A program made the position numbers and the translations under genes. Shown one piece after another: positions 1 to 64,000 of a DNA stretch of 64,000 nt (positions within the stretch are counted from its first letter, which is position 1; each line of letters begins with the position of its first letter). The notes under the pieces were generated by a model, which was given only the letters and a program-made list of their open reading frames with translations, was not told where the DNA came from and searched no databases. The DNA lies in the NCBI RefSeq assembly GCF_006345805.1, contig NC_043004.1, forward strand, positions 37,200,001 through 37,264,000, in the 5' to 3' direction. The stretch comes from Octopus sinensis. Lineage: Eukaryota.

Positions 1-235
1 TCTTTTTGGTTTTTCACTGTTTGATTTGCCTAAAAATTCCATTTTTCACTTTTATGATTATACCCAGAGTACTCTAATCGAATATGAACTGTCTTCCCGT
101 TGGCGGACGTTTGTCTTTTTCATTTTTGAAACGAACACATTGCCTCTTTCGTTTTAAAACAATAGAACATTACTACCTTAATACATTGGTCCAACAAACA
201 AAACATCACCCACTCTCATTCTTTTATGTATCTGA

Positions 236-733
236 GAATGTGTGTCTGTCTGTCTGTGTGTTTCCCTAAAACTTGAGAACTACACAACCAATTTCATTCA
301 AATTTTACACATGACTTACTTAGGGTATAAGGAGTGTGTTGAGCTGGGCTCTGGGTGCCATTGGGCTCACTGTCCACGGCTACGAGACCACAGTGAGCGC
401 TATGGCGACCAGAGCTCGCTCTGGTCGCCACAGCTTCACGAGGGAGGGGAGAAAGGGGAGAAGCAACACAGGTGCAGGCGTGAGCATGGACGCCAACTCC
501 GCCGCCATCGACACACGAAAAAATATGCGTTAAAATGGAAAAAAATTATGTTAAATTATTTTTAAAATCGTAGACTCATCGTAGATGCGCGCTAATACCC
601 AGACGGGCTCGATATGAATGACAACTATAAGGTACCCGAATTTGGTTAAACTGCACCGCAAAATGTGGGAGTAGTTAGGAATCTAAATCGTAGGAGACAG
701 ACACTCACACAACTACAGTTTTATATATATAGA
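236..733 (-). mobile_element. Non-autonomous Helitron-like element (partial, composite)
   Basis: 540-733 matches the TC-start end of the Helitron-like copies at 27009-27405 and 31174-31572. 236-440 is paralogous to 6147-6330. Confidence 0.6.
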
Positions 734-1122
734 TATGTATATATAATGTACGTGTGTGTTCTATATATAAATATGTATATATAATGTATGTGTGTGTGTG
801 TAAGTTCTATATATATATAATGTATATATACAAAGTGTATATATCTTTATTTATGTATGTTAAACTTTTTCATACTTTTTCATAGTTATATATATTTTTA
901 AACAAATTATAAATATAATTTAATAATTTTTATTTTCAATTTAAATAATTTAAATTTTTCAATTTTATATTTTCTATATTTTCTATATTATATTTTTTTT
1001 AATGTTTTTGTGTTGGTTTTTCACTGTTTGATTTGCCTATTAGTGGTTTTATCTCTAATTTAATTTATACAGATCTATATCTCATTGTATATATAATGCG
1101 TGCACACACACACACATATATA

Positions 1123-1171
<49 letters not shown>

Positions 1172-2041
1172 GTGTGCATTACGTAGTCGGTCGATTCAGC
1201 TGAAATATGTATACCTATGTTAAAAGTGCTGGCAAGTTTGCATGACAACTATTTTTTTCCTCAAATGAAAGGCGTCACCTCGAGGACAAAATTCCTCATC
1301 TTATAAAATGTGCCCCAGTAGACCCGAATGAAATCGGGTTATGTTAACCAAAATGTGAAAAGTGGTCTAAATGGGGCTGGAATGGGATTAAAATTTAAAG
1401 GAGCGGGTGTTTAGGAATTTTCTGTTACATCAAGCTAAAAAATTTGCGCCAGCCTTTTAATCGTCAATGTGTTGCCGTCCATGATAAAGAGTCCATGATA
1501 AAGAGTCCATGGTGAGTCTACTGTCGTGAGAAAGAATCACTTCAAAACTTGGTGTTTACGAATTTTCTTTTACATCAAGTTGAAAATTTTACGCCAGTCG
1601 TTAAACTGTCACTACGTTGCTGTCCGTCGTTAAGAAGTGCCAGCCATGGTAACTCTACTATCCTCAGATTCTATCCCTTCAAACTTTGGTTTGCAATATT
1701 TTATTATTTTTCTTCAGCTCGCAAGTCCGTCTGTCCCTTTTAAATGTTAGCATTTTGCTGTCTGCCTTGAAGCAGACTTTTCCATTATCACTGCCTCATA
1801 TTTCTGATTGATATTTCTAAATATTTTATTTCTCAACTTACTCAAGATCTTCTGTTGTTTATAAATGGGAGAGAGATAGATAAAGATAGAGAGTAAGAGA
1901 AAGCGAGGAAGAGTCCGAGAGATAAGAAAATTAAGAGAGTGGGAAAGTGAGAGAGAAAGGAGAGAGAAAAAAATACGGAGAATCATCATCATTTAACACC
2001 CGTTTTCCGTGCTAGCAAGGCTTGGACAGTGTATACATTGT

Positions 2042-2094
<53 letters not shown>

Positions 2095-2194
2095 ATTTGT
2101 ATACATTTATATATATATATATACATATAAATATATATAATTTGTATACATTTATATACATATATATAATTTGTATACATTTATATACATATAT

Positions 2195-3208
2195 ACTTTG
2201 ATACTTTGATAGGTTTCGGCCATTATTGGCCCAGGCCATGTCTAACTTAATAGCACCACCTGGTGAAGTCTTTCAAGTCAGAATTTGGGCACTATGGCCC
2301 ACTCAAGTAGAGAGTTATTGTTTACAGAGACATATCCGGGTGTAGGGGGTTTATCCGGGATTTCTTGAAGGAATCTGTCCAAAGACTTCTTGAACCCTAT
2401 AGGGTCAGTTTCTGTTTTAATGTGTTTTGGTGTAATGTTAAGAGAGCGGGGCCAATTGAGGTGAAATAATTGTGCCGTATTGTTGTTATGAGATGAGAGT
2501 GCGATTTTTGTTTTGGGCGGATGGCACGGGGCCCAAGCCTTGGATGTACCTTGAAGGTGATGCCAACATCATTGGGCAATGCTGATGGAATATTTTCCAC
2601 ATCATGCAGATGATGTAGCGCTCACGACGACGTTGGAGAGAATAGAGTTTTAGCTTTTCTAGTCGACCCCAATAGTCGAGGCCTGTCATGCCATCTATCT
2701 TTTTTGTGATTGTCCTTTGAGGTGCTTCAACTTTTATGATACCTTGTATTGTGTGGGGAGACCACAGTGGACAACAGTATTCAAGGTGGGGTCGGGCAAA
2801 AGTGGAGAAGAGAAGGACAATGGTGTGGATATCTCTCGACTGGAAAGTTCTGAGAATCCAGGAACACATTCTGCGGGCCATGTCAACTTTGTGTTTATAT
2901 GAGTGGCCCAGCTTATGTTGTTGTCCACAATTACTCCCAAGTCTCTGATGTTGTTGGACGCCGCGAGAGTTTCACCTGAAGGAAGGGAGTATGGGAGTTT
3001 CAGGGCATCCTCTTTTCCAAAGTGGATTAGCTCAAATTTATCCTCGTTCAGCAGAATATTGTTTTTTTCTGCCCATTGGATAACAGCCAGTAGATCTGAC
3101 TGAAGGCATGTCCGGTCACTCGCCTCATTTATGACCTTCTGTAGCTTGGAGTCATCTGCAAAGATTTTTATGTTGCTGTGCTTGATGATGTCATTAATGT
3201 CATTAATG
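2195..3208 (-). mobile_element. 5'-truncated CR1-group (CR1/L2/Crack/Daphne-like) LINE: RT C-terminus and 3' UTR, frameshifted
   Basis: Minus-strand frames give IFADDSKL, RPHLEYCCPLWSP and LKLYSLQRRRERY. The 3' end carries an (ATCAAAGT)2 tail. The element sits inside the AT minisatellite. Confidence 0.85.
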
Positions 3209-3210
3209 TA

Positions 3211-5722
3211 AATAATTTGTATACGTTTATATACATATATATAATTTGTATACGTTTATATACATATATATAATTTGTATACGTTTATATACATATATAT
3301 AATTTGTATACATATATATAATTTGTATACATATATATAATTTGTATATATTTGTGTACATATATATAATTTGTATATATTCGTATGCATATATATCATT
3401 TCTATACATTCGTATGCATATATATAATTTCTATACATTCGTATACGTATATATAATTTGTATACATTCGTATACGTATATATAATTTGTATACATTCGT
3501 ATACGTATATATAATTTGTATACATTCGTATACGTATATATAATTTGTATACATTCGTATACGTATATGTAATTTGTATACATTCGTATACGTATATGTA
3601 ATTTGTATACATTCGTATACGTATATATAATTTGTATACATTCGTATACGTATATATAATTTGTATACATTCGTATACGTATATATAATTTGTATACATT
3701 CGTATACGTATATATAATTTGTATACATTCGTATACGTATATATAATTTGTATACATTCGTATACGTATATATAATTTGTATACATTCGTATACGTATAT
3801 ATAATTTGTATACATTCGTATACGTATATATAATTTGTATACATTCGTATACGTATATATAATTTGTATACATTCATATATATAATTTGTATACATTCAT
3901 ATACATAATTTGTATACATTCATATACATAATTTGTATACATTCATATACATAATTTGTATACATTCATATACATAATTTGTATACATTCATATACATAA
4001 TTTGTATACATTCATATACATAATTTGTATACATTCGTATAAATAATTTGTATACATTCGTATAAATAATTTGTATACATTCGTATAAATAATTTGTATA
4101 CATTCGTATAAATAATTTGTATACATTCGTATAAATAATTTGTATACATTCGTATAAATAATTTGTATACATTCATATAAATAATTTGTATACATTCATA
4201 TCCATATAAATAATTTGTATACATTCATATCCATATAATAAAATTTGTATACATTCATATCCATATAAATAATTTGTATACATTCATATCCATATAAATA
4301 ATTTGTATACATTCATATCCATATAAATAATTTGTATACATTCATATCCATATAAATAATTTGTATACATTCATATCCATATAAATAATTTGTATACATT
4401 CATATCCATATAAATAACTTGTATACATTCATATCCATATAAATAATTTGTATACATTCATATCCATATAAATAATTTGTATACATTCATATCCATATAA
4501 ATAATTTGTATACATTCATATCCATATAAATAATTTGTATATATTCATATCCATATAAATAATTTGTATATATTCATATCCATATAAATAATTTGTATAT
4601 ATTCATATCCATATAAATAATTTGTATATATTCATATCCATATAAATAATTTGTATATATTCATATCCATATAAATAATTTGTATATATTCATATACATA
4701 TAAATAATTTGTATATATTCATATCCATATAAATAATTTGTATATATTCATATCCATATAAATAATTTGTATGTATTCATATCCATATAAATAATTTGTA
4801 TATATTCATATCCATATAAATAATTTGTATATATTCATATCCATATAAATAATTTGTATATATTCATATACATATAAATAATTTGTATATATTCATATAC
4901 ATATAAATAATTTGTATATATTCATATACATATAAATAATTTGTATATATTCATATACATATATATATAATTTGTATATATTCATATACATATATATAAT
5001 TTGTATACGCTTATATACATATATATAAATTGTATACGTTTATATACATATATATAAGTTGTATACATATATACATATATATAATTTGTATGCATATATA
5101 TAATTTGTATATATTTACATGCATTTATACGGTTTGTATATATTTACATGCATATATACGGTTTGTATATATTTACATACATATATGCAGTTTGTATATA
5201 TTTACATACATATATGCAGTTTGTATATATTTACATACATATATGCAGTTTGTATATATTTACATACATATATGCAGTTTGTATATATTTACATACATAT
5301 ATGCAGTTTGTATATATTTACATACATATATGCAGTTTGTATATATTTACATACCTATATGCAATTTGCATATATTTACATTCCTATATGCAATTTGCAT
5401 ATATTTACATACCTATATGCAATTTGCATGTATTTACATACCTATATACAATTTGCATGTATTTACATACCTATATACAATTTGCATGTATTTACATACC
5501 TATATACAATTTGCATGTATATACATACCTATATACAATTTGCATGTATTTACATACCTATATACAATTTGCATGTATTTACATACCTATATACAATTTG
5601 CATATATTTACATACCTATATACAATTTGCATATATTTACATACCTATCTACACTTTGCATATATTTACATACCTATATACAATTTGCATATATTTACAT
5701 ACGTATATACAATTTGCATATA
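3211..5722. repeat. AT-rich minisatellite with 29 and 23 bp units (TTTGTATACATTCGTATACGTATATATAA and variants); also 2090-2194
   Basis: Direct tandem units in successive blocks of variants. The ORFs here are artefacts of the repeat. Confidence 0.95.
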
Positions 5723-5915
5723 TACAATTGTCTATAAAGCATACAATGTAGAGAGAAAAAGAAGATTTGAACACCTGGAGGAAAGCACCATCGAAATGTG
5801 TCTTTGTGCGACTATGAAAGATATCCCCACAGAAGTAGAGGTAGGCTGGATTGTAGCCACACTTCTACATCAGAGGGAGGACAAAATACAATTGGTCGAA
5901 ATTGCAAGAGACGGG
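5723..5915 (+). pseudogene. Internally deleted fragment of a Tx1-like ORF1 related to the 11-20 kb elements
   Basis: TIVYKAYNVERKRRFEHLEESTIEMCL resembles TIIYRTQDTTTRKLSRIAIEDIEKCL. KDIPTEVEVGWIVATLLHQREDKIQLVEI resembles KVPPNIKTEMLVTAIIGAAKEEVEIGSI. Confidence 0.55.
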
Positions 5916-6082
5916 CCTACAATTCCAGTCTGTTATATATTTTGAGTATTGTTATCACTAGCGATATCAAGATATAACATTGTATTTTGTATTTTATGTG
6001 TAAATGTATATATATACATATATATATGTATATATATGTGTACATGTAATATGAACACATATATATACTCATATATACATGG

Positions 6083-6600
6083 ACTAGCACTATGACCCGG
6101 CAACGACCGTGTCATAATGCTAGTATATCGATATATATGAAACTAAGAATGTGTATCTGTCTGTGTGAATCCCTATAACTTGAGAACAACACAACCAATT
6201 TCATTCAAATTTTACACACGCCTTGCTTAGGGCCCACGGAGTGTCAGGAGCAGGGCTCTGGGCGCCATAGGGGTCACTGTCCACGGCTACGAGACAACAG
6301 TGAGCGCTATGGCGACCAGAGCTCGCTACGAGACAACAGTGAGCGCTATGGCGACCAGAGCTCGCTACGAGACAACAGTGAGCGCTATGGCGACCAGAGC
6401 TCGCTACGAGACAACAGTGAGCGCTATGGCGACCAGAGCTCGCTACGAGACAACAGTGAGCGCTATGGCGACCAGAGCTCGCTACGAGACAACAGTGAGC
6501 GCTATGGCGACGGTCTCACCACTATAAACGGCTTGGCTTGGGCTTGGGCTTGGGCTTGGGCTTGGGCTTGGCTTGGCAAGGAGAGGAAGAAGAATCTTAG
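6083..6600. mobile_element. Helitron-like non-autonomous element with a double-CTAG hairpin end (right boundary uncertain)
   Basis: ACTAGCACTATGAC...GTCATAATGCTAGT hairpin at 6083-6124, then sequence paralogous to 236-440. Confidence 0.55.
6287..6511. repeat. 39 bp tandem repeat (about 5.7 copies) followed by (GGCTTG)n at 6530-6577
   Basis: Identical GCTACGAGACAACAGTGAGCGCTATGGCGACCAGAGCTC units with no spacers. A single copy is present in the paralog at 379-420. Confidence 0.95.
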
Positions 6601-7430
6601 TTACATAGAGAACTATAGCGTGAAGGCAGAATATAAAAAAACAAACAACTCTTCCTCAGATGTTGGCAATTTTACTTGCTCCGCATTGCAACAAGATGTG
6701 TCTTCGTCAAAGCAATTGCTCCCCCAAACCAAATTAGATAAAATTTGAGATACGTGGAACGTCAAAGCTGCTAACAAAATCAGGACAGTCAAAATTTTCG
6801 CTAAGGGCTGGTTAACCCTAACGAGATGACGTGGTGAACGCTGGAGAAAGAAAGCTTTGTCAAGAGGCAGACGGGAGTGCATGAAGAAAAAGAAATACAT
6901 TTAGAAATAGATCTATAGTTATTGAGGACAGAATTTCTGTTAGAAATAGAGAACTATGAATATTGAATTATGCATAAAGCGCTGACTTACATTCGGGGCT
7001 TCCAATTTCTCTGTAAAATATAAGATAGTCGCAAAATCATCGCACATGTCACCATCGATTACAAACGCCGGTGGAAGATAAACGTTCCAGAGGACATTCT
7101 TGTTCTTTCGTTCGTACAAGGATCGTATTATGTTTCGGCTTAAAATAAATTATAGATACAAATATAATGTATAGAAATATATAAAAACCAGAATAGAAAA
7201 TAAACGTCTTAGGCATATAAAATGAGATATCAAGGTGTTATAAACTTGAAACTTACTAGAAAATCATAGATTATATATATCAAGTCATCCAGTCAGTTCT
7301 GTCCAATTTTACCTGCTTTTTAGAGTTGAATGAAATTTAATAGTATTTGCAAATGTCTAATTCAATTAAAAATTATTTTTATGCATTTGTGTACGTTTAA
7401 ACTAATTCAATATTGTTTTACAAAATAATA

Positions 7431-8717
7431 GACGGTGTCCACAAAGTCTGCGTACATGGGAATTAACACATACATTTAAAACAAAACAATTTTATTTAAT
7501 TATAATAAATAATATTTTCAAAGTGATTTCCATCATTTTCAATGCATAACTTGATGCGCCTTGCAAAATTCAGGTGAACTTGATTAAATAAGTCTATATT
7601 GCCATCAATTTAAGCACACTGACTGGTAATGCGTTCTCTGGTGTGTTTGAAATCTGTAATCTTTATTGAGTAAACTTTCTCTTTCAACATACCCCAGAAA
7701 AAGAAATCAAGGGGAGAAAGGTCTGGTGAACGAGGGGACCATTCCATATGACCCCTTCTTCCAATCTAGTGAGGAGGAAAAGTGTCATTAAATCAATCTC
7801 TAACAGTTGTGGCAAAATGGGTAGGGGCCTCATCCTGCTGAAACCAATTCGGAAGGTCCTCGCCTAGGCGCTCAATTTAAGATATTAATTTGTCTCTCAA
7901 TATATTTGCATAAGTCTCATCCGTTACATGTTCAATGAAGAAGGGTCCTAGAACATGAGCTTTCCAAAAACCACACCACACCATCACCTTTTTGCTGTCT
8001 TGCCGTTTGGATAGATCCATCCAATGTGGATTACCTCGAGACCAGTATAGAAGATTCTGTCTGTTGACCTCACCATTTACATAAAACGTAGCTTTGTCAC
8101 TGAACAACACAAAGTTTTTCGTAAAATTGATATTTTCATCCAATTTATTCGCCTATCAGGATCGTCTTAATTTAAGTGATGCAATATCTGTAGGTTGTAT
8201 CGATGAAACTTTTCCTCAACCAGCATTTTGTGGATGGTTGGTTTTGGAACACCTAACACCGTAGATGTCCGACGAAGTGATTTTGGGGGGCTAGCTAGCA
8301 GAAACTTTAGCCTCGACAGCCTCTTTAGTTTCATCTGAAGTCTTTGGTCGCCCGGAACGGGGTTTATCCGAAACACTGCCTGTTTCTTTAAATTTCTTGA
8401 TCAATTTCCTGACGGCAGTAAAATAAATAGGTTGCCTACAAGGGTGTGGAAGATTAAATTCTTCCGCAATTTTGCGATAAGACCATCCCTCTCGTCCACT
8501 TAATAATACTAACTCGATTCTTTCTTCTTTAGATAGATTCATCATTCGATCTGGGATTCTTTCTTCTTTAGACAGAGCCATCATTCGATCATCTGTAGAA
8601 AAAATAACAAATAAATTTAGAAAAGTAAAGTATTTTTTTAATTTAATTTAAACAAAAGTAAAAAAGGAAAATTATTATTTCTTATGTTGTGATTTTATTC
8701 CATAAACCCAGACTTCG
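7431..8717 (-). mobile_element. Tc1/mariner DD41D (rosa/VS-like) transposon, decayed
   Basis: HTH region KFKETGSVSDKPRSGRP and VLFSDKATF. The span WFQQD...WSPRSPDLSPLD has 41 residues between the last two Asp. TA plus TIR GACGGTGTCC at 7429-7460, and a partial inverted copy near 8692-8717. Confidence 0.85.
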
Positions 8718-8719
8718 TT

Positions 8720-9675
8720 TTGATTAAATTGCTTTGATTAAAACCCTTTCAACATGGAAGTATCCAAGGAGCATTTAAGGCACATATAATTCTTTATGAG
8801 TACAATAAAGGTAACTCTGCAGCCGAAGTGACTCGAAACATACACTCAGTTTATGGCAAAGTGCTCGAATGAAAGAACTTGCAGGAGATCGTCTGCAAAA
8901 TTGAAGATGAATATCGAACAGGATGTCCAGTTGAGTTTGACAAGCTCCTTGAGGCATTACTTGAAGAAAATCCGTCATTATCAGTTGAAGAATTGGCAAT
9001 AAAGCTTACTTCAAACCATACAACAGTTCATCGTCATCTTCAACAACGTGGAAAGATTTCTAAACTTGGAAAATAGGTGCCTTATGTATTGTCCGAAAGC
9101 AACCGCAAATCCAGAGTTGGCATCTGCTCTTCTCTCCATTCTCGCAAACTCATTTCACCCTTTTTCGATAGACTTGTGATGAAAAATGGATTTTCTATCG
9201 AAATGTTAGACGTCGTAAACAGTGGCTTGGTAAAAGGGAAAATTCTCAACCACAACCGAGAAGGGAACTTCATGGGAAAAAGGTTCTACTCTCTATCTGG
9301 TGCGATTGCAAAGGCGTAATTCACTTTATATTGTTACCACCTAATGCAACAATCAATGCTCAAGTCTACTGTCAGCAATTAGAGCGTTTGAACCAAGCTT
9401 TGAAGGAAAAAAGAGCCGCTTTAGTGTGTCGAAAACGAGTGATGTTTCATCAGGACAATGCGCAACCCCACATTGCAAAGATCACATCACAGAAGATCGA
9501 AGGGGTCGATTTGGAAAAATTTCTTCATCCAACTTATTCTCCCGATCTTACTCCTTCAGGATACCATTTCCTTCATAGTTTACAGAATTAGTAGGGGGAT
9601 ACAACTTTCGCAAGCCAGGGGGAGGTCGAACCTGACATTTCAGAGTTCTTCGCTTTGAAACCAAAAGAGTCATTG
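8720..9675 (+). mobile_element. mariner (DD34D-type) transposase pseudogene
   Basis: MEVSKEHLRH start at 8754, then KLGK*VPY, DEKWIFY, FHQDNAQPH and HPTYSPDLTPSGYHF, with frameshifts and stops. Confidence 0.85.
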
Positions 9676-10062
9676 GCGAAAATATATTTAAGACAGACGA
9701 TAAAAGTTCTATTTCTTACAAAATATCTTGTTACTAACACCGTACAAATTATTTTTATCTTTTACACCTTATTCAAAATTTATTTCGCTTTCTAATGATG
9801 CAGACAATAACCATTTTTATATAACTTGAAGAATTCTAATGCTAAATATAATTTTAATGGAGATAACCTGCAGTATATAGTACAACATTTTTGTCTCCGT
9901 ATATGAGACAAGTATTAATAAAATGTGGTATACGATAAAAAATTTCGGATATTTGTCTTAAAACATTCAGACAAGAAAATTCAGATGTAGCACATGAGGT
10001 ATTATTCCATACGAATATCCACATATTTATATTAAGAATTTCATGATAAAAATATAGAAATA

Positions 10063-10629
10063 TTGGGTTGTCCGGAAAGTTCTTGCCGATTTATAGCAGC
10101 TTATCTTTCGACTTATTTTAGAAAATGTTTGAGTCCATAAAATAGGATTTGACTACACCTCCATTTGGAGCACAGTTTAATCTATCTTTTCGTGGAAGAA
10201 GGTTTATGTTCCAATAACCTGTGTTAATTCTGTAACCCTTTAAATTAAAAGATGAGAAAAATTCCTTATCGGCATTTGATGCTTTGAGAACCAGACAAAA
10301 ATTGCTGCAGCTTGGCTGGGGTGACTTACCCCACCCTCCATATTCACCAGATATTACTCCTTCGGATTTCCACTTATTCAGGTCTCTGCAGAATAGTCTT
10401 AATGGAGAAAATTTCAATTCCTTAGATGACGTAAAAAGATACCTTGATGAATTATTTGCCTTGAAACTACCCCAATTCTGGGAAGAGGGTATTTTTAAGG
10501 TAAAGGTAAGATGGAGACGTATTGTGCAACGAAATGGTTCAGATTTGGTTCATTAAAAATGTAATGGCAAGTATTTAGTGACCATGTACTTTCCTTTAAA
10601 AATCAGAACGAACTTTCCGGACAACCCAA
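10063..10629 (+). mobile_element. Internally deleted mariner with both TIRs and TA TSDs
   Basis: TA|TTGGGTTGTCCGGAAAGTTC...GAACTTTCCGGACAACCCAA|TA. The ORF 10284-10556 contains HPPYSPDITPSDFHLFRSLQN. Confidence 0.9.
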
Positions 10630-10827
10630 TATAAACAAAACAATGAAATACGAATATAAACATGAAAAATAAAAACCTAAATTGAAAGAGGCGATTAAAA
10701 TTTTTTCCTAACCTGCAGCCGTTTGTTGTACGAAGTATTCGAAATTCAGCCCTCCTTCCTCAGGGTTCCTTTCTCGAGGTAAAATCCAGCAGAAAGCAGT
10801 AAGGCACCACATGAAGAGTATTCAGTT

Positions 10828-12768
10828 GATTTTATTATTACCCACAAGGGGCGAACGTAGAGGGGGACAGTACAATCGGGGGAAAAAAATAAAAATAATG
10901 AATTATGAAAATATGTATAAATGTGGTGTAATGCTCCACCCGATCCCCGAAATCAGGCGGTTACATTTCGTCATTTTATAATGTTTTCAACAGTAACAAA
11001 TTCATTTTTCAGCATTTTACAATACATTTCAGTACATTTCAAAATATAATTTCAAAATACATTATCAATTACAGAAAAATTGTTTTCACAAATTCACATA
11101 TAAATCTTTCGCAATACATCTTTAAGGTTTCAAAATACATAACCAAAAGTCTTTCCAAATTTTCTCCTTTTCTTTTTTTTTTTTTTTTCCTTTAATTTTA
11201 AATTATCTCCATTACCTTTTTTAGGTCATTATAGTTTTCCATTTCTTTTGGGTACCTTAGTAGTCGGCACTTCATTTGTCTTGTTACATTCGTTCCAGCG
11301 GCTTTGATAAACGCCTCGGCGTTGTCTTCATGGATCAGTGCACCCGTTTCCTTCCACTCCGTGCCCATCCTGACCCATGAATATCCTTCCGTTTCGCTTA
11401 TAAGTTCTTCCATTTCGCCACAGTGTTTATACCAATGTACCAATGTTTATACCATTGTACCAATGTTCCGTAAAATTTGTATCTTCTATTTGACCCTATG
11501 TTTTCTTTGGTTTTCCTCTTCGGGCTTACTTCTTCTTTACTTCCCTCTCTCGGTTTTTCTCTTTCTCTCTTTTTGCTTTCCTTTTCTTTTTCCTTCTCTT
11601 GTCTTTTTGGTTCTTTGTCTGTCGTATGTTCTTTTCCTGTTTTTTCTTTTTCTTTTTGTGTAGTAGCCTTTCCTTTCTCTTGGTTCTGTTCCTTCTCTTG
11701 TTTTTTCCTGTTTTTTCACTTTCCTTTATTTTACTTTCTTTTTCTTTCTCTATTACCTGTGGCTTTTGTTCTTTTTCTATTAATTCCTTCTCTTTGCCTT
11801 CATTTTCCTTCTGTGTATTGTTATTTCCTTTTACCGTTGTTTCCTTTTCCTTGCTTTCTTTCTCCTTTAGAGTATTGTTCCCTTCTTCGGGTTCTTTTTC
11901 TTTCTCTTTTCTGTTTTCCTCTGCTCTTTCACACTCCGCCACAAATTCGTAAAGCGGACATTCTTTTTTAATATGACCTCTTGTCCCACATAGATAACAG
12001 TTGGGCTTCCTCCCCTCAACTATTACGCAGAGGGGTCTACCATCTTCTACTTCTATTTGGAAGGGAATTCGGTCTATATCTCTGTTTGTGGCTGTCAGCC
12101 ACATCTCTATTCCGAATCCCTTCCATTTCACTATGCTGGTCTCTTTTATCGATCCAATTTCTACACCTTCTTCTGCTGATCCTAGGATGGCTGTTACCAG
12201 CCATTCTGTTTTTAAATTTGGGGTTATGTTTGGGATTTTAACCCGCACCCCTCTTTTCCCCTTGTAGGTAGGCCACATGACGAAGTTTTCGCCTCTGAGT
12301 ACGGTGGTAGCTAGTGAGGCCGCAACTTCTTTTGTTGCGTACCTCACCTCCACCGTACCATATTTTCTGCCTCTGCATACAAAGGTAGCCTTTTTCATAA
12401 CGTCGTCCAGACATTTTTCTATGTCTTCTATCGCTATTCTCGATAGCTTTCTTGTGGTCGTGTCCTGTGTCCTATAGATTATAGTTTTGTCCTCTTTTCC
12501 CTCCTTTGCTTCAACAGGGGGGACCAGCTTCACTCTGTCATCCTCCCTTTCAATGAATTTCTCAAATTCCTCAAGCTGTTCTTTTTTAAAGAACACCTCT
12601 CTTACTGTCAGCGGCGTATCGCTTTTCATTGCGGCGACCCCCGCGTAAGTCTCCATGACTTGAGGGTCGGCGCACTTTCTACAAAAAGTTTCTAACGCGC
12701 AGCGGCAAATGCCTCGCGCGATTCAAATTTCAATTTCTATCTACAAAACTATCAATTACTTAACCGAC
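10828..12768 (-). mobile_element. ORF1-only non-autonomous Tx1/L1-clade retroelement, copy A
   Basis: Has a 5' UTR, a single ORF1, a 3' UTR and a tail shared with the adjacent LINE. No APE or RT. Flanked by the direct repeat GAGTATTCAGTT (10816-10827 and 12769-12780). Confidence 0.8.
11198..12656 (-). pseudogene. ORF1p (RRM-like region, CX2CX4HX4C knuckle, K/E-rich linker, C-terminal domain), frameshifted
   Basis: 376 aa ORF with CYLCGTRGHIKKEC. The C-terminal part (11198-11443) is separated by A-run frameshift(s) and a 20 bp tandem duplication at 11424-11463. Confidence 0.8.
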
Positions 12769-13024
12769 GAGTATTCAGTTGATTTTATTACTACCCACAA
12801 GGGGCGAACATAGAGGGGACAATACAATCTGATGTGGGGTCAGACATACGGATGGTTTTTACAAAAAATCGGATTTAAAAATATCATGAAATTACAAAAA
12901 TACACACAAAATCGAATGATGGAATAGACCGGAAGACATTACAGATGGAGTGGGTGCGGGTTTAGCTCGGACCCCACGAGCCCCGCCTCTCCACTGATAC
13001 TTTTGGTTGCGCTTGGTATTACAT

Positions 13025-16000
13025 TTATGTTGTATCTTTTACTCGCAACTTCCGTGCCACATCTTTCCATCGTTCTTCATACACTCTCCTAGTCAGGCAT
13101 ATTCTCTCCAGCCCTATCTTCCTTTTCAGGTGGAAGATGAAATAATTCATCAAACCAGGGCCAGAGATGAACTTGCCTGACTGTAAACCTTTCACTCTCG
13201 TCTTCCATATCACCTCTTTCGCAATTGCTACTACGACGAGAAAACGAAACTTACCTTCATTCACGAGAAAATCCGGTGGGTCAATTTTTGTAATCGACTC
13301 AGTCGACAGCTGTACTCTTCGTGTACCTGACAACAGCTGTTCGGCATAAACCCACACCTCAGACACGTCCGGACAATGAACAATAGCGTGCGGAACGGTT
13401 TCCCTATCCCGCCCGCATCTTGGACATATCGGACTGTCTCGGCCACCGTGCCTTGCGAGTTTATCCCGAACAGGTAGAGCTCCTCTGTAGCATTGCCATG
13501 CCAGAGACTTCTGGAAGTTGTCCAGTGTCCTCGGCTTGAACGTACGTCGGAACAGACTGGCCAGCTGATTATCGTCGAGACCTAGGGTTTCCCCCAAGGT
13601 ATCTTCACATTCCGCCTCTACCAACCCTCTATAGAAGAATGTGGTGGAACCCCCACCGCAGGCGTTGCCCGAGCGACGGAATAGCAGGAGAGCCTTGCGA
13701 CACTCCGTGTACCAAGTACCGAGTTTCGATCTACGATCCAGCCAGGTTTCCCGTCCACCGAAACTAGTGAACTTGGAAACATCAGTTTTGCTAACGGAGA
13801 CCACACCCGTTCACCATCCAGGTAGAGCCACAGATGTCTTAACCTCAGCGCATGTCTGCGCATCATCAGCCAAGGCATCCCTAGCCCACCCTTTAACGGT
13901 TGTTGACAGCAAGTAGAGCGTTTCACAAGTGGTTTCCTACCCTTCCACAAGAAGTAGAAGAGCTGTCTTTCCAACTTGGTCAACCACGAATCGGGGCAAG
14001 GAACGACGGAAAGGCGGTAGGTGATAACCGATGCGATAAACACATTGGCCACCTCCGCCCTCCCTTTCAAGGATAGCCACCGCCAAGACCAGGTCTTGGC
14101 TACTGCAGCCACCTTGCTCGTTCCACCTCGCCCCAATTCTTCTCTATTTGGAGGTCTGGACCGAACCAGACCCCTAGCAGTTTAATCGGACCCTCCGTCC
14201 AACGTCCCACGACGCTGTCAGGAGGCATCGACTTGCCTCTCCAGGTGCCGAGTTGCAAGCCGACTGACTTTTCGCGATTAACTTTTGCTCCTGTCACCGT
14301 CTCGTAAACCTCTATGGCCTTGCCTACTTTACATAGGTGGTCCATTTCGGTTACGATGATGGTGATGTCATCCGCGTACGCTGACACTGATTTTCCATTA
14401 CCCGGCTGTCTCGGGATGCCGCTCAGTTTTCGCAGTAATGGCTCTAGAGCATCACGTACAAAAGCGGGGAGAGCGGACACCCTTGACGAACCGAGCGTTT
14501 GATTTTGAACGGCTTCGACAAGAAGCCGTTCACCCGAACTACCGAGTCGATGTTATCATACATTTGGATAATCCACCTGAGGAAGCCAAGGCTCAGCCCG
14601 AACTGTGCCAGGCAGATACCAGTAACGATGGTCGACCCTATCAAAGGCTTTAGATTGGTCTAAATGGACCAGTACCCCACCCTTGCCAGAATCATTATTA
14701 AACCCCTCTATAGTGTACCGCATTAGATGGAGATTATCCTGAATGGATCTGCCCGGAACGGCACATGTCTGTGCCTCTCCGATCAGACCATCCGCGACAC
14801 GCGCCAATCTTTTCGATAACACTTTGGCCAAAATCTTCAACTCTGTGTTTAGCAGAGTGATGGGCCTGAAATTATCAATGCACTCCCCCTTGCTCGGGTC
14901 CTTTCTGACGAGAGTCACTACTCCCCGGCGCACAGATCTGGGTATAAGCCCGTTCTGCTGCCAGTTCGCATAGACCTCCGCCAGTAGGTGCCCGAACAAG
15001 TCTGGCATACTCTTATATAACTCATAGGGTAGACCATCCAAACCCGGCGCCTTGCCTGCGCCGCAGTCCGCCATTGCCTCAAACACCTCCTCAGGCGTGA
15101 TTGGCCCTTCACAGCCCTCCGCATCTCGCCCCGATAAGCGCGGCAGCCCGTCGAGTAGGTCCGTAAAGGCCCTCCTCCTATCCAGTACGCCGCACTCACC
15201 GAAAATCTGAGCGAAGTGCTCCTGAAAGGCCTCACACATCTCCTCGGGTTCATTTATCAACTCACCTTGTTGGTTCGTCAAAGATCGAATCGTGGCACCG
15301 TTACCATGCTGAGCTTCCACCACTCGGGCCTCTCACGGCATTGATTCCTTCACATCCCATATGGCGGATTCTAGCCCTGACAATGCAGCCCATGTGTTTG
15401 GCCTCGAGGTGCTGGTTTAACACCAGTCTCTTGGACGCCACCTGAGCCGCAGAGCCAGTTTTCATGGCTTCCTCTAATTCCTTAACTAGAGTATTATCCC
15501 CTCTAGCCTCTCTAGCCACTACTCCTATGCTATATCTAATAGACTCAAACTTGATGGCTCGTTTGAGGGCGTACCACCATTTGTTATTAATGATGGCACC
15601 AGACAGCGCCCTCTGAATTATGGTCCTAATCCGGTCTTTGTACTCCTTAATCGCCAAAAGGGACGTATTAAGTTTCCAGTAACCGGATCCTCTATTTCTA
15701 ACCTTATCTATGTCAAGCTTACAAGTGACCATTTTATGATCACTGTAGCTGATCGGGTAAAACTGTGGACACTTAGCTATTTTACTGTCTACTTTTCTAA
15801 TTAGAATTCTATCTATATATGACCTGGAAGATCCGTCGCTGTTTGACCATGTCCACAATGAGCGTTCGAAATTCCAGCCTATACGGATCTGCTAGCTCAA
15901 AGCGGCTTAGCAGTTCCATGAAGCCACTGTTACCTCTCCTATCTGGACACGAGCCAACACAATCTACATCCGCTTTGCAAATGTGTTAAAGTCTCCTAGC

Positions 16001-16414
16001 ACCACTAATGAATGCGAAGTACCGAGAAATTTTTCTAGATCACGAAAATAATCACTTTGCCCTTTTTTACTGTTGGGTACGTAAATTGCAACCAGTCTGA
16101 TAACTTTACCATTACTGAACGTCAAATCCATGACGACCACCCTACCTTCTGGATCTGCAAAAATTAACTTTTTCTCAGAACCCGGTTTCTTTTTAATAGG
16201 ACAACACCCCTCTCCCGCCTGTAGGACTGCCAGGAGAGAAAAAACTCTCGTAGCCGTCAAACAGCGGGAGAAGACCTCTTGGCCCCTCTAACCAGGTTTC
16301 TGTAGCAACAATAACATCTAAATTACGCGACCTGATATCATGCAGGAAGCGACCTTGCTTCCAGCCTGCTCCCAGGCCGCGCACATTCAAACAACCAACA
16401 TAAATGTAATCCAT
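13025..16414 (-). pseudogene. ORF2p: AP endonuclease, reverse transcriptase and C-terminal Cys domain, with multiple frameshifts
   Basis: CLNVRGL, VATET, VLGDFN, SYIDRIL and SDHK (APE); GYWKLN; KAPGLDG, FRPITLLN, DQSKAFDRVDH, SVRQGCPLSP and AYADD (RT); CPRCG...HAIVHC. Confidence 0.92.
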
Positions 16415-16422
16415 TACTTACT

Positions 16423-17753
16423 TTATATCAGTGGTTCGGTTTTTTCGTTTTCTTCTTTTTTTGTCTCTTTTTCTGGGCCTCGTGGGGGAGTCTGACGCAG
16501 GCCCTCGAATATATATGGAGATGTTATATCCATTCTGAGCGGGCCTACGTCATGGAAAAATTCGGACTTTATCCGTCCGTAATCCTTCCGGCCTATTCTG
16601 TACAAAACATAGTCGTTTTTCTTCCCTATTTTTTCTACTTTGGCCATCGCTGCCAACACATTTCCTAGTCTATTGTTCGTGGCCTTAACGGCCATAAATG
16701 AGTTCAATGATTCCCTTTTTTTTTTTGGTTTACTTTGGGAGGGGTGGTTTCAGTTTTTCTTTTTTTCCTGGTGATTTTTGACCACCCCTCCTCCTTTTTC
16801 GTTTCCTCGCTCTTTTTTTTCCTCTTCCGTTGGTTCCGCTGCCTCTGTCACCTCCACACCTTCAGTCGTCCCTCCTGGGCCGACCAGCGCTGTTTCTGAC
16901 GACACGGCTTCTTCTTTTCCACTTGGCTGAGCTGCTTCCTGCGGTTTGGGTTGGGGCTGGCATTCTGCCCTTACATGCCCTTTCTTACCGCAGCCGAAGC
17001 ACCTCGGCTTTCTGCCCTCTACGAAGACTGTGACTCTTTCATCTTCGCTTATCTTTAGAGTCTCTGGGATCTCTTCCAGGGTTTGTACTTCTGCTTGTAT
17101 GGCTATTATATTTTTTGCCCTTTCCAGAATTCTTCTTCTTCTACGGTGGCCTGGAGGATGTTTATTTTTTCCTCCAGGCCTACCATAACTGCTGCCACCA
17201 TGACTTCGGCATCCGCTTCTGGCGGAATGTTATTCATGTGATCTTGGAAGTTCTCTTGCCTTTATACAGGGGTAGGAGAACAATATCCTCCGCTTTTATG
17301 GGTTCCATGGATAGCTTCTTCGCTACCTCCTCTGACGTGAATCTCACCTCCACTGTGCCGTATTTCTTCCCTCGATTGATATATGTTATTTTATCCATAA
17401 TCGGCTTTAAGCAGTTTTCGATCTTTTTCTCCTCTATTTTGTATTGCTCTGCTTGTTATACTGAATGTCTTATGATTATTCTCCTATTCGAAATTCCTCC
17501 GTATTTGGGCGTTTGAAGCCACGGTTACTTCCGTGCCCTCTTTTGACACACAGTCTGCATGTTTTCCCAGGTTGTCCACGTTAATTTTTTTAATTTTCTT
17601 CCCAGCTACTTCAGAAAATTTTCTCGCTGGTGCTGGAATGTCTTTTTCCTTTGGCGACCCCGCCTCTTTTTTCTTTGGCGACACCGCCTCTTTTTTCTTT
17701 GGCGACACCGCCGGTGATCCTGCATCACTTGAATTCGAGATGGGGGATTCCAT
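16423..17753 (-). pseudogene. ORF1p of the Tx1-like LINE, frameshifted
   Basis: RGKKYGTVEVRF, LPLYKGKR and VEGRKPRCFGCGKKGHVRAEC are homologous to the ORF1s of copies A and C. It has N-terminal SPKK repeats and stops 8 nt before the ORF2 ATG. Confidence 0.85.
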
Positions 17754-18028
17754 CTCTGATATCTGGCTTTAACAAGCCCTTGGCACAACCAAGATAATGA
17801 TAGCTCTTTCCCCCACGGAGGGGGGAAACACCAACACGGAGCCCTCGCACGAAGGCCGACTTCAACAGTTTTACAACAACACAGAAAGACAGCTAGACAC
17901 ACAGTAGATCACAACGGAGAAAATATACACAAAAAAAATACTAACTCACTATACACTATGACGAGCTGGTGAAAGTTCAGTTTTTGAGTATCTATGAATA
18001 TGAATCAGTGTCATTATATCACATCCTT

Positions 18029-20036
18029 TGTTTTATTATTACCCACTAGGGGCTACATAGATAGGACAATACAATCGGGAAAATGAATAATGAATTATGA
18101 AATTTGTACAATGTGGTGCAATGCCCACTCGATCCCCGAAATCGAGCGGTTACATTTCGTCAATTAATTTTGTTCGTCAACAATATTTTCAAATAAAACA
18201 TTTTATGCATTTTCAACATACATTTCAAAAAGTTTTACAAAAGTTCAACATTTCTTTTTTTTTTTTTTTTTTTTTTTTTTCCGATTTTAAAGTTCTTTTT
18301 ATCATTTCCAAATTAAGTTTTCACAATACCTTTTCTTTTATATATACTCCATTATGTCTACCAACTCTGGGTAAAATTCCATTGTTCGAGGCCACCTTGT
18401 AAGTCGGCATTTCATATGTTTTGACACGTTCTCGCCAGCTGCCTCGATGAACGCCTCGGCGTCTTTCTCGTGGACGAGTGCACCTGTTTCTTTCCATTCG
18501 GTGCCCATCCTGACCCACGTATATCCGTTTGTTACGCTTATTAAATCTTCCATCTCCTCACAGTGCCTGTGATGGATTAACGTTCCATAGTATTTGAATT
18601 TTCTATTCGTATCTACGTTTTCTCTAGTTTTTCTCTTAGGACTTACTTCCTCTTTTTTCTCCTCCCTCGGTTTCTCTCTTTCTCTCTTTTTGCTTTCTCT
18701 TCTTTCTTTTTCCTTCTCTTGTCTTTTTGGCTCTTTGTCTGCCGTCTCTCTACCCTGTGCCTTAATTCCATTCTGTTGTTTCTTTTCCTTTTTGCATACC
18801 ATTTTTCCTTTCTCTTGGTTCTGTTCCTTCTCTTGTCTTTTGTTCTTTGTCTGCCGTCTCTCTACCCTGTGTCTTAAGTTCCTTTCCTGTTGTTTCTTTT
18901 CCTTTCTCTCGGTTCTGTTCCTTCTCTTGTTCTTTTCCTGCTTTTTCTCTTCCCTTTAATGTACTTTCCTTTTCTTTCTCTTTCTTCTGCCTTGGCTCCT
19001 TCTCCACTACTTCTGCACCCTGTGAATTTTGCTCCTTTTCTACTATCTTCTTCCTTTGTTTTCATTTTCCTTCAGTGCGCTGTTACTTCCCTTCTCTTGT
19101 TGTTTCTCCGTTATTTCCTTTTCCTTGTTTTCGCTGTTCTTTCCTTCGTGTTCGTTTTCCTTCTCTCCACTTTGTGTCTCTTTTTGCTCCGCTGTGAATT
19201 CATACAGCGGACATTCCTTTTTTATGTGCCCTCTTGATCCGCACAGGTAGCAATTCGGTTTTCTGCCTTCCACTATTACACTAATTGTCTTCTCGTTTTC
19301 TATTTCTATTTGGAAGGGAAATCTTTCGATGTCTTCCATTTTGGCCATTAGCCACAACTCTACTCCGTATCCCTTCCAATTTACAACGTTCGACTCCTTA
19401 ATTGACCCTATTTCTACTTCCTCTTTTGCTGCCCCAATAATGGCTGTTACCAGCATTTCTGTTTTAATATTTGGGGGCACCTTTGGGACTCTTACCCGTA
19501 CCCCTCGTCTTCCTTTATACGTCGGCCACATGGTGAAATTTTCCGCTTTCAGGACAGTGGAAGCCAATGAGGCCGCCACTTCCTTTGTTGCGCATCTCAC
19601 CTCCACCGTACCATATTTCTTTCCTCTGTCTACAAAAGTCGCTTTTTTCATAATGTCCCCCAGACATTTCTCTATTTCTTCAATCGTCACTCTCACCAGT
19701 TTTCTCGTGTTTCTATCTTGCGTTCTATACGTTATCGTCTTGTTAATTTTTTCTTCTATTGTTTCCACAGGCGGGACCAGCTTCACGCTGTCACCCTCCC
19801 TTTTGACGAACTTCTCGTATTCCTTCAATTGTTCTTTTCTAAAGAACACTTCTCTTATTCTAAGAGACTCGTCACTTTTTGTTGTGGCGACCCCCGCGTA
19901 AGTCTCCATGACTTGAGGGTCGACACACCTTCTATAAAAGGTTCAAACACGTAGCGGCATACGCCTCGCGCGATTCAATTTTTAACAGTCTTTTTTCAAT
20001 TATCACATACAGAATAACTCACAACACATTATATGG
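18029..20036 (-). mobile_element. ORF1-only non-autonomous Tx1/L1-clade retroelement, copy C
   Basis: Colinear with copy A from 5' UTR to tail. Perfect 16 bp TSD ATTATATCACATCCTT at 18013-18028 and 20037-20052. Confidence 0.88.
18338..19909 (-). pseudogene. ORF1p of copy C, frameshifted in the low-complexity linker
   Basis: 288 aa N-terminal ORF with CYLCGSRGHIKKEC. The C-terminal ORF 18338-18802 contains WVRMGTEWKETGALVHE, and the linker has ~113 bp internal repeats. Confidence 0.8.
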
Positions 20037-20220
20037 ATTATATCACATCCTTGTATCAGATTTTTTTCAAGATTTTTTTCACGTTTAAATAAGAAATTAA
20101 AATCATTTAGTTCATCATGCAATTTTGGGAATATTCCATTTTTTATTAATATATACTACAATAACAAAGGAATTATTTAAGATTTTAGATTTATGCATAA
20201 GTATTCTTATGGTTCCAAAA

Positions 20221-20500
20221 CACATGGTTCTCAGTTCAGTCCCACTGTGTGGTAACTTGGCATGTGTCTTCTACTGTAGCCTGAGACCAACCAAAGCCTT
20301 GTCAGTGGATTTTGTAGACAGAAACTGAAAGAAATCAATCGTATATATATCTATGTATGTAAGTCTGTGTGTGTGTCTTTGTGTTTCTCCCTCATCACTG
20401 CTTCACAACTGGTGTTCGTTTATTTACATCCCCATAACATACTGGTTTCACAAGAAGAAACTGATAGAATAAGTACCAGGCTTATCAAAATTTTAAAAAG
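20221..20500 (+). mobile_element. tRNA-derived SINE family 2, degenerate; part of a ~330 bp local tandem duplication (second unit 20639-20708 plus 23494-23760)
   Basis: Matches the reverse complement of the 42953-43325 copy. Confidence 0.75.
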
Positions 20501-20576
20501 CTCTACGCAGTGTCTCACATTTTTGTTTGCCCACTCAGTTGTATCTATCAATTTATCTTTGTGTGTGTGTGTACAT

Positions 20577-20640
<64 letters not shown>

Positions 20641-20708
20641 ATTTCGTGGACAGGAACTGAAACAAATCAATCGTATATATATGTATGTATATATGTAAGT
20701 GTATGTGT

Positions 20709-23416
20709 TTTAGTATTGGCAACATGAATGACAATGGCCAGAGACTACTTGAATTTTGCACATACCATAACCTGTGCATCACCAACACATTCTTTCCCAA
20801 CAAGACATCCCACAAGGCATCTTGGAGACATCCAAGATCTCACCACTGGCATCAGTTGGATCTCATCATTACACAAAGATCCTTTCTGAATTCTGTTCAA
20901 CTGACCCGTAGCGCGGATTGTGAGACAGATCATTCACTAATAAGAAGGGTGAGGATTCTGCCTAAAAAGTCCATCACTCCAAGAAAATTAGCCAACCACG
21001 CTTATAACACTGCCAGAACCTCGAACCCTACACTGCGACAATGTTTTGCTGTTTTTATCAAGGTTGCTCTCAGTAGCTGCCCAACCTCCTCTGCTGAAAG
21101 TAGGTGGAATTATATCAGGGAAGCTTTGTATACCACATCAATAGATACTTTCGGAATGAGAGAAAGGTAAAACCCAGATTTTGTTCAGTGCTGGGCTCTC
21201 AGAGCTGGAACCAGTTATCGAAGCAAAGCGTACAGCTCTGATGCAATACAAGAGTGGTTCTTCTACAAAGTCACACGAAGAACTCAGAAAGGCAAGAAAT
21301 AAAACCCAACTGACTGCCAGACGCTATGCAAATGGGTATTGAAAGGAAATCTGTCAGAGTATCCAGTCAGCTGCTGACAGTGGCGCACCCGTGGGATGTA
21401 TGCCGGTTTGAAGAAGGCCCTCGGTCCATCCGCAAATACCTCAGCCCTTCTGAAATCAACTACTGGAGATCTCATCAGGGACCAAAGCAAGCAAATGGAT
21501 AGATGGATGGAGTACTACCAGGATCTCTACTCAGGAGAGACCACGGTAGCTGAGGCTGCAATCGAGGGTGTCAAGATCTTGCCAGTCATGTGTGAACTTG
21601 ACAGTCTGCCATCTATAGCAGAGCTCACCAAATCTATTGACTCCCTAGCAAGTAACAAGGCTCCGGGAAAAGACGGCATCCCCTTAGAGATCATCAAAAC
21701 CGGCAAAAACACCATCCTGCTTCGGCACATTCATGAGCTTCTGTGTCAGTGCAGGTAAGAGGGTACAGTCCCTCAGAATATGCGGGATGCTAACATTATT
21801 ACGCTTTACAAAAATAAAAGTGACCGTGATGATTGTAACAATTACCGTGGAAGATCTCTTCTAAGCACAGTTGGAAAGGCCTCTGCTTGCATTATCCTGT
21901 CCAGGCTGCAACTATTGCTTCTCGAATTTATCCAGAATCGCAGTGTGGCTTTAGAAGCAGATCAACTATTGTCATGATATTCTCCATACGCCAACTTCAG
22001 AAGTCCAGAGAGCAGAACATGCCATTATATATGGCCTTCATTGATCTGACAAAGGGCTTTGACTTGGTAAGTAGAAAAGGCCTCTTCATCCTGCTCCAAA
22101 AAATCGGATGTCCACCAAAGCTGCTGAGGATCATCAAATCATTCCATGCTAATATGCAAGGCACCATACAAGCACAATGGTTCAACATCAGCCGCCTTCC
22201 AAATAAAAAATGGGGTAGAGCAAGGTTATGTCCTTGCTCCTACATTATTTGGCATCTTCTTCTCGCTGCTGCTGTCACATGCCTTTGAGACATCAGATGA
22301 TGGAGTGTTTCTGCACAGTAGAAGTGATGGGGAACTGTTCAATCTCTCGCGTCTGCGTGCCAAGACCAAAATTTCAGAAGCATCCTGATCAAGGAGATGC
22401 TATTTGCTGATGATGCCGCTCTAGTATCACACACAGAAGAAGCCCTACGAAGGCACAGCAATGTGTTTGAGCAAGCATTTGGCAACTTTGGCTTAGTTAT
22501 CAGCCTCAAGAAGACCAACATCATGGGTCAGGCTACATCGGACATCCCAAACATACATATTGGAGACCACAGAGTATAGGAGGTGGAGAAGTTTACCTAT
22601 CTTGGTTCTCTACCGTCACCTACAACCTATCCCTTGATGCTGAGCTCAATATACGCATTGGCAAGGCAGCTGCTGTGATGGCCCAACTCACCAAACGCGC
22701 ATGGGACACAATAAGCTGACCAAGACCACAAAAATGAAGATTTACCAGGCATGTGTACTTAGCACTCTACTGTATGACTCTGACGCCATACACACGCCAT
22801 ACGACGCCATACGTCGCCTAAATATCTTTCACCTGCGCTGTCTCCGGAAAATCCATCGCATCAAATGGCAGAATCATGTCCCTAACAAAGATGTCCTCAA
22901 GCAAGCAGGAATACCAAGCATGTTTGCACTCTTCACACAAAGACGTATGAGATGGCTTGGACATGTTAGCCGTATGGAAGATGGCAGAATCCCCAAGGCA
23001 TACTCAACGGAGAGCTTGCTAGGGGCACTAGGTCTGTGGGAAGACCGTTCTTACGATACAAGGATGTTTGCAAAAGGGACATGAATGCCTGCAACATCAA
23101 TATTACCAACTGGGAAGCAGTTGCCAGCAACCGTGGAGATTGGCGACGTACCGTGAAAGAGGGAACACAAAGGAGTGACATAGTGAGAAAGGAGAAATGG
23201 AAAGACAAGAAAAGACGTCAACAAGAAACTATGACATTACAACCAGTCAGGCAAAGTCTTCGCTACATTTACGGCACCTGCCAGAGGGAGTGTTTGTCCC
23301 GGCTAGGACTACACAGCCACAGCAAGAGATGTATTAGGACATGAAATGTAAAAGCCGGACAAGATTATTTTATACGCAACTCCATTGTCTCCGAGACAAA
23401 AAGGATGCCAACACAC
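20709..23416 (+). mobile_element. RTE-clade LINE, 5'-truncated and decayed
   Basis: NDNGQRLLEFC, WRHPRSHHWHQLD, KAPGKDGIP, PESQCGFR, AFIDLTKGFD, LFADD and MRWLGHV. The 3' end reads CCATTGTCTCCGAGACAAAAAGGATGCC. A ~77 bp flanking duplication is present. Confidence 0.92.
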
Positions 23417-23708
23417 TATATATGGATTTCGTAGACAGGAACTGTAACAAATAAATCGTATATATATGTATGTATATATGTAAGTGTATGTGTGTGTCTT
23501 TGTCTCTGTGTTTCGCCCTCATCACTGCTTCACAACTGCTGTTCACTTATTTACATCCACATAACTTACTGGTTTCACAAGAACAAACTAATAGAGTAAG
23601 TACTAGGCTTATCAACATAAAAAAGCACTAGGCTGTGTATCATATTTTTGTTTGCTCACTCAGTTGTATCTATCAATTTATCTTTGTATGTGTGCATGTG
23701 TGTGTGTA

Positions 23709-23773
<65 letters not shown>

Positions 23774-23779
23774 TATATA

Positions 23780-25319
23780 TAACACCCTAATGGGAGCCTT
23801 AAATCCCAAATTTTAGTAATTTCTTTTATGATCCAAAACTTGGTCAAAAGTACTGAATGGATCTTTATGAAATTTGGAAATTATATTCTATGCATAAGGC
23901 CATAACACCCATGACAATTCATATATTTTTGCTGTTGATGAAATTTTAACCATAGACATTAGACACAAATGAAGTAATATCTATAAAATTTCATCTTACA
24001 AAGTTAGAAAGACCCCTCCATGGGGACTTAACAACTACAATTTTGTCATTTTATCTAAGCAAAAATGAATACAGTTGTGCTCTTGGAAGCTGTAGGGTTA
24101 CCCGAGCATAAAAGATGAGCATTATTTGTAATTCAATGGTACAACAGTGTAACAGTTTGCTTTGACATACACACTGCATAAATTGTCAAGTAGATGAGAG
24201 GCATCTTTGCCTCCACTGATTCAGTTGCAAAGTGTAGAGTAAAATTTATTTGATTGCAGACCTCCTTTCAGTCTTTTTATTATCACTCGGTCACACATAG
24301 TCCCCAGATGGTAACATTGATTTCAAGGCCTTCCCAGATGAGTAACTGGTTATTCGAAGACATTTATAGATTTTAAATTTATTCTGTCCAGTTACGTATC
24401 AGTATAGTGGTCATTTGCAAACTACAGAAGTGACACTTTCATTTCTCCTTAGCTCTCACGTCAAACAGTTGTTAATGTTGATTTCAGTTGGGTCACGCCC
24501 TTCCAATTGCTATAGATTTGTAATGCATCTTACGGCTGTGCCTGTCACCTGGATGGTGAGGAATCCTACATGTAGGATTCCTCACCATCCAGGTGACAGG
24601 CACAGCCGTAAGATGCATTACAAATCTATAGCAATTGGAAGGGCGTGACCCAACTGAAATCAACATTAACAACTGTTTGACGTGAGAGCTAAGGAGAAAT
24701 GAAATTTCAAGGCCTTCCCAGATGAGTGACTGGTTATTCGAAGACATTTATAGATTTTAAATTTATTCTGTCCAGTTACGTATCAGTATAGTTGCTGGCA
24801 ACTGCTTCCCTAGTAACGACTAGGGTAGGGTAACTGACTGCTTATTGTGATCATTCGTCTTTTGGTTTCCTGTAGCTTTGCTCTCTTTTACAAACCCAGT
24901 GAACATATATTTCCTATTTCAAAGAAATTCAAACAATAGATATAAAACCCAAGTTAAAAAGATTTTCAACAATTCAACTTCTCTGGTTGACATTAAGATG
25001 CCCACCCCCAACAGGGGCCTTAACTCTCACATTTTAGAGCTCCATGACCTTCATTTTTCAGGAACAAAATCTTTTTAACAAGTTAAATAAGACTGGAATA
25101 TGCGCATAAAAATTTTGGAATATGCGCATAAAAATCAGGATTATGGGATACATGTGGCACGATTACAATTTTTTAGGGTGTGTAAAGATTGAAATAACCC
25201 TCATCTGCAATTTTGATGAAATTCGAAACATAGATATTCCAGTTCATCACAGAAGATATAACAGAAAAGTCTAATTCTCCAATTGAATGTAATCGGGTAA
25301 CGCCGGGTATCTCTGCTAG
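23780..25319 (+). mobile_element. Probable non-autonomous Helitron (5' boundary uncertain)
   Basis: The 3' end CGGGTAACGCCGGGTATCTCTGCTAG|T has a hairpin plus CTAG like the other copies. The element starts after a (TA)n tract. Confidence 0.5.
24437..24704. repeat. 268 bp perfect spacerless palindrome flanked by 89 bp direct repeats (24320-24408 and 24704-24792)
   Basis: Centre CCTACA|TGTAGG at 24570/24571. Identical peptides are predicted on both strands. Confidence 0.97.
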
Positions 25320-25384
25320 TTATATATAAATATAAAAAAGTAAAAGATATGCAATAAATATAAATATGTATATAAAAGTAAAAA

Positions 25385-25439
<55 letters not shown>

Positions 25440-25549
25440 TTTCTTTTCTTCTTTATTCTTTTACTTGTTTCGACCCGAACACTTCTTTAAAGTAATTCTA
25501 TATATTTCGCAAGAAAGAACAATAATATTATGTATATACTTGCCACCAT

Positions 25550-25712
25550 CGGGGGGACAAACACAAACACACACACAGTTTCCGTCTACCAAATTCACTC
25601 ACAAGGCTTTGGTTGGCCTGAGGCTCTAGTAGAAGACCAAGGCGTCGCGTAATGGGGCTGAACCCAGAACCATGTAGTTGGTAAGCAGGCTACTTACCAC
25701 ACAGCCACTCAT
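25550..25712 (-). mobile_element. SINE family 2 head (tRNA-like); a second partial copy at 25872-26008
   Basis: GAGTGGCTGTGTGGTAAG (A box-like) and GGTTCAGCCCC (B box-like). Confidence 0.8.
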
Positions 25713-26032
25713 GCATATGTATGTGTGTGTGTGTGAGTGTGTGGGTGTGTGTGTGTGTGTGTGTGTTTGTGTGTGTCTGTGTGTAGTTTGACAAGTGTCA
25801 ATGAACGAAACTCTCACCCCCCCCGAGTCACTCTGTTGCTTCTGCTAAATATTGATAAACACATATATGACAAGCTTTTTCAGATTCCGTCAACCAAATC
25901 TACTCACAAGGGTTTAGTCGACCCAGGGCTATAGTAGAAACACCCGCTCAAAGTGCCACGCAGCTGGACTGAACCCGGAACAGCTTACAACACAGTCACG
26001 CCTGCTTCTATTCACATATATACATGATATAT

Positions 26033-26256
26033 ATTTCTTTTGCTACCCACAAGGGGCTAAACATAGAGGGGACAAACAAGGACAGACAAACGGATTAAGT
26101 CGATTACATCGACCCAGTCGAAACTGGTACTTTATTTATCGACCCCGAGAGGATGAAAGGCAAAGTCGACCTCGGCGGAATTTGAACTCAGAACGTAGAC
26201 GAAATACTGCTAAGCATTTCGCCCGGCGTGCTAACGCTTCTGCCAGCTCGCCGCCT
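26033..26256 (-). mobile_element. tRNA-derived SINE family 1 with a Tx1-like 3' tail
   Basis: A box-like TGGCAGAAGCGTTAG and B box GTTCAAATTCC. The central GCCTTTCATCCTCTCGGGGTCGATAAAT is reminiscent of the MetaSINE domain. The tail is TGTCCCCTCTATGTTTAGCCCCTTGTGGGTA. Confidence 0.88.
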
Positions 26257-26400
26257 CTTGCATATAAATCTATGTGCGTATATAGACACAGTTATACATA
26301 CACATACCTAGTCATGGATGGCTACACACACTAACACACACGTACACATACACACGTAAGTAGTCACACAAGTGTACACACAACCAAACACATACGCACG

Positions 26401-26431
<31 letters not shown>

Positions 26432-26820
26432 ACTCGCACGCACGCACATAATCTCCTTTCCTCGCACCCTTATTCTTCTAAGCAAACACACATCTACACA
26501 CACATAGAAAGGCATGCATGCACGCAGACATAAGATTAATTCGCGGCCAAATTTCAGGGCAGACGTTGAAGAGAAAGGACAAGCTATTGAAAAGGTCGCG
26601 AAAAATAGCGACGAACGGACTTTCACGAAGAAATAAAACTTTGATTGTTTAACCAAACAAACGATCGATTACGAAGTTGGTCAGATGTGTAACCATATCG
26701 TTATTGGCATAATGACCCTCCCAAGAATCAACAAGATGTATGTGTGTATACGTGTGTGAGTGTGTGTGCGTATGTGTATATATGTATGTGTGTGTGTGTA
26801 TATGTATGTGTGTGTGTGTG

Positions 26821-26952
26821 GCAAAAACACACCGATAGAATAAGTACTAGGCTTACAAAGAATAATCCCTAGAGTCGATTTGCTCGACTAAAGGCAGTGC
26901 TCCAGCATGGCCAAAGTCAAATGACTGTAACAAATAAAAGAATAAAAGAGTA
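26821..26952 (+). mobile_element. SINE family 2, 3' portion
   Basis: CCGATAGAATAAGTACT...GCATGGCCAAAGTCAAATGACTG tail. Confidence 0.8.
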
Positions 26953-27008
<56 letters not shown>

Positions 27009-27405
27009 CTAGCAGTGTCGCCCGGCGTTGCTCGGGTTTGTAAGGGAAATAACTATATAAGCATTTTTAGAGATGTAAAGTATAATAGCCATCTCAATAT
27101 GGCTAACCACAAAGGGGGAGTGTTACTGTAGCTTTTTACATTCTGAGATTTAATAATACATTTTTAGAGAGTTACTTCCCTTATATAAACCGAGCGAAAA
27201 TGCATTAAAAATGCGGAAAAAATTATGGTAATTTTTTTTTAAATCGTAAACTCATCGTAGACGTGCGCTAATACCCAGAAGGGCTCGATATGAATCACGA
27301 CTATAAGATACCCGCTTTTGGTTACACTGCACCGCAAAATGAGGGAGTAGTTAGGAATCTAAATCGTAGGAGACAGACACACAACTTCACTTTTATATAT
27401 AAAGA
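27009..27405 (-). mobile_element. Non-autonomous Helitron
   Basis: On the minus strand A|TC...CTAG|T with a subterminal hairpin CCCGAGCAACGCCGGG and no TSD. Paralog of 31174-31572. Confidence 0.8.
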
Positions 27406-27443
27406 TATATATATATATATACACACATACACATATATATACA

Positions 27444-27490
<47 letters not shown>

Positions 27491-27606
27491 CAGTGTATAT
27501 ATATATTATATATATATATATAAAATTTGAGGGAATATTATACATAACTTACAGGAAAAATTCATTTAGAAATACTAATTCAAATTTCACGAAATATAAT
27601 ATATAT

Positions 27607-27661
<55 letters not shown>

Positions 27662-27668
<7 letters not shown>

Positions 27669-27846
27669 GAAAAAACCACCTTTTATCAATTCAAAATGAA
27701 CAATTAAATTACACCATCTAGAAAATTACATATAATAGAAATATTAAATATAAAATAATAATATACCGATGATTAAGTAATGTGCAAAATAATAAATAAA
27801 TCGTATATATCTTGAATTGATAAAAGGTGTTTTTTTTTCTAATTTA
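27662..27846. mobile_element. MITE-like element with ~33 bp terminal inverted repeats inside (TA)n
   Basis: AAATTAGAAAAAACCACCTTTTATCAATTCAA ... TTGAATTGATAAAAGGTGTTTTTTTTTCTAATTT. Confidence 0.65.
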
Positions 27847-28371
27847 TATATATATATATACAGTCTTTTCTGTTGCTTGACCATTAAATACCTGCTATAT
27901 ATCTCTCTCTTGCTGCCTTCGAAACACACTGCCACACATACATAGACGCACACACACATACATGAAAACAATTTCTCACACTCAAACACTCTAGCACTCA
28001 TTCTTAAAATAATTCAAATATAAACACCAGTCATACAGAATACATTCACACTCTTTGATTTTCCTGTACCCCCCTTCTCCTAACCGGATTCTGACCTTGA
28101 ACTATCTTAACGGACATTCTCGTCTGCTTTCACCCAGCCTGGCGTCAACGCATATAGATAGACAGTTTGTGCCATTTATTCCATGGGCTCCTCGTGAGCG
28201 TTTGTGAAAAGCTTGCTGTGCATTTTGTTGGAGAATTAAGTTCCTGGATTTTCCTGAAGAGAAGGCTGCAAAATGGACTCCTTATTCAATCCGAATTAGG
28301 GACTTTGCAGCCTTTGAAACATATGTAGAAAATAATAAAAAGGAATTTTGTTAAATCTTCGTTTCTTCCTA

Positions 28372-28429
<58 letters not shown>

Positions 28430-28489
28430 CACACATGTGAGTGAGAACACTGAGATATTTTTGGTATCTAACATATGTCAGATACTGCG

Positions 28490-28789
28490 AGCGCTGCTTC
28501 TGATTGGTCAATCCATGGTGATGACCCGAGGTCACGGTGACAGCGCTGCTTCTGATTGGTCAATCCATGGTGATGACCGACGTCACGGTGACGGCACTAC
28601 TTTTGTCATTCATAAGTTACAACTAAACGTGAAGAATTTAGTTATTGGGTTAATAAAATATGGTCGTTTATTCGTGTGTAATAAATAAAATACCAAACTC
28701 ATTCCCTATGGATACCGTATTTATTACAACTCGTTTACAAGCCACTCGTTGTAATAAATACAGTATCCATAGGGAACTCGTTTGGTATT
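28490..28789. repeat. Non-autonomous DNA element remnant: 52 bp tandem duplication plus a ~42 bp-arm hairpin (28689-28789)
   Basis: AGCGCTGCTTCTGATTGGTCAATCCATGGTGATGACC occurs twice. AATACCAAAC...TTACAAC pairs with GTTGTAA...GTTTGGTATT. Confidence 0.6.
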
Positions 28790-29040
28790 CTCTATAAATA
28801 TTCAGTCAAACTAATGCACCTGCTTGTTATTCCTGCACCTGTCTTCGTCTTTTGTTGTTTTCTGTAAATATATCCTTTTATATATGTGTGCTGCAAGATT
28901 CTTGATGTGAAACCGTGCGTTGAAACAGATATTGTTGTATTTCGAGTTATTTTTTCCCTCTTTTTGCCAAATAAACAGGCGCACTATATAATTCCCTTTT
29001 CACTCATTTATTACTGTTCTTATTCTAATTTATGTTTATC

Positions 29041-29085
29041 GTCCGAAAATCTTTCGTCACACCTCTGTGAACTCTTCAGTGACAC
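29041..29085 (-). ncRNA. Minimal type I hammerhead ribozyme-like motif (Penelope pLTR-associated)
   Basis: GUCA-CUGAAGA-GUUCACA-GAGG-UGUGAC-GAAA-GAUU-UUC-GGAC has the conserved core, stem II, an NUH triplet and a short stem I. Confidence 0.5.
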
Positions 29086-29309
29086 TTTCTGTCTTCGTGT
29101 GTACTCTTGCTCCGCTTTTATACATATACACACATACGCGAGTAAATATACGGGTAAAACCCTTGTGGTATGCTATATAAAGCTCGTATAAAGTCTTACT
29201 CAAAGAAGGTGCATTTCACACCTTGAATTGGTGATAATGATTACACAACATCTCACCAATGAACAAGTGTAAAAATGTGTCGAAACAATTGTAATGTTTA
29301 TAGATAATG

Positions 29310-29387
<78 letters not shown>

Positions 29388-30019
29388 TGTATATACTTAC
29401 ATATATATATGTATATACATATGCATATATGGGTTCAGGACGTCACAGAAGGTAAACAACAGGAAATACGAAATACGAAAACATGGAATACGAACTTTTT
29501 TGCGAACAGCGAAAGAAACAATAGTATCGATAATGCCCGAAATTGCGTTTGACTCTTCTTGCTGATAACTGATGAAGAATTTGTGACCTTGTGTGTTTTC
29601 TGTTCGCCTGTACATTTAGTATGTGTTCGTTTGTTTATTTACAATACGTTTATTTTTAATTATATATATATACATATGTCATATTTTCCGTTTGTTGTCT
29701 TTTTATTTAATCCTGAAGATATTATTTATGTAACGCATGCACTCATTAATCTTTTACCTATATATATATATGTGTGTGCGTGTGTATGTGTGCGTGTGTG
29801 TGTGTGTGAGTGTGTGTGTGTGTGTGTAGTTCAAATTTACAGAAAACAAAAGACGAAGACAGGTGAAAGAACAACAAGCAGAGTTTGAAGGTTTTTTAGT
29901 TATAGAAATCGACCCCAGGACTTACTCTTTGGAACCCTAGCACTTATTCTATCGGTTTCTTTTTCCAAAACGCTAAGCTACGGGGACGTGTATATATATA
30001 CATATATATATATATATTA

Positions 30020-30060
<41 letters not shown>

Positions 30061-30062
<2 letters not shown>

Positions 30063-30290
30063 CGTAGGAGTGACTGTGTGACAAGAAGTTTGCTGCCTGG
30101 TCACTAGGTCAAATAGATTTGGACGATGGAAACTGAAAAAAGCCCGTCGTATATACGTGTTTGTGGGCCGGAGGGGGCTAGCTTCGTGCTTGTCCCAGAC
30201 AACCGCTTGTTGACTTCCTTTCCATCCCCGCAACTTAGAAGTTCGACGAAATTAACCGATAGAATATGTCGAATGACTGAGACAAGTAAA
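30061..30290 (+). mobile_element. SINE family 2, internally deleted; further scraps at 29905-29990, 30450-30510, 34063-34140 and 46305-46350
   Basis: GGCGTAGGAGTGACTGTGTG head, GGAAACTGAAAAAAGCCCGTCG and the TGACTGAGACAAGTAAA tail. Confidence 0.7.
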
Positions 30291-30519
30291 TGTTTTTTTT
30301 AGATATATCGTAGTAATATCTAATGTAGTTGTGGTTTACGACCAGTCAGGACGTTACCATTGGTTTCACACTTTTTATACTCTTAGCACGTCTCTTATAC
30401 GTCTCCCACGGCTAAGAACGTAAAAGGCGCGAAAGCAAAGGTGACTCCCTGACCGGCCATACCAGCCACATAGTTTCGGGTTCATTCACATTGCGTGGCA
30501 CCTTACAACCTAGGGTTGG

Positions 30520-30670
30520 ATTCAAAATTCTACCAGGACACCTGATGAAGGCTGGAGAGTAAATCAGCCGAAATTTTGTGGTAGCAACAAACAAGATGTG
30601 GACAAATATCCGTCCAATGTAAAAAAATGTAAATATTGTACAGAATTCCTCATCTCTAAAATATAGAACA
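30520..30670 (+). mobile_element. Penelope-like pLTR remnant with a degenerate hammerhead core
   Basis: CTGATGA-A-GGCTG-loop-CAGCC-GAAA at 30542-30573. Confidence 0.5.
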
Positions 30671-31173
30671 ATTTATGATTGTTTCAAAAATTCCATGTTG
30701 ACTTAATCTTGCATCGTGTTTTTAAACGACTCCACAATTAATGATGTAGTCATATCCGTTGTACAGATACCACGTTCATAGAAATGATCCCTCGCAACTC
30801 TCTACAAAAAATAATATGCTGAAGTGTTTGTCTATCGCTTAAATATAGGACATTAATCAATGTTTATAGTGGATGGCACAGCGGTCACGTTATAAACATG
30901 ATTGAAGATAAGTCAAAATGAATTTGTAGAAATAATTGTAAACTATGAAACAAAAATAATAACGCAAACTCCACTTTTCAGTGCTTATTACTTCTGTAAC
31001 CCCTCAGAGGAAACATGACTCCTCCTTCACTCCTCTCCACCCTTCATTTATGGTTTGAGAATAATTCTATAATTGTTGTAAACTGGAATGGAACTTACTC
31101 TCTTTCTGCTCACATCCATTCACCATTTAATGCTACTTGCTTTGCATCTTTTAGAGAGATAGATTAGATATAA

Positions 31174-31572
31174 CTAGCAGTATCGCCCGGCGTTGCTCGG
31201 GTTTGTAAGGGAAATAACTATATAAGCATTTTTAGAGAGTTATAGCCAAAAAATAGCAAAAAAAAAATGCATTAAAAATGGAAAAAAATTATGGTAAATT
31301 TTTTTTAAATCGTTGACTCATCGTAGACATTTTTAGAGAGTTACTTCCCTTATATAATATCGAAAAAATGCATTAAAATGAAAAAAATGATGGTAAATTC
31401 TTTTTTTAAATCGTAGACTCATCGTAGACGCGCGCTAATACCCAGAAGGGCTCGATATGAATCACGACTATAAGATACCCGGTTTTGGTTACACTGCACC
31501 GCAAAATGTGGGAGTAGTTAGGAATCTAAATCGTAGGAGACAGACACACAACCTCTCTTTTATATATAAAGA
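31174..31572 (-). mobile_element. Non-autonomous Helitron with an internal duplication
   Basis: A|TC...CTAG|T termini and a hairpin. Paralog of 27009-27405. Confidence 0.8.
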
Positions 31573-31599
31573 TAAACTCAAAGAGCAACTAGAAAGTGA

Positions 31600-32030
31600 A
31601 AGTAGTTTCTAACTTAGGATGTCTCATAGATAGTGGTGGCAATGGTGTTGGAGGTGGTAGATGTGGTTATCATGGCAGTGGTGGTGTAGTGGTGACAGTG
31701 GATGTGTATGATGGCAGAAATTATAGTGTTGGTGTTTTTGTAGAGGTGGTGGTGGTGGTGGCGGCAGTGGATGATGATGATAATGATGATGATAGTAGTA
31801 GTAGCATTGATTATGTTAGGATGTCTCATGGATGGTAGAGTTGAAGACATTGCAGAGTGTAGTGGTGGTGAAATTGGTGATTTTGAATATGATGCTGGTA
31901 TTGATCTTGGGGTTGTGGTTGCAGAAGATGGTTGTGGTGGTGGCATTCGAGGTTGTAGTAATGGTTGTAGTGGTGGTTGTGAAGATGATTCTGATATTGA
32001 TAGTATTTGCATTGAGGTGGTGGCAGAGTC
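31600..32030. repeat. Degenerate trinucleotide low-complexity tract (GGT/GAT/GTA)
   Basis: Cryptic triplet periodicity. The ORFs give poly-V/D/H/T peptides. Confidence 0.8.
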
Positions 32031-32914
32031 AGAGTAAATAATAAGAGCCGAGTTAACACAAGATTCTTAAATTTCGGAGATCATAAGATAGAGAGCAAGA
32101 AGTTAAAAGTTCCAATACTGGCCCAATACCTACACCCCAGATTCTTCAACTATTTTATAAGAAAGGGTTAATGGCAGGATAGGATTCAGCTTTAAAATAA
32201 ATTGTATAACAAAAAATACATAAATAAATTACTGCTCCAACGATGTAATTTTAGTATGTGTGTATGTATGTATGTGTGTGTGTGTAAGCAAAGCAAACAA
32301 TGGAAAATAATTTAAACACTCATTTTCTGATGTCTAAGGATGGATATTTATGCGTATGAATCTTTTTCTTTTTATTTTCTTTGAAATATAATTCTAGGGA
32401 ACTGAAAAAGCTGTGTACGATGCCAAGCGAATTTAGCTATTTACGATGAGCGGATGTTTACGTTACAAACGAATCTGTAGGTCTGTTTACATGTTTACGT
32501 TAACTACGTCACAAAATAGCTGTTTACGTCACAGTAACAATATTTTGAGAGGCAGTAAATAATATGAGGTCGAAAGAAAGAATATCATTGGTTAAAATTC
32601 GAATTATTAAACAACGTTAAACTTAGAAATTACAATTCCGTTTTCATTTTGGTTTACAACTATGTTTTCTTTTGACACATTCTACCAGTATACGAAGTTT
32701 CAAATTGTTTAGTTAACTAGGAAAATCTGGCCTTCAAACTGAAAAGATCCGCTTATTCTCTCATATACATCTTGCAACATCATTATTGTACAATATTCCA
32801 TCAACACGGTCCATATGACGCCAGTATGAAGTTTAAAAGTCACCCAAGTTTGGGCTCCTACAAAAACCGAGCTCACATCACATAACAACATTACAACAAA
32901 TTTTTTTTTACTTT

Positions 32915-33135
32915 TTACTTCAACTGGTCGTGCGTTATCAACATTTCCTCGCGCCATTCGAAAAGAAATATAAGAAGACATCATGGCATTCGACAAATTC
33001 CTCCAAGAAATACCAAACAACCGACACTCGGATACATTTCGATAAGCAACAAATTTCTACTCAAGAGAGCTATGCTTAAAAGGTTGTTCCATAGAGTTAA
33101 ACATGGCCTGAGCCAATAATGATCAAAACTCAAGT
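32915..33135 (+). mobile_element. Old 3' fragment of the same CR1-group LINE family as 2195-3208
   Basis: FDKFLQEIP versus LDRFLQEIP, and GTTAAACATGGCCTGAGCCAATAATG versus GTTAGACATGGCCTGGGCCAATAATG. Confidence 0.65.
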
Positions 33136-33540
33136 TGTTAACTATTCTTGCATCGAAATCATATTTGCAAAAATTATCACAAATACGACCGCGCTCTGTG
33201 CATTTGCTTTTAACTATTCATCGTTCTTTGACAAAGGAGAAAATAGATGCCACTAAAATCGAATTTTATGTGTTACTTTACTTGTGCCAACACAAAACAG
33301 TTCCGACTGTGAAAGAACATAAATAGCTTTCATGACTAGTTTATACATTATGCTGCATTTGTTTTATAAAATGAAATTTATGTCGAAATATAATGAAATT
33401 TACTTTATTTTAGACAGCTATTACAAATAAGTGTAATAGCATTACTTATAAATAAGCTACACAACCATTTTATTGTTGTTGTTGTTGTTGTTGTTGTAGT
33501 TGTTGTTGTTGTTGCTGTTGGTGGTGGTGTTGGTGTTGTT

Positions 33541-33915
33541 ACTAGATTGTACTGCTAGAAAAGAGGAATTCCTGACATCGGGAAAAAAGTAATTTTAGAT
33601 GCCAAGAACCTTTCTAAGTATCCTACCTCTCCCCTAATAACACTGTTTTCTAGAGTTGTACTTAACTGGATTTTATGCCTATTTCCTCTACCCATCTATT
33701 CAAATTTTAGGGATAGTTCCTAATACACCTATAGCTACAGGGATACATTTTACCCGCACTCTCCATAGTCTCTGTAACTCAATGACTAGGTTCTGGTACT
33801 TTGCTATTTTCTCTATACCTCTCATATTGACTTTCTGATTATTTGGGACTGTAAAGTCAATTATCTGGCACTTATTTTCATTATTTTAGTTTGGTTCATG
33901 TTCGGTCTTATTTCT
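33541..33915 (-). mobile_element. R4/Dong-like non-LTR element, RLE C-terminal fragment, next to a (GTT)n microsatellite
   Basis: Manual translation gives KCQIIDFTVPNNQKVNMRGIEKIAKYQNLVIELQRLW...PVAIGVLGTIP...KTVLLG.GRILRKVL. It is not in the ORF track. Confidence 0.8.
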
Positions 33916-34135
33916 GGTAGGAATTGTGTGGGTAGCACAATTATTATAGGCACTATTTTTACTGTTCTCATGCTCCAAATTCTTCCTATTTTAAATTTTA
34001 ATGGATTTTATTTTTTTTCGTCCTCTTTCTTTACGATCCTGGAATCAAACGAGCATGAGTGTCTTCAACTATAGCCTCGAACCGACCAAAGGCTCGTGAG
34101 TGAATTTGGTAGACGGAAACTGAAAGAAGCCAGTC

Positions 34136-34169
<34 letters not shown>

Positions 34170-34185
34170 TGTGTGTGTGTGTGTG

Positions 34186-34267
<82 letters not shown>

Positions 34268-34269
<2 letters not shown>

Positions 34270-34890
34270 GGGTGTTTCAAAAAAGTTGAAATGTTCAAAT
34301 GACTTCAAATTTTAACAGCATGTGTAGAAACAGGTCAAAATTTTACGTTTAATGTTTGATAAGTTTATCTTTTCAGGTAGAGAAATGGCATTCGCTGGAA
34401 GAGAAAAGGTGTTTTGTGTGTTGGAGTATGCTCGGACACAGTCGAACAAGACTGTGCAGCGTGAATTTCTGGGAGATTTCTCTAAAATGTCACCAACGGC
34501 AATGCAGATTTGGACATGGTACAAAAAATTCAAAGAGAAAGGCTGTCTGTGCAAGGCAAAAGGATCTGGACGGCCTTTAACATCGGAAAAGACGGTCAAG
34601 CGGGTTCGCCAAAGACTCTTACGGAGCCCCAAGAAGTCCATACGAAGAACAAGTCTGGAAACACAGTTTAGCGCGTCCTGAGGAAACGCTTGCTAATGAA
34701 ACCCTACAATCTGCAGCTCGTTCAGGACAATATGGCAGATGACAAGTGAAAGCGCAAACATGGGGCTATGCGAAGGGCCTGGCCTATGTTACCCACTCTT
34801 CCTGCAAAACTAGAGGAACTCGAGCAGAGATTCCCTACCGCACTGGAGACTGTTACCCAAGACATGCTGCAGAGTGTTTGAGAAGAGCTG
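34268..34890 (+). mobile_element. Tc1/mariner (DUF4817-type HTH) internally deleted remnant
   Basis: TIR-like TAGGGTGTTTCAAAAA after (TA)n, and WYKKFKEKGCLCKAKGSGRP...RSPKKSIRRTSLE. Confidence 0.75.
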
Positions 34891-35067
34891 TTTGGATGAT
34901 ATAGTTGTCGGTTTTACACTTCTTTCTATATTCTGTAACTGTCACAGTATAGAAACATTTTTCATGGCACCAGCACACAATTTACGGATGCTTACATTTT
35001 TTATATTTTCCGTGAAGTTTTAACGGGTCCAGCTAGTTCTTCTTCTTCTTCTTATTATTATTATTAT

Positions 35068-35496
35068 TGAGTGAGAGAACAGTGCATGCCATCAAAGTGA
35101 CACTGAGGTACAAATACACGAAGCCCAATATACCCATCATGACTACCCGTCTCATAAGAGTACACCAAGCACATGCATCACAATCATATGTGTACGGCAT
35201 GGTGATCTCATATCAAGATAAGCAACACATGATCTTGCAGGTGAGGCCCAATTAGAATTATCTTAATGTCGAATAACCCATCCCGCTCAAAAAGTCTATG
35301 AACAAGGTTTTTTTAAGAATGAAGAGGTGAATTATTCGAACCCCAAAGAATTCCTCTCAACACATGGCTAGGATGCCCCCGCACATATCGTCTGCCACCA
35401 AGGGCCATGCTCAACTGGTGTCAGTCAAGAAACTGACAAGCAAATCTGTGCTATTAAGCAGAATATTTGCTGTGGCCCATCTTTTATACCAACAAA
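35068..35496 (-). mobile_element. Non-coding interspersed repeat flanked by (ATT)n; paralog at 46774-47305
   Basis: Colinear similarity between the two copies over about 420 bp. Confidence 0.8.
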
Positions 35497-36258
35497 ATTT
35501 TTGCTGATGTTAGTAACAAGCAATAAGCAATAAAAAAGATTTTGATACATAAAATCCCAGAATATCTGAAGGAAGGATTACCGATTTCTATTTCGATATA
35601 GAAACATCGTTTCTATATAACATGATAACACTGAAAATTTGAAATTATTATTTGTTATTGAAAATCGTTATTCTTACTGTTGTTGTTGTATTCGGCGTTG
35701 GGCGATATTAAAATTACTGTATTAATTAATAGCATTAATACTTTTCCTATTAATCAAATTTACAGAATATCATTCTGACTTGTGACACTGTATATGTTCT
35801 AAGTTTAATATTTATGGCACCATTGCACAACACTTTCTTCGCTAAATATCATCATATTATGGAATATTTCTCCTGTGGAAAATTTCTAAGAAATAACTAC
35901 ATATTTTACAAAATAAAATCTTTTTTTTCCCCACATTTTGGCAACCATCGCTCCGTTTAAAATAGTTTATGCTCAATATTCTGTATCAGCTCATAAATAA
36001 ATTACGAGCCTAATTTAAAACTGTCATTTTCCACGGGATATAATATTTTGTTTCTTTTCCAAATTTGAATATGCAAATATATTTATGTTCAATCATGCCT
36101 GCTTTCGAATAATTTTATGACAAAAAGATATTTTACTTTCTCAAACGATGTTTCTATATCGAAATAGAAATCGGTAATCCTTCCTTCAAATATTCTGGGA
36201 TTTTATGTATCAAAATCTTTTTTATTGCTTATTACTTGTTACTAACATCAGCAAAAAT
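35497..36258. repeat. 116 bp near-perfect inverted repeat (35497-35612 and 36143-36258) with a ~530 bp spacer
   Basis: The arms are reverse complements with about 2 mismatches. Confidence 0.92.
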
Positions 36259-36315
36259 ACGCTCATGTGTAGAGAGGATGTGCAACCATTAAATACACTG
36301 TCATTTAATTGTATA

Positions 36316-36682
36316 CTAGCAATACGGACCGGCAACGCCGGGTCATAGTGCTAGTGCATGCATATACAGCTGCGCGCGTGCACACATACACGCGAGTACT
36401 GTCCAAATCTCCGACCAATCACATACAGTTAGCTGGCATTCAATTGGCGTATCAAGTTCCGGGCATTTTGATTGGGTTTTGGATAGAAAATTCACAAAAA
36501 GTCACTTCTTTTGATTTTTTAATGGCTTTGCGGGGTGACTGCGGAAATGTAAAGATGTGCACGACCACCCTTGGACGGTTTTAAATAATCATAAAAAGTG
36601 CGAGCCCTCTAACTGAAAAATTATGGATTTGTATAAAGGATACACACACACACAGACATTTTGCCGTTTATATAGAGAGAGA
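36316..36682 (-). mobile_element. Non-autonomous Helitron with a double-CTAG terminal hairpin
   Basis: ACTAGCAATACGGACCGGCAACGCCGGGTCATAGTGCTAGT at one end and ...TATATAGAGAGAGA|T at the other. Confidence 0.7.
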
Positions 36683-39543
36683 TTTATTGACCCCAGCGTC
36701 ATAAAAACAAGATGGTATTTAAATTCAGAAAGTCATGGGTTAATTAAATGCTACAGATGCTCTACAGATTTAACTATTAAACACTCTAGCTTAATGCAAA
36801 ACAAAGACAATTCATATTGAAAAAGAATCAATGATACTGGCCCCAGTTTGTACTGCAGGTTCATTTATATTTAACCGGAGAAGCATGGGAAACGGGAAAG
36901 AGAATAGAAAATTATAAAATATACAAATATTTCTACCCCTTCTTTTTTGTTGGCTTGGTTTGGGCGAAAGGGTTGTGTTCTTGGGCTTTGAGGGCCTTCC
37001 AGCGAGGTTATGTCATCATGCTTGAGTAAGTAAATAATTTCTGCTCTAAAAACATTAGGTACAACTTTGGGATTTTCATTAGATTTTCTAGAGAAGTGTA
37101 AAATTTAACGATTCTTGACACAAGAAGCAAAGGATAGAGTTAAATATATGCATTTTCGAATTGGTTTTTCACTAAAAGTCGTCATCATTAAAACTACAAA
37201 TAGCTTTGCTAGTCACATGTATCTCAAAAATTTCGACAATAACACATGTGACATAAAACTACAAACCTGGGTATTAGCCTGCGGTTACTTGTTTTACCCT
37301 ATTTCGTATAAGTTTTTAGTTTTGTCCCAAAAAGACGAAGAGTTTGATGATTTTTTCCTTTTTAAATAGAATTAGCAGTTTATTTATAAGGGCCCCTTGT
37401 ATCGATGTCCCTAACCTTTCAAATATGTTCGTGGGGCATGTGCAACTGCACACATATTGCGAATGTGTATGTATTCCTGCATATACATACACACAATAAT
37501 TTAGACACTTACATATAAAAGCGCAAGGGCGTATATACTACAGTAATTTTGTGCGTTTATGTCAACCCCAACTTATCGTATTTTGATAGAAATACAGCAA
37601 AACACACACATTTCAATGCGGGTGTGTGTGTGTGGAACTATTAGATATGTCTTTTTTTTTATTTCAGAAATCTAATATTTCACCTGGTGATAAATTCATC
37701 GATACCTATGCATGTCGAACATCACATTGACTGGTCAATATTTAAGTCCCTACGGTAGTAACAGAGTTTAACTTTTAAAAATTAATCTTGTGATTTCCGT
37801 GAATACGAACTAAATATTACTGTCATCAAGAAGTATAAACATTGCCACAATAGACCTATAAAATCTGTTTTTGGTAAGTGGAAACTATCTTGACACCATA
37901 AAATATGTGGTTACCCCTACACCCTACATAACTCATTAGAGGCGGCCGTCGGTATGTTTCCTTTTTATCTGTGTTTTGCTACTTAATCTGAAAAGTCTTA
38001 AATGAATGATTTTCCTTTGTGTTTTGCAACCAAACAGTTCAAAATACACATTCTTCAAAATCATCACAATAGGTTGATGTTTATAGGTGCAACAGTGTCA
38101 TGTGGAATTTGAGTTTATGTAATCGGAAACAGAGCGCACAGTATTGTTTTGTCACTGAGTGGGATTGTTTCGTAAGTTACCTTTGCCTGGTTAAACACCA
38201 ATGGCCACTTCAGTCACAGATACAGTCAAGGTTTACCTTCTTTTGTACTGAGAACAAGCAGATACAATCACGGCCAGTCTTTCTTTTAGTTTTTTTTCTT
38301 TCAAATTATGTATAAGTTTCAACTCTTAATGTTTGGGAGCCAATTCTTGATCATGGTTTAAAAGGAATGATTTTTCTTACGGGAAAAATTACTAAGAGTA
38401 TGGGGTGGGGTGGGGGTCTTACAACTATTCTTAATATCTTTAACTTTTCTTTCCTTTCCTTTTAATCAAGATGTCTTAGCCGTCTTTTAGAAAACTGGCG
38501 TTTTCAAGATTTTCTCCCAAACCTTTTGGTAAGGAAATAAATGTTACCTCCTCCAATGAAATTTTAGGTGGTCACACGTCGAGGAGACATGAGGTCACTG
38601 CATTGTCCTGCATCGTGTGCAACCGCATCAAATAAATTGTTTTTCCTTTGTCAGATATTCGTTGAAAATAGTATTTTTCTGGTAACAAATTAGACTGCTT
38701 AGTTCATCAATTAAAACCTTTAATTACTTTGTCTTGTATCTTGAGACAGGATGTTGATACATCCCAATGTGGTTTAACTTTATCTAACGCAACAGCCATC
38801 CCACAGACAAATTTAATTTTATTATTGTTTAAACTCCTATCTAATAAAAGGGAAGTAAATATTTCAAAATAAAATTTCAGCTCTTTTTCTTCTAAAGCCA
38901 ATGTCTGTTAAAAAAAATTCCTCAACATCGTCTGCTGGATTATATTTTATTCAATACATGGCTTATAAATTTTAAGGTAACAAATTTAGAATTTTAAATT
39001 TTAACGACCTTTGAAAACGTTGCAAGACGCAACGAAAAGTTTAGAAAAATAAATAAGTAAATGAGTGGAAACTTTATCGTTGTGTTAAATAATAAGGCAC
39101 TAAAAGAGAATCACTCTCCCCAGACATAACAAAATTTTAAATTAAGTTGCTTCTAATTAATAGCTATCGAATACTTGAAAAAAGAAATTATAATAATACA
39201 AATAACATAAGTGGATATTTATTTTTTAAATGCAAAACAATATACCATATTCAATAAAGTAGAATTTTCCGTCGCGAACTTGGACAGGTTATTCTTGAAA
39301 ACTTTATGAATATTCTATAATACATTAAAAAAATATAGTTATATAGCAATGATTTTTTTTTCTCTCAAAACTTTGATCCCGTGCTGTAGGGGGCCAATAT
39401 ATAGATATTTGATCTGCAGAGGTTTCAAGTGATTTATCACATGAAAAGTAAGGAAACTGAAATTTCAAAAACATGGTACACCGCTGTTACTATCTATCAA
39501 TGGCAGTACGAGCGCGTTTGTGTATGCGCGCGCGAATAATTAC

Positions 39544-39574
<31 letters not shown>

Positions 39575-39720
39575 CACACACATGCAAATATATAAAAAGA
39601 TATAGACAGACAGATAGATAGACAGACAGATAGACAGACAGACAGACAGACAACCAAATAGATATAGGTATGAATATATATAAGTGTGATTGTGTTTGTG
39701 CGTATGTTTGTATTTATGTA

Positions 39721-39763
<43 letters not shown>

Positions 39764-40158
39764 TCTGATCAAAGCAGACCCACACACAGACAGTTAGTAG
39801 CAAGAGATGTCAGCTGATGTGTCTATCTATTGCTAAGATGGATGTGTGTTACATTTCCTTTGATGGTGGTAGTTCTTAATAATGTGTTGTTGCCTGACCT
39901 AACAGACCAATCGTCAAGGTCTTTCACGAGAAACTAGAAATAGTAGCCATATTTCTTTCAGCCTATACCATACCGTCTTTGGATGCTCTGAATAATGTAG
40001 TTCTTGGGTTCCTGCACATGGAAAAAACAGGATGGTCGCGGATGGACCCCCATCTTTCTCCTTATTTTATTCCGCCCCCCGCACTCTCAAATATGGCATC
40101 AAGTATAAATTTTATATGAACATAATTATATATCTACATGTGTGTATGTATATATATA

Positions 40159-40196
<38 letters not shown>

Positions 40197-42952
40197 AGTG
40201 AATGGAAGAAATGGAGTTGAACGAAGATTGTACAGAATTCACTTTTTCTGCTGTGATTTTTGCTACCCAGGTATCGGTTAAACTTTTGAGTAATCTGTAA
40301 CAAGAAAATTCATCTTTCTATTTCAACAAATATATATATATATATTTGTATGAATCTATATGCTTATATTGAGTGAATATGTGGCTCAAAAGACGTAACT
40401 TCGCTACCTTCACACACACACACACACTCCCACACATACACATAGACACCTACACACACGTGTGTATATATGTACGTGTGTGGGCACGCAGGTAAGTATA
40501 TGTGTATGTGTACATGTGTGCACGTATGTATGTCATTCTTCAGTTTTAAAGAGCCGGTTTCTAATCTAGATCCAAGGATCCTTCATTACAAATTTAACAT
40601 CAACAGGGTATGTATGTATGTATGTATGTATTACGATTTGCACAGATTAAAATTTCTGATTTAGATTGTTGGTTATAGCCATTTGCGTCCGTACAAGCTG
40701 AAAAACCCTATGGATAAACAATTAACAAAATATTTGAATTTTGCCTTTTTCAAAGATGGACTCATAAACAGAAAAAATGTTAGGAAAATTGGAGATTTTG
40801 TTCAGTAGAAAAAAGTACTTAAGCTTAACATTTTTTTTTTTTTTTTATAAGAATCACAAAATACGGAATTAATATTTTTTTTTTATTTCACTTTTCTACT
40901 TAAATCCCATTATTCTCTCTTCATCAATGAATGGCCTATGTAAATAGTTTGAGGTATTTACATATAAGCTGTGAAACAGAAACAAAACACTAAATCATTC
41001 TAGAAATATAAATAGTCTCACCCGCTATTTCTTCTCGGCTTTACTAACGCTTGTTCTCATAAGGTTCCAAAAGGTTTTGTTCGCTTCTCTGTGACCTCTT
41101 TAATTCCAAATACCTTGTGTGTATAATTACTGAGTGTAAAGTAATTAAACACACATTCTGTAAAATATAACGTTCTAAACAACCGTTTTTTATAATAATT
41201 CATGAAACCAATGGATAACATACTGTTACATAATTGATATTTTACGTGAATTAGATCAACAGACAAATTTACGAGTGATACGGTTTTGTTGATATCCTTC
41301 AGTCGAAGGGTCTATAGTTAGTTCCTCGGTGAATTTGGCTTCAAACCGTTACCAAAGACTAGCAGAGCTTATTGTTTTAATCAATACTTAAAATTCGAAG
41401 AGGTTTTCGTCATGTGCCTTCAAAGAGTGTTTGCTGGGACAAATTCTTTCGGGAAACTGTACACACAAGATGAAACCATCTAAAATAATTTTTATTTAAA
41501 CATTAGTTTTTTATGGATTAACTAATTATCATATGGCATATTACATTGATTATTTTAATTACATATCGGAATATTAAAAATAGTTATTTAAAATTCCTCT
41601 ACTAACAAAACTCTCTATGGCAATATTGCTTATTATAAGATACCATTGTCTACTGTCTCCAACGAAATATATCAATATATTTTCATACTTGCGAATATTT
41701 GTCAGATAGACAAGTAAAGTTGTGTTACTCTAATTTTAATGGCCTTTAAATTAGCTTAATCAGATGTAAGCCGGAATATTTTTCTCTTCTTTCAATGACT
41801 TACAATAAATCAACAACTAGAGGATCAGAGCTCATTACAGGCTGCAGTTTATTAGAAGAAGAGCTTTCAGCTGTTAAATATTGCAATAACTTGTAAATTA
41901 ATCAACATTGTTTAGCTTAAGAAAAATAAAACAGTAATTTATCAAATTAATTTAAATGTCATTTACTTGGAGTGAAAGATGCAGGTCAGTTACGTCTACA
42001 ATGGAAAACGATGAAAAAAAATATTAGTTTCCATTCAAAACTGTTTCAAGTCGTATTTCCACAGGAAACAGTATAATCTTAATTAGCAACTATAATAACA
42101 CTATAAAACCCAGACGCCTCTAATTGGAGAAAGTAGTTTTTCGTAATTCCTGGTTCGTATAGGCAATTGACATTAACACAGGTCTCTGTGAAAAAGAACT
42201 ATTAAGGAGACGTTGTTAGATGCGAGAACAAATGAGAATTTAAGAAACAACTCGGGAAGTATTTGTTAAGTTGTATTGGAACAGACGAATCACATTTAAG
42301 TTAAAATTTGATCGAACGTTTTCTTGACTCACGTGTTCTCTATAACCTCACATTCTTTTGAAGAGACACGGTCACATATTCTACAGTGTAAAATATTGTC
42401 AGTTTGAATGTCTTTAAAAAATCTCGGTAGTTCAAAGAAGTTTTGATAGTAATTGATTTCGTCAGGTGTTCAATTTCCATTTGTTTATATAGGGCAGCCA
42501 TAAATGGAAGCAATAGTCCTGGTATTTGAACTCAACAACAAGAATATATATTTTACAGTGACATTATGATAACTCATACTGGCTCTTTTGAATATTCCGA
42601 TGCATATTTATTTCATTGAGCAACATTAGTTTTGTTTTAAATGTGCTTTTCATTTTACAATTTCATCCACAATAATCCCTAGATTTCTAAAATTGATGCC
42701 CTGGGACATTTACGAATCCGTGACATTATAAGTTTTACAATCATTAATTTTCATTTTGTTCTGTATTGTGTTTAGAGAGTTTCTCATTTAGCCCTGTGTA
42801 GGATTTTAAGAGCGATATTTTTCGTAGGAATGCTCATAAAAAAGTATAAATTTATACATTCTGTGTATTTTCCTTCTTTTTATTTCATTTATTTTTAACA
42901 ACTCGCCACGAAGATTTTCAGTGTGTGTGTGTGTGCATATATATATATATAT

Positions 42953-43325
42953 ACTCTTTTACTTGTTTCAGTCATTTGACTGCGACCATGCTGGAGCACC
43001 GCCTTTAGTCGAGCAAATCGACCCCGGGACATATTCTTTGTAAGCCCAGTACTTATTCTATCGGTCTCTTTTGCCGAACCGCTAGGTAACGGGGACGTAA
43101 ACACACCAGCATCGGTTGTCAAGCAATGCTAGAGGGACAAACACAGACACACAAACATATGCATACACATACATATATATATATATACATATATACGACA
43201 GGCTTCTTTCAGTTTCCGTCTACCAAATCCACTCACAAGGCATTGGTCGGCCCGAGGCTATAGCAGAAGACACTTGCCCAAGATGCCACGCAGTGGGACT
43301 GAACCCAGAACCATGTGGTTGGTAG
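42953..43325 (-). mobile_element. SINE family 2, near full length
   Basis: B box-like GGTTCAGTCCC, an internal (TA/TG)n tract, and the tail GGCGGTGCTCCAGCATGGTCGCAGTCAAATGACTGAAACAAGTAAAAG. Confidence 0.9.
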
Positions 43326-43574
43326 GCAATAATATGTGTATACAAAAGAAAATGGATTAAATTTCTAGGTGAATACTTTAAAAGCTCTATGTAGGGATCA
43401 AACTTAACTGAATTGTCCAGTGAAAGCATTTGCAATCCACTTAGACCGTAAAATTACTTTCAACCGCCAGGCCTATTCGTAAATCCGAAGTTTAATCACC
43501 GAATAAATTTACTCTAAAATTCAGCTAACGCACGTTTTGAATAGATTGGCAAATTTCAAAATTTTGTGGTGCAC

Positions 43575-44600
43575 AGTAATCAGCTATATCAATCGATTCT
43601 ACATTTGATCGATTAAGATTCTAAAGAAATTTAACACCACTCTATCTTTACCAAAGCCATACCACGCTGCTTGGAAGAAAGAAAAATTTTTTAGGGAGCG
43701 ATAGGAATAAAAATAACAATATTTGACCCGTGCAAGGGTTAGGGAGGTATTTCAGCAAGACCTTAAAAATTATATTTATCAGATAATACTAGAATTGTAA
43801 TATGAGTGTTTATGGCAAAATTCCTGCTTCATTTAAACTATTATTAACCAATTTGAAATCACAGAGGAGGGATATAGAAACAAGCTATTCAGTGGATAAT
43901 TATTTAAGCCACGATGGAAATATAATTTGAACAGTATTAATTATAAATATAAACAATGAATAGAAGACAGCTTGAGTTAATGAGAATTATAAGATAAATT
44001 AAGATAAAAAATAATGTTGAAAAATAAATTAAAAAGAATTTTTTTTAAATAGAACGATATAAAGAATAAATTAAAAAATATTGAGGACTTTTTATTTGAA
44101 GCAGAACATCTTCCATAGTGAGTAATTTATTAGCTATTTTCCTTTTAGAATTTTCGTTAACTCAAGCTGTGTCCTTCCACCCATAGTATATATTCAGAAT
44201 TAATTCTGGTCAAATGACATTTCCATCGTGAACTAAATAATTATCTATTATACTGTTTAGTGCTACACACCTCTATGTATTTGAACTGGTCAGTGATATT
44301 TTAAATGAGGTAGAAATTTTACCATCAACATTCTTCAAGTTGACGGGCGGTATTGAATGAAATTATTATATTATTGTAAATTTAGTATTAACTGATAATT
44401 ACAATTCTTCTGAAGGTCTGCTGAAATACCTCTCTAACCCTTACACTGGTCAAATATTATTAGCAATAATCTGATCTCTCTCCTTTTAAAATGTTCTTTC
44501 TTCCAAGCAGCATGGTATGGCTTTGGTAAGGATAGTGATGCTAAATCTCTGTAGAATCTTATTCGATCAAATATGGGATTAATTAATATGAATGACAACT
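43575..44600. repeat. Old ~430 bp-arm inverted repeat (foldback) with a ~130 bp spacer
   Basis: For example TTTACCAAAGCCATACCACGCTGCTTGGAAGAAAGAA pairs with TTCTTTCTTCCAAGCAGCATGGTATGGCTTTGGTAAG, and CAGCTTGAGTTAA pairs with TTAACTCAAGCTG. Confidence 0.85.
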
Positions 44601-45492
44601 GCCTCGCAATAAATAAATAAATAAATATAATATGGTTTCTGTATATGTCACCTTAGTGTCGTGTACTAATACAGTATGATATAGTGTACCATGGAACGGG
44701 GAAGACACCAACTGCTTCTGCTTGATGTATTTTCAAATACTCTGCCAACAACAGTAACCAATCCAAAACAATTCTCAACGAACTATAACAACTTCTCAAC
44801 AATTACCACCAACTCTATAAACTCACGGATGACATCTTTCGACTTCCTGCGAATTTCTCATCTTTTGCTCTCTGTCAAACACGATGCTACTTGTACGAGT
44901 TCGATTAGTCCATTCTCATGGGGGTGTCATGATCCTCGCCATAACATATATCTATATCTATCTATATATATATATATACACATAAATAAAATATATGCAT
45001 ACATGTGTGTATGTGTGTGTGAATGTATATGCGTAATAGGCAGGTACGTACAAACATTGATAAATTGTATGATTACTTATTTCCCTGTTGACAAATATGA
45101 TACATTACTCTCTCGCTAAGTTTTCCTCTGTGTCAGTGAATCATGTCAATGATGAAGGCCACAACTGATGCAAAGATTCTCAACCTGTTTTACGACTGTC
45201 TCCAATGCATGTAGGTCTTTTTTATAAAAAAAAATACATTTGATATCTTAGCCTGACAGATTTCATAATGAATGGTCGGAATTGCGATAGCTTGACACAC
45301 AAAGGATACGGAAGCCGATTCCGTTATTATTTTTAACACGACATTCGGCACTTTTTGAAAGATCTCTAGCAATTCGTTTTGTTCTTATTACGACACACAT
45401 GCACACATCACATACACACACACGCATGCACATAAACATATGCATGCATACATACACCTATATAAATGTACACACACACACACACACACATA

Positions 45493-45549
<57 letters not shown>

Positions 45550-46773
45550 TAGAGATGTCATTCAGAAACATTTATTCGGTTTATTTACGAGCGTATATAC
45601 AGAGAAAGATAAAGCGAAATTTATATATGATGCAATTTTCTGTGATATATCATATTGAGAAACATGGAATATAACCTTTTAGTTTTAATTTACTGGAAGA
45701 AAAATTAGAAAAGGAGATAGATGACAACTTTATTAGAATATATCTAAAAGTTATGATTAGAAACACTGTCTAACTGGAAGTAAGATATATGTTTGGCTTG
45801 TAGTTTTAATTTTCTTCTTTTGATTCTATAAATAATTCTGTCACTTCATGAGTCGATCCTATTCTCTTAACCTTGCCGAATTCGGCGTCGATAATATAAC
45901 ATTGGTCGGGGAAATGGACAGTGTCTCAAAAAGATCATATTCGGAACTACGTGTTTCTGTCTCTATATTCTAATGACAGAATTGCCAATAATTAATTTAC
46001 TGGTTCTTAGTTTTTTATTGTTTTACTCGGCACAAAGATCCTAGATTTATATGGAAAGTAACAAAGTTAATTTCCCAAAATGCAAAATTCTTTTCTTCAC
46101 CGAAATCAAATAGTTCCGAATGAGAACTGAAATGAAATTCAATATTGATAAATATTTTAATAAATATCCTACAATTACCAATTTAATTATGATTAATTGA
46201 ATTCGTTAAATATATAACTTATACTGTATTTATTCAATAAAACCCTGGAAAGATGAACGAAACAGACAAGTTTAGTATGATTTAAGCTCAAATTGATAAT
46301 CTCTCTTTTACTCGTTTCAGTCATGCAGTTGCGGCCATGCAGGAGCCTCACCGTGTCTATCTATTGATTTCATTAATAAAACTTTATCACCAAATTGTTA
46401 TTATGTTGCTTTCCGTGTGTCTGATGCCTTAAAATCTCTGTTATTTTGTTGCTGTATTCTTTGATTTCAGTTTTCATTCTATAGGAGAAGTCTACCTGGA
46501 GGCGCTGTCGTTATTTCCAGTTGCTTAACTCGTTGGCCTTGTGTTCTGTTCCACTTGGTTTCACATTCCTCTGCCTCCTCCTCCACTATTTCCGCTTCAA
46601 TTAACATCTTTGAATGTTTACCTTGTTTTCAGTTCCGACAGGTTTTCTTAATTAATTTGAATTAATTTAATTTAACTTTTTAATGAATTAGATGCTATTA
46701 CGTCTGCAACGTGATGACAAGAAAAAATGTTTCCCCATTTCGAAATAGCATATAATTATGTTGTATTTAGTCT

Positions 46774-47305
46774 GTGCATGCCATCAAAGTGACACTTGGG
46801 TACAAATATACGAAGCCCAATATACCCATCATGACTACCCACCTGATAAGTGTACATCAGGCACATGCATCACAACCATATGTATGTGATATGGTGATCT
46901 CATGTCATAATAAACAGCGCATGACCTTGCAGGTAGTACCCAATTAGAATTTTCTTCAGTTCGAGTAGCCCATCCTGCTCAAAAGGTCCCTAAATAAGGT
47001 TTGTTTTAAGGGTGAACAAAACATTTGTGTTTCCACCGGTGAATCATTGAAACCTAAAAAAATTTCTCTCAATACATGGCAATGTTGCTCCACAACTACT
47101 TCTGCTCGTGATCAGAGATGCACATATCGTCAGCCACCAAGAGACATGCGCAAGTGGCTATGGTCAAACAACTGACAAGCAAATCTGTGGTATTGAGCAG
47201 GTAGCCCATCTTTTCTACCAAGACAAAACAATGTACATGATAACACTTCCAATCACTTAAGATCAGAAGCCATGAGAGCCATTGCCTGGTACTGCATCGA
47301 GGCAA
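46774..47305 (-). mobile_element. Non-coding interspersed repeat abutting (ACT)n(ATT)n; paralog of 35068-35496
   Basis: Sequence similarity to the 35 kb copy, with a microsatellite flank at 47306-47344. Confidence 0.8.
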
Positions 47306-47439
47306 TTATAACTACTACTACTACTACTATTATTATTATTATTACATGAAAAGCTATAGCTTATTTTGATGGGTCCACAGTCAGCAGACTAAGGTGAATT
47401 TCAAACAACGAGGGGATAGGCGCGGTTGATCGCTCAGAT

Positions 47440-48166
<727 letters not shown>

Positions 48167-50021
48167 AGTATTATACTATAATCATTTTAGAAGTATAGCT
48201 CTGTATATTTTCACTTTAAAACTTGCCATAAAATCTTGTCATTCATTTATGACCAGATTCATAATACGACTTTCTTCTATACTTACAATACGGCCCTCTA
48301 GTTTCAAAGTTTTATGTTCCATGCTACTCATACTACCTTTTATTAATGCCTTTCTTTTATTTTATCCAATCCGTTAATCTTGAATCACACTTTCTTCTAA
48401 CTTTTCCTTGAATCTCCATTCTGTATACCGTTGTGGGTATAATCAAAATACATTTAACGGAATAATTTCAGTGTAAATAGCAGATATCGTACAGAGCCAG
48501 GACATCAAAAATTCGTTTCTTGAAGACACTAGTTTAAATTTAGTTTAACAATGGCCAGGTTTTTTTATTATTATTGTGTCTGTAATTGATGTTGAAAGTC
48601 CACTTAGATTTGTTCGAACAAACTACGATTGACAACAGAACGATCACAAATCAACAGTTGTTACATACTTTAAATAGTTGGTTTATGGCTAGTATGTGAC
48701 CAAGCTTTGCATACACTTGGTTTAGACACGATGTTTGTCCGCTACAATGCGTGTTACCATGTAACAAATGACGTCTGTTTCAATACACAGTCGCTACAGC
48801 AGGGGACAAAACAAGGTTAATTTAGTGAGTGTTTTGTAATTTAAATTATTAGGGATTCATTAGAACTGATTACCAAAAGACTCGCGTGATAACAAGGAAC
48901 AGATTTATCAGAAAGATTATCTCACTAATTTTATCTCTTGGTTTTATACCTAAAATATTCGGTGACTGCATCTTGTTAAAATAACCTTCGATTGGTACTT
49001 ATTACTTCACTTCTGTAACTAAATCGTTTAGTATTCGGCGTCTACCTTTGTGTACACTTTGGCAATGAGTCATAATTAAGTTGTAATCTCATATCTCTTT
49101 GCTTACGTTTTCTCCATTGCTTATTTTTTATATTTTCTGTCGTCTCTTCTTTTTAAACTTAGGTCTCTCCCCTCTCAAATTCTTCTTTGCTTTGGTGTAA
49201 TGTTTCTCTGAATATTTCACTATTGATTTGCCTTTTTAGCTGCAATTCATTAAAATCAAATTGTCAACATTTATTTTATTAAGAATTTCTTTTCAGCGGC
49301 ATTATTTTATTTCACTTTAGTGTATCTGATATTTGTTTTATTAGAGTGCCGCTCCATCATTCCGCACAATTACAACATCTAGATCGACACTGATGCTTCT
49401 GTGTCGCCTTTTATTACTTATTTTCAATACATCACATCAAATAAAGATTTTTCGTCCAAATGGGTTGTGTCAAGTCATTTCAGATTTGATCATTTATGGC
49501 ACAGCTGTCTGTCTCACTAAAAATATATACAGGCGGTAATGAATATGTAATGAATGTTTTCGCTTTGCTTGATGTTGTTATTTTTTGTTTTGCTTTTTTT
49601 GTTTTTGTATTGAGAGACCAATGTGCTAACAGCATTTACTATATATTTGAAGAAAACTGTGATTTAGATATGGCTACTTATTTTGTAAAAAAGCGATTGT
49701 GTGTGTGTGTGTGTGTGTGTGAATATAAATACTGTCTGTATGATACACTGAAATCGAAACATATACCAACAGGTATAAATTTATGATGAACAGTTTAGTA
49801 TTCTGCATAATACAAGGCTGTTGAGTAATTAAATACTCAAAATAGAGATGAAAAGCTTCATATTTTTGTACGATTCTTGCCTGTATTAGGAGAGATCACT
49901 TTTATTTTATAAATAACAAATTTCTATCAGCGATCTTACATCGCACATTCGGTGTACAATATAATAAATAACGTCCTCGCAAATCGTTCTACTTAAGATA
50001 CCCAATACTTGTAATTACACT

Positions 50022-50647
50022 GTTTCTTTATTAGCCACAAGGGCCCAAACATAGAGGGGGACAAACATGGACAGACAGGACACCACAGAGGGGACGATAC
50101 ATGGAACGAATATGATGAGATGATTATACAATAATGGGGTTATGAATGGCTGCATGCGCCCCTCATCACATGCATTACCATTAATCTTTTTAAACTGTCC
50201 GTTTTTATCATATATTTAACTAACAATTAATTATCGTCTACCATTACAATTATTTGAACCGTTATACGTTCTCTAAAAATGTTCTTCTATCTTCCGATAT
50301 TATTAAATATAACATAAAACACTTACTTTTTTTTCCTACTTTTTCTTTTTCTTTTCTTCTTTCCTGTCGCTTTGACATTTATTTTGAGTGATGTTTCATT
50401 AGTGGTTCGATATCTATTAAATCCACCACTGGTGGCAATTCTTTGAATTCCACCGTTCTTCCTGATGTGTCGATGTTATCTCCACACATTTCTTGTAGTC
50501 TTTTATAACTTTCCTTTTCAATTACTATCGCCTTCATGTCCTCTGCATATATGTTTGCTGGTATCTTTACTCTTACTATTTGGTTGAACTTGAGTATTTT
50601 CTTCTGTTTCAATATTCTTCGGGTATGTTACGTAATACCGTTTCCTT
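50022..50647 (-). mobile_element. 5'-truncated retroelement with the Tx1-like tail and an ORF1-type C-terminal domain, copy D
   Basis: Perfect 20 bp TSD CCAATACTTGTAATTACACT (50002-50021 and 50648-50667). The tail is GTCCCCCTCTATGTTTGGGCCCTTGTGGCTAATAAAG and the ORF end reads AIVIEKESYKRLQEMCGDNI. Confidence 0.8.
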
Positions 50648-50769
50648 CCAATACTTGTAATTACACTCGACAACATGCAACTCTCGGCTTTACACAGCTC
50701 ACCGACTCTCCCCACACTCTCTGCGCACATCTATTTATATTGTGGCACAGTCCAGTAGGAGCCAACCAA

Positions 50770-51845
50770 ATTCTACTTCCACACAACACCTCTCCTTTTG
50801 AGATTGGCTTTGTCCTTCTATTTATTCATTTATTTATTCTTTTACTTTTATCATTATATCAGGTCTGTTGCGCTTACATTTTCTTGTGGTCTTCATTGGG
50901 ACATTCCACCAGTATTCCTTTTTATTATGAGTGGCTACGGCTTCTACCATATTGTGGCTTCTTATTTCTTTGTCCTTGGGATTTTTTATTATAGATTTCC
51001 TAGCTACAACATCATGTCTCATCGGTAGATAAATAGCGTGATGACATTTCTGGACAACTGCTTATGTGGGTGATATCTTTGGTGTTAGTTCCACAAAGTC
51101 TGCATTGGTTGTCACATTTTATGCCTTTTCCTGCATCTCTATCCCTTTTGTGCATCAGGTATTTGGTTAATATTTCCTGTTCCTGGATTGCAAACGCATA
51201 CCCTTCAAAGTGGGAGGTAATAATCCGGTTATTTGTCTATGATAAACTGCTTTGATTATTGATGTTACTATCACCACAGAGCTTTCTACTAACATGTCTA
51301 TGCATAGTATTCTGCTCATATAGGCACATCTGATAATATATTGGGGTAGAGTCGTGCGACTTCTTTGGGCATGTATCCTAGGTTATCAGACAAAGAGTGT
51401 TGCTTAAGGAGCTGCCTTCCAAGTCTTATGATGTTATCAGCCTCACGTATGCAAACTTGATCAAGGGATGCGCTTCGACACTTGGTGGTCAAAAGATGTT
51501 GCCGAAGGGATATGATGCGACATTCAAAGGCATTTTGGATCGATGCTCAACCTCTACCGCCTTCTTTTCGTTTTAGGTAGAGGCGGTCTACGTCACTGGT
51601 TATGTGGATATTATGTGTTGTTGTTAGTATTTTTCGGGTTTTCACATCAATGGCTCGGATCTCATCAAGCGTCCAATCAAACAGCTCAAATGTTGGTGTG
51701 AGTACTGGCACTGGAGGCACATTTTGGGCCACTGCTTTATTGAATGCAGAGTTCTGAGGTTCATTTTTTTTTATTAGGCTGTAATATTCTTTAGTGAAAC
51801 GTGCTTCGTTACAGGTGCCATTGTAAGATATCTTTTCATCCACTT
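50770..51845 (-). mobile_element. R4/Dong-like (RLE-encoding) non-LTR retrotransposon fragment
   Basis: VDRLYLKRKEGGRG, FEGYAFAIQEQEI, CRLCG...HISSC zinc knuckle, RHD and RNRPDI. Confidence 0.85.
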
Positions 51846-52401
51846 ATTATTTGGTGCCGATTGTAGCTGCGCTTGCGCGGCGGATTTGAAAAGCTATAAT
51901 GTATATAGATGAAACGTGTGTCTTTAGTGTTGCACGGAGGGCAAATTATTTTATTTGTACATTGATGCTGAAACTCGAGTACAAGTGGTAACTATTGAAA
52001 TGTTTTTATTTTTCATTCCCTTTGAAATTACTCTTATTCGTGGTTTGGGCTTTTAACTGCCCTTTCCAGCATGCAAGGTGTCCTGTTAAAGTCACTTCTT
52101 TTGGGTATAAAAACGTACACTAATTTATATAACGTCAGGTAAGCTTGCGTACACACACACATAAATCCCTGGTGAATATTTTCTCTGCACCCCTAAATTG
52201 TTTACACTTTAGTTCTTCATAAGGCAAATTATACATGATAAAACTCTTTCTTTTAAACACATCTTGACAACGTTTTCGAATAGAAAATAAGAACATAACT
52301 ATAGAATTGAAACAAAGAAAGAAATGAAATTTATACATAAAAGTAAATAGAAATAAAAATATCGCCAGAAAGCCTGTCTTTTTAAACATATACAATAGAA
52401 C

Positions 52402-52466
52402 TATATATATATATATAAAAATATATATATATATATATATTACATATATATAATATATATAATTTC

Positions 52467-52504
<38 letters not shown>

Positions 52505-52516
52505 ATATAGTATATA

Positions 52517-52548
<32 letters not shown>

Positions 52549-52654
52549 TACATATATATATATATTATATATTTATTATATTATATATATATATAATATT
52601 ACATATATATAGATATATATATATTTAGATATATATATATATATATATATTTAC

Positions 52655-52692
<38 letters not shown>

Positions 52693-52763
52693 ATATATAT
52701 ATATTTACATATATATATATATATATATATTTGATATATTAATATATATATATATATATTTAC

Positions 52764-52826
<63 letters not shown>

Positions 52827-52949
52827 ATATATATCTATTATATTTACATATATATATATATATATTATATTATATATATATATAATATATATATATATTT
52901 ATATTATATATAATATATTATATATAATTTACATATATTATATATTATA

Positions 52950-52996
<47 letters not shown>

Positions 52997-53029
52997 AATT
53001 ATATATATATATTTACAATATATATATTA

Positions 53030-53068
<39 letters not shown>

Positions 53069-53149
53069 CATATATATATAATATATATATTTATATATAT
53101 ATTATATATATATATTTACATATATATATATATATAATATTTAATATTC

Positions 53150-53204
<55 letters not shown>

Positions 53205-53605
53205 ATATTTATATATAATAATATATATATTTATATATATATATATATATCTAATTATTATATATATATATTATTATATATTTATATATTATATATATAT
53301 ATTATATTTATATATATATATTATATATATTATTTATATATATATATATATATCATATTATATATAATATATATAATATATATATATATATTTATATATA
53401 TATATATATTTAATATTTATATATAATAATATATATTATATATAATATATTTATATATTTATATTATATATATTATATATATATATTATTATAATATATT
53501 TATATATATATATAATATATATATATTATTTATATATATGATATTTATATATTTATATATATTATATTATATATATATATATTTATATATATAATTATAT
53601 ATATT

Positions 53606-53642
<37 letters not shown>

Positions 53643-53669
53643 ATTATATATTTATATATATATATATTT

Positions 53670-53700
<31 letters not shown>

Positions 53701-53712
53701 ATATATAATATA

Positions 53713-53744
<32 letters not shown>

Positions 53745-53772
53745 ATCTATTATATATATTTTATATATATAG

Positions 53773-53805
<33 letters not shown>

Positions 53806-53852
53806 ATATAATATATATATATATAATATATATTTATATATATATATATTTT

Positions 53853-53919
<67 letters not shown>

Positions 53920-54016
53920 ATATAATATATATATTTAATATATATATATAATATTATATATATTATATTATTTATATATAATATATATATTATATATATA
54001 TATATTTATATATATA

Positions 54017-54054
<38 letters not shown>

Positions 54055-54116
54055 ATTTATATATATATTATATATATATTATATATATATAATATATATA
54101 TATCTTTATATATATA

Positions 54117-54150
<34 letters not shown>

Positions 54151-54233
54151 ATATATATATTTTTATATAATATATATATAATATATATATTATATATATA
54201 TATTATATATATATATACTATATATATATATAA

Positions 54234-54273
<40 letters not shown>

Positions 54274-54385
54274 ATATATATATATATTATATATATAATA
54301 TAATATATATATATATATATATATATTTATCTATATATATATATATATATATATATATTCTAATATATATATATATATATATAGT

Positions 54386-54418
<33 letters not shown>

Positions 54419-54576
54419 TATATATATATATATATATATATATATCTTTATATATATATATATATATATAATATATATATTTATATATATATATATATAT
54501 ATTTATATTATATAATATATATATTTTATATATATATATAATATACTTATATTTAATATATATATATTATATATAG

Positions 54577-54654
<78 letters not shown>

Positions 54655-54747
54655 ATATATATATTTATATATCTATTTATATATATTATTATATCTTTAT
54701 ATATATATATATATATATATTATTATATCTATATTTATATATATATT

Positions 54748-54817
<70 letters not shown>

Positions 54818-54882
54818 TAATACTATAATTATATATATATATATATATATTTTATATATAATTATATATATATTTATATATC

Positions 54883-54921
<39 letters not shown>

Positions 54922-55187
54922 ATACATATATTATATAATATATTATATATATATTTATATATATATATATATATATATTTTATATCTATATATAGATATA
55001 TATATATATTTATATATATATATATATATCTATATATTATATATCTATTATATATATCCTTATATATATAATCTATATCTATTTATATATATATAATATA
55101 TATATATTATTATATATAATATATATATATACTATATATATTTTATATATATATATATAATTATATTTTTATAATATATAATATATA

Positions 55188-55274
<87 letters not shown>

Positions 55275-55277
55275 TTT

Positions 55278-55313
<36 letters not shown>

Positions 55314-55459
55314 ATTATATATATATATTTATATATATATATATATCTACTATATTATATTTATATATATATATATATAATATATATTTTATATATATAT
55401 ATATATCTAATATATTATATATATACTATATATATTTTATATATATCGCTATATATATT

Positions 55460-55492
<33 letters not shown>

Positions 55493-55580
55493 CTATATAT
55501 AATATATATATTATATTTATATATATATATATATATTTATATATATAATATATATATTTATATATATATATTATATTATT

Positions 55581-55633
<53 letters not shown>

Positions 55634-55666
55634 ATATATCTATCTATATTTATATATATCTATATA

Positions 55667-55713
<47 letters not shown>

Positions 55714-55747
55714 ATATATATATATATTATATATTATATATATATAT
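52402..55747. repeat. ~3.3 kb degenerate (TA)n microsatellite
   Basis: Almost exclusively A/T alternation punctuated by TTTA/TTTACA interruptions. Confidence 0.98.
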
Positions 55748-57129
55748 TCTGTTGTATATGATATATATATACTATATTGTATTATATGGCAACTTAAGTG
55801 AAAATTATAAAAAAAAACAATTGAAAACAAATAGTTTATTGTTATCTTAGTTTCTTCGTTCATCTGAATTATTCATTGAGAAAATTGTCTACTAGGTTGC
55901 ATTTCTTATTCTGAGCAATATACCATAGTTTACACTATTTCTGTTTTCTCTGTGATTGTCTTTGTGTGTGTTTTTTTTTTTGTTTTGTTTTGTCTGTGTG
56001 TATAAGTGTGTGTTTATGAGTTTGTGCATATGCGTGTTATACACTAAAATGAAACCAGAATTGTAAACAAATGTCAACAAGAGATACCTTCATTTATCTA
56101 TAGCTATGCACATCAGTGATACAATATACTTACCGTTTAAGTATTGTGTGTGTTTAGTGGGGATATGTATGCGTGTGCTTATGTGTGTGCATGTTCCTGT
56201 TATTTTATTTTTTACAGTTGTGAGCCAATAAACGTGAACAAATTTTCACTGATAAAAGTGCTAAATCTGTGAAGTAGTTTGAAATTTATTAAATAGAAAT
56301 AATTGACTGCAACTTCAAGTTTTTCCTTCCTTCTTCAAACAGTAAGCTAGATTACAGGTATTTATATATTTCTCTAAATGATACGACGTGGGAAAGGAAA
56401 CCTATTTTTAGAGAAGGGTCAGTAGCTAGAAAGTTTAACCTCCTTTCATACAGTAGCAATTTGTAAGTAGTTTTTGGTTTTGTTGTGTCTTTTTGTGTTT
56501 TTTTTTTCGAGTTAACGTGATTCTGAAAGTATTTCAGATGTTCTGTAAGTAGCAAATAAAGTAATTTATAAAGAGTGGATAGGTTCCAACTTGATCTAGA
56601 ACGGATTGTATCCTCTATGGTAGCTAACTGACTGGGACACACCAAGTGAATAGGTTGTGTAGTTTTCATATGAAGGAATCGCATTGACGTTAAGATGAAC
56701 TAAAAACAGAACAAGAAGGAAGCTAGCTCTGATCTGGAGGACGTTTCAAGAGATGTTTAAACGCGTGTAAAGAGGTCTCAAGTGTGGGAACGTGCTTGAG
56801 TGCGCTTGAACTTGCCTAAATCTTCTTATATGTGGGCGAAGATTGTTTCCAACACATGACTTGGCTTCGGAAGCTTAATTTATGCATGGGAGATTAGTCT
56901 TTTTACATTATAAACGAAATACATTAAATATAACAACTCCTAAACTAATTTAAATATATAGATGTCAAAAGTAATTATATATAAGACTAAAAATAAATAC
57001 TTTCATTCATACATAGTGCCACACATACACAATGCAAACAAATATATCGAAATGGTTTTTCATAAATACGAAAATCAAGAAATAGGACACCAAACATAAA
57101 CATGTAGAGTATTATATTTATATTTATAA

Positions 57130-57940
57130 ATCAATACACAAGAGCTTCCAGGCTACCAAAGATTTCGTGCTTCGCACTCATTCAGACCGCATCTTTCCAA
57201 GTGAGATACTAAAAAAATACATACTGTGAAAAATATATGTCTAAATGTTTGTGTTAAGTTAAGTAACACTTAGGTGATGGCTACGAATCATTTCCATTTG
57301 TCTATATCATGTTTTCACTTTGGAGATGGTGGGTAAAAAATTTTGTAGAAAATGACGGTAAAGTAGATGATAGTCGTAACGGCAAGGAAAATCGAGAGTT
57401 GGAAAGAAAATACAGCAATGGAAAGAAAGAATAAGTGGAAGAGGCACGAAAAAAAAGATTAATAAAATCCAAGTGTATTAGGTTCAGATCTTCGTACATT
57501 TGTGTGGCGCTAGTTCAGTGAAGGCTGTGTTTTCCTATTCCTTAACATGAGTTTTCGAAATATCTGCATTTCTCTGATTAATCTGATTTGGTGTTTAACC
57601 AGGGGACTGTAGGTTTGGATGTTTCTTCTCTTTTCTACTCAGCATTAACCATTCATTTTGGTTCTGCTTTAAAGGGTTTCAATTTTCCTATGATTTTCCA
57701 TTAAGCGGGAACTTTTTATTGCAAAATATAGCTGGCAAATTTTATTCTTTTTTTTTCTATGTGCCTAAAGGAGGATGTATGTTTTCAAATCTTGGCCTAA
57801 ATTTATCTTCCGTCTGTCACGTTTACGTGCCACTTCTATTCCATCGAATTTTCTTCTGTCTCATAAATTCTGGCTTCTGTGTTGCAAAATTTATCTAGTA
57901 GGCAAGTATATTTGTTCCTGTATGAGCATGTGGCTTCAGT
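57130..57940 (-). mobile_element. Highly decayed Penelope-like element (GIY-YIG C-terminus and pLTR)
   Basis: Residual KHTSSFRH and WLNTKSD*SEKCRY motifs, plus a hammerhead-like CUGAAUGA-GUGC-GAA-GCAC-GAAA at 57163-57185. Confidence 0.5.
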
Positions 57941-58863
57941 TTAGTTACTGGTTTTGTGATATTTTTTTTTTATATTAGTGGTGCAATGTAGATCATTTTC
58001 AATTTGTGTCTTTTGAAAAGTTTTATATATCTATGTGAAAGCGAGAAGTGTTCGAGTCAAAAAATTATAAAAGCTATTATATTAAAATTAGATAAATTTT
58101 AAAAGTGTGTGAACAATATGATTTTACAGTAAGGAGTAACGTGACTAACGAATAATATTTTCTCACACGGCAGTTATTTCCTTTGTTCCGTATTTGTAAA
58201 GCTGTGCAAAGCTACAATTTTTAATTTTTATCTTATAATTTTTTATAGACTTTAATATATATTATTTCTCTGCCATTTGTTTTATAAGCACAAACAGAAA
58301 ACGCTGATCAGTGAAATAATTCCTAGTCGTTGTATCTGTAAAGTTATGCACCATTTAAATTTTGCAAGTTTCTAAACAATCTTCCACAATGGTGTGTCTT
58401 CCTGGTAGATTACTTGAATTTATAACTAAACACACTTCGCAAAACTTACAGCTTGATACACCCTCCTACCTTCTGTAGATCCGGCATATATTGTATTACT
58501 TTAGTGAAATTACTATTTTAAAGGCTGCATTTCAGTTCTGTTCTGCACTTCTAAGAGCAACATCATTTACAGTCACGTATGCACCAACTGTGTGTGTTGT
58601 GTGTGTGCGTGTGTACGTGTGTGTGTGTTTGTGTGTGTGTGTTGTGTGTTGTGTATAGAGTAAGCACAATCAGTTGTATGTAGTCAACCCTTCTATAGTC
58701 GTTGAATGTTTATCTTTATGTATATACACCATATTATCTTTGTATATATGAGTGTGTGTGTACGTGTATGTATAAATATATATGTGTGTGTGTGTGTACG
58801 TATATATATATATGGTGTGTGTGTGTGTATGTATATATATATATATGAGTGTGTGTGTGTACG

Positions 58864-58904
<41 letters not shown>

Positions 58905-59140
58905 TATTAGCATACAAACAAACCGAGAGAGAGAGAGAGAGAGAGAGAATAGGACATGACATACATGAACTCATAAGAGTACATCATTTATCTTCATCAA
59001 ATGTGAGACACAAAAGAGTTCGAAAAATTGCAAATGTAAATATTTCGATGCCGCGACAGAAAGTTTCTTTTAATGGGAAATCGAACATAATAATCCCACC
59101 CACCCCCACACACACACATGTACATATATATATGTTTTAA

Positions 59141-59206
<66 letters not shown>

Positions 59207-59949
59207 ATATGTGTGTGTTTGTGTGTGTGTATACGTATGTATATATCTATTGTAGTTAAGGAGTTAAGGTGATGTGAAGTTGTCTAAACTATTTTCAAAT
59301 ACGAAGTTAATTGTTATTACGACTAACTTTCGTAATTAATACATACAGAAACGAAAGAATTGTGCTGCTAAAGTCGGCGGATAGTTATTAAATAAATACG
59401 CCAGGCAACAACAATGACGCGTGCCGTATAATGATTCCTGGTTTTCTGTGTTCTCTTAACAGATTACATATCCTAAACAATTAGTGCTTTGGATTCTTCG
59501 GAAACAATAGATCAGGGAGTTAACGATTGAAGATAATGCTAGTTTAAATCCTGCTTAATGTTTGATAATATCAATAAAATGATAGGAATTGTACAGATGA
59601 ATGGCGAATCAGTTTTTTAATTATCCAAATATAAGAAGAATTAACGAAAAATATTTTTTCTTTATTTCAGGAGATTCCTACGTAAAGATAATTTACATCG
59701 CAGATATTATTAAAATATTAGAGGACATTGATCAATAATATTTTAATTTCGATGCCGAAATAATAATGGAATCTAAAGTTTGCATAACACGAAAGTTTAA
59801 TCTAAAATTTTCCAAGATGTTCATGCCCGATCAGTCTATCCTTCATGTTGGTTCAATTCTTTGACAGAAGTCATGAAATTCAGTTTGTGTCGTGCCAACT
59901 AAACTGTTACCATCTTACAGAACCTGCAAGAAGTCTTTCATTACTACAG

Positions 59950-60119
59950 CACGCGCACATACAGACAAACACACACACACACACACACAAACATACACAC
60001 ACACACAAACACACACACACAAAGACACACACAAACACACATACACAAACACACATACAAACACACGCACACAAACACACGCATGTAAACACACGCACGC
60101 ACACACACATGCACACACA

Positions 60120-60178
<59 letters not shown>

Positions 60179-60180
60179 AA
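59950..60180. repeat. (CA)n microsatellite (one of many CA/TA/TATG tracts in the window)
   Basis: Direct inspection. Confidence 0.95.
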
Positions 60181-60758
60181 CGAACTTCAAAGCAGCTGAT
60201 GAAAAACGAACTCTTGAAAAATTTCCATATTGTTCTGCTTGCTAACAAGAAAGAAAATGCGCTGTCCATTGTCTCAACTTGCACTTTTCCTATGACAGTC
60301 CTTGTATGTGACACTCGGGTGTCCGACAATAGATAGACGCTGTTTTCAGTCATACGGAATTTGAGGGCGGATTCCTCTTTGGATTCCATTGTGAAGATTA
60401 CTGGTGCCTGAGTGGTTCTTACCTGCAAATTTTTCAAATCTGTCTTTTCTACAACTGCCAATTTGGAGAAATCCTCTTCATATACGTAGAATTCATTCTG
60501 CCGTCTCAATCTCGGTTGCAGTTTCCATTGTGGCTGCGTTTGCATGTCAACAATAAGCATAAAGGCCATCCTAGACACAGAAGTGACAATCTTGTGCTAT
60601 GAGAGACGGTGAAGTATTGGGAATTTAGGTTCACTAGGATAAGCCAAGCGCACAGGGTGCAGTGTTTCAACATACACAATTTTGTTGGAAACGTCTAAGC
60701 ACATAAATTTTGGCTAGAAACCACGACAATTAATACTCGAATGAACGAAGCTTATTTC

Positions 60759-60987
60759 TATTTCTTTACTACCCACAAGAGAGGACTAACACAGAGAGGA
60801 CAAACAAGGACAGACAAACGGATTAAGTCGATTATATCGACCCCAATGCGTAACAGGTACTTATTTAATCGACCCCGAAAGGATAAAAGGCAAAGTCGAC
60901 CTCGGCGGAATTTGAACTCAGAACGTAGACAAAATACTGCTAAGCATTTCGCCCGGCGTGCTAATGTTTCTGCCAGCTCGCCACCTT
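60759..60987 (-). mobile_element. tRNA-derived SINE family 1 with an 18 bp TSD
   Basis: Paralog of 26033-26256. TSD ATGAACGAAGCTTATTTC at 60741-60758 and 60988-61005. Confidence 0.92.
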
Positions 60988-61308
60988 ATGAACGAAGCTT
61001 ATTTCATTACGAAGAAAGAAGTTGAAATTGAGCCTTAGAAGACAGCTGCATGTGAAGAGATAACAAAGGTATATGTCCCTCATTTCCGATATACAGTTGT
61101 TAAAATCACGTCGGTGCGGCTGTCACCACATACATACATGCATTACATGGAAAAATGCGAGCAAGAGAAATAATATTCTTACGATTATAAACCTGGAAAA
61201 GTTCAGAACAAGTTATTACATCTGGTAAAGTACAAAACAAGAAAATTTTTACTAATATATTGCAATCAAGGATAAAATTTCAAATAAAATTTTTAGATTT
61301 AGAAAATA

Positions 61309-61700
61309 CTAGCAGTATCGCCCGGCGTTGCTCGAGTTTCTTTCGACCCTTTAGAATTGGAATTTTTGAAAAGTAAACATTTTGCATTATGTAGCTTGTT
61401 ATTGTCTTTAAGTGAACATTTTTCTGGTTGAAATACACCGAAAAATGGCGACACAGCAGTCAAAAAATCGTAAAAAATAAGGATTTTCATAGAAAAAAAG
61501 AACCTTTTTGATGTAAATAATTTTTGGTGTTAACATGGTCCGATTTGAAGTTTTTCTTCTACGGAATGAAGAGCAAGCCTTCTTCTATCATGCTCTCAAT
61601 TTTGGTCAACTTGTGCCGCAGGGTCTCGGAGGAGATAGTGTTAGTTGAAGGCTACCAAACCTGCCATACACAGACAACTTCAGCTTTATATATGTAGAGA
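61309..61700 (-). mobile_element. Non-autonomous Helitron (different body, same 3' end family)
   Basis: A|CTAGCAGTATCGCCCGGCGTTGCTCG at one end and CTTTATATATGTAGAGA|T at the other. Confidence 0.75.
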
Positions 61701-62039
61701 TTAGCTTTTATCAAAATTTAAAATTCTATTACAAGTTATTATTTCTATTTGTAATTAATTGTTACTTCTATTAAAAATTTAAAATAACCCAAAATATTTT
61801 TGGCACTTGAAAAAAATTCATTTTTTAATTACTAATTAATAATTTTAAATTTTAAAATAGGTTATAAAAAATAATAGTAGTACATAATCAATTAGTACAA
61901 TAAATAAAATAATGCAAAAATTAGTTATATATTACAGTAAAATTTACCTATAGCAACAAATTCACAGTAAAATTTGCTTGAGTTATTACCTAAGTTATTG
62001 TCAAATCTTCACATTTCTAGTCTTGACCCAATGCCTATT

Positions 62040-62340
62040 TTTACCTCCACTTTAGCGAAGGCAGAGGTATTGTTTTCAGTCGTGTTTGTTTGTCCATGGA
62101 CAAGATATCTCAAGAACCGCGGGATGAATTCGGATGAAACTTTCAGGCATATTTGGCTTCTTGACTGACACGAATTGGTTAGATTTTGGGATTGATCCGG
62201 TACCGGACAAGGATTCTGAATTATTTTCCGTTTTTTTTTTTTTTTTTACTTAATTTTTGAGTGCGGTCAGGTTCATTTTTAATATTCACGTTTGTCAGAG
62301 CAGTCGAGTTTATTTCAGATATTTTCATTTTATAAATTTT
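62040..62340 (+). mobile_element. Helentron-associated/DINE-1-like element, partial
   Basis: TTACCTCC...GAGGTATT subterminal hairpin, a (TGTT)n tract and the GATTTTGGGATTGATCCGG motif. Confidence 0.5.
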
Positions 62341-62349
62341 ATTGATTCG

Positions 62350-62550
62350 ATAATAAAACATACCGACAGATAAAAAGTACGGCTATGGGGACGCAGTTTT
62401 CACCCTCAAATGCGAACTTAGTCATGAGATGCTTGGAAGAAAAACCTTATGAGAAAATAGGGAAAACTTTTGATCAGGAATACAAGAAATATATCATTAA
62501 AAAGTGGAAACCCTTCTTTGATGTTTGCTTCATTTTGGGGCGGGGAGACA
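62350..62550 (+). mobile_element. Penelope-like reverse transcriptase fragment
   Basis: YRQIKSTAMGTQFSPSNANLVMRCLEEK...WKPFFDVCFI resembles the Penelope motifs GxAMG..P..ANL.M and WxRY/FxDD. Confidence 0.7.
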
Positions 62551-63434
62551 GATCAAATGAGAACAGATCAAATGTGCCTTAGATTTATTCTTATCATTTA
62601 TTATGTATATACTTTTGTAAAGTATGATCATAAAGCGAGCAGCGCGTACATATCTATGTCAGAATTATTATGTGTGAATAGATAAGTCCATATATGTAAG
62701 ACTATGCATGTCTATACTAACAAGTTTTATAAGTTAATTCTATGGTATATTTCAGATTTTTCATAGTTTCGTTATTCTACATGAATTGATATAAATACAA
62801 ATATTATTATGTGTACATGTATGTTTCATACGTATGTTAGTATAAAAATATGTGTATGCATCAATGAGAATAAAATGTATGCGTATGTATGTGATAGATG
62901 GATGGATGGGTGGATGGATGGATAGAAGGATTTCCTGCATATTAAATGTTAGCAATAGAAAGCAACATGGATACATGTACTCATGTGCACACAAGTACTT
63001 TGCCCATAAGAAACACGCAATGCGTGAGTATTGATTGCTTTGTTCAGGGTTAAGATCTAAATACCTGACTAATCTATAAAAGAAAGGATGAAGTAACCCA
63101 GCATCCGTACGCTACCAGATTTACATAGCTGGATTTTAAAAAATTGTTTGTTGCTTTCTATACATAAAGACAGAAGTTCCGCTTTAGCTGTCATTCACCG
63201 AGGAAGTATGTGGCACTGAAGAGGCGAAATCATGTTGAAAGGCCGTGTCTTGGTAGTCTACTAGAATCTCTTAGATTTTGACTTGATGTGTATTTACACG
63301 AAAGCTCTATAGGGAGAAATTCTTCTCCTAGATAAAATTCAGTAGCGAATATATTTCATATTCTGGTGGAGAGAAGTGTATTAAAAATATATTTATACAT
63401 CTTTACATCCTCAGTACTTCGTATGCTTATACTT

Positions 63435-63465
<31 letters not shown>

Positions 63466-63767
63466 ATGTATGTATACATGAATATATACGCATGCATGTG
63501 CGTGTGTATTAGGAAAGTTTATGAAGATTTGTGTGCATCTATTTCAGTGTGTGTATATCTAGACGATTAATTGTAAGATGTGATATTTATTACAAATTCG
63601 CCGATGTTTATTAACAGAATGAACAATTTTTAACGATATAACAAAGAGATATTCATCAGACTTGGAACGCTTTAAAATAATGACTATGTTGTTTCTTGAA
63701 AGACACAGATAACTGAATGCCTCTCTTATTTATTACATGTGTGTGTGTATGTGTATATATACGCACA

Positions 63768-63811
<44 letters not shown>

Positions 63812-64000
63812 TTATTTACATGCATATATGTATGTGTATAAGTATGTGTGTGTATGTATGTATGTATGCATGTATGTATGTAATTATGTATGTATGTATG
63901 TATGTATGTATGTATGTATGTATGTGCGGCCTAATTGGCATCACGAATCTACTAATTGGTTATCGATAATTGACACACTAGCCTGAAGTACTTCGCGCGT

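Follow-up and report, generated by a model that had tools for sequence, protein, structure and literature searches.

Elements A and C of this stretch of octopus DNA are very probably copies of an old lineage of ORF1-only retrotransposons, whose ORF1 is under purifying selection, whose tail and insertion sites are shared with young L1/Tx1-type LINEs, and which are likely copied in trans by the LINE ORF2 protein. We refer to these elements as half-LINEs. They have a constant structure, a high copy number, a selected ORF1, a tail in common with LINEs, a conserved stem-loop, fixed insertion sites and a head-to-tail array organisation, and the family is still multiplying.

Elements A and C and their relatives in the genome

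The window is the whole stretch of 64,000 nucleotides that was analysed (Octopus sinensis, contig NC_043004.1). Its relevant features are as follows.

5727..6123, plus strand: 3′ portion of an unoccupied copy of host 2, a non-autonomous Helitron-like repeat, with a hairpin and a CTAG end at 6123
6530..10827: host 1, first arm, a large dispersed duplicated block holding the hot spot; copies on other contigs 93–97% identical
10816..10827: 12-bp target duplication 3′ of A (site T3)
10828..12768, minus strand: element A, ORF1-only retroelement of the A subfamily; copies on other contigs 99% identical
10830..10877, minus strand: 3′ tail of A, common to C and LINE B
10916..10975, minus strand: 3′ UTR stem-loop of A, kept throughout the lineage
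11198..12656, minus strand: ORF1 of A, with two predicted RRM-like domains and a CCHC knuckle (first 238 codons), a frame-broken K/E-rich linker and, at the C-terminus, a conserved domain
12769..12780: 12-bp target duplication separating A from LINE B
12781..17965, minus strand: LINE B, L1/Tx1-type; ORF1 17753-16426, ORF2 16414-13028 with APE, RT and zf-RVT; frameshifted here
17966..18012: host sequence separating hot-spot sites T4 and T3
18013..18028: 16-bp target duplication 3′ of C (site T4)
18029..20036, minus strand: element C, ORF1-only retroelement of the C subfamily
18031-18076, minus strand: tail of C
18106-18164, minus strand: stem-loop of C
19909-18338, minus strand: ORF1 of C, frameshifted; its linker holds an internal duplication
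20037..20052: 16-bp target duplication 5′ of C
20037..32750: host 1, second arm, with 32750 as a provisional far limit

The preliminary description had placed A from 12768 to 10828 and C from 20036 to 18029, and these limits are exact, with each element lying between its own target duplications (12 bp for A and 16 bp for C, both pairs located). The two are colinear as it had stated, with BLASTN identities of 73–78%, they contain the ORF1 motifs that it had listed (RGxKYGTVEVR and VEGRKPxCxxCGxxGHxxxxC, the zinc knuckle being confirmed by Pfam), and neither APE nor RT was found inside either element. Its view that the UTRs are unlike those of the LINE holds except for the last 47 bases, which are 87–92% identical among A, C and LINE B; similarly, the adjacent LINE that it called full does have both ORF1 and ORF2, but is frameshifted in each. 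The shared tail, the fixed sites and the ordered arrays had been missed.

Both window ORF1s break within the K/E-rich linker, with 376 aa open in A and 288 aa in C, and in each the conserved C-terminal domain of ∼88 aa follows the break in another frame. Other half-LINE copies outside the window have open ORF1 frames of 466–517 aa. Rfam gave no match within positions 5000–25000 of the window. Four runs, presumed to be RNA by guess, have contigs that span C from its tail to its 5′ end, and the adjoining bins are uncovered in three of the four, in a comparison made without a silent-stretch control; the stretch is present in 20 rows (9 studies, 4 coded organisms), none of them recorded as RNA.

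Exact matches to a 25-nt 3′ UTR motif indicate that there are at least 337 half-LINE copies genome-wide. Among the first 30 matches in genome order, ORF1 or its C-terminal domain lies directly upstream of the motif in 29, and ORF2 is present in none. The copies are independently inserted, with target duplications, and are 1.7–2.0 kb long; many TSD-bounded copies of ∼2 kb without ORF2, as the preliminary description had predicted, are thus present, and among the elements examined there is none with an ORF2 behind the same ORF1 or 3′ UTR, the arrangement that it had named as contrary to its reading. Only the best 40–93 candidates per genome search were scored, such that a rare autonomous element with a half-LINE ORF1 is possible. 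In an old relative, L243, ORF1 leads into a LINE fragment of the mid-RT region that lacks APE, and we read this arrangement as a later insertion or chimera.

The 3′ UTR stem-loop has 96% of its cells paired, and three pairs show two-sided changes. In a shuffle control that takes no account of relatedness among the sequences, this percentage of pairing was reached by 0 of 500 shuffles, and just 75 of the 500 had fewer two-sided pairs than observed. The stem-loop is G-rich.

Selection, ancestry and predicted structure of ORF1

In the N-domain of ORF1, comparison of A and C gives a dN/dS of 0.157 (95% bootstrap 0.10–0.23; dS 1.06), far below 1 as had been anticipated, and the values for A–D and C–D are 0.150 and 0.123. 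Pairs of LINE ORF1s give 0.14–0.15, and the half-LINE values are equally low, which points to purifying selection on the half-LINE ORF1.

The half-LINE ORF1s form a deep, ladder-like clade of 19 rows with support of 100/100 and without any LINE ORF1; none of the sampled LINE families (B, Bb, F, I, K and M) has an ORF1 inside it. Five rows were dropped before this tree was built (three replaced by longer copies and two with long branches), as were ten further rows, among them LINE J, which lies outside the clade in a separate analysis. The stem-loop and tail come straight after ORF1 in 14 of the 19 rows, the other five being unreadable, and this compact layout of C-terminal domain, stem-loop and tail is found at 14 successive tips of the ladder, down to ∼55% ORF1 identity. 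The half-LINE ORF1 is only ∼35% identical to that of the neighbouring LINE B, and the half-LINE is therefore not a deletion product of LINE B. Copy number, dN/dS and a deep clade devoid of LINE ORF1s together back the earlier proposal of a long-lived ORF1-only lineage, not a set of one-off deletions.

Pfam recognises only zf-CCHC in the half-LINE ORF1. A modest model of the N-domain (pLDDT 62, 7 sequences) matches tandem RRM proteins. The C-terminal domain model has a pLDDT of 83, and neither Foldseek (best E 0.065) nor VIA (best match Z 7.4, rmsd 3.1, 74 aligned) gives a specific fold match for it, only a common ferredoxin-like arrangement. The predicted organisation of ORF1p is RRM-RRM-CCHC with a C-terminal ferredoxin-like domain. 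Named protein homologues of the half-LINE ORF1 are all labelled Octopus vulgaris.

Partner LINEs, insertion sites and arrays

The LINE B family is young, with copies 98–99% identical, and LINE copies with open ORF1 and open ORF2 are found elsewhere in the genome. The ORF2 of LINE B has APE, RT and a C-terminal zinc finger without RNase H, its ORF1 is of type I, which occurs in Tx1 elements (PMC5203782, in excerpt), and its preference for repeats as targets is likewise that of Tx1. The nearest solved structure to the partner ORF2 is L1 ORF2p, and no match named Tx1 is present among the 120 matches listed. Judged by domain content, ORF1 type and target preference, the partner appears to be of L1/Tx1 type. 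One array LINE bears the mark of an RNA step, 158 of its 174 private changes being A-to-G on the sense strand.

LINEs and half-LINEs insert at fixed sites in two hosts, the non-autonomous Helitron and the large dispersed block. The 3′ hairpin of the former is present in 25 of 30 loci, mostly followed by CTAG-T, and the 5′ A-TC is clear in ∼10 of 30; with its 5′ TC, 3′ hairpin and CTAG, and its insertion between A and T, host 2 is a non-autonomous Helitron. Its insertion site lies within a fragment of an older LINE's ORF1, and in the window copy the empty site T2 is between 5772 and 5773. T2 is empty in 26 of 30 cases, and three of the four occupied sites end in family E.

In samples drawn by similarity to B or A, and thus non-random (with only two junctions for family F), LINE B is at T3 in eight of nine cases and Bb at T2 in 25 of 28, whereas A (n = 13) is at T1 in seven, at T2 and T3 in two each, at T4 in one and elsewhere in one. 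Each LINE subfamily therefore has one site and half-LINEs have several, which is the pattern expected of elements that borrow in trans. Copies of A that are 99% identical occur in both hosts, with different target duplications. T1, a Helitron deletion allele, and T2 represent a single cut, made 7 bases beyond an upstream sequence common to both; a definition of the target by bases downstream of the cut was dropped. Upstream of the cut there is an A-run and then a TTTGAAC- or TTTCACC-like stretch. The specificity is not strict, with eight of 30 tails (in genome order) lying outside the known hosts, most of them at ACAT/ACCT-like sites.

The LINE and half-LINEs form ordered head-to-tail arrays of up to ∼16 units. 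The LINE is the 3′-most unit in 16 of 20 multi-unit Helitron arrays, three of which were found via a LINE search (p ∼5e-5 against an assumed null of 0.35), and an ORF1-only unit is 3′-most in the other four. Where an array has both D and C, D is in most cases upstream. The Helitron 5′ junction variant is that of the first internal junction in 13 of the 16 arrays with a visible 5′ junction, and the array 3′ end retains host sequence. Arrays on three contigs have in common a junction variant, a D subclade (SH-aLRT 97) and a LINE subclade (93, below the starred threshold and with very short branches), and their Helitrons differ by 7–9%. Units within one array are often nearest to each other. Some arrays have been copied as DNA: c7a and c7b, 110 kb apart, are one array repeated together with its Helitron, and a duplication inside c1a takes in Helitron sequence. 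Lone ORF1-only insertions are represented by C in the window and by L010, L027, L028 and L030.

Mobilisation and relation to known systems

That half-LINEs have a tail and targets in common with LINEs, and that their targets are varied, suggests that they are mobilised in trans by LINE ORF2p. Half-LINE RNA would be packaged by its own ORF1p, which we propose is why ORF1 is kept under selection, and the tail, perhaps together with the stem-loop, would recruit LINE ORF2p. The borrowed endonuclease would set the site and probably reads mainly upstream of the cut, such that the site would be regenerated at the array 5′ junction and growth would occur there. Some multi-unit trains with a 3′ LINE may also have moved together to new Helitron copies, a step that we consider nearly as plausible as its absence.

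If half-LINEs instead moved mainly as 5′ cargo of LINE RNA, through read-through train transcripts or RT template jumps from the LINE 5′ end to the next RNA's tail, and not as separate insertions, then the 3′-most position of the LINE, the D-before-C order and the subclade and junction variant common to arrays in different Helitrons would be accounted for, and PMC2881922 cites end-to-end template jumping for R2. This is doubtful as the main route, given that such trains require cDNAs of 7 to >16 kb and that lone ORF1-only insertions exist, including those at T2 sites ending in E; priming in trans on the half-LINE's own tail thus happens. Passive spread, in which a single deleted LINE, or a small number of them, was multiplied along with the Helitron or the duplicated block and arrays arose by unequal crossover, draws on the multi-copy nature of both hosts, the DNA-level duplicates (c7a/c7b and part of c1a) and the mutual nearest relationships of array units. 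However, the elements are far younger than their flanks (13 LINE copies at T2, from the same similarity-based sampling, diverge by 1.2% versus 8.0% for the Helitron flanks, and the host diverges more than the element in 78/78 pairs), the majority of host sites are unoccupied, A copies that are nearly identical are found in unrelated hosts and have target duplications that differ, and a dN/dS near 0.15 is unexpected for passive copies. As a main route it is contradicted and highly improbable, and it can explain only a secondary share of the copies.

Separate origins of A, C and D from unfound or extinct autonomous LINE subfamilies, with purifying selection acting in those parents, would parallel the several origins of HAL1 in mammals (PMC5753468, in excerpt) and would be compatible with genome searches in which only the best candidates were scored, but the same layout along a single ladder and the lack of any sampled LINE family within the clade make this quite improbable. 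It is also unlikely that ORF1 was domesticated by the host or acts as a LINE helper without serving its own RNA, as when HeT-A ORF1p guides TART by localising TART ORF1p to chromosome ends (PMC4700185, in excerpt). Strong selection on ORF1 would agree with such a role, but copies that number in the hundreds, are dispersed and are for the most part broken, with one subfamily succeeding another, are in keeping with a selfish lineage, and selection on the ORF1 of the LINEs themselves is just as strong. The half-LINE ORF1p may still help the LINE in addition to spreading selfishly. Taking the selfish, trans-mobilised lineage further, we suggest only tentatively that the site-specific LINEs of the octopus have two or more ancient lineages of protein-coding parasites, which persist without an autonomous member of their own, and that whole trains (D...D-C...C-LINE, 7 to >16 kb) retrotranspose as units into one Helitron site, the RNAs being assigned to their chains by short 5′ tags that are inherited.

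'ORF1-present bipartite non-autonomous LINEs' are a recognised category (PMC5786205, in excerpt), and half-LINEs agree with it in that they encode ORF1p only, are multi-copy with TSDs, share a 3′ end with a LINE and are probably mobilised in trans. HAL1 of mammals and the CR1-derived Ag-Sponge likewise have ORF1p only and a LINE-like tail, and they take their RT from a LINE, as half-LINEs probably do (excerpts of PMC5786205 and PMC5753468). Half-LINEs are not HAL1 in the strict sense: their ORF1 is of type I (RRM and CCHC), whereas that of HAL1 is of the mammalian L1 type (type II, Transposase_22). They differ from both HAL1 and Ag-Sponge in having a site-preferring L1/Tx1-type partner and no poly(A), in forming a deep lineage for which no autonomous member was found, and in their head-to-tail arrays within other transposons. 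Nor are they HeT-A. The HeT-A/TART/TAHRE elements of Drosophila telomeres resemble the octopus arrays in combining ORF1-only and RT-bearing partners in mixed tandems with one-ended growth, which in the octopus is probable (PMC4700185, in excerpt), but HeT-A is telomere-specific and its group is of the Jockey clade, whereas the octopus arrays are interstitial, TSD-bounded, at endonuclease-type sites in a Helitron and a dispersed block, with an L1/Tx1-type partner and no known host function. The crocodilian pair Tx1-Mar and SINEU and the Xenopus pair Tx1 and Tx1D resemble the octopus system in the preference of Tx1 LINEs for non-autonomous DNA transposon sites, in two hot spots, in TSD-separated tandem insertions and in a non-autonomous passenger with the same targets (PMC4494074, in excerpt). 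In the octopus, by contrast, the passenger codes for protein, the host is Helitron-like with the site in an older LINE ORF1 fragment, and the arrays are ordered and reach ∼16 units.

The novelty suggested in the preliminary description is accordingly narrower than it had supposed, ORF1-only LINEs being an established category (PMC5786205, in excerpt). For cephalopods, the literature searched, to which subscription papers and Repbase Reports do not belong, contains no ORF1-only Tx1 derivatives, Helitron-targeting LINEs or such arrays from these animals; an O. vulgaris annotation has 80 L1-Tx1 consensus sequences without description (PMC13282606, in excerpt). ORF1-only LINEs (HAL1, HeT-A, Ag-Sponge) and transposon-targeting Tx1 elements are each known separately, and the same literature contains no paper on their combination.

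These observations bear on why an element unable to copy itself keeps its ORF1. The octopus provides a testable case: both partners have young copies with open frames, several LINE subfamilies differ in their sites, and the passenger lineage is deep and under LINE-like selection. It raises the questions of whether ORF1p is needed in cis, whether it co-assembles with the LINE's ORF1p and whether the borrowed endonuclease sets the site. Automated repeat libraries are likely to label half-LINEs as truncated L1-Tx1. The Helitron is added as a safe-haven target, and HeT-A-like, probably one-ended arrays occur away from telomeres.

ORF1-only elements and the neighbouring LINE

The two half-LINEs of the window, A and C, lie on the minus strand:

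12768–10828, minus strand: element A, with a 12-bp target duplication
20036–18029, minus strand: element C, with a 16-bp target duplication

Their alignment runs end to end, confirming the preliminary description of colinear ORF1-only elements of ~2 kb, each with its own target duplication. Along the minus strand, C is followed by 47 bases of host sequence, then the L1/Tx1-type LINE B, then A. Each half-LINE has one ORF1, in which 238 conserved codons up to a CCHC knuckle are joined by a K/E-rich linker to a C-terminal domain that is also conserved. The linker is frameshifted in both window copies, and open frames of 466–517 aa are present in copies outside the window. At window position 19052 the contigs of all four runs compared have one extra base relative to the window; the frameshift of C at this point is either private to the window copy or an assembly error. 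LINE B is also frameshifted here; its family is young (97–100% identity among the best 40 RT matches) and includes copies with an open ORF1 and a 1132-aa ORF2 (APE, RT, zf-RVT), for which the closest solved structure is L1 ORF2p. The last 47 bases of A, B and C are 87–92% identical and carry no poly(A).

A model of the ORF1 N-domain (pLDDT 62) matches tandem-RRM proteins (best E 1.8e-5), and as modelled the half-LINE ORF1p is of type I, a class that has been linked to Tx1 (PMC5203782). The C-domain model has a confident fold with a ferredoxin-like unit, for which structure comparison found no specific match. The 3′ UTR forms a stem-loop, with 96% of cells paired over 20 copies and three two-sided pairs; by inspection, the LINEs and a separate ORF1-only family, E, have other hairpins, likewise with a G-run in the loop.

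Copy number, selection and age

Searching the genome (2.72 Gb) with the A ORF1 gave 415 candidates, the best 40 of which were scored; 30 loci retrieved contain units of ~1.9 kb that resemble A or C, many of them tandemly arranged. A 25-nt 3′ UTR motif has 337 exact matches. Among the first 30, ORF1 lies directly upstream in 29 and one is a short truncation, with no ORF2 in any, so the many ORF2-less copies of ~2 kb anticipated earlier do exist. A third subfamily, D, is common. The named protein homologues of ORF1 all carry an Octopus vulgaris label (9/9). Family E is a separate lineage with ORF1 27–33% identical and a tail of the same kind:

L091:7622–9298; L175–L177; L257: family E, a unit of 1.68 kb encoding 454 aa, placed outside the A/C/D clade

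Family E has a long hairpin in its 3′ UTR. An ATG overlaps its stop codon, an arrangement also seen where ORF1 meets ORF2 in the LINEs. Two single units without ORF2 (L239:7600–9200 and L251:7991–9726) have the A/C/D-type stem-loop and tail with an ORF1 N-domain from outside that clade, and may be cases in which a different ORF1 was joined to this 3′ end.

For the N-domains of A and C, dN/dS is 0.157 (Nei-Gojobori; bootstrap 0.10–0.23), well below 1 as had been predicted, with a dS of 1.06 that is unusable as a date because reverse transcription inflates it. The C-domain gives 0.23 with a wide interval; N-domain values are 0.15 for A–D and 0.12 for C–D, and LINE ORF1 pairs are alike at 0.14 and 0.15. 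The A ORF1 is only 34–37% identical to LINE ORF1s. A distant database relative, used as query, recovered older copies; in the tree these group with A, C and D in a ladder-like clade (19 rows, support 100/100) from which LINE ORF1s are absent. The stem-loop and tail directly follow ORF1 in 14 rows; three have a broken or unread 3′ end, one lacks DNA context, and in one ORF1 continues into a mid-RT fragment with no APE. Given the LINE-free clade and the position of the stem-loop and tail, it is likely that ORF2 was lost once, long ago, and that selection acted in the ORF1-only state. The initial reading of a multi-copy, ORF1-only lineage holds.

Target sites and their hosts

Insertion junctions recur among copies; the tally comprises 171 distinct junctions, of which 19 belong to short or SINE tails. 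Two hosts are involved, with these loci among them:

Window 5727–6123; L038:9125–9791: Helitron-like repeat with a decayed older-LINE ORF1 fragment holding the main target site
L057, L061, L065, L071, L074, L075: tail-only insertions of 15–40 bases in the hot spot of the duplicated block

The Helitron-like host is a repeat of 1.0–1.7 kb with Helitron-type ends. Its main site, T2, has 925 exact matches (26 of 30 sampled are empty) and falls within an ORF1 fragment of an older LINE, a fuller copy of which is present in L038; the junction called T1 is the T2 cut in a deletion allele. Among 13 LINE copies, 3′ ends differ by 1.2% and Helitron flanks by 8.0%, a comparison of sequences which indicates that insertions into Helitron copies are independent. 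There are 319 exact tails; of 30 taken in genome order, Helitron sites or arrays hold 22, and the other eight lie elsewhere, mostly at similar short motifs.

The other host, which holds the window elements, is a block at least 26 kb long whose dispersed copies are 93–97% identical. Sites T3 and T4 lie in its hypervariable hot spot of ~60 bp, together with tail-only stubs and members of several LINE families. LINE B is at T3 in 8/9 cases and another LINE subfamily, Bb, at T2 in 25/28; A, C and D are found at several sites. The block (window about 6530–32750 and beyond) contains Mariner remnants, SINEs and an RT fragment, and is found on many contigs (67 candidates), with several copies terminating near 6530; it is possibly a giant mobile unit. 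Tandem 39-bp repeats, then a short hexamer run, lie near its boundary (window 6240–6510 and 340–420). Short abundant minus-strand repeats at window 26035–26057, 50023–50045 and 60761–60783 are probably SINEs; they end in a tail much like that of the LINEs and half-LINEs, which suggests a related LINE partner.

Arrays and mobilization

Array units are arranged head to tail, up to ~16, spaced by 12–20 bases. Where the 5′ junction of a Helitron array is visible, 13 of 16 carry one variant at both this and the first internal junction and retain host sequence at the 3′ end; in the others the 5′ junction is deleted (two) or different (one). The shared variant and 3′ host sequence are in keeping with arrays that extend at the 5′ end and with recognition of bases upstream of the cut. 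A LINE occupies the 3′-most position in 16/20 arrays, usually with C next upstream and D before C. Three arrays on different contigs share a junction variant, D subclade and LINE subclade, with Helitrons 7–9% apart, and this likeness points, with modest support, to linked movement. Duplication at the DNA level is also seen:

G000:C7:96716000–96866000 (L279–L282, L093, L266, L267): ten-unit array with the same Helitron, twice, ~110 kb apart (c7a/c7b)

This pair is either a recent segmental duplication or an assembly artefact. We consider sequential growth at the 5′ end probable and movement of arrays as trains slightly less likely than not; the two are not mutually exclusive, and read-through RNA, template jumping and ectopic gene conversion may all fit the data equally. 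At the 3′ end of one array, a LINE (L169:5200–7300; G000:C3:72168200–72170300) has 174 private substitutions, of which 158 are sense-strand A-to-G changes. These changes are limited to the first 2 kb of the copy and absent from four sister copies, a pattern resembling RNA hyper-editing that retrotransposition then fixed.

The separate parts have precedents. Published accounts describe ORF1-bearing non-autonomous LINEs (HeT-A of Jockey, HAL1 of L1, Ag-Sponge of CR1; PMC5786205), Tx1 families that share a Mariner target with SINEU and insert there in tandem (PMC4494074), and HeT-A/TART arrays (PMC4700185); the relevant sections on octopus list L1-Tx1 and describe no such structure (PMC13282606, PMC8967140). 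The combination of half-LINE, targets and arrays was not found in print, although a Repbase or Dfam consensus may exist. Half-LINE RNA would be packaged by its own ORF1p, and a borrowed ORF2p would prime it at the target through the shared tail; taken whole, this is by a good distance the most likely explanation. The octopus half-LINE would work as HAL1 and HeT-A do, yet it belongs outside both.

Follow-up and report, generated by a model that had tools for sequence, protein, structure and literature searches.

Background

Stringent pairs of LINEs and SINEs are known from the L2 clade, where UnaL2 of the eel and ZfL2-1 and ZfL2-2 of the zebrafish have been described and binding by ORF2 has been tested (PMC4176376). 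In the L1 clade, the only tail-sharing pairs given in the available text of two further papers come from plants and algae, namely LINE1-1_ZM with ZmSINE2 and ZmSINE3 in maize and sorghum, and L1-1_CR with SINEX-3 in Chlamydomonas (PMC3472496, PMC3747384); in those texts, the open proposal that L1-clade enzymes were ancestrally stringent and later relaxed to poly(A) rested on such cases. For Tx1 elements, the one link to a SINE that we found in the literature searched is that between crocodilian SINEU and Tx1-Mar, drawn from shared targets; SINEU is poly(A)-tailed, and SINEU-1 is described there as lacking 3' similarity to any LINE (PMC4494074).

Two further kinds of system are relevant. Non-autonomous LINEs consisting of ORF1 only are represented by HAL1, HeT-A and Ag-Sponge, of the L1, Jockey and CR1 clades (PMC5786205, PMC5753468). 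In SART1Bm and R1Bm, annealing of the RNA 3' end to the nicked target has been proposed, and R1Bm requires downstream target sequence (PMC7265360). The octopus repeat literature that we searched names L1-Tx1 elements and SINEs as classes only, and the tail reported here is not described in the full-text literature searched, a scope beyond which lie Repbase and Dfam, older subscription papers and supplements.

A 3' tail common to six copies in one window

The window, by which we mean the whole 64,000-nucleotide stretch of Octopus sinensis DNA analysed, had been read from its sequence alone as carrying one 3' motif at the ends of four LINE-related copies (A to D) and of SINE copies. We found the motif at all six places, always on the minus strand. 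A degenerate 19-letter form matches the window five times, against none in 100 shuffles and a chance expectation of 0; the SINE variant at 60759 is too altered to match this form. The features are these:

10829..10877, minus strand: shared 3' tail of ORF1-only element A; hairpin at 10840-10852
10829..12768, minus strand: element A, ORF1-only with no ORF2; zinc-knuckle ORF1 at 11201-12656, frameshifted
12769-12781 and 10816-10828: 13-bp target-site duplication (TSD) flanking element A
12782..12830, minus strand: shared 3' tail of LINE B; hairpin at 12793-12805
12782..17962, minus strand: element B, full-length Tx1-like LINE; ORF1 at 16426-17753, ORF2 at 13028-16417, frameshift-broken
18029..18075, minus strand: shared 3' tail of ORF1-only element C; hairpin at 18041-18053, loop CUAGU
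18029..20036, minus strand: element C, ORF1-only; ORF1 at 18341-19909 with one in-frame stop
20037-20052 and 18013-18028: 16-bp TSD flanking element C
50022..50647, minus strand: element D, 5'-truncated, with a 20-bp TSD; hairpin at 50033-50045 with a flipped pair; lies within an LTR-like repeat
26033..26260, minus strand: tRNA-type SINE plus tail; head with A-box-like and B-box-like motifs; hairpin at 26045-26057; no readable TSD
60759..60987, minus strand: second SINE copy, hairpin mutated; 18-bp TSD at 60988-61005 and 60741-60758
10640..10828, minus strand: downstream part of a multicopy target zone hit by C, B and A; a Mariner-like element comes after it
17963-18028 and about 20037-20200: other parts of the same target zone

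The first three LINE-related copies form a head-to-tail stack within one target zone, C being followed by B and B by A. The ORF2 of B has APE endonuclease, RT and zf-RVT domains, and a damaged copy of its 5' TSD is present at 17963-17968. Element D is a truncated member of a separate ORF1-only family, since in the longest D copy a whole zinc-knuckle ORF1 stands directly before the tail.

Wherever both repeats can be read, in four of the six copies (A, C, D and the SINE at 60759), the TSD encloses the tail, and the tail is therefore part of the elements and not of their insertion target. The absence of poly(A) from these ends, also asserted in the sequence-only reading, holds in the genomic copies examined: within the first 20 bases of flank, no A run is longer than 4 in any of the 115. 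That reading had further held that the terminal hairpin covaries in the window. The hairpins do read as it gave them, GCCC-CUUGU-GGGU in A, B and the SINE at 26033 and GGCC-CUUGU-GGCU in D (C has the loop CUAGU), but only a single flipped pair separates them within the window.

Three other features of the window were noted in passing. By eye, 50800-51900 (minus strand), just upstream of D's host repeat, is the decayed 3' part of another LINE-like ORF2; 3209-5750 and 52400-56000 are very AT-rich tracts of tandem and inverted repeats (GC 5-20%); and a second SINE-like family, with a CCUUGUG motif and a different 3' end, occupies 20218-20489, 25576-25981, 34058-34185 and 43037-43328.

Owners of the tail across the genome

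The window lies in a genome of 2.72 billion bases, from which we took the 30 best-matching loci per class. Among these, the tail was recovered at 30/30 A-type, 28/30 LINE-B, 28/30 D and 29/30 SINE loci. The LINE B family has many intact ORF2 copies in the genome, and its subfamilies at 70-94% have the loops CUUGU or CUAGU. More distant protein queries revealed a second autonomous lineage, E, with an ORF2 62-64% identical to that of B and the hairpin (A)GCC-CUUGU-GGC(C), in which 29 of 30 loci are tailed and all 29 tails are followed by ATT repeats. A third, F (ORF2 about 57-60% identical to B and 73-75% to E; hairpin AGCC-CUGUGU-GGCU), has the tail at 27 of 30 loci and TATC/TGTC repeats after it in 26 of those 27; of the other three loci, one (L363) is interrupted by an insertion and two (L345 and L360) have no hairpin.

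Further ORF1-only families also own the tail: A2, G (with loops CUAGU, CUGGU and CUCGU) and D2, which reads UGGC-C-NNN-GU-GCCA. A sister SINE tail, S3 (AGGC-CUUGU-GCCU), has weak homology to the others, with local scores of 14-20. Across 11 families (55 pairs) the tail window is 72% identical, compared with 43-49% in four 45-base windows upstream of it. The tail is a conserved 3' end of 45-50 bases, owned by no fewer than three autonomous Tx1-like lineages, by a number of ORF1-only families and by a tRNA-type SINE. An Argonauta protein used as a query led back to family E, and a metagenome scan for the 3' ends of relatives confirmed none.

The autonomous elements are likely to belong to Tx1, a placement suggested by their domains and targeting and not fixed by phylogeny. 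ORF1 has a CCHC knuckle (above the Pfam threshold in A and C, visible but below threshold in B), ORF2 has Pfam matches for the APE endonuclease, RT and a C-terminal zinc motif, and the target preference is of Tx1 type, given the repeats that follow E and F and the two zones or arrays that hold 14 of 28 B copies. The nearest named ORF2 relative is the Argonauta protein, at 64%, and among proteins named as Tx1 the nearest, at 38%, is the 'Transposon TX1' of a coral; the match to human L1 has a score of 130 bits. In an RT tree drawn without an L1 outgroup, the lineage sits on a long branch apart from coral and turtle proteins. Many further ORF2 relatives, about 50% identical in the RT region (P0004-P0080), were seen on ENA metagenome contigs of up to 1.1 Mb.

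The predicted terminal hairpin

When family majority states were computed from copies with at least two pairs, copies with fewer being dropped, stem pairs 2-4 were Watson-Crick in 7/7 family groups. Pair 4 is C-G throughout, and so is pair 3 apart from a flip to G-C in D2 and S3. At pair 2, C-G is the state of the B lineage and the SINE, and G-C that of the groups D, E, F, D2 and S3. Pair 1 varies between G-U, A-U and U-A or is unpaired (E), and loops vary between families.

In an alignment of 17 rows with 5-base loops, which omits 10 of the 27 representatives (eight rows with 6-base loops, A2, and B70b, which breaks a pair), 98.5% of cells pair compared with at most 50% in slid controls, the covariation score exceeds all 500 shuffles, and RNAalifold returns the same four pairs. 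The number of two-sided pairs on these rows is 2, a count reached by 82 of 500 shuffles, and the independent changes in the stem amount to about 2-4 events only. On the full 27-row alignment, in which 5- and 6-base loops are out of register, RNAalifold finds 0 pairs. Of the covariation that the earlier reading looked for in larger alignments, what is seen is two pairs that flip on both sides between families; the 27 rows together give none.

Nor is the hairpin stabler than shuffled sequence, either in five window tails (z -0.66 to +0.33) or in the 27 representatives (z -1.9 to +0.9), of which B97, B135 and D are predicted to prefer other folds. A longer stem is predicted to be possible in many families, extending the hairpin through AAUAAAGA bases. 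We regard a terminal stem-loop as plausible and not as established, because the independent events are few, there is no stability signal and the full alignment yields 0 pairs. Part of the conservation of the tail may reflect a polyadenylation signal: AAUAAA lies within most LINE and ORF1-only tails, and the commonest SINE form reads AGUAAA.

A second, longer hairpin with a GGGG apex is predicted 110-200 bases upstream of the tail. The B lineage has it, as do A, C, A2, G and D, and four window copies give z of -2.8 to -1.0; the SINE, E and F show no evident counterpart. Its positions in the window are:

10930..10967, minus strand: second, longer predicted 3' UTR hairpin of A, with GGGG apex
18120-18156 (C), 50145-50182 (D) and 12942-12996 (B): its counterparts in the other elements

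Insertion sites and arrays

The first target zone of B is a 100-base stretch of a multicopy composite that adjoins a Mariner-like element, and the second is a Helitron-like repeat; empty target zones do not carry the tail motif. Rfam and ARAGORN found no RNA family in the window or at eight target loci, so the targets are not known small-RNA genes. When flanks within 100 bases of the tail were scored for B's zones or arrays, these held 26/30 A-type, 14/28 B, 0/28 D and 0/29 SINE copies, a contrast that is biased in that the zones were defined from A and B loci, the A and B queries included a few flank bases and some zone copies were possibly co-amplified. The remaining 14 of 28 B copies are dispersed. 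An LTR-like repeat holds 8 of the 28 D copies.

Arrays mix units of B, A, A2, C and G, with one locus-specific linker repeated after each unit. Repeated insertion at a single site, regenerating the TSD each time, would produce such mixed head-to-tail arrays. With their autonomous partner they resemble those of HeT-A and TART. The sequence-only reading had proposed comparing TSDs and targets across classes: TSD lengths overlap, at 10-18 for the SINE (14 found at 30 loci), 13-23 for D (16 at 30) and about 11-25 for B, A and C, and of the copies scored, most of the A type and none of D or the SINE lie in the target zones of B.

Several observations concern the sites themselves. Empty copies of the composite, comprising a SINE piece, a unique stretch and the Mariner-like element (L144, L145, L147, L148, L151, L158 and L165 at about 1460-1500 in element orientation; window 20037-20200 and 17963-18028), are about 97% identical and differ at one junction by short indels, a pattern that repeated cutting and repair of the site would produce. 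The Helitron-like target (L122:7490-7960, L123, L129, L131, L136) has a terminal hairpin with CTAG and an old ORF1 fragment, and two insertion points about 330 bases apart. The 5' ends of some LINE B copies (L264 at about 855, L009, L121:2280-2330) carry short tags that match other target sites and resemble a stack of traces left by previous insertions. D and D2 recur near the end of an LTR-like repeat, after which come a primer-binding-like motif and a reading frame for DUF7083 (L242:2385-2940, L245, L109, L110, L116; window 49850-50021), and A-type or LINE copies lie in reverse orientation inside D-like ORF1 elements at L234, L237, L229 and L241.

Which enzyme may serve which client

It is most likely that the ORF2 of LINE B mobilises the ORF1-only elements A, A2 and C. 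We pair A and C with LINE B because their tail versions, target zones and mixed arrays match: tails are 84-98% identical, and the three main tail versions of B recur in 12, 3 and 1 of 23 A2 copies. In ORF1, however, A, C and A2 show just 35-37% identity with LINE B and fall on separate branches, which rejects a recent internal deletion of B as the origin of A and C, an ancient one being possible. These elements would have refreshed their tails from LINE B by template switching or conversion, long after their ORF1 had diverged. There are at least four deep ORF1 lineages, 28-39% identical to each other, and A, C, D and D2 are HAL1-like in being ORF1-only, bounded by TSDs and LINE-like at the end.

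The sequence-only reading went further, in that one reverse transcriptase, which would be that of LINE B, was to mobilise all three classes of client through the shared tail. Its pairing of A and C with B agrees with the tails, targets and arrays, but at least three autonomous lineages carry the tail and are candidates, and we consider a single enzyme for every class unlikely. The SINE has the same stem as B and over its last 43 bases matches B97, at 86% identity, better than any other LINE sampled; TSD lengths overlap among the classes, and the dispersed copies indicate that B can insert outside its zones. Against this, no D or SINE copy was found in B's zones, where A-type copies abound (the zones being defined from A and B), and D has the stem state of E and F, ends in the same last bases as F and has 8 of its 28 copies in an LTR-like repeat; the extension of the one enzyme to D and the SINE is not supported as it stands. 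The SINE tail also aligns better with D (score 69 over 55 bases) than with B (60 over 47).

Searches for dedicated partners gave no candidates. An ORF2-bearing partner of D was found at 0/20 extended loci, a D ORF1 search returned ORF1-only elements alone, and 0/12 D2 loci had one. A pattern for non-SINE tails at the tandem site of the SINE gave 107 matches, of which the 30 fetched were all SINEs, with no LINE among them. The SINE and D are likely to use a B-lineage enzyme or an unsampled sister of it, not necessarily the same one, and one enzyme probably does not serve all owners of the tail.

The SINE, with 2620 genomic candidates, shows box-like motifs and TSDs, and has no tRNA match by ARAGORN or Rfam. 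In some copies (L033, L034, L036, L039, L046, L053, L058) a single head is joined to 2-4 tandem body-plus-tail units, each about 184 bases long, and several of these copies lie within one TSD; other copies carry a second unit with an S3 tail, and the tandem units are without heads. Self-nesting with an intact outer head was seen in 0/71 full tailed SINEs.

What the tail may do

A stringent-type 3' signal in this animal Tx1-like lineage is likely, a reading that rests on the shared tail, its position inside the TSDs, the missing poly(A), the two-sided stem changes and the lineage-specific targets. The predicted short stem-loop would be bound by ORF2 before reverse transcription, which would start a few bases downstream without poly(A). 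We think it reasonably probable, on these comparisons, that ORF2 binds the stem-loop, begins copying a few bases past it and would copy any RNA with a compatible tail.

The tail could instead be a 3'-end processing signal, with AAUAAA and an upstream U/GU-rich and hairpin element fixing the ends of transcripts; the enzyme would then be relaxed and primed by microhomology, and sharing would reflect ancestry and template switching in place of recognition by ORF2. The AAUAAA of most LINE and ORF1-only tails, the thermodynamic weakness of the hairpin and the frequent match of TSD starts to the first bases after the tail are all in keeping with this. Yet none of the 115 copies has kept poly(A), a Pol III-type SINE would gain nothing from a polyadenylation signal (and mostly reads AGUAAA), and the flips in the stem preserve pairing, so that the combination appears decidedly improbable. 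That the motif is an independent repeat fragment serving as insertion target, as the sequence-only reading had allowed if TSDs were to exclude it, or a product of chance, is scarcely credible: in arrays the stretch duplicated between neighbours does include the tail (65 bases, 92%, A against B ends), but the TSDs of single insertions start 0-3 bases after the tail's A run with no tail upstream of the 5' TSD, which refutes a target, and the motif is absent from empty zones and expected 0 times by chance.

Dispersed B copies are followed by the usual flank word of their own subfamily, CAAC.. in 4 of 5 and CACT.. in 5 of 5; SINE TSDs often begin like the SINE's next unit, and in D copies a few extra bases are often fixed. 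Just after the YAPN motif, which aligns with that of human L1, the two B subfamilies also differ in their endonucleases. Annealing of read-through RNA to the nick fits these observations, and a target preference coded in the protein is likewise compatible. We suggest, tentatively and as something rather less probable than not, a two-part 3' code in which a portable stem-loop would license copying and the read-through bases of the donor site would steer the next insertion. Were this so, targeting would be inherited partly through RNA and arrays would be self-reinforcing, and ancient ORF1-only parasites and SINEs would persist by swapping in the current version of the tail.

Comparison with known systems

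[quoted passage not shown] Like HAL1, HeT-A and Ag-Sponge, A and C have ORF1 only and would borrow ORF2, but the octopus elements are Tx1-like, fall into at least four deep ORF1 lineages and form interstitial arrays. Tx1-Mar offers a parallel in that Tx1 LINEs there also prefer regions of another transposon and different families appear from their targets to serve different clients; the octopus link, in contrast to that of SINEU, is a shared tail with predicted structure.

As in the UnaL2 and ZfL2 pairs, LINE and SINE have a short 3' stem-loop in common, here a predicted one, and dependence on poly(A) is not expected. The octopus elements differ in belonging to the L1/Tx1 clade and in having ORF1-only clients as well, and recognition by ORF2 is here a prediction from sequence.

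The octopus lineage would make the proposal of ancestral stringency testable: many of its ORF2 copies are intact, its stems vary in nature, it shows three target preferences and it has clients of several kinds, so that tails, enzymes and targets could be swapped within one assay. It would also indicate the enzyme lineage behind an abundant octopus SINE and would provide small retroelements with a preference for certain sites, for which a tag of 50 bases on the cargo would suffice. The L1 pairs of maize and Chlamydomonas likewise have a conserved 3' end of 45-50 bases and partner SINEs, and their compensated stem resembles the one predicted here. The known L1-clade pairs in the literature searched are plant or algal; the tail-sharing lineage described here is Tx1-like, animal, target-selective and without poly(A).
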